Source of the DNA: Jimgerdemannia flammicorona
Lineage: Eukaryota
Assembly: GCA_003990765.1 (NCBI GenBank)
Contig: RBNJ01000252.1
Span: 1-35,416 of the forward strand
Direction: 5' to 3'
Length of the DNA: 35,416 nucleotides
The first letter of the stretch is position 1; each line of letters begins with the position of its first letter. Both the position numbers and the translations under genes were made by a program. The notes under the pieces are model-generated. The model saw only the letters and a program-made list of their open reading frames with translations. It was not told the origin of the DNA and made no database searches. This document shows positions 1-35,416 of the stretch, piece by piece.

Positions 1-91
1 TTTTTTTAAGAGGCCTTTACTCTCTTTGCTTCATTCTCTTACTCTTCTGCTTCATTTCCTCACTCTATCTGCTTCATTCTCTCACTCTTTC
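1..91. repeat. Partial unit of a pyrimidine-rich poly-T repeat family (same family as 26869-27285)
   Basis: A T-run followed by gaggcctttactctctttgcttcattc matches gaggtgcctttactctccctgcttcattc at 27124; three gcttcatt sub-repeats. Confidence 0.6.
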
Positions 92-217
92 TATTGGGAT
101 GACAATTTAATATATCAATATATAATTATGCTATTTTATTAATTTTATATCATTTATTAGTAATATGTAAAATACATAACCTACATAACTTTAATAAAAT
201 GTCTCTCTTTTATAATA
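92..217 (+). repeat. Copia 5' LTR (short, decayed TG...CA)
   Basis: tattgggatgacaatttaatatatcaat aligns with tattaagatagtaacttatatatcaat at 17517; ends in tataata (decayed ...CAACA) just before the PBS. Confidence 0.65.
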
Positions 218-219
218 AA

Positions 220-231
220 GGTTATGAGCCC
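220..231 (+). promoter_or_regulatory. Copia primer-binding site complementary to the anticodon arm of initiator tRNA-Met
   Basis: GGTTATGAGCCC is the reverse complement of GGGCTCATAACC, the half-tRNA priming site type used by copia/Ty5. Confidence 0.85.
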
Positions 232-289
232 CACCAGTACTAAGTAGCTATAGCAAAAACAAATACACCTCTTTAATATACACTATATT

Positions 290-3200
290 AGAAATATCAG
301 ACTAATATAGATATATATATCAATCATAAGTATTTCCACAGATATAATCTCAATAGATATGAGAAACACAGTCTTAGTTATAAGTATAAATATAGCCAAG
401 AGGTCTATTACAATTTTTGATAGGAAAGATTATGTGATTTGAGTATTCTATATGATAAATCTCCTTTATAAATATGGTTTAGTAGAGTATATAAAGCTAC
501 AAGCACTAATTCAAGATTATAATACTATAAATAATTACTGAGCATTATGCAAGATTGTATTTATATTATTGAATTTACAAAAAAAGCTCATAATATACAC
601 TATAATGGCTTACAAGATATGAGAGACTCTATGTAATTATCATTTATAAGTATCTATATTAAATCAATTCTATCTAAAATCTCAGTTATTTAATCTATAA
701 ATAAAGTCTAAGAAGAGTATCTGTAAATATATCAGTCATGTTAACAATCTGATAAATTAAGTGAATTCTCTCAGCATATTTATAGATTGTATTGATAATG
801 ATAATAAGATTATATATAATACCTACAAAAAGACTTCTAGATATATATAATATTATCATTATAGCTATACATAAGAGTAGCAGACTTATAAACTATATCT
901 ATATTTTAATGAGCATCATAAATAAGAAAATATATCAAGGAAATAGTGGTGACAATGATGAAAATGCCTTCTATAGATTCTGCAGACAACAATAAGGTCA
1001 ATAAATCCAAATTCAAAATTAGTACAATAATAACCAATCAACTAAATATAATAGTTATAATTAATACTATAGTAAGTAAAGATATAGGAAGTATAATTGC
1101 TATTACTGAAAAAATGACAAGGAGAGTGATAAAAGTAAATATAGTAGTTAGTATTGGTAATATAGAATTGGTAAAAAGAATTATTAAGGCCAAGAGAAGC
1201 ATGATAATACAAATACTACAGAAACTGATAGCAGTAGTATGTTTTTTATATAAGCAATATATATAGATTACAGTCTTATTATCAAATCCATCAATCTGTT
1301 ATCTATAAATTTCAATCAGCAGTAAAACACTTTTTACTTAATAAAAAGTAGTAATAATATCAGCAATGCCAATAGTGAAAACACCAATAGAGCAAACAGT
1401 ATACCTAGCTATATATCTGACAAATGTACTGTAAATATAGCCAATGACAATAATGTCTGACTCATAAATTCTAGAGCTATATAATATATAATACTATATA
1501 GAGAATAGTTCTCTATATATAAGCCTTTTAAATATTCTATACCTATCAAACTAGGCAATAATGAAATCATCTATGCCTAAGGAAAGAAAAATATAGAGAT
1601 ATATCTTTATAGTAATATATATTATAGAACTCACTGATATCTTTCTAGATATACTATATACTCTAGAAATTAGTAAAAATCTCTTTTTGATAGGCAAGAT
1701 AATATTCTCTAGCAATAAAGAGATATATATATTCAAAGAGTACAACAGTATATAATTTGGATAACAATAAGCTAATGATAGCCTCAAAATATAGTAATCT
1801 TTATATGATCAATAGTACACTGAATAGAAATAGTATAAAAGTCTCTCTATATATAATAACTATGTCTGATATATCTAATATATAGTATCAATACTTAGGA
1901 TATATTAGCAAATCAAGCCTTAAAAGAATGATCTAAAGTAGCTCAGTAAATAGATTACCAATATATATATATCTGGAGAATAACTTTTATAAGGTATATA
2001 TGGAAAATAAAGTATCTTAGCAACTATTTGAGGAATAATTAAAGTTCATATCTGAGATTCTTGACCTTATATATACATATACAGATATATATGGATCAAT
2101 ATATATGTACTATTATACTTTAGAAAGAAGTATTTTATTACCTTTATCAATAATTATATATGTAAAGTATATATATACTTCTTATTATTGAAGAGTAAAG
2201 CCTTAGATAAATTCAAAGAATTCAAAGTGTTTACTAAAAATAAGACAGAATATAAAGTATATATGATATGATCAGATAATGAATACAAATATATCAATGA
2301 TATATTTAAGTAGTTTCTGAAAAAATACAGTATATACTATCAAATGATAACTCCTTATATATATGTCTCAGAAAAATGGTATTCCTGAGCAATTCAACTA
2401 TATGATTATAGAAATAGTATATATGATGATCAATGCTATTAGATTAGGATATTTATATTAGGTAAAAGTGATCAATACTATAGTATATATATATAATTAA
2501 TATATATCTCAAGTACTAAGCAAGAATTCTAGCAATAATAAATATAGAGATAATGATCTTAGCTCTGAAGAATTATAGAGTAGATTTAAGCCAAATATAT
2601 TCCATCTATATATATTTAGATATAATATATATATTCTTGACAAGAGCAATATTAATCAGTATAAATTTAAGCTGAAAGCTGATAAGTATGTATTTCTTAG
2701 GTATTTCAGTAAGACTTATTAACTCTGAGATCTATATAAGTAGTATATAATTATTTTATATAATATATAGTTCAGAGAAAAAGGAATTCAAGATTTTACA
2801 TAGATGTACTAGTCAAGACATCTATATCTACAGTCTAGTTATTATAAATACAGCCTCTAAAGTAACTAGTACTAATCTCTCTAGTAGTTAATTAAAATTA
2901 TTTTCAACTACTATATATATCTAAGCTTGAGCCAGAGTTATCTGAGCTAAGAATAATGGAAATTAAAGATGAAGTTAATGGCAAAACCTCTAGTAATAAG
3001 AAATCCTCTACCTCTATGAAGAATAAACAAAAGTATTCTAATATTTACTAAGAAACTTATTCCAATTTAAGAAGTTATTATAAGTCCTAGACAGCAGTAA
3101 TGATAGGACTATGTGAGCTATACTGAAGTATACAAATATATATATATTATGATATCTTCTAGTAAGCCAAACATATATAATGAAGCTGTAACTACTAGTT

Positions 3201-3860
3201 CTGATAGTGAGAAACAGAAGTAAGCCATGAATGAGGAATATAATTTACTCATCAAGAATGATATATGGAATTTAGTGCCTCTTCTACCAAATTGCTAAAC
3301 AATTGGATCCTAGTGAGTCTATAAGATAAAGTACAATATCAATAGAAGTATAGAGTAATATAAAGCTTGTAAGAATATAGTATAGACTATGATAAGACAT
3401 TTTTATCTATATTCAAGCTTATATTACTTAAAATACTTTTTGTGATCAATATAGTATATAATCTTAAAATCTATCAAATAGATGTAAAGACAGTATTTCT
3501 GAATGATAATATAGATACTGAACTATATATATCAATTATAAGGATATAAAAATAGTGAGCTCATATATAAATTATATAAGAGATTATATAATATCAAACA
3601 AGTAGTATAGTTATAGAATTTATAAATATCTCTTTAATGATAGATTTATATATTGTAAAGCAGATAATTATATATACTCTAGTATTATAATAATAGTAGT
3701 ATAGTATTCATTGGTATTTGGATTGACAATATAATTATTATTATTAGTAAGAATAGGTTTAATAGAGTTAAAGAAGCCTTATACTGAGAATTCAAGATAA
3801 CAGATATAGGTAATATATTTTTTCTTTTAGAGATATCTATTATATAATAGAAATATATAT
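290..3860 (+). pseudogene. Copia gag-pol 5' part (gag, protease, integrase, RT N-terminal part), riddled with stops
   Basis: Reverted motifs: WLIDSGA (~1457-1480), WHQRLGH (~1882-1905), YFITFIDDY (~2131-2157), RSDNG (~2269-2283), QKNGIPERFN (~2369-2398), AMNEEY..KNDxWNLVPLP (~3225-3290), HQMDVKTAFLNG (~3472-3507), WIDD (~3719-3730). Confidence 0.9.
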
Positions 3861-3977
3861 TGTGACGTACACAATTGACAATGGAGTACCGGTGACTGCT
3901 AAGATCAGACGACATAATGGCATAACAATCAAATAGACAGCCTGACCCATTAGGTGATCATCCCAAAAGAAGACAAG

Positions 3978-5053
3978 ATGATCTGAGCCAAAATGAAGAC
4001 TATGTTATTTAAGGAACCATACTCTACCTCAAGGATTGGCACCAAAGAACCAAGTACCCACCATACAATGCCTCCCATTCGCCGAACCAACCAGACCTCC
4101 CGCTGCTCTATCCCTTTGCCTGGCCCAAAGACCCTGATCTTTGAAGCTATCAAGAAGGCCATCTGGTGCCCAGATACTTCCAAACACTTGAACTTCTACA
4201 CCGAGGACCTTGGACACTTCATCAACTACCAGTATATAATGACCCAACAGCTCAAAGACACTACCGAATGAATGACCCTCTGGCATGACTACGAAATCAG
4301 ACACTGCCTTTGCAATGAGACTCAAGGAGACAACCAGGAAGGCCTTATTACCGAATTGATAACCACTAGCCGGCTAATCAAGAGAGCCCTCTGTGTCCAC
4401 CAAATCTTCTGCCATATTCCCTGGGCTATAGCATACTTGCAAGGAGTAATAGCTGGTAGCCTCTCCTGCCTATCAACTGAAGATGCTGACTGGATAGAAT
4501 CCAAAGTAGCCAATGCTATTGGCAGCAACTGCATTGCTGTAGGAAGCCAACAAACTGAACCTACTCAACCAGGTTTTCACACCACCCCACTCCGAGATAA
4601 CCATCAAGGTCAGCTAATGAGTCTTATGGAGATATTTGAAGGACCACTCATTACCATAGAAGCACCCGTTGGAGCTACCCAACCACCCACCACCCTGTCA
4701 GCCACAATTCACATCTCATCATTTGGGAACCGAATCAAGAAGAAGCCCAAGAGGTCCCTGTCTTTAAAGAGGAGCCCCAAGAAATCCAAGGCCCTGCCCC
4801 TGAAGAAACCCCCTCTGATACTGAAACTGACGAATCTTCAGAAGAAAAAGAGGAGCAACAGAGAGTCTACCAGTCCTCTGTCTGCATTCAAGCTGTTCAA
4901 GGGTTGGAGAATATTGTTGAAGATGACTGGCCACTTTTCTACCCCCTCACCTCTTGGCCGGCGCTTCCCCCCTTTGAGGAGAGATATGATGAAGAAGAAA
5001 TCACAACCCAGCAAGATTTGCCTGCCACGGACGAAGGGTACTATTTCCTCTAG
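3978..5053 (+). pseudogene. LTR-encoded unknown protein, 5' LTR copy (CGA>TGA stops plus a 1-nt indel near 4680)
   Basis: ORFs 3993-4271 and 4272 onward share a frame. Their stops are CGA in the 3' LTR copy. The frame ends YYFL* as in the 3' copy. Confidence 0.8.
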
Positions 5054-5078
5054 AGTACCGCCCATCAGCTGTAAGAAC

Positions 5079-5322
5079 TTTGTCAGCAAGTCCATTTCCA
5101 GTGTTGCTACCCAGTACCACCATTTTCAGCATTTTGTCAGCAGGTCCGAATTCAGCGTTGCCACCCTCTACAACCGTTTCTGGCAACAATCATCATATCA
5201 TGTCAGCTCATCTGAATTCAGCATTACTACTCAGCACAACCATTTCCAGCATTGCTATCCAGTGCTGCCATTTTCAGCATTTTGTCAGCAAGTCCGAATC
5301 CAGCGTTACTATCCCCTACAAC
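5079..5322 (+). repeat. Imperfect ~54-bp tandem repeats in U3 (enhancer-like); copy at ~15253-15496
   Basis: tttgtcagcaagtcc...cagcgttgctaccc...ccattttcagcat recurs at ~5079, 5133, 5201 and 5281. Confidence 0.8.
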
Positions 5323-5441
5323 CCAATCCATAGTAAATAATAGCCTGCACCTCACATCATGCAAACCAATAGCATAAGTTTGCCACAACATAGTATACCT
5401 TAGCCTTAGTCATGCCCCCTCTCCCATAGCTAGCAAACTTG

Positions 5442-5473
5442 TATAAATAACCCATATTCTTAGAGTGAATAAA
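5442..5473 (+). promoter_or_regulatory. LTR TATA box (5442) and poly(A) signal AATAAA (5468); copy at 15616-15647
   Basis: TATAAATA and AATAAA are conserved in both LTRs, and the same arrangement occurs in the other LTR families of the window. Confidence 0.65.
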
Positions 5474-6177
5474 CCTCAGTCAATTGGTTTTGAGAAATAA
5501 CCACTGTCTCTAAGAGACTGGATAAATTCTGAGAACAAGATAACAACCTAGAGCAATGGATCACTCAGATGTTTGAGTTAAAGAATTTTCTCTTGCCATG
5601 GAAAGAAAACGTTACCTGACTGCCACATTCGAGACCGCCATTCGGACCACTGCATTTGCAGCCATTCGAGATTCAAGACCCCGAAAAGCCAAGGAACTCA
5701 AGGATACCAGTACCAGACCCGCCAGCTAGCAAGAACAACCACCAAGGACCCCCGTAAACCTGCCCTCAAGTTAACAAGTTAGATGGATGAGCGAGCTGTC
5801 AACCTCCATTTTCCTGATCTACTGCGCCACAAACTGCTTAAAGCCAAAACTGTTGTCGCTGAGTTTACCGCCAAGTTAATCACTGCCAGGAAACTTAGCC
5901 AGCATAATCGCCGCCCTTTTCCACAAAACAATTGAGCCATCGACGTCCTGAGCCATTGAACAACTAAGCGACCTCATCACCGACGTCCTGAGCCCACCAT
6001 TGTTGAACAATCTCCCACTATTATTACTGCACAAATCGAATGACCTGTCACGTGACCATCGACCCATAACCACCGCGAACGACACCAATGCCTTCAGATA
6101 TACATCACGCGCTTCACCAAGTGGCACACATTGAGCTGTACAGTTGAAGTTCATTATATATAACCAATGCCACATTT

Positions 6178-6198
6178 TGGGGGCTCAACTGGGAATTG
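6178..6198 (+). promoter_or_regulatory. Gypsy A primer-binding site, probably tRNA-Pro
   Basis: TGGGGGCTCAACTGGGAATTG lies 3 nt after the LTR. Reverting two CpGs gives TGGGGGCTCGACCGGGA, close to the known tRNA-Pro PBS TGGGGGCTCGTCCGGGAT. Confidence 0.8.
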
Positions 6199-6244
6199 TT
6201 TTCAAAAGACTTGACCATTTGGCTCAAGAACCCAGTGATCTACA

Positions 6245-8030
6245 GTGGAGAACTTAGCAGGACCAAGTCAGCAACCAAACCAGGGGCAGCAACAGCCCTC
6301 CTCAGCAGAAAAGAAAGCCCACACCCTTGTCAGAACAGTAGCCAGGACCCTACTCAACACCAGTAGCCAGAAAACTGAATCAGAAGAAAGAAGTGACCCA
6401 GATTTCGGTTTGACTTCAAGAGAAAGGAGACAACTCAGAGGACAACCAGAACCACCCCTTCAGATCCAAGACTTAGACCAAGAAGAAGAAGAGGATATCC
6501 CCGAGGAGTATCAGACCCTTATCCATAGGAAGAACTCAGACAGAAGTGACTACATAACTACTGTTGTTACTCAAGTCACTCTACTAGACCAGGTATACTT
6601 TGAAACATCAGAAGGAGAAGAGGACTACCATCCATATCAACTAGAGCAAGATGACGATTGGGGATCAGACCATCAAAGGGACAAATTCAACCTATACTAT
6701 TATCCAGACAGCGACACTGACCCATAGCAGCAACCAGATGAACAAGACCTCACTACTTCACAACAGCAAGGGGCAGACGAACTCACTATCAGTTATATCA
6801 GTCCACTCCCACCATCAGTTGCCCGAACTTCAGTACCCTGGTCACTCACACCTCGCCACTATCACCAGTCAATCAGAAGATCTCCACCACTACCCAGGAC
6901 TTCAACCCCAGCATTAATTAGAAGAGCCAGATTACCCTCACCCTCACCAAGACACCACCCTCTGCCAGCACTACTAGTTCATCAAGTATGAGCACCACCA
7001 CCTTTCCCATCACCCCAAGGATCTGTCAGATCTCCTACCCCTGAACAATACTCAGATAGTGAAGACGAGCCAGACATGAGCTACCTTCAGAAGTTCCATG
7101 GTGCGGACAATGAGGATATCGAGGAATTCTTTGGAGAAATTGAAGTTCAAGCAGCTGCCAAACAATGGGATGCTGCGAGAAAACTCAGAATTGTGGAGTC
7201 ACTCCTAAGAGGACCAGCCCTACAGAGGTATAATCAAGCCAAGCAAGCCGGAGGAGAAATCCATACAGAGGAACTGAATGATGGCCTTCAACCTGATAGG
7301 AACCATGTAGCAAGGCATGCCCAGTTCAATGGATTCGAGTACCAACAAGAAGCACATGAGGCTTTGACCTATATGAGCCAAGCTGCCAATAAAACCCCCA
7401 AGAGTTTCTACCATCGGATTCAAGCTCAAATGATCAAGGCGAATCTTCAACCAGTAGTCCAACTGGCCCTAGCCTCAACCACCTTCCTCAATGGCTTATA
7501 CCCAGAACTCCGAAGGCAAGTTATCAGGATGGGATATTGAAACATTGAACAGCAAGTTGCTGGAGCACAAGAATGCTGGGAAGCAGATTATAGACCAGTA
7601 CAACAAGTACAAGGCTATTCTGAGCCAATCTGAGCCGAAACCCCAAGGACCCAAGGAACAACCATGGAGCAAGAGAATGCCTTCCTCAGAGCCCAGATAG
7701 CCAACTATGAGAACAAACCAGCACCCACAAATCCGACTCCATTCAGGCAACCACAGCAGCAGCCACCATCAAGAGTTTAAGAAGACCCCATGACAATGCT
7801 CACTAAGCAAATGAAGGACCTGGCCATCGCGGTTGCCCAGCTGAACAACTAAGGTAGAAGACAACAAGACTACCATTGTGATAACAGACCAGACTACTGG
7901 TAACAAGACAACAGAGGTCCTGCCCCCGCACTACCAGCTGCAACTACAGCCTCATCAGCGACCAGTTCCTATGGTCCCACCTACTTCAGCTGTGGAAATC
8001 AAGGTCACATCCAGAGGAATTGTCCAAGGA
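6245..8030 (+). pseudogene. gag: Gypsy A gag: acidic/Pro-rich N-extension, capsid-like domain (7076-7540), CCHC knuckle (7982-8023)
   Basis: FHGADNEDIEEFFGEIE...LLRGPA...FLNGLYPELRRQV; (C>Y)FSCGNQGHIQRNC; all in one frame with transition-derived stops. Confidence 0.88.
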
Positions 8031-8719
8031 ACCAATCCACCCAGTCCAATGACAGAAATGTCAACCTCTTTCAGGTAGATGAAGAGACTCAGGAGATGGA
8101 AGAAGAAGCAGCCTGGCTCCATGGTCAAGAAGATGACATCTACCCATACTTCGAGGCTTTTCCATCCAAGGTGACATGGGAAGCTGCCCCAGCAGAGACC
8201 AGAGGATGAGGAAGACCATGAAGGAACCCCCCACCTCAACTGCTAGTAACAGTATCCACCGGCAAGCATCCGCGACATGGCCATTCTTCTTCAGACACTC
8301 CACAAGAACAGGAGAAGCGAGTTAGAAGAGATACTCCTGAACCAGAAGCCGGACTATCTAGGACAACCCCCAGCTCTACCCTGCCAGACCTTGAAGAAGA
8401 TGAGCATATGAGCATAGAATCTTCAGCTGATGAAATGCCCATCAGGAATGAGAGACTACACCCCAAGGGACCAAGACACCAAAGAAGCAGCAAGCCCCAT
8501 GCAGCAGCCTCACTTTGGGAACATATCCGCCTACAGAATGCTGGTCTTATAGTTGAGCAAGTCCTCAAGAATGCACCAGAGGTCAGGCAAAAATTCCTGA
8601 AGAAAGCCAAGGAAGATACCAAGAGACTTCCAGTCCAAGGACCACACACTCAAGAACCTAGCACTATCCACACAATTCATGAGAGCCAGCGACATGAACA
8701 TCAATCTACAAGACTCGCC

Positions 8720-9070
8720 GATGGAAAAGTGTATGGTGAAAATGCCAGAATTCTCGTCAATACTGGAGCAGCAGTATGCATCATCACCCAAAGGATATTG
8801 GAGCGAATTGGATGTGGAATAGATGAAGGAACCAAAGCAAGGGTTATCATGGCCAACGGATCAGCTTCCACACCCCTTGGACTTGTCAGAGACATCCCCA
8901 TTCAAGTCGGAAAGGCCCGCCTCAATGTACCCAAAGCCGTCATGACCCCCACAACCTCCTATGACCTGATCCTGGGAACTGACTGGTTAAGCCGAGTTGG
9001 AGCCAACGTAGATATCAAGAAACAACTCCTGGTCTTCTCCATTCATGGACAGAAGCACAAGGTGCCCATT
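8720..9070 (+). pseudogene. Gypsy A aspartic protease (catalytic D>N)
   Basis: ILV(N)TGAAVCII with AAT at 8759, and YDLILGTDWL, within ORF 8408-9781. Confidence 0.92.
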
Positions 9071-10179
9071 GACTCGAAAGGATCATCTAAAAGGACAAAT
9101 CAAGCCTCAGAAACAGAATGGCAAGGACATGGCGACACCCCTACCACTACTGAGGATGAAAGTGAGGCCAATTTCCTACAAGAACTAGGAAGTGATTTCG
9201 ATGCCCCAAGGGACCAAGAAAGTGAACAAGAAGACTCTTTCATTAGAGTTATTGGTGTTGAAGGCCTGGAAGAAAGCATTGATAGAGCCATTAATGCAAG
9301 GGCAGCACTCGAGTTTGCAGGACCTTCTGCTCAACCACCACCACTACTGGTAGAAAATCAGATCATGCGAGCCTTTCGTCAAGGCACATGTGAACACTTC
9401 ATCAGCTTCCACTCACCAAGAGATGACTGCAGCAATTGCCGAATCCTGGATCTCAAGAAGGTTCCAATACCAGAAATTGATGACAAGGATGAATTGAAGC
9501 AAGCACCATCCCATGGCCGAATACAATCTCCAACCCCAAAGACCTTCAAGAAGACCTATAAGGAAGGACAGAAGATCCTCGCCTGCCAAACATTCAAGTC
9601 CCTTACCATCGAAGGAGAAAGCAACAGCTCTTACACTATCACCCAGGCTCTCCAGATTACACAGCTCACCTATGACAGGTATCGGAAGAGATTCCCTACC
9701 AGTAGGGAGGTCAAACAGCAAAATGAAGACTTTGTCAAGAAGGGACATTGTGATTGTGGAAAAACCTTTACCTGCTACTAGTGCGAATATCGAGATGTTC
9801 ACCTCAGCGAAGATATCTACAAGAGCCGAGTCAAGAGAAAGGATCCCACCTTGCAAGAACCTCGAATTCGCTGGGCCTGTTGGAAGTGCAAAGAAATCAA
9901 CCACGAAGGAGATTGCAAGTTCAAGAGCAAGACCTCTATCTGGGACCTACCATTGGAAGTTCTTGCCATCATTCGCTGGTACTGTCGCCCTCATCAAGGA
10001 AAAGAAGGTGTCAACCTTGTCTTCATCCTTATGGAAGCTCTGGACCCTCTAGAAAAGACTGGATTCAATTACACAAGAAACTCAAAGATGGGAGCTCACT
10101 GGCCTTTCTTCAAACCAGAGTGCATGGACTTCTCACCTACAATGGCAACAGCTGAAGCACCATTTCTCAAAGCTCAACC

Positions 10180-10590
10180 AATTATCCAGATCAAGTTGCT
10201 TTCACCCTGGGCACAGCCACCTCTTGCACAAACAGAAGGATCAGTTGGTTATGACCTCTGTCTCCCCTACCAAGCAAGAATCTGGCCCAGAAGTACCAGG
10301 ACTTTTGACCTACAGATCGCACTCGCTATACCACCTGGGCATTATGGACAGTTGGCCTCAAGATCCTCATTGGCAACCAAAGGAGTCACAGTAGAAGGAG
10401 GAGTCATCGATCAGGACTACCGAGGTCCCTTGAAGGTCATCATCCACAATTCTAGTAGAACCAGCCAATTCTTCAGTCCCATGGAAGCCATCTGCCAAAT
10501 TCTGTTTATCAAGACATTACAGCTGACCATCCAAGAGGTAGACCAACTAGAAGATACCAACAGAGGACAAGGAGGCTTTGGAAGCACCAA
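10180..10590 (+). CDS. dut: dUTPase domain of the Gypsy A polyprotein (reading frame intact)
   Basis: All five trimeric dUTPase motifs are present: GYDL, SRSS, GVIDQDYRG, ICQ, RGQGGFGST. Confidence 0.96.
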
Positions 10591-11149
10591 TAGAAATCTA
10601 TGGACACCACTTATTGAGGTTCATTTGGCAACAGTTGCTCAATTCCGATAAATGAGACCCCATATCTGCCACCCAATCTGAGTAAGAGAAGACATCCTCC
10701 TGCAGCCCTACCAGCAAAAAGGCCTAGATGTGCACCTACCAGTAGAAGCAAACAACTTGATATTTGCACCATCACTGGAGCTTCAAAAGGAATACCACAT
10801 CCTCCTGGCTGAAGAACGAATTCATGACCAGATGTCACCAATCCACATCCCTATCAGAAACTCAGGCTTCGAAGTGATAACTATCCCCAAAGGAACAACA
10901 CTGGGATATTTCGAACCACTGATAGACACCTATGAGGAAGAAGTCTTCGAATTCTTGGGAAATGGCAAGTCCTCTCCGGTGAGACTGACAGTACCAGGGA
11001 GGAAGACTCAGCAAATTCAGCAATCAAAGCTGTCGACATCGAGACAACTCTAACCAAGGACCAGCAACAACAAATACAGGAGTTGATAGAGGAGTACAAA
11101 GATATATTTACCACTACATACGATAACTTCCCACCATATCAATACGGAG

Positions 11150-11975
11150 AACACCCTATACATACTGGAGATGCAAGACCAATCCGATAACAACCCTACT
11201 GAACACCACATCATCTGATTGAATTTGAACAACAACATATAGATGAAATGCTACAAAATGGAGTCATCAGACCATCATCAAGCCCCTGGGCCTCGCCAGC
11301 AATCATAGTACCAAAGAAAGGAGGATGGAGATTAGTCGTGGATTTCAGAAAACTCAACAAAGTCACCACAGAAGATGCCTACCCACTGCCAAGAATTGAT
11401 GACCTCATCAATGCCCTCGGAAAAGCCAAATATATAACCACTACCAACCAGTTCCAAGGATTCCAAGTAATATCCATTGCCAAAAAAGATATCTGCAAGA
11501 CAGCCTTCATCACCAGACGAGGACAGTATGAATACCTATGAATGCCCTTTGGACTCTGCAATGCACCCACCTCATTCCAACGAATGATGAACTATGTCTA
11601 CCGGGACCTCATTGGAAGAAATGTACTAGTGTACATAGATGATGTAATTATCTACTCTGAGACATTCAAGCAGCATTTACAAGACCTCTGTGAAGTATTT
11701 AATACCATTCAAAATTCAGGACTCAGACTCAATGCCAAGAAGTGCTTCTTCGGAAAACATCAAGTCGAATATCTGGGATATGTTGTCTCAGCTCAAGGAA
11801 CACATGCCGACCCCCACAAGGTGGAGAAAGTCAAGAACTACCCAACCCCGACCTCAGCAAAGGAGACCCTATCCTTCCTTATGCTAGATCCTATTATCGA
11901 CGATTTATCCCAAGGTTTTCAGATAAGGCAGCACCTCTCCAAGATATCTCCAAGAAGGACCAACCATTCTACTAG
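11150..11975 (+). pseudogene. pol: Gypsy A reverse transcriptase
   Basis: SPWASPAIIVPKK, RLVVDFRKLN, YPLPRIDD, MPFGLCNAP, YIDD (11632-11643), YLGYVV; one CGA>TGA stop and a frameshift near 11880. Confidence 0.97.
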
Positions 11976-12038
11976 AAAGAAGAACAACAAAAGTCATTTG
12001 ACCTACTCAAGAAGGCCCTTACCGAAGCCCCTATCCTG

Positions 12039-12425
12039 GTGCAACCAGACTTTGGCAAACCATTCATCCTGGCAACTGATGTCTCGGCCTTAGGACTTGG
12101 ATCAATTCTGTCTCAGCAAGATGACCAGAAGAGGGAGCATGTTATCGAATATGCTAGCAAGACCACAAATGAAACACAAGCAAACTATGGAGCCACTAAG
12201 TTGGAATGCCTAGCAGTAGTTTGGGCTGTGGACTACTTCTGACACTATCTCTTGGGAAAGAGATTCGCTCTCATCACTGACCATCAAGCTCTACAATGGT
12301 TGTTCAACAAGCCGAAGCCCTCAGGAATCTTTGCTAGATGGATTATGTCTCTGCAAGAATATCAGTTCACTATTGTCTATAAGAAAGGTGCTAAGAATTC
12401 CAATGTCAATACTCTGTCAAGAATC
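12039..12425 (+). pseudogene. Gypsy A RNase H
   Basis: FILATDVSALGLGSILSQ, LECLAVVWAV, LITDHQAL. Confidence 0.95.
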
Positions 12426-12689
12426 CCACGAAACCAACAAGAAGGGAAGGAGCCCCCACAAGAGAAGGCTACTTCCTGCTCATCCAAATGAACCAAGAAT
12501 TGTGCCTCACCCTCACCTGGAGTCTGCACCATAGAAGCTTCAAGAAAGGAATCCAACCAGCCCACAAGTTGTTTATCCAAAGGAATTTCAAGAAATTCCA
12601 AGAAGGTGATAGCAAACTTTGGAGAGTAGAGGGAGAGCAGTACACCTGAGTTCCAAGAGAAGAAGAAATATTGAAGATCCTGACAACAA

Positions 12690-14017
12690 ATTATGACCAA
12701 AATGCACACCGAGGAATTGGTGCCACAATTGCAAGAATCAAGAAGTGATACTGGTGGCCCAAGATGAGAAAACAAATTTCAACACACATTCAACAATGTG
12801 ATACCTGCCAAAGATACCGACAAAAGCCTACCGACAGAGCACCATTAATACTGATCGCAGCACCAGCTGGAGCCTTTCAAAGACTAGGAATAGACATTAT
12901 TGGACCCCTACCAGTATCCAGCTAAGGAAGATGCTACATCCTCACTATCGAAGACCACCTGACAAAATGGCCCAAAGCCTTTGCCATCGAGACTGCCAAT
13001 GCCCAGACAATTATTGGGATCCTGTATGATGAAATTTTCAGCCACCATGGTGTGCCCAAGGAAATCATTACAGACCAAGGCTGAGAATTCATCAACCAAG
13101 CCATGAAGACCTTTGCAAGTAACTTCAAGATCAAGCTATGACCAACAACAGCCTACCACCCACAGGCAAATGGACTCACTGATTGAATGAACCAGAGCAT
13201 CAAGCGAGGTCTCAGTAGAACCAGAGATCAACTAAACTGGGATATCTATCTACTGGCAATTCTATTCAGCATCCATACCTCTAAGGCAACTGCTACCCAA
13301 CAGACCCCCTTCTATTTAGCATATGGCCGAGAAGCACAAGATCCTACTGAACCAGTCCAGCTAGATCTGTCAAAGCGAGTCACAGAAGAGATCACCCGGT
13401 TACACGACATATGCCAGCAGGCACGAGGATTTATCGCCAAAGCACAAGAATGACAAAAGAGATACTATGACTGCAAAGCTGACCTTGAACCCCTGCTCAT
13501 TGGACAAAAGGTTCTGGTATACCATATCATCATAGAAGGAAATTGGAGTGCCAAGCTTGAACCAAAATGGGAAGGCCCCTATCTCATACACCAAGTATTC
13601 TCGAACCACACTTATCAACTCAAGACCTTGGATGGAGTTATACTCAAGACCAAGATACATTGCAACTGCATAAGACTCTACTACTCAAGAGAAGCAAAAC
13701 GCATTTGAACAATCCTGTTCACTCTGTCTGTGTCGTCTCTGCTGGAGATATGACGGATGTTTTACTTGGAACTCAAGAAAGCCAACAACGTTGGAACCAG
13801 ACTCAAGCCCATCCATATGACAGACATTGTTACTAAGAAATTGCCTCGGATTACAAGTAATACTATTTCTGATGGGTTTGAACCCCCAGCTGCAACTATA
13901 GGAGCCCTTGCCCTAGACAAGGATGGCCAGTCCTCACAAATGTGCCAGCATTCCACTCGTCCCTGGAGTCAAGACCACCCAACTCTGTATAACCCTCACC
14001 ACCGAGGACGGCTCTAA
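12690..14017 (+). pseudogene. Gypsy A integrase with a C-terminal extension
   Basis: CDTCQ zinc finger, GIDIIGPL, ITDQGxEF, YHPQANG, KWEGPY (GPY/F module); the frame continues past CGA>TGA stops to 14017. Confidence 0.92.
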
Positions 14018-14033
14018 TTTTGCAAGGGGCAGA
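14003..14033 (+). promoter_or_regulatory. Gypsy A polypurine tract region
   Basis: CGAGGACG...TTTTGC AAGGGGCAGA immediately precedes the TG of the 3' LTR. Confidence 0.85.
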
Positions 14034-16348
14034 TGTGACATACACAATTGACAATGGAGTACCAGTGACTGCTAAGATCAGATGACATAATGGCGTAACA
14101 ATCAAATAGACAGCCTTACCCATTAGGTGATCATCCCAAAAGAAGACAAGATGATCCGAGCCAAAATGAAGACCACATTATTTAAGGAACCATACTCCGC
14201 CTCAAGGATCGGCACCAAAGAACCAAGTACCCACCACACAATGCCTCCCATTCGCCGAACCAACCAGACCTCCCACCACTCTACCCCTTTGCCTGGCCCA
14301 AAGACCCTAATCTTTGAAGCTATCAAGAAGGCCATCTGGCACCCAGATACTTCCAAACACTTGAACTTCTACACCAAGGACCTTGGACACTTCATCAACT
14401 ACCGGTATATAATGACCCAACAGCTCAAAGACACTACCGAACGAATGACCCTCTGGCATGACTACGAAATTGGACACCACCTTTGCAATGAGACTCAAGG
14501 AGACGACTGGGAAGGCCTCATTACCGAATTGATAACCACTAGCCAGCTAATCAAGAGAGCTCTCCATGTCTACCAAATCTTCCGCCATATTCCCTAGGCT
14601 ATAGCATACTTGCAAGGAGTAACAGATGGTAGCCTCTCCTGCCTATCAACTGAAGATGCTGACTGGATAGAATCCGAAGTAGCCAATGCTATTGGCAGCA
14701 ACTGCATTGCCGTAGGAAGCCAACAAACTGAACCTACTCAACCAGGTTTTTACACCACCCCACTCCGAGATAACCATCAAGGTCAGCTAATGAGTCTTAT
14801 GGAGATATTTGAAGGACCACCCATTACCATAGAAGCACCCGTTGGAGCTACCCCAACCACCCACCACCCTGTCAGCCACAATTCACATCTCATCATTTGG
14901 GAACCAAATCAAGAAGAAGCCCAAGAGGTCCCTGTCTTTAAAGAGGAGCCCCAAGAAATCCAAGGCCCTGCCCCTGAAGAAACCCCCTCTGACACTGAAA
15001 CTGATGAATCTTCAGAAGAAGAAGAGGAGCAACAAAGAGTCTACCAGTCCTCTGTCCGCATTCAAGCTGTTCAAGGGTTGGAGAATGTTGTTGAAGATGA
15101 CTGGCCACTTTTCTACCCCCTCACCTCTTGGCCGGCGCTTCTCCCCTTTGAGGAGAGATATGATGAAGAAGAAATCACAACCCAGCAAGATTTGCCTACT
15201 ATGGATGAAGAGTACTATTTTCTCTAGAGTACCGCCCATCAGCCATGAGAACTTTATCAGCAAGTCCATTTCCAGCATTGCTACCCAGTACCACCATTTT
15301 CAGCATTTTGTCAGTCGGTCCAAATTCAGCGTTGCCACCCTCCACAACTGTTTCTGGCAACAATCATCATATCATGTCAGCTCATCCGAATTCAGCGTTG
15401 CTACCCAGCACAACCATTTCTAGCATTGCTATCCAGTGCCGCCATTTTTAGTGTTTTGTCAGTAAGTCCGAATCCAGCATTGCTATCCCCTACAACTCAA
15501 TCCGTAGTAAACAATAGCCTGTACCTCGCATCATGCAAACCAATAGCATAAGTTTGCCACAACGTAGTATACCTTAGCCTTAGTCGCGCCCCCTCTCCCA
15601 TAGCTAGCAAATTTGTATAAATAACCCATATTCTTAGAGTGAATAAACCTCAGTCAATTGGTTTTGAGAAATAACCACTGCCTCCAAGAGACCAGATAAA
15701 TTCTGAGAACAAGATAACAACCTAGAGCAACAGATCACTCGGAAGTTTGAGTTAAAGAATTTTCTCTTGCCACGGAAAGAAAATGTTACCCAACTGCCGC
15801 ATTCGAGACCGCTATTCGGACTGCTGCATTCGCTGCCATTCGAGATTCAAGACCCCGAAAAGCCAAGGAACTCAAGGATACCAGTACAAGACCCACCAGC
15901 TAGCAAGAACAACTGCCAAGGACCCCCGTAAACCCGCCCTCAAGTTAACAAGTTAGATGGACAAGCGAGCCATCAATCTCCATTTTCCTGACCTACTGTG
16001 CCATGAACCGCTTAAAGCCAAAACCGTCATCGCCGAGTTTGCCACCAAGTTAATCACTGCCAGGAAACTTAGCCAGCATAATCGCCGCCCTTTTCCACTA
16101 AACAATTGAGCCATTGATGTTCTGAGCCATTAAACAACCAAATAACCTCATCACCGACGTCCTGAGCCCACCATCATTGAATGATCTCCCACTATTATTA
16201 CCGTACGAATCGAATGACCTGTCACATGACCATCGACCTGTAGCCGCCGCGAATGACACCAATGCCTTCAGATATATATCACGCACTTCACCAAGTGGCA
16301 CACATTGAGCCGTGCAGTCAAAGTTCATTATACATAACCAACGCCACA
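14034..16348 (+). repeat. Gypsy A 3' LTR (2315 bp)
   Basis: Direct repeat of 3861-6174 with TG...CA ends. Confidence 0.97.
14151..15227 (+). pseudogene. LTR-encoded unknown protein, 3' LTR copy (328 aa from ATG 14241 or 358 aa from ATG 14151; one TGG>TAG stop)
   Basis: ORFs 14127-14597 and 14610-15227 are in frame. The separating TAG is TGG in the 5' LTR. The C-terminal third is acidic. Confidence 0.85.
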
Positions 16349-17200
16349 ATATATTATATATCTCTTATAAGTAACATATACTCAAACAATTCTCAAACAT
16401 TTCAATATAAGTAAATACAAATCCATTGATACTCTTATAGATACTTTTGTGAAGTTAAGGAAGCCAGATACTATATCTGAGGATAATAATAATATGTTTA
16501 CCAAAAATATTCCCTATTAATAAGTAGTCAGTTCTCTTATATATCTCATACTAGAAATAAGACCTAATATATTATATATTATAAATAAGGTAGTATAGTA
16601 TTTCTCTTGCTATAATAATTTATATTAGAGTATCATTAAGAGAATTTTCAGATATTTTAAGAGTATAGTATACTATATACTCACTTTAAGTAGATTGAGT
16701 AGAAGTAATAACAATAACAATACTATATAGCTATCTAGCATATATAATACTAATTGAGCAGATAATCTATATAACTGCCAATCTACAACTAGGCACTTTT
16801 TCTATATCAGTGACCAAGAGTCTATTATATCATAGCAAATATTTAAGCAATTATCCATAATAATATTATTAATATTAGTGGAATACTAAGTATTGTCAAG
16901 CATAATAAAGGAAGCTACATATTTAACTTTATGAGCTATTAAAAGAACTTAGATTCACTCAAAAATAATATACTATACTATGTCAGGATAATCAGTCTAT
17001 GATTATACTTATAAAGAATCTAGTATATTATAGTAGAATGAAATATATTAATATATAGTATCATTTTGTATAAGAATATATAGAAAATAGTACTATATAT
17101 TTAAAATATATCTCTATAGAGTATATGATTGTCAATTTACTTTTGAAAGTTCTTCTAAGGCTAAAGTTCAAGCAATATATTAAAGAAATAAGTTTTGTAA
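16349..17200 (+). pseudogene. Copia RT C-terminal part and RNase H, resuming after Gypsy A
   Basis: Reverted motifs: LSQxTY..ILKRFNM..CKPIDTPM, PYQxVVxSL.YL...RP, DWA.D...QSTTG, QDNQS, KHIDIxYHFVRE, MIAD.LxKxL. Confidence 0.9.
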
Positions 17201-17516
17201 GTGATTTATCAATATTTAGTTAATTTTAGAATACTTTTCAGACTATCAAAGGTCTCTTATATTATATATATTAATATCTCTCATCTAAGAGCAGATTACA
17301 TATATATATTATATTTATATAGATATTTCAGATATTATGAGTATTTTGGAATACTTTTTAATCTTTAAATATGGAATTTTATAAGAGGTTTTTTTTTTTT
17401 TTAAGTTATATGTAGTTCTAATTTTTACATATTTTGCATTGCTTTTTTATTCTAGTTTACATTTTTACTACTAAATTGTAGTCTTTTTTTATATTGTATA
17501 TCATATTGAATAAGAG

Positions 17517-17543
17517 TATTAAGATAGTAACTTATATATCAAT
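17517..17543 (+). repeat. Stub of the Copia 3' LTR, cut by Gypsy B
   Basis: Matches 92-119 and is preceded by a decayed PPT (ttgaataagag). Confidence 0.6.
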
Positions 17544-19091
17544 TATCATATAGTGGTCACTGAGTCTTTCAAATATATCAGATTCTCTTTAAGATATATC
17601 TCTTAGACTAACCATAAGTTTGTTATAAGCAAGTTCTTATTGGAGTGTCTTCCTAAGATCTTATAGTCCTCAAACTTCTTATTTTTAAACTGTCTTGTTA
17701 TCTCTTAGATTGCTTGTATGGAATTGAGAGTAAGTAAACTGAAACTAACTTTATTTCAAAGAAAATAAGAGAGGTATTTATACAAAATATAATATAATAA
17801 TTGCTAAGTTATAAAGCTAAATATAAATTCCAATAACCAAATAAAATACTGGAATACAGAAAACTATAGTTGTAAGTATAAGTTCAAGTATCTGTATAAA
17901 TGATTACATAAGTTCAGGATGTCAGTAGATTTTGATGATATAGAAAAAGGGTGTCAGAAGAATTTCTAAGTAACATAAGATCAGAATGTCAGAAGAATAA
18001 CAGTTATACAGAAAAAGGATACTGGTAGAATTCAGTGTTACCAAGAACTTAGAGCAGAATGTTCAGGATCATGGGGGCTTCATCTTCATCACTGCTAAAG
18101 GAAATGAGATCTACAAATATTTCATATATATCATATATTTTGCATACTTCATACATGTCATATAGAATGACATCATCACCAATGATATTATTATGTTTGG
18201 CAGCAGTGGGGGCTCTCCAATCTATGACATTCTCTTCTACAAAATAAGGAACAAATGTGGGGTCTTGGAGAGGTCTAATCTAGATACTGGGGCCTTAGAA
18301 TGCTGAGATCAATCCTTGCAGGAATTGATCAGGATTGTTCTCAAGGATGGAATTCCAGAACTCTCCTATCTCATCACTATTGAGAGTAATAGTGGACTGG
18401 GCTTCTGTGGCCACTATGGCCTTCAGTGCATTGATATAGTAGGCTGACAGTTTCTTGAAGTCTGAGATCCTAGTATACTCCAAGTTAGGGATTGACCATA
18501 GTATATGTCTAAAGACCTAATGAATCTTCTTAGCTATCCTTATTTCATATATATCTATGGAGATGATATCTTGTATTTCTTAGTGACTGGTCTGAGGGAA
18601 TTCCTGGCAGAGAAGATTTCCTATTTCATATTTCTGCTATATCTAGAGAAATTAGATAGCAATGGTGATCCTTGTTTCTATTTCATAGTAGTAGAGGATA
18701 TAATGATAGGAGTCACCAGTACCCAGGTTGAGGCTAGGAGTTCAGTCCTCATAGCTCTTATGATGTCTTGGAATATTCTTTTCTAGACTGAGGGGCCTTG
18801 GTGGTTTCTGGACCTTGAGGTTTGGTAAGTAGCAGATATTTGTTTATGATAAGTCTTTAGAACTATTTCTGTAAGCTTTGTTTGGGCTACTGCTACTGTG
18901 ATTTCTTGATCTTTCTTTTATATTCCTCAAGATATCTGTCTTGTGGTCACAATGACTCACAGTTAGTTATTATTACTCATATTATAGCCTGAGTGAGTCA
19001 TGCTATATGATCTTCTTGTGCTCTAATCTGGTAGCTTATAAGGAAAGGCTGTCTCCTGTGCTGATATCATCATTCTGAGGTCACCATTATA
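17544..19091 (-). repeat. Gypsy B 3' LTR (~1548 bp)
   Basis: The left end matches TGTCACATAG at 24780. The right end is inferred from the minus-strand PPT ttaggaagaaga|tataatg (decayed TGTAA) at 19092. TATA at 17782-17775 and AATAAA at 17755-17750 on the minus strand. Confidence 0.75.
18049..18839 (-). pseudogene. LTR-encoded unknown protein of Gypsy B, homologous to that of Gypsy A
   Basis: Manual minus-strand translation: KRIFQDIIRAM / PSLNLGTGD..YILYYYE / I*QKYEIGNLLCQE / RIAKKIH*VFRHILWSIPNLEY, then ORF 18295-18483. Stops are revertible and there is one frameshift near 18745. Confidence 0.82.
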
Positions 19092-19479
19092 TCTTCTTCC
19101 TAAATAAGAATCTTCTCTTGAATATCCTTATTCATTAGTCTAGTCTGAAAAATTTGCTGATCCCATAATCTCTGGCAGAGGATTGAAAAGTGGTATTTAT
19201 GGGCTAATATCTTCCTTATATATTTTGGTATATAGTAAAGGGTTACTCTCTTCATATAGAGTAAGGACCTGATTCTGATCTTGACCAATCAGTTGATAGT
19301 TCAAACTCCTCTGGCTTCAAAAGTCTCATGAATGAGTAGTTGCTGGTGCCATATCTCTTAGAGAATGGTCCAGACAGATTGTCTGCTGGTCATGAGATAT
19401 ACTGTTATGATTCACAGACTAGAATCTTGTGGGTGGTCATCACATTTTGCTTCTCTTGTATAGGTTCATGGTACTTCTT

Positions 19480-21900
19480 GAGTTTATTTCTATATACCAT
19501 AGTAGGCAGTATGGTCCCTGAGAGTTTTCTAAGCTAGAAGATAGTTTTCTTGATATCTTTTATATAGAAGAGTCCTTTCCATTTGGGCTCTAGTTTTTGT
19601 GACTATGAGACTTCTACTATATTTTGATATAGTAGGACCTTTTCTCCAATTTGGATGGGTTTTAGGGTCTTGTGATTCTTTTCTACATTCTTTCTTATTA
19701 GTGCTTGTAACTTGATGATTTAATCTTCAGCATTCTTTCTGATTTGATATAGTCTTCAGATTTCTGAGTCAATCTGTCTCTATATTAGGTTTAGATTTGT
19801 GGCTGAGGTTCCATCAGAATCTTCTTCTCTGAAGAGCAGTTCTCTTGGGGTAAAGTGTATACTCTGTGACCATATATCTCATAGGACAGAGAGGGCAGTT
19901 GCAAGGTAGTTATCCCAATTATCATATATGTCTGAGATCTTTACCAGGATGTTCTTGAGAGTCTTGTTGATTCTTTCTGTCTGTCCATTTCCTTAAGAGT
20001 GGTATTCAGTGGTCTTGATATACTGAATCTTGTATTTCTGCTATATTATCTTATGAAATCTATTGACAAATTCTGTGCCACAGTCTGTGGTGATTTGCTT
20101 TGATATCTTGTAGCAGCAGATGATTTCTCAGTGCAGGAAGTCAGCTATAGAGAGAGCATTGGCTTCTTGTAATGCTCCTACTTCTATCTATTTGGTAAAG
20201 AGGTCTACAATAACAATAATATAGTAGTTTCCTGATAGTATCATGGGTAGTAGTCTAATGATATCTATTGTGATGTAGTGGAAAGGGATAGGCTCAATTC
20301 TTGATGACCTGGATATCTAGTCTTGCTGATCTTATTTCTGTTTTTAGCACTTATCACACTCTTGATAAATTGATACAGATCTTCTTTCATCTTAGGCCAC
20401 TACATAGTTCTTCTTACTTTGTTATATATGTTAATTCCTCTTAGGTATCCTTATTCATGTACTTTCTTCATTATTTGATACTTCTTATATTTGGATATTA
20501 CAAGCTTTCCTCCTTTTCTGAGTATGGTGTTGTCTAGTTCAAATTGTTTCTAAGTCCAGTTAATGATGGTGATAGTCCAGAGTTTGAGATGGTTAGACAT
20601 CTTCTGCTGCCCAAGATAGCTGATTAATATATAGTATAGCTCCTTATTCATATTGAATAGTCTTTATGGAGATGTTTTGGAGTATTCTTGAGAGTACATC
20701 AGTATTGGCATTGATTCTTCCTAAGTAGTACTTAACAGTACAGTTATACTCTTACAGCCTATAGATCTATCTGGTATATATTCCTTTGGAGTTCAGAGTG
20801 TGGAATAGCCAAGTGAGAGTGAAATAGTCTGTTTGAATAGTAAAGTATTTTCTAGCTAAGTAGTAGTGGAACTTCTCTACTATCCAAACTACTGCTAAGT
20901 ATTCAAGCTTATATAACTTGTAGTTCTGTTCTGTTCTGTGGGTACCTCAGCTTACATAGGAGATGATATATTCATGTCTATCTTTCTTCTGAGCTAGAAC
21001 TGCTCCAAGTCTTATAGTACTTATATCTGTCTGCAGGATGAACTTTAGATTCCAATCTGGTTTTCTAAAGATAGATGCTTGGGTTAACCTAGTCTTGAGT
21101 TCATTGAAAGTTTCTTGATATTTCTTAGTCTATTTGAACTTAGTCTCCTTCTTCAGTAGCTCATAGATAGGTGCTGCAATATTGGAGTATCCTTTGATAA
21201 ATCTTCTATAGTAGGAGGCCAGTCCAAGGAAGGCATGGACTTTTATAGCTATTCTGGATCTTAGATAGACTACAACAGCCTCAATCTTTATAGGGTCTAT
21301 GTGAATTCCAGTCTGATTGATGATGTGTCCTAGATAGGTGATTTCCTGAGCTGCAAACTTGTATTTCTTAGGCTTGATGTAGAGGTCATACTTCTTGAGC
21401 TTCTTGAGAGCCAGCTGTATGTGGTTGATATATTTCTATATAGTATTGCTGAAGATGATCACATTATCAATATAGATAAAGAGCCATTTTTCAATCTCAT
21501 TGCTGAAGACTCTGTTCATTATTTGCTAAAAACTACTAGGGTATTGCACATTCCAAATAGCATTTGTAGATAGACATAGGTGGCATCAAGTGTAATAAAG
21601 GCTGATTTCTCACTGGTATCTTGAGTAAGACCAATCTGATGGAAGCCTGAGAACAGATCTAAGATGGTGTAGTATTTAGCTTTGCTTCCAAGAGTGGTAA
21701 GGATTTCTTGAATATTTAGCAAGAGCTGCCTATCCTTCTTAGTGATTGCATTGAGCTTCCTGTAATTAATGTAGAGTCTTGGAGCAAACTCTCCAGACTT
21801 ACTTTCTTTCTTTGGAGCAAGGATAATGAGTGAAGCCCAGGGGCTGATAGCTTGCTAAATAATTCCAACTTCTTTCATTTCCTTGAGTTCTGCTCACAGC
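19480..21900 (-). pseudogene. pol: Gypsy B pol: RT (~21200-21900), RNase H (~20690-21060), integrase (~19480-20470)
   Basis: SPWASL, ILDLFSGFHQI, YID(N) at 21474-21463, ILQTD, ITTDCGTEF, QTERINKTLK, EPKWKGLF. Confidence 0.92.
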
Positions 21901-22155
21901 TATTCTCTGTAGGTAGGTGGTATGGGTCTGAATTTCTGTAGATAGGCTTAGTATTGCTAGTGTTAACTTTATAGTAGTATTTGGGTTCTTGATTGTAGAT
22001 GTCTCTGAAGTCTATAGCAAGTACTCCTTCATTCTGATGCAGGATCTTGAGAAGTTGTTCTTCCAGAGAAAAGTTTTCTCCAATGGTATATATGTGCTTG
22101 TTCTGGTCCTTGTCTTTCTTGTGCTCAAGTTTGGTAATCTTGATAGCAGTATAGA

Positions 22156-22540
22156 CTCCTCTTTCAGTAGATCCAAAGCCTTGTTCTCCTCTCTTAGTCT
22201 TGATAAGTTTGATGGCTTCAGTGATCTTAGACTTCTTGACTTTATGGATCAGCATCTGGCCAATCCTGTCATACTTCTTGACTTTGAATGGAGTAGTGGG
22301 ATTGTGATTCCTGACTATGAAAAAGATCTTACCAGTGTAATCAGGATCAATTACTCCTCCTTTAACTGAGATTTAACTTTTGGCCAGACTGCTCCTGGTC
22401 TTACTAATTCTGGTATAGTTCTTTGATAACTTGACTTCAATTCCAGTACCAAGTAGAGTGGTGGTCTGTGGTTTGAGGATAGCATCTTAAATACTGGCAA
22501 GGTCCAATTCTATGGCTCCTTTAGTCTTGTATTCTGGAAT
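22156..22540 (-). pseudogene. dut: Gypsy B dUTPase
   Basis: LDLA, TRSSLAK, GGVIDPDYTG, IGQM, RGEQGFGST. Confidence 0.92.
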
Positions 22541-22949
22541 CTTAGCTTCAGGGTAGAACTTCTTGACCTTAAGAGTAATATCTGGTTTCTGTTCCTCCTC
22601 ATCATCACTGTCAGCTTGAAGCTCTGGGGGCTGGTCATCTTCTTTGGCTTTTCTTTTTGCTTTAGCAGCTTCTTACTCATGCTTTTGTTGGTAGATTTTC
22701 CTGACTTTACTGATATAGGACCAGCAGTCATTTAGGTGTTCAAAGCAGTATATCCTGGTACTATAGGGGCATCTTCTTTAAGGAACATAGTCATCAATGA
22801 TCTTGTTATGCCACTGCTCATCTGTGAGCTTGGGTGTCTTATTCTTATATACTAAGTATATGAAGACTTCTGTGTCTTCTTCATCTCCTTCCTCCATATC
22901 TGGTAGTACTCCTTTGTGGACATTGATAGAGACACATACCTTTCTTCCT

Positions 22950-24700
22950 CTATAGTTGATCTATATTTTCTGAGCATTGAGGTCAATGACAGCCTTGGCC
23001 TTATGAAGCCATTGATTGTCAATGAGAATATCATAGTTGGTGGTGCTTATAATAATTACATCTACTGGAATGATAGCTCCTTCTATCTTGATGGGGACTT
23101 CTTGGATCTTGCCTAGAGGGGTAGCTCATATGTCATCTGCTGTGACATAGACCATTTTGGTAGACTCTTCAATATCCCAGCCTAGGTGATCAATTGTCTT
23201 CTTACTCATGAGATATTCTCCAGCACAATATCAATAATGGCATCAAAGATACAATCTTCAATCTGATATAGAGTATAGGCTAATGTTTTGTACTTGTCTT
23301 CAGATTCTTTACTTGAGTCTTCTTGATCATCTTCTTGTACATTGTGAGCTTTTATGATCTTGTACTCTTAGTTCTTGACAGTGGTTGCAAGTATTACTCT
23401 CAACTACTATCTGAAGATAGAGACTTCAGCTAGTTGTCCAAAAATAGCATTGACCTTCTGTTTCTTAAGGTCCTTGTAGATATCATACTGGTGGATCTTG
23501 GTCTTGTACAGCTTTTGTTCTTGTTTTCACTTTCTTCTGAGACTAGAGTAGTGTCTTTAATAATTTGGTAGATAGCTTTATCTAACTCTATATCTTGATC
23601 AATCTCCTTAGATTGGGTCTTGCTTTGAATAGTAATAGCTGGGGTCTTCTTTGGTCTTCCAACTGGTTTGCTGTTGCCCTTTTTGTTATAGGGCTTAGAC
23701 CAGGTTCTGGTATCTTTAGTAATAGAGTAGAATTCAGGCTCTTCATAGTATTCTTCATCATCAGTATCACCAATCTCCTTGATGACTACTATATTGGTTT
23801 ATTCTCTAGTTCTAGTAGCATTACTTAGTTGGGCTTTATATTTTGTTTTAGTTATGCAACTCTTTGTATAGTGGCCTTCTTCTCCACATCTGAAGTATGT
23901 GATATTGCATTCTTCTATAGTAACTGCAAATATCTATACTGGTCTTCTGTTGGCACTTCAGACTTCTCTAACAATATTACCAAGGTGTATAGTCATCTCA
24001 GCAAACTGCTTGGTGAGTTCCTCTACTGGGTCAGCTTTGGCTGCCTTGAGGGTAGGTGGGGATAGTTATCTGTTTACAACTGTGGTGAGTATGATACTGG
24101 TTGACTTTGATGACTCTATCTTGATGACAGTTATTTTCTCTATTGAGTATTTGGCTGAGTGTCTGGCAGTTCAATATCTCTGTGCAAAGACCACTTTCTG
24201 ATCAAGAATCTGAGCAGCTGGAGTAGACCAGATTACTAGGACAATTTCAGAGTGAACTTCTTTGAGAAAGATTGAATCAGCTATTTGTTCCTTAAGGCAG
24301 TCATCATAGTTAGTCAAGACAATCTGGTATAGATTTAGGTGTAGAATGAGTTAGAATCTTCACTAAGTCTCTAGTAGATAGTATTGAGTTGATCCTTGAG
24401 AGCTTACTTGATCTCTTCAGTATAGTATATAGTTCTGAGGAAGTTCTTTATGTTGGCAAGTTTGGCTGCACCAGTATCAGCAATAGTGGCTATATTGAAC
24501 TTATCTCTGATAGGTCTTTTGAGGCTAACTGATAGAAGGGGCCAATTGTGCATCCATATTGAGGACTCATATGATAGCAAATTGTTCAAAGTCTTCAATG
24601 AAGATCAGGATTGACTCTTCAGTAATATATCTATAGAATGTGGAGGGGTATATTTTTATCTTATCTTGAATTCTTGCAGAGATGGCTCTTGTAATCAGGA
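22950..24700 (-). pseudogene. gag: Gypsy B gag and protease remnants
   Basis: Knuckle (C>Y)FRCGEEGHYTKSC at 23897-23856; DAIID near 23240; DILIDNQW (decayed DILIGNxW) near 23030. Confidence 0.75.
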
Positions 24701-24758
24701 TAGTTATTGTGGTAGTTGTTTATTTTTCAACTTGAAATTGAGGGATTCATCTTAAATT

Positions 24759-24776
24759 ACCAGCCAATAGGCACCA
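24759..24776 (-). promoter_or_regulatory. Gypsy B primer-binding site (tRNA not assigned)
   Basis: Minus-strand TGGTGCCTATTGGCTGGT begins 3 nt after the LTR-terminal CA. Confidence 0.7.
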
Positions 24777-24779
24777 AGT

Positions 24780-25685
24780 TGTCACATAGTAGTCACTGAG
24801 TTCTTCAAATATATCAGATTCTCTTCAAGATATATCTCTTAGACTAATCATAAGTTTGTTATAAGTAAGTTCTTATTAGAGTACCTTCCTAAGGTCTTAT
24901 AGTCCTCAAACTTCTTATCTTTAAACTGTCTTGTTATCTCTTAGATTACTTGTATGGAATTGAGAGTAAGTGAACTGGAACTGACTTTATTTCAAAGGAA
25001 ATAAGAGGGATATTTATATAAAATATAATTCAATGATTGCTAAGTTATAAAGCTAAATATAAATTCCAATAACTAAATAAAATACTGGAATACAGAAAAC
25101 TATGGTTGTAAGTACAAGTTCAAGTATCTGTACAAATGATTGCATAAGTTCAGGATGTCAGTAGATTTCAGTAGTATAGAAAAAGAGTGTCAGAAGAATT
25201 TCTGAGTTATATAAGATTAGAATACCAGAAGAATAACAGTTATACAGAAAAAGAATACTGATAGAATTCAGTGTTACCAAGAACTTAGAGCAGAATGTTT
25301 AGGATTATGGGGGCTTTATCTTTGTTACTGCTAAAGGAAATAAGATCCACAAATGTTTTGTCTGTTTCATATATGTCATACATTTTGCCTGCTTCATACA
25401 TATTATATAGGATGATGTCATCACTGATGATGTCATCACATTTGACAGCAGCAGGGGCTCTCCAATCTATGATATTCTCTTCCACAAAATAAGGAACAAA
25501 TATGGAGTCTTGGGGAGGTCTAATCTGGATGCTGGGGCCTTGGAATACTGAGATCAATCTTTGTAGAAATTGATCAGAATTGTCCTTAAGGATAGGATTC
25601 CAGAACTCTCTTATCTCATCACTATTGAGAGTGATAGTGGACTGGGCTTCTGTGACCACTATGACCTTCAGTGCATTGATATAGT
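24780..25685 (-). repeat. Gypsy B 5' LTR, truncated; contains the C-terminal half of the LTR ORF (25285-25685)
   Basis: Colinear with 17544-18440; identity stops abruptly after ttgatatagt. Confidence 0.9.
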
Positions 25686-25687
25686 GG

Positions 25688-26200
25688 TATAATAATTTCA
25701 CAGTTATATTTAGTCTTAGTATATTTTTGCATCTTTTAGTTAGTCTTTTCTTATTATTTCTTGAATATTCTACTATATTCCACTACCTTCTACTTATTTA
25801 GAAACCTTCTCTCAGAGCCCAGACATCACTAGAACATTCTTGTCTTTCCTTAGTGCCAAGTATCTTATCTTAGCTAGTTATGAAACCTTTCAGAACATTG
25901 TAGAATAGTATTAGTCAGCTTTGCCAAGAACCTATTTCTTGATATTTCTCTTTCTTTCCAAGATTTTTCTGGATCTTTCTTTCAGATCATATATAAATAT
26001 CCTTGTTCTCTGCCTGAATAAAGCTCAGAATATTTTCTCTCAGAAATCCTTCAAGAATACTTGAATCTTTAAGTATCTCTTTGAGCTACTTTAGACCAAC
26101 TAGAACTTCCAGATTAAGCCACTTTCTCTTAAAGAAACTAGAACTATTATACTTGATAGTAGTGGTGTCATTATATCTTACCTTATTAAGAAACCTCACA
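25688..26200 (+). repeat. Probable solo LTR of a third family (~510 bp)
   Basis: Begins tataata (decayed TGTAAC), ends cctcaca; TATAAATA at 25992 and AATAAA at 26017; no TSD seen. Confidence 0.5.
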
Positions 26201-26365
26201 CAAATTCGGAAACCAGTCACAACCAGTCTCATGAATCCAAAATGAGTTATAAAGAGTCAGCCTATCAGTCAGATCTCTCTAGAGAAGCAGGAGAACTACA
26301 AGCTAGTATAGAGGACATGATTAATGCTATGGCCCACCAAATCTAAGAACTTTAAGTACAATAAT

Positions 26366-26506
26366 ATGGCCAGAGATCATCTGGCTATTTCCACAATAAG
26401 TGTATCAGTTGAATGGATATTTTCTTGTGATAAGAAGTTTGTTATACTAAGGAGATACTCTCTTAAAGCTGAGACCATTTAAATATATATATGTTTGAAA
26501 TCCTGA
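26366..26506 (+). pseudogene. hAT transposase C-terminal dimerization-domain remnant
   Basis: MARDHLAISTISVSVEWIFSCDKKFVILRRYSLKAETI*IYICLKS* is a decayed form of MARDxLAIPATSVxVERxFS...RRxSL..ETI...MCLKSW. Confidence 0.85.
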
Positions 26507-26712
26507 TAAAGCTCAATATCCTGATTTCAGCTTATTGTAACTATACAACATTGGACAGAAGAATGTTTAAAGAAGTTGAACTAGTTTAGGGAATAATATA
26601 GAATTAATTTTTCAATAAATATATCTCAGATTTGATTTATTATCTGGGGGGGTCAGATATATAGCAAGAGGGATATTGTGCTTCCAACAATCCAGCATAT
26701 CTGTATCTGATA

Positions 26713-26838
26713 AGACACATTTAGTAAAGTACATCTGGTAAGGTATATCTAGTAAGACATATCTGATATAGCACATCTGGCCTAGTGAATCTGGTATATC
26801 ACATCTGACATAGTATATCTAGTATAGTATGTCTAGTA
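26713..26838 (+). repeat. Nine imperfect 14-bp tandem repeats, probable hAT subterminal array
   Basis: Consensus about (t/a)agcacatctggta, located 200 bp after the transposase end. Confidence 0.75.
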
Positions 26839-26868
26839 ATTGGGCACTTCTGGCAATTGCACATGTCA

Positions 26869-27285
26869 TTTTCCTGCTCCCTATTTCTCATAGCTCTACT
26901 CAAAAGACTGCCCATACTCTTTTCTTGAGATGTAGTGTATTCTCTGCACTTTTTTTTTCTTTTTTATAGAGTCTTTGCTCTTATTGTTTTATTTTCTAAC
27001 TCTCTAATTTCTTGCAGCTCATTTTCTACATGCCTTGCTACTCAAAAAGGCTATCTATGCTCCTTACTCAAGATACTGTTATAATCATTCTCTGCACTTT
27101 TTTTTTTTTTTTTTTTTTTTTTTGAGGTGCCTTTACTCTCCCTGCTTCATTCCTTTGCTCTCTCCAATTCTTGTAGCTCAAAAAAGACTCTGATTCTTGT
27201 AGCTTGTCTTCAATATACCTTACTACTTTTGAGATATATTGTGGACATTCTTTATGTTTTTTTTTTTTTTTTTTTTTTTTTGAGG
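26869..27285. repeat. Three ~157-bp units, each ending in a long T-run followed by gag
   Basis: ctcaaaa(a)gac/ggc...attctctgcac(T)n recurs, with T-runs ending near 26967, 27123 and 27281. Confidence 0.7.
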
Positions 27286-29900
27286 GACTATCCCAGAATA
27301 CAAGACTGAAGGAGCCATAATAATGGACCTTGTCAGCATCCAAGATGCTATCCTCAAACCACAGACTACTACTCTACTTGATATTAGAATTAAAGTCAAG
27401 TTACTAGAGAACTATGCTGGAATTATCAAGACCAGAAGTAGTCTGGCAAAGAGTGAAATCTCAGTTGAAGGCAATGTCATTGACTCTGATTATACTGGTG
27501 AGATCTTCCTTATATTCAGGAATCACAACCTCATCACCCTATTCAAAGTCAAAAAGCATGATAAGATTGGCCAGATGCTGATCTATAAAGTCAAAAAGCC
27601 TAAGATCACTGAAGCCATTGAACTCATCAAGATTAAGAGAGAAGAACAAGGCTTTGGATCTACTGGAAGAGGAGTCTATACTGCTACCAAGATTACTGAA
27701 CTCAAGTATAAGAAAGACAAGAACCAGAACAAGTATACATATATCATTGGAGAAAACTTTCCCCTAGAAGAACAACTTCTTAAGATTCTATATCAGAATA
27801 AAGGAGTACTTGTCACAGACTTTAGGAATATCTACAATCAAAAACTCAAGTACTACTATAAAGTTAATACCAGTGATACCAAGTCTATCTATCAGAAAGC
27901 CAGATCTATACCACCTATCTATAGAGAATAGCTATGAGCAGAACTCAAGAAAATAGAAGAAGCTAGTATCATCAAGCAAGCTATCAGTTCCTGGGCTTCA
28001 CCTATTGTCCTTGCTCCAAAGAAAGGAAGCAAGCCTGGAGAGTTTTCCCCAAGACTCTGCATTGATTATAAAAAGCTCAATGACCACATTATCAACATAG
28101 ATAAAGAGATATTTTCTAATTTCATTGCTGAAGACTCTATTCATCATTTACTGAAAACTTGCTGGGGCATTATACATTCCAAATGATATCTGTAAGTAGA
28201 TATAGGTGGTATCAGGTATAATGAAGGCTGATTTATCACTAGCATCTTGAGTGAGACTAATCTGATAGAAGTCTGAGAACAGATCCAAGGTAGTGTAGTA
28301 TTTGGCTTTGCTTCTAAGAGTAGTAAGGATCTTTTGAATATTTGGCAAGAGCTGCCTATTATATATATAGCTAGCCCTCAAGAAGCTCAAGAAGCATGGC
28401 CTCTATATTAAGTCTAAGAAGTACAAGTTTGTAGCTTAGGAAATCACCTATCTAGGACACATTATTAACCAGACTAGAATTCACATAGACTCTATGAAGA
28501 TTGAGGCTATTGTAGCCTACCCAAGACTCAGAACAACTATAGAAGTCTATGCCTTCCTTAGACTGGCCTTCTACTATAGAAGATTTATCAAAGGATACTC
28601 TAATATTGCAGTACCTATCTACAAGCTACTGAAGAAGAAGACAAAGTTTAAATAGATCAAGGAATATCAAGAAACCTTCAATGAACTCAAGACCAGGTTG
28701 ACCCAAGTACCTATCCTCAGAAGACCAGATTGGAACCTAGAGTTCATCCTGCAGACAGATGCAAGTACTATAGGACTTGGAGCAGTACTAGTTCAGAAGA
28801 AAGATGGACATAAATATATTATCTCCTATATAAGCCAAGGTACCTATGGAGCAGAACAGAACTATAAGTCATGCAAGTTTGAATGCTTAGCAGTAGTCTG
28901 GTCAGTAGATAAGTTCCACTACTACCTAGTCAGAAAACACTTCACTATTCAAACAGACTATTCTGCTCTCATCTGGCTATTCCACACTCTGAACCTCAAA
29001 GGAATATATGCTAGATAGATCTACAGACTGTAAGAGTATAACTGTACTATCAAACATTACTCAGAAAGAACCAATGTCAATGCTAATATACTTTCAAGGA
29101 TACTCTGAAACATCTCTATTAAGACTATTAAATATGAATAAGGAGCTATACTATAGATTAATCAGCTACCTTAGACAATGGAAGATGCCCAACCATCTTG
29201 AACCCTAGACTATTACCATCATCAACCAGACTTGAAAACAATTTGAACTAGATAACATTATACTCAGAAAAGGAGAAAAGCTCATCATATCTGAATATAA
29301 GAAGTATCAAGTAATGAAGGAAGTATACAAACAAGAATATTTAAGAGGAATCAATATATATAATAAGTTAAGAAGAACTACATAGTGGCCTAAGATGGAA
29401 GAAGACCTGTGCCAATTTATCAAAGGGTATGATAAGTATCAAAAACAGAAATAAGATCAGTAAGACCAGACATCTGAGTCTATAGAAATTGAGTCTATCC
29501 CCTTCCACTACATCACAATAGATATCATTGGACCACTATCAGTAACTCTATCAGGAAACCACTATATTATAGTTATTGTGAATCTCTTTACTAAATAGAT
29601 AGAAGCAGGAGCATTACAAGAAGCCAATGCTCTCTCTATTACTGACTTTCTGTACTAAAAAATTATCTGCTACTACAAGACATCAAGACAAATCACTACA
29701 GACTGCAGTATAGAATTTGTTAATAGATTCTATAAGATAATGTATCAGAAATAAAAGATTCAGTATATCAAAACTACTGTATATCACACTCAAACAGATA
29801 GAAAGAACCAACAAGACTCTCAAGAACATTCTGACCAAGATCTCAGATACATATGAGAATTGGAATAACTACCTCCCAACTGCCCACTCTGTCTTGCAAG
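27286..29900 (+). mobile_element. Internal fragment of a second Gypsy B copy (dUTPase-RT-RNase H-integrase), truncated at both ends, RT core inverted
   Basis: Reverse-complement match to ~19880-22540. ORF 27323-27931 is dUTPase and 28698-29018 is RNase H (LQTDAS, FECLAVVW). 28083-28359 is in the opposite orientation. Confidence 0.92.
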
Positions 29901-30328
29901 ATATTATAATATACCTGGCTCAATGGAGGCAAATTACAAGGTTGGGGGTTGATGTAGTTTGGCTTAAGCCCCTAGTTACTTTGTTAAAAGTAATAAAATG
30001 TTCTCAATTATCTTTCTTCAGTAATATTCTAGTTATACAATCTTTTGGCAACACTTTCAACATAGTTTCTGGAGAAAAGCTACTAGTGTCATAGTAACCA
30101 ATAAGTATTCTGAGGTGTGTACTGGGCAGGGTGGCCCAGGTGCATTCAACTGACAGTATGTGAGGAAGGGCCCTGGCTTGGGGGGAAGCATGAGGGGTCT
30201 GCTGGCAGGAGGATGTAGTAGGGGAGGGAGCAGTACTAGAGGTCAGGGGATAGGGAGGGCAAGCTTTGTAGATAAGGTGAAGAGAGGTCAGCAGAGAGCT
30301 GGAGGGCTGGCTTAGGAGAAGCAAGGAG

Positions 30329-32084
30329 ATGGTAAAGACTGCAGGGCAGCAGCCTCAAGGGGGAGTCTCTCTGAGGGGCCAGAGTAGTGGGACTGGTAGT
30401 ATAGGGGCTGAGAGAGTGACTACTGATGAGAGCATGATGGGTGATCAGGAAAATAATCTAGATGGGACTACTGATAGTGGACTAAGTAGTGGGAAAGATA
30501 TGAGGCCTAGAAATCTAGCAGATGGTGTAATGGGACTGGCAGTAGCACTATTACTCAAGAAGTTGATCTTGGAGTTTGTAGTCACCTTGTGCTTCTGGAG
30601 CTTAGTGGTGACAGTGAAAATGGTCCTGAGGCTGATTGCTAAGCAGGTGGCTGGAGTGGCATCTGTGAAGTTCCTGAAGAGACTGGAGAGAGTAGAGGTT
30701 GACTTTGAGGAGGCTGGACCATTAGAGGAGACTCTGAAGGTGAGGTTGACAGTTAGAGAGATGTGTGTTCCAATAGCATATTGCTTGAGGTGGAACCCCA
30801 GGGTAGTGCAATTGCTAGTAAAGGGGGTGCCCATAATGACCACTAAGGAGATAAGGAGGAGAGTTGTAGAAGTCATGGCTGAGTATAGTGAGGTGGTCAA
30901 TATTGGGTTCTAGATCTGAGAGAGGACCTCTTTCAAGACTAGAGATATTAATATTTGAATTTAGTTAGCAGGAAAGGAAGCTACTGGGAAGGCTAGGGAC
31001 TGGCCTTTAGTAGTAGTCTGGAGGGCTTTTTTGTGTAAGATGATGAGAGTGAAGGGGAGTGAGAAGGAGGAAGAAGATCTGCTGGAGGTACTGAAAGAGC
31101 TGAGCAGTACTGTAGAGTGGAGGGTTAAGGCTTAGAAGGTGTATGTCAAGTCAATACATTTGGAAGTAGTGGATAGAAAGAGGATTCAGATAGATAAGAG
31201 GTGGTGGAAAAGATCCCAAGAATGCAAGAGATAGAGAGAGCTGTTGGCAAAACTGGAAAGTAGAGCAAAGAAGGATACTGGTAGCATTGAAATTGTAAGG
31301 GGAGCCAAGGAGAGCATCTGGACCAGCAAGGATGGAGAGAATGCAGAGAAGGGGCCAGGAGGGGGAGAGGAGGTAAAGAAAAATAACTCTTATATAGATG
31401 GTACCTTTGAGATCTGAGAGCTATCTCTGACCCCCATACTGCTTATTAGATGAGGTCCAGCTTTAAGAGACAGGGTGGCAGAGGATGTGCCCATGCAGGG
31501 AGCCCAGAGTGAACACTTTGGAGTCCTGGAGGTGGCAAAGGGGGGGCAGGTGGTGGTAGTGGGTGAGGATGAACTGGTGGATATTAAGGAGGAGGAGTGA
31601 GATGAGACTGTGAGTATAGGGGCTGATATCTCAATGCTAGATGGAGGACTGCCAGCAACTCTCAGAGAGAAGGAGGTGGGAAATCTGCAAGATGATGAAC
31701 AACTTTGCAGCAGAGGAATTGAGAGAGATGGACCTATGAGTGATGAGTGATGAGTATTGGGCACATATCCTATATAGTGAGGAAGTAGTAGTAGTGCTGA
31801 AGGCAGAGATTCTTACAGTTTTTCTGGAGGAGGATGATAAGGAGAGAGAGGCTGGACTGGCAGTTGCTGCTAGTGAGAGGGCTGCTTTCTGTTGGGCAGA
31901 GCAGTATGGGCTACAGCTCTGGCAGGAGGCCTGCCTAGAATATCATGAGGAATTCGAGGAGAAGGAGGATGGGGAGCTCACTAAACTTCTGATTGGACTG
32001 GAGGCTAAGAGGACTGAAGAGAAGGCAGAAGCTACAGAATATGATCTGGACCTGGCTCAGAAGGAGATAAATATGAAGCAGTAG
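30329..32084 (+). pseudogene. LINE ORF1 remnant (RRM-like segment plus Glu-rich C-terminal region)
   Basis: VVQLLVKGVP...MAEYSEVVNI resembles L1/Tx1 ORF1 RRMs; lies directly upstream of ORF2. Confidence 0.55.
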
Positions 32085-32111
32085 AGGATTACTATTATAT
32101 ATTTTTTTCTT

Positions 32112-35100
32112 ATGAATAGTATAACCAACATTTTCTCTTTAAATGTGAATGGGCTCTGGGGTTCATTTCATCAACAGAACATTTTTTCTTGGCTAAAGAG
32201 ATTGGAGGCCAATCTCTTTCTTTTACAGGATATCAGGTATGAGGTTGATTTGGATAAACTGGAATGGATAAAGAAATGGAAAGGGGAGGCAGTTTGGAAG
32301 GACAAGGTTGGAATTCTGATCAGGAAGGGCAGAGGGGAGATTCAGGATGTACAGAACTGAGGAGACAGGCTGGTCTGGAGTGAGTGGATTCCCACTGGTC
32401 AGTAACCAGTTATGGTTGGATCCTGCTACTATCCTGCAGTGAGGGGTGAACAGATAGAGTGGGTAAAGGGTCTCTGAAAGGAAGGGACTCTGGTAGGAAC
32501 TGGAGTGGATATGCTTAGTAGAGACTTTAATATAGTCAGAGATGCACTATTAGATAGAACTGATGGAGGGTGGAGGGTGGAGGGAAAGAGTGGAGGTTTG
32601 GAGGCATGGGAGGAGGTAGAGAATATTCAGCAGAGGGTAGAGGGGTGAATAAGAGAATCAGCATTAGATGGATGAGGCTGAAGGAGGCTGCTAGAATCTA
32701 TTGGAAGAAGGCAGGTGTGGTAACTAGAAGACAGAGGAGGAAGAAGAGGGTGTAGGCCTCTGCTAGATTGATGAGGCTGTTGGAAGATTGGGCAGATTTA
32801 GTGACCCTGGAGGGGGTGGAGGATTGGAGGTGAGAAAGGAGGTTGTGGAGTTGCAACAGGTATTGTGAGAGGAGGAGGAAGTACAGGTGTAGAGTATGGC
32901 AGTACATCTCCATTGGCAGAGGCTGGAGGAAGGAGAGAGGTCCTCTAAGTTTCTCATGAGGGCCCTTCAGATAAGGAGAGTTCAGCAGAGGTGGGAGGGG
33001 GTTCTCGATTCTAAGAGAACATTAGTACATAGCATACAAGACATTCTCAGATTATTGAAGGAGTAGTGGAGTAGCTTGTGAAGTGAGAAGGAGGGTGGGG
33101 CAGAAGATGTCTCTATTGGTATTACCTTGGAGGATTGGCATCTGCCACAGGCAGAAGGACTGGGCAATCTGGTGATGCTGGTACAGGAGGAGGAGATTCA
33201 CCAGGTTCTTGTTACAACTATGTTGGGTACAGCACCAGGTGAGGATGGCCTGCCCTGGGCTTTCTGAAAGAAGATGGTGGATGTTCCTGATATACTGAGA
33301 GAGCTGAGGGCACTCTGTGACTTAGTACTACAGTCTGGGAGATGGGTAGAGGAGCAGGATCTAGGGCTGGTGATACTGCTGTATAAGAACAAGAGTAGGA
33401 GAGAGGACTGGAGGAACTGGAGGCCAATCATGTTACTGGACATAGACAGGAAGTTGATTACTAAGGTGGTAGTAGTGAGGCTGCAGAAGATGGCCCAGCA
33501 GGTCTTGGGGGTAGAGCAGTAGAGATTTGTCAGAGGCTGACTTATTCAGGATAGCATGGCTTAGATATAGAAGAGGCACAGATCTGTGGATTAGATGGGT
33601 GCCTGGTCTTTTTGGATCAGACAAAGGCATACAACCATGTTTGGAGAGTCTGGTTGGCAAAGGTACTAGACAGAATTGGAGTCTCTCATCAGTTTTGAGC
33701 AGTAATGGTCAGCCTACTAGAAGGGAGTAGGGCTGCACTCATGTGTAATGAGTATTGAGGGGGGGCTTTTCCTCTGGGTAGGGGTGTTCCCCAGGAGAAC
33801 CTGCTGTCTCCCATTTTGTATACACTCTTCTTGGAGCCCCTAATAGATAGGATTCAGTGGAAGATAGGAGGGCTTTCGATTTATAGTATTGAGTGGAAAG
33901 TTGGTACTTTTGCAGATAATATGGTAGTCAGTCTGGGTTTGATTGCCAATGTTGAGGAACTCAAGGAGACTGTGGAGTGGTATGAGGTACACTCTGGAGC
34001 TAAACTCAATTGGCACAAGTGTGAAACAATGGTGCTGGATAATGGCCTGGTAGGGGGGGAGGTTATTGGAACAATTGTCCCTACTAGAGAGGCAGTGAGG
34101 TACTTGGGCATCTATCTATCAGTATACAGGTCCATTCTTTCAAAACTCTGATAAGAGTAGCAGGTGATTATCTGGGGAGAGGCCCTGCAAAGCTGGAGAG
34201 GCTACCACTTGTCTCTGGCAGGGTATGTTTCCATCTTGAATACTTACTGGCTGCTGAAGTTATGGTACCTGGCATATCATCTGGACTTTCCAGCCTGGGT
34301 GGTGAAGAGACTACTGAAACTGGCCAAGGAGTGGATCTGGGCAGAGAGGAGGAGTCAGATTAGCCAAGAAATTTTGTCCCTACCAGTAACTAGTGGGGGA
34401 CTTGGGCTGGTTGACTTCCTGAAGAGGTTACACTGCCTGAGAGTATGGTGGCTGAAGAGAGCTGTTGAGCTGAGGGGAGGCAGCTGGGTTCTTCTAATGA
34501 AGAAGATCTGGGAGATGAGGTTCTTCCTGAGAGGATTTATAGAGATCTTCTGTCCTTGGTTGGGCTTCAGAATATTGAGTACATGCAGTTTAAGGGCTTC
34601 TGGTGAGGAGTTGCAGATGAGACACACTGTATTGGCATTCATTGGTAGAGAGATGAGAGAGAAAGGCCTTGGGGTCCAGTGATATAGAGATGGGACCAAG
34701 TGTTGCTGGAGGGTACTCCTCTTGGTAACTTTGATATTAGTGATGGAGTTGAAGGCCAGAGAGGGTTGGGCAGGATCTGTGGCCTAGTGGATGGCAGTTG
34801 GTAGGTATTGGTGAAGAGTGGGACTGGAACAGAATCTGGAACTAGAGTACTGAGGTTTGACAGTAGCTACCACTAAAGTATTGAGTGGTTTGGTGGTATA
34901 TATTGAGGAGGAATATTATGCTCAACTTTTGCTTTAACCACCTGGTGGAAGGGGGAACCTTTGATTGTGAGGAGTGCTATAATGTTGGACAGAAAGAGGG
35001 TTTTGTACAGATGCCTGAACATTGCTAGGGGAGTGCAAGGTGCTCAGTAACTTCTGGATAGCAGTTGGGAAGAGGTTAGATATCATACAGAGGGGGGATG

Positions 35101-35416
35101 GTGTGAGGGGTCAGTGGGAGAATCTGTGAGATAGACTGGTGGGAGGGGTTGGAAAGGAATGGTTTACTTTAGGGTAGGTGCTGGCTATATGAGTAGGGTT
35201 GGCAGGATACTGACTGTATATATTTGAGGATGAGAGATATCTGGGCTTAGAGGTATGATTATTGTGATGGGAAGGACTAATGGAGGATACTCTGATGGGT
35301 TGGTGGCATGGGTGGAGACTGTAGAGTAGTTGGTAGCATTGTTTGGTAGAGAAGATATATAGGCAGAGTGGGGGGAGGATTGGGGTCATGGGAGATAGAG
35401 TGGTTTTCATATATGA
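32112..35416 (+). pseudogene. LINE ORF2 remnant (APE endonuclease and reverse transcriptase)
   Basis: SLNVNGL, LLQD, (G)DFN near 32521, APGEDGLP, NWRPIMLLDIDRK, LDQTKAYNHV, GVPQENLLSPILY, FADN (33909-33920), RYLGI, GGLGL. Confidence 0.93.

Follow-up and report, generated by a model that had tools for sequence, protein, structure and literature searches.

A probable accessory gene of dUTPase-bearing Ty3/Gypsy retrotransposons that lies downstream of pol, within or across the U3 region of the LTR

Two dUTPase-bearing Ty3/Gypsy lineages, here called A and B, encode related proteins at their 3′ ends, and the coding sequence lies wholly within U3 in lineage A and overlaps U3 in lineage B. We conclude, with a probability of about 0.8, that this is a real and selected accessory gene of the clade, third after gag and pol, and that it belongs to an undescribed family. 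Intact proteins of the A and B types retain similarity at E=4e-22 where the LTR DNA no longer aligns, which disfavors the reading of the frame as chance or remnant, and the same position after pol, together with a GC content like that of the elements, implies that the gene belongs to the element and not to the host. The four copies in the window (the whole stretch of DNA analyzed, 35,416 nucleotides) are all broken or partial; these copies are dead, and they were broken by transition mutations.

Accessory genes that overlap U3, such as HIV/SIV nef and MMTV sag, are a hallmark of complex retroviruses, and to our knowledge they have no place in the standard picture of Ty3/Gypsy elements. What is new here is a conserved family without a known relative, tied to a dUTPase-bearing Gypsy clade, whose lineages A and B would represent two stages in the uptake of a gene into the LTR. 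A product that regulates the LTR or works against silencing would make this family the retrotransposon equivalent of Tas, Tax, and Nef. In that case a solo LTR of lineage A could itself be a protein-coding gene and would have to be annotated differently.

Both carriers have the hallmarks of Ty3/Gypsy elements, namely paired LTRs, a primer-binding site and polypurine tract, and a pol order of protease, reverse transcriptase (RT), RNase H, and integrase. Their parts are as follows.

3861 to 6174, plus strand: 5′ LTR of element A, from the LTR-pair alignment
8408 to 13597, plus strand: pol region of element A, with protease, dUTPase, RT, RNase H, and the zinc, core, and SH3-like parts of integrase, broken by stops
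14024 to 14033, plus strand: polypurine tract of element A, AAGGGGCAGA, which abuts the 3′ LTR; the last pol frame stops at 14017
14034 to 16348, plus strand: 3′ LTR of element A, with TGTGAC...CCACA ends and U3 extending to about 15645
17543 to about 18450, minus strand: 3′ LTR of element B, its 5′ edge TGTCAG at 18449 following CAAGAAAC and lying within the accessory ORF
24779 to about 25699, minus strand: 5′ LTR of element B, from the LTR-pair alignment

The LTRs of element A are 93.1% identical across 2315 columns, and the 5′ one is followed, 3′ of 6174, by a TGG-containing site taken as the primer-binding site; the target-site duplication is ambiguous, and the flanks are AT-rich. The LTRs of element B are 89% identical, with TTGGTGCC 3′ of the 5′ LTR, and its pol encodes dUTPase, RT, RNase H, and an integrase colinear with that of A. 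Between the two elements, the integrase core is 37% identical and RNase H 43%. The protease ORF of element A, used as a query, returned no named relative at E <= 1e-10. Marks of CpG-type deamination are seen in the elements. The DNA from 25700 to 27290, neighboring element B, is unrelated. GC content is 48% in the accessory ORF, 44-47% in the element, and 21-24% in the flanks; the host is an AT-rich soil eukaryote.

Four stretches of the window encode the accessory protein or a part of it.

4068 to 5050, plus strand: A-type ORF, 5′ LTR copy, interrupted by a TGA at 4269-4271 and shifted in frame by a 1-bp indel near 4679-4694
14241 to 15227, plus strand: A-type ORF, 3′ LTR copy, 328 codons plus stop, with a premature stop at 14595-14597
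18049 to 18839, minus strand: B-type ORF, a decayed full-length copy whose start ATG has become ATA and whose frame holds 8 stops and shifts once (18744/18738)
25288 to 25677, minus strand: B-type ORF, C-terminal half only, in the 5′ LTR of B, as an open frame

In element A the gene begins 3′ of the polypurine tract, so that all of it falls in U3 and both LTRs carry it. A preliminary description of this DNA, made from the sequence alone, had held that the two LTR copies complement each other's stops to give an ORF of 328-358 amino acids in U3, upstream of the TATA box, and both points hold. The stop at 14595-14597 is peculiar to one copy and the stop at 4269-4271 and the indel to the other, and apart from that single stop the frame of the 3′ LTR is open from 14127 to 15227, with in-frame ATGs at 14151 (358 amino acids), 14166, and 14241 (328 amino acids). 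The ORF at 14241 to 15227 is 78.7% identical over 314 amino acids to an intact relative of 325 amino acids, P0017. The chance that a 325-codon frame would stay open at its base composition is 3.6e-7. Base usage differs among codon positions in the A-type ORF (chi2 52, p 2e-9) about as it does in the protease ORF (chi2 48), and the remaining A LTR is without codon periodicity (chi2 4.8, p 0.57). The differences between the two A copies are spread evenly over codon positions (17/16/12), as expected of decay after insertion, and lend no support to selection. Among 40 of the 976 variant places, the 6 in the ORF fall at codon positions 1, 2, 2, 3, 2, and 3, too few for a test, and none of the 12 of 36 indels listed from the contigs of four runs falls in the ORF, a number too weak to count.

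The same description had claimed that the gene lies inside the LTRs of two lineages, and had given the B LTR as 18049-18839. The first claim stands for A but fails for B, because the LTR pair of B spans 17543 to about 18450 and 24779 to about 25699, so that its edge falls within the ORF. Upstream of that edge there is no alignment (local score 32 vs 26.6 +/- 3.1 for shuffles). The N-terminal half of the B-type gene is thus internal, and the gene straddles the border between polypurine tract and U3, with approximately 130 codons internal and 133 in U3. That the minus-strand stretch 18839-18049 encodes a colinear protein was correctly recognized, in decayed form: it matches the intact relative P0016 at 65.4% identity over 237 amino acids (E 1e-88) and at 80% over a further 30, and pieces of the B type outside the profile are colinear as well (E 2e-14, 1.7e-6, 1e-4, and 6e-3). 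The half-ORF in the 5′ LTR of B matches residues 140-271 of P0016 at 62.3% identity over 138 amino acids, with 0 stops.

Between the end of each ORF and the poly(A) signal of its LTR lie repeats and a core promoter.

15255 to 15507, plus strand: four imperfect direct repeats of about 51 nt in the U3 of A, between ORF stop and TATA box
15614 to 15647, plus strand: promoter core with polyadenylation signal of A, TGTATAAATA-N18-AATAAA, repeated in the 5′ LTR at 5440-5473
17938 to 18032, minus strand: three direct repeats of about 27 nt in the U3 of B, between ORF stop and TATA box
17750 to 17784, minus strand: the corresponding block of the B 3′ LTR, TGTATAAATA-N19-AATAAA, about 265 nt 3′ of the ORF stop

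The A-type ORF stops 387 nt before the core promoter (TATAAATA/AATAAA, beginning at 15614). The TATA/AATAAA block has 3 matches in the window, where 0 are expected by chance, and the A block (15614 to 15647) is common to many more read contigs than its flanks are. From their sequence, the 51-nt repeats of A look like enhancer repeats. In both elements the coding sequence is downstream of a colinear pol, lies in or overlaps U3, and ends 5′ of the promoter, upstream of the LTR TATA (15614 in A, 17784 in B).

The protein family extends well beyond the window. A HMMER search of 1.84 billion representatives gave 9 matches, 8 of them real, and a word-indexed profile search gave 13; together the database relatives number 20, from at least 5 lineages, with 23-50% pairwise identity. 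All 20 come from ENA or JGI metagenome contigs of 567-4848 bp and are known as predicted proteins. The preliminary description had suggested a likeness to expanded uncharacterized families of arbuscular mycorrhizal fungi, but this found no backing: none of the 20 has a named genome as its source. Several relatives are intact at 247-342 amino acids, among them P0017 (325), P0016 (271), P0007 (342; a third type, on a 4.8-kb contig), and P0005/P0013 (247), although this intactness is partly a matter of ascertainment, since the databases hold called ORFs only. With no limit set on length, a search brought up no longer or fused form of the protein, and scans of metagenome_contigs and viral_contigs found no DNA of the relatives.

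The similarity between the two types exceeds chance. Within the window, tblastn of A against B gives E=2.6e-4, and the A-type P0017 and the B-type P0016 align by BLASTP over 206 amino acids from residue 1 at 33% identity (E=4e-22); P0017 and P0007 match at E=1e-27. The A-B alignment previously proposed is borne out, and its four motif pairs, from LIFEAIKKAI/RIFQDIIRAM to the FRHI region, align as had been described. A core identity of 33% between A and B is near that of the integrase core and of RNase H in the same elements. Across lineage representatives 19 columns are identical, an MP(P/A).R start is common to three lineages, and a C-terminal P.(V/I/T)LN(F/I) motif is common to four. The suggestion of a conserved gene under selection in two dUTPase-bearing lineages is, as judged by sequence comparison, supported by the number of relatives, the spread of lineages, and the intact forms, and such selection has probably kept the gene over long times.

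These proteins share an architecture of a short basic N-terminus rich in Ser, Thr, and Pro, a helical core of about 150 amino acids, and an acidic tail, as had been predicted for A and B. In seven proteins the N-terminal 20-22 amino acids carry a net charge of +2 to +5 and the tail -11 to -25; overall pI is 4.2-4.9. An AlphaFold2 model from 23 sequences is all helical over residues 15-160 (pLDDT 73-96), and its tail, with pLDDT <50, is probably disordered; a first model (P0007, 15 sequences) had a mean pLDDT of 43 and was set aside. The core contains an invariant YE and HxxxxH. A FWxPxLxDNPDQ...FxGP helix, accompanied by a small hairpin, is a further conserved part of the protein. The tails of all lineages carry hydrophobic clusters flanked by acidic residues (DDVI, DLISF, DLITF, DLIIF), and a P.(V/I)LNF motif adjoins runs of Asp, Glu, and Ser.

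In keeping with the earlier description of the protein as unknown, searches of Pfam found no matching family, and those of BFVD and the PDB by structure gave no match at E <= 0.001. The best BFVD Foldseek match had E 0.16, and the top matches were all unrelated phage proteins. The best VIA Z was 4.2. A hint of DNA binding, the only structural one, came from three HTH cores of ParB type, whose VIA Z of 3.7-4.1 is under the noise level that the tool states for helical models. The ESM Atlas was uninformative (best feature scores 0.89 and 0.87, structure TM <=0.39). In Pfam, env-like, GDSL, and DEDDy families were absent at E <= 10 from the 23 alignment members. One candidate, ATG5_HBR (PF20637), was rejected: the members that matched it, 5 of the 23 and all of B type, reached at best 20.4 bits, short of the gathering cut-off of 21.3, and P0009 found no PDB ATG5 chain at E <= 10.

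Genomic RNA contains U3 at its 3′ end only, and we therefore infer expression from a subgenomic RNA, which would be either spliced or started at an internal promoter and would end at the AATAAA of the LTR. As to the product, our leading guess, a tentative one drawn by analogy, is that it may be a nuclear regulator of its own LTR, a transactivator like Tas, in which the core would bind, the acidic tail would activate, and the U3 repeats would be candidate response elements. Foamy-virus tas and bel2 sit after env, and Tas (Bel1) is a highly divergent protein of 209-308 amino acids with DNA-binding and acidic activation domains and an internal promoter (PMC3798896). Our protein resembles Tas in size (209-308 vs 247-342 amino acids), in rapid divergence, in having a structured part followed by an acidic C-terminus, and in being encoded by a gene at the 3′ end, and the LTR repeats upstream of the TATA box could be response elements of a similar kind; no homology was detected.

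Other functions would also suit a real gene. An adaptor that works against silencing or steers integration, with the tail clusters docking onto host chromatin, SUMO, or the autophagy machinery, is a lesser possibility than a transactivator. The recurrence of acid-flanked hydrophobic clusters in the tails of all lineages speaks for it, and these may resemble SUMO-interacting or LC3-interacting motifs; a counter-silencing factor would moreover be useful to elements that are targeted by CpG-type deamination. Yet short motifs of this sort are frequent wherever a protein is acidic and disordered, and the sole Pfam hint toward such a role, ATG5_HBR, is below its cut-off and unsupported by the PDB sequence search. 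A Rev- or CERV-like factor that helps unspliced genomic RNA to be exported from the nucleus, packaged, or translated seems quite improbable. Expression by splicing would oblige the element to export its unspliced RNA, a task that the Cer1 protein CERV performs (PMC10309623), and the N-terminus is basic, but the protein as a whole is strongly acidic and no RNA-binding family or fold was found.

The remaining explanations deny the gene any service to the retrotransposon. That the frame was captured from the host, or came with foreign DNA nested in the LTR, and is carried as a mere passenger is very unlikely: capture of ORFs by LTR retrotransposons is known (PMC5408684), and at 2.3 kb the A LTR is unusually long, but A and B, with LTR DNA that does not align, have the gene in one and the same place, its base composition matches the element and not the host flanks, and its relatives include neither a protein from a named genome nor a longer or fused form. 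Scarcely credible is a decayed remnant or chance frame whose similarity stems from shared LTR ancestry only; broken or partial copies throughout the window would fit it, but intact relatives in a family of at least five lineages, codon periodicity in the ORF and not in the rest of the LTR, and protein similarity that outlasts that of the DNA stand against it.

A selected accessory gene, as we prefer to read it, has points in common with several known genes. Like nef, the B coding sequence crosses the polypurine tract into U3, and like sag, that of A is wholly in U3; as with nef, sag, and bel2, the gene is downstream of the structural and enzymatic genes and its coding sequence lengthens U3, to 1.6 kb in A. 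Unlike these, its carrier is a Ty3/Gypsy element without env, the protein has no membrane anchor or myristoylation signal, and the searches of Pfam, BFVD, and the PDB detected no similarity to viral sequences or folds. The bdelloid rotifer Vesta/Juno/TelKA ORF3, plant aORFs, rice Retrosat2 ORF0, and Botrytis BcGypsy1 brtn are likewise extra, lineage-specific genes of LTR retrotransposons, with functions that are non-canonical or unknown; in contrast to the described ORF3 and aORF types (env-like, GDSL, DEDDy, coiled-coil, transmembrane), our family has no Pfam match. Retrosat2 ORF0 is placed upstream of gag and outside the LTR (PMC3485330), and the matched passages of a review of plant aORFs (PMC7264820) contain no ORF inside an LTR. 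CERV of the C. elegans element Cer1 is a nuclear accessory protein made from a spliced RNA and without homologues outside its group (PMC10309623). Our protein is similar in being encoded by a retrotransposon and lacking outside homologues, but CERV, by that account, overlaps gag at the 5′ end, is Cys-rich, and forms rods, and no similarity between the two was detected. A full-text phrase search of the literature returned no paper on an LTR-internal ORF of LTR retrotransposons, and the papers cited here, which came from broader searches, contain no account of the accessory gene.

A further and rather unlikely extension of the accessory-gene reading is that the lineage A LTR might be a self-contained cassette, with a weak promoter of its own placed within the initial 200 nt of U3 and with the ORF, response repeats, TATA box, and poly(A) signal, so that any LTR, solo ones included, would supply a factor acting in trans. 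The factor would then switch on or shield intact family members elsewhere, and an LTR-borne gene would have arisen when the polypurine tract moved from within the coding sequence, as in B, to a place upstream of it, as in A. The family profile also gives a name to some 20 orphan metagenome proteins.

The two diverged dUTPase-bearing Ty3/Gypsy elements of the window, A on the plus strand and B on the minus strand, carry at their 3' ends an accessory gene that is real and unusual. The retroelements (32-49% GC) interrupt a very AT-rich background (21-26% GC at 1-3860 and 16349-17542) and are laid out as follows.

Features of the retroelements and of the accessory ORF in B
3861-6174, plus strand: 5' LTR of element A (2.3 kb)
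directly after 6174, plus strand: primer-binding-like site of A
14024-14033, plus strand: polypurine tract of A, AAGGGGCAGA
14034-16348, plus strand: 3' LTR of A (2.3 kb)
17543 to about 18450, minus strand: 3' LTR of element B
18839-18049, minus strand: accessory ORF of B, a decayed copy
24779 to about 25699, minus strand: 5' LTR of B
25677-25288, minus strand: C-terminal half of the B ORF in the 5' LTR, which holds only this half; frame still open
27290-29904: element C, related to B at 84% identity, with both ends truncated

The A LTRs, which run TGTGAC...CCACA, are 93.1% identical across 2315 columns, and the interior contains protease, dUTPase, RT, RNase H and integrase parts, every one of them broken by stops. 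The B LTRs are 88.9% identical; B keeps the dUTPase-RT-RNase H order of A, and its pol is colinear with that of A as far as the SH3-like part of the integrase. Parts of the element were also found in contigs of soil-metagenome runs and one coded organism. In all four runs compared, metagenome contigs depart from the window at 13769, 13809 and 13942-13951, some entering an A-rich stretch, and the final 250 nt ahead of the A 3' LTR seem to be variable between family members. Within C, an RT piece at 28154-28359 is inverted locally, as it repeats B 21528-21733 in direct orientation while the remainder of C is inverted relative to B. Between the B 5' LTR and C lie 1.6 kb (25700-27290, 32-35% GC) unrelated to either element, with short internal repeats around 26939-27285. 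A fourth, G-rich retroelement extends from about 30000 to 35416 (46-48% GC, plus-strand GC skew +0.36 to +0.51), its only recognisable part being one RT fragment at 33759-34148.

The frame in the A 3' LTR (14127-15227) contains a single stop, at 14595-14597, and yields 328 aa from the ATG at 14241 or 358 aa from that at 14151, the lengths given in the preliminary description of this sequence. In the 5' LTR copy the codon 4269-4271 reads TGA, where the 3' copy has CGA, and an indel of 1 bp lies near 4679-4694; each copy complements the other as had been claimed. The frame ends 387 nt before the TATA box TGTATAAATA at 15614, with an AATAAA 18 nt further on. The B LTR has this block too, its spacer being 19 nt, and the window holds three matches to it vs 0 expected by chance. 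Because the frame ends upstream of this block, it lies in U3 in A, as first described. The TATA-to-AATAAA core (15595-15653 and 5421-5479) reaches a summed depth of about 680 in one metagenome run, vs 30-250 nearby, and contigs leave the window sequence on either side of it, at 15595 and 15653; a 60-nt promoter core seems to be common to diverged LTR families.

The preliminary description had also placed the B copy inside its LTR, and this point alone of the overall observation did not hold: the B ORF extends beyond the LTR edge at about 18450. It has eight in-frame stops, one frameshift and an ATA at 18839 in place of the start ATG. The B LTR copies can be aligned only from about 18454/25699 onward, and upstream of this limit no DNA alignment was found (local score 32 vs 26.6 +/- 3.1 for shuffles). 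Ahead of the LTR start TGTCAG (18449) stands CAAGAAAC, a sequence similar to the CAAGGGGCAGA that precedes TGTGAC in A. By the alignment limit, the half-only copy in the 5' LTR and the CAAGAAAC edge, the B gene has about 130 codons in the internal region and about 133 in U3, with the polypurine tract within the coding sequence. The border is placed by the LTR alignment, the DNA past the B 5' LTR being unrelated.

At the protein level, the A frame, its stop written as X, matched B 18732-18283 in the window by tblastn (E=2.6e-4) and the other B LTR at E=0.011, and the four A/B motif pairs originally quoted all align. A 156-aa N-terminal piece used as query retrieved one database protein, P0002, 80% identical and free of stops. 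P0002 and the pieces from the window were combined in a profile, which in an HMMER search over 1.84 billion representatives (E <= 0.001) gave nine matches: eight are real, and the other is a repeat protein. With cluster look-ups and a further profile search, the relatives came to 20. Each of these stems from a metagenome contig in ENA or JGI (567-4848 bp) and carries no name other than 'hypothetical protein'; with none from a named genome source, the suggested link to arbuscular-mycorrhizal protein families found no support. They are called ORFs, the only kind the databases store, and their intactness is to be read accordingly. Among them are an intact A-type form, P0017 (325 aa, 78.7% identical to the window 3' copy), and intact B-type forms, P0016 (271 aa; over 237 aa, 65% identity to the B copy of the window at E 1e-88) and P0005/P0013 (247 aa). 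Intact full-length forms also represent a third type, with P0007 (342 aa), P0006 and P0014, and two more, one with P0020 and one with P0011/P0015.

Pairwise identity between lineages is 23-50%. P0017 matches P0016 from residue 1 (E=4e-22, 33% over 206 aa) and P0007 at E=1e-27, so that the A-B similarity is significant, as proposed. Because three lineages begin MP(P/A).R, the start is likely to be 14241 in A and 18839 in B. A 325-codon frame would remain open by chance at this base composition with P = 3.6e-7. Codon-position heterogeneity is as marked in the ORF (chi2 52, p 2e-9) as in the protease ORF (chi2 48), and none was detected in the 1.1 kb of LTR outside the ORF (chi2 4.8, p 0.57). Core conservation between A and B (33%) is near that of the integrase core (37%) and RNase H (43%). 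Taken together, the intact relatives, the similarity between lineages, the open-frame odds, the codon heterogeneity and the pol-like conservation indicate long-term purifying selection despite DNA divergence, in line with the original proposal.

All copies in the window are dead. The A LTRs differ at 159 sites, 152 of them transitions; 53 of the differences fall at CpG, and 51 others adjoin a base that differs as well. Differences between the A copies of the ORF are spread evenly over codon positions (17/16/12), which is what decay after insertion predicts. The older LTR pair of B has no CpG-context differences left, and the near-pure transition decay is consistent with CpG deamination linked to methylation in the host.

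Charge calculations and an AlphaFold2 model (23 sequences) bear out the basic N-terminus, helical core and acidic tail of the preliminary description. The N-terminal 20-22 residues carry +2 to +5. In P0016, residues 15-160 are modelled as an all-helical core (pLDDT 73-96; pTM 0.56), followed at lower confidence by a helix and small hairpin, and then by a tail with pLDDT below 50. Tails have a net charge of -11 to -25, with acid-flanked hydrophobic clusters. All lineage representatives share the same residue in nineteen columns, including Y74, E75, H110, H115, P117 and F184-G186-P187. None of the 23 alignment members matched a Pfam family, bar ATG5_HBR below threshold in five B-type members (20.4 bits vs a 21.3 cut-off), which the PDB sequence search did not support; the profile had no match among PDB sequences. 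Foldseek found no match in PDB (best E 0.94) or viral models (best E 0.16). An exhaustive VIA search gave Z of at most 4.2, under the level that the tool calls common for helical models; ranks 2-4 are three ParB-type HTH cores, taken as no more than a hint.

In both lineages the gene lies 3' of pol and 5' of the LTR promoter, and the 3' part of the genomic RNA is therefore the only part that carries it; in A the gene was duplicated together with the LTR. Expression would use a subgenomic RNA, spliced or internally promoted, ending at the LTR AATAAA. Spliced messages are described as typical for the ORF3s of other LTR retrotransposons (PMC5408684), and an internal promoter for tas/bet of foamy viruses (PMC3798896). 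By analogy, the product may be a transactivator like the foamy-virus Tas, a tentative reading to which we give a probability of roughly 30%. It is suggested by the structured core, the acidic tail with bulky hydrophobics, the basic N-terminus, fast divergence, a length of 247-342 aa and the repeat arrays that lie between ORF and TATA box in both A and B. The same data would fit a silencing- or targeting-adaptor, though less specifically than they fit a Tas-like product, and such a role is somewhat doubtful; a role in RNA handling, for which the fit is likewise less specific, is improbable. That the frame is a captured passenger gene is very unlikely, and that it is no gene at all is barely credible.

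Genes overlapping U3 are familiar from retroviruses (nef, sag, bel2). Extra ORFs of LTR retrotransposons are described for bdelloid ORF3s, in dUTPase-bearing lineages (PMC5408684), plant aORFs (PMC7264820), Retrosat2 ORF0, which sits upstream of gag (PMC3485330), CERV of C. elegans Cer1 (PMC10309623) and Botrytis brtn (10.1101/2021.04.13.439636); fungal Gypsy elements with dUTPase were already known (PMC2864245). An earlier description of this gene was not found in the literature searched, which is no proof of absence. New here are the protein family, its tie to this Gypsy clade, and its position across or wholly inside a retrotransposon U3.

The U3 of A has four repeats of roughly 51 nt (15255-15507); three start with TGTCAG, and the copy at 15255 with TATCAG. 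TGTCAG is also the hexamer that starts the B LTR (18444-18449), and its complement CTGACA occurs within the U3 repeats of B on the element strand; this sharing may be due to chance.
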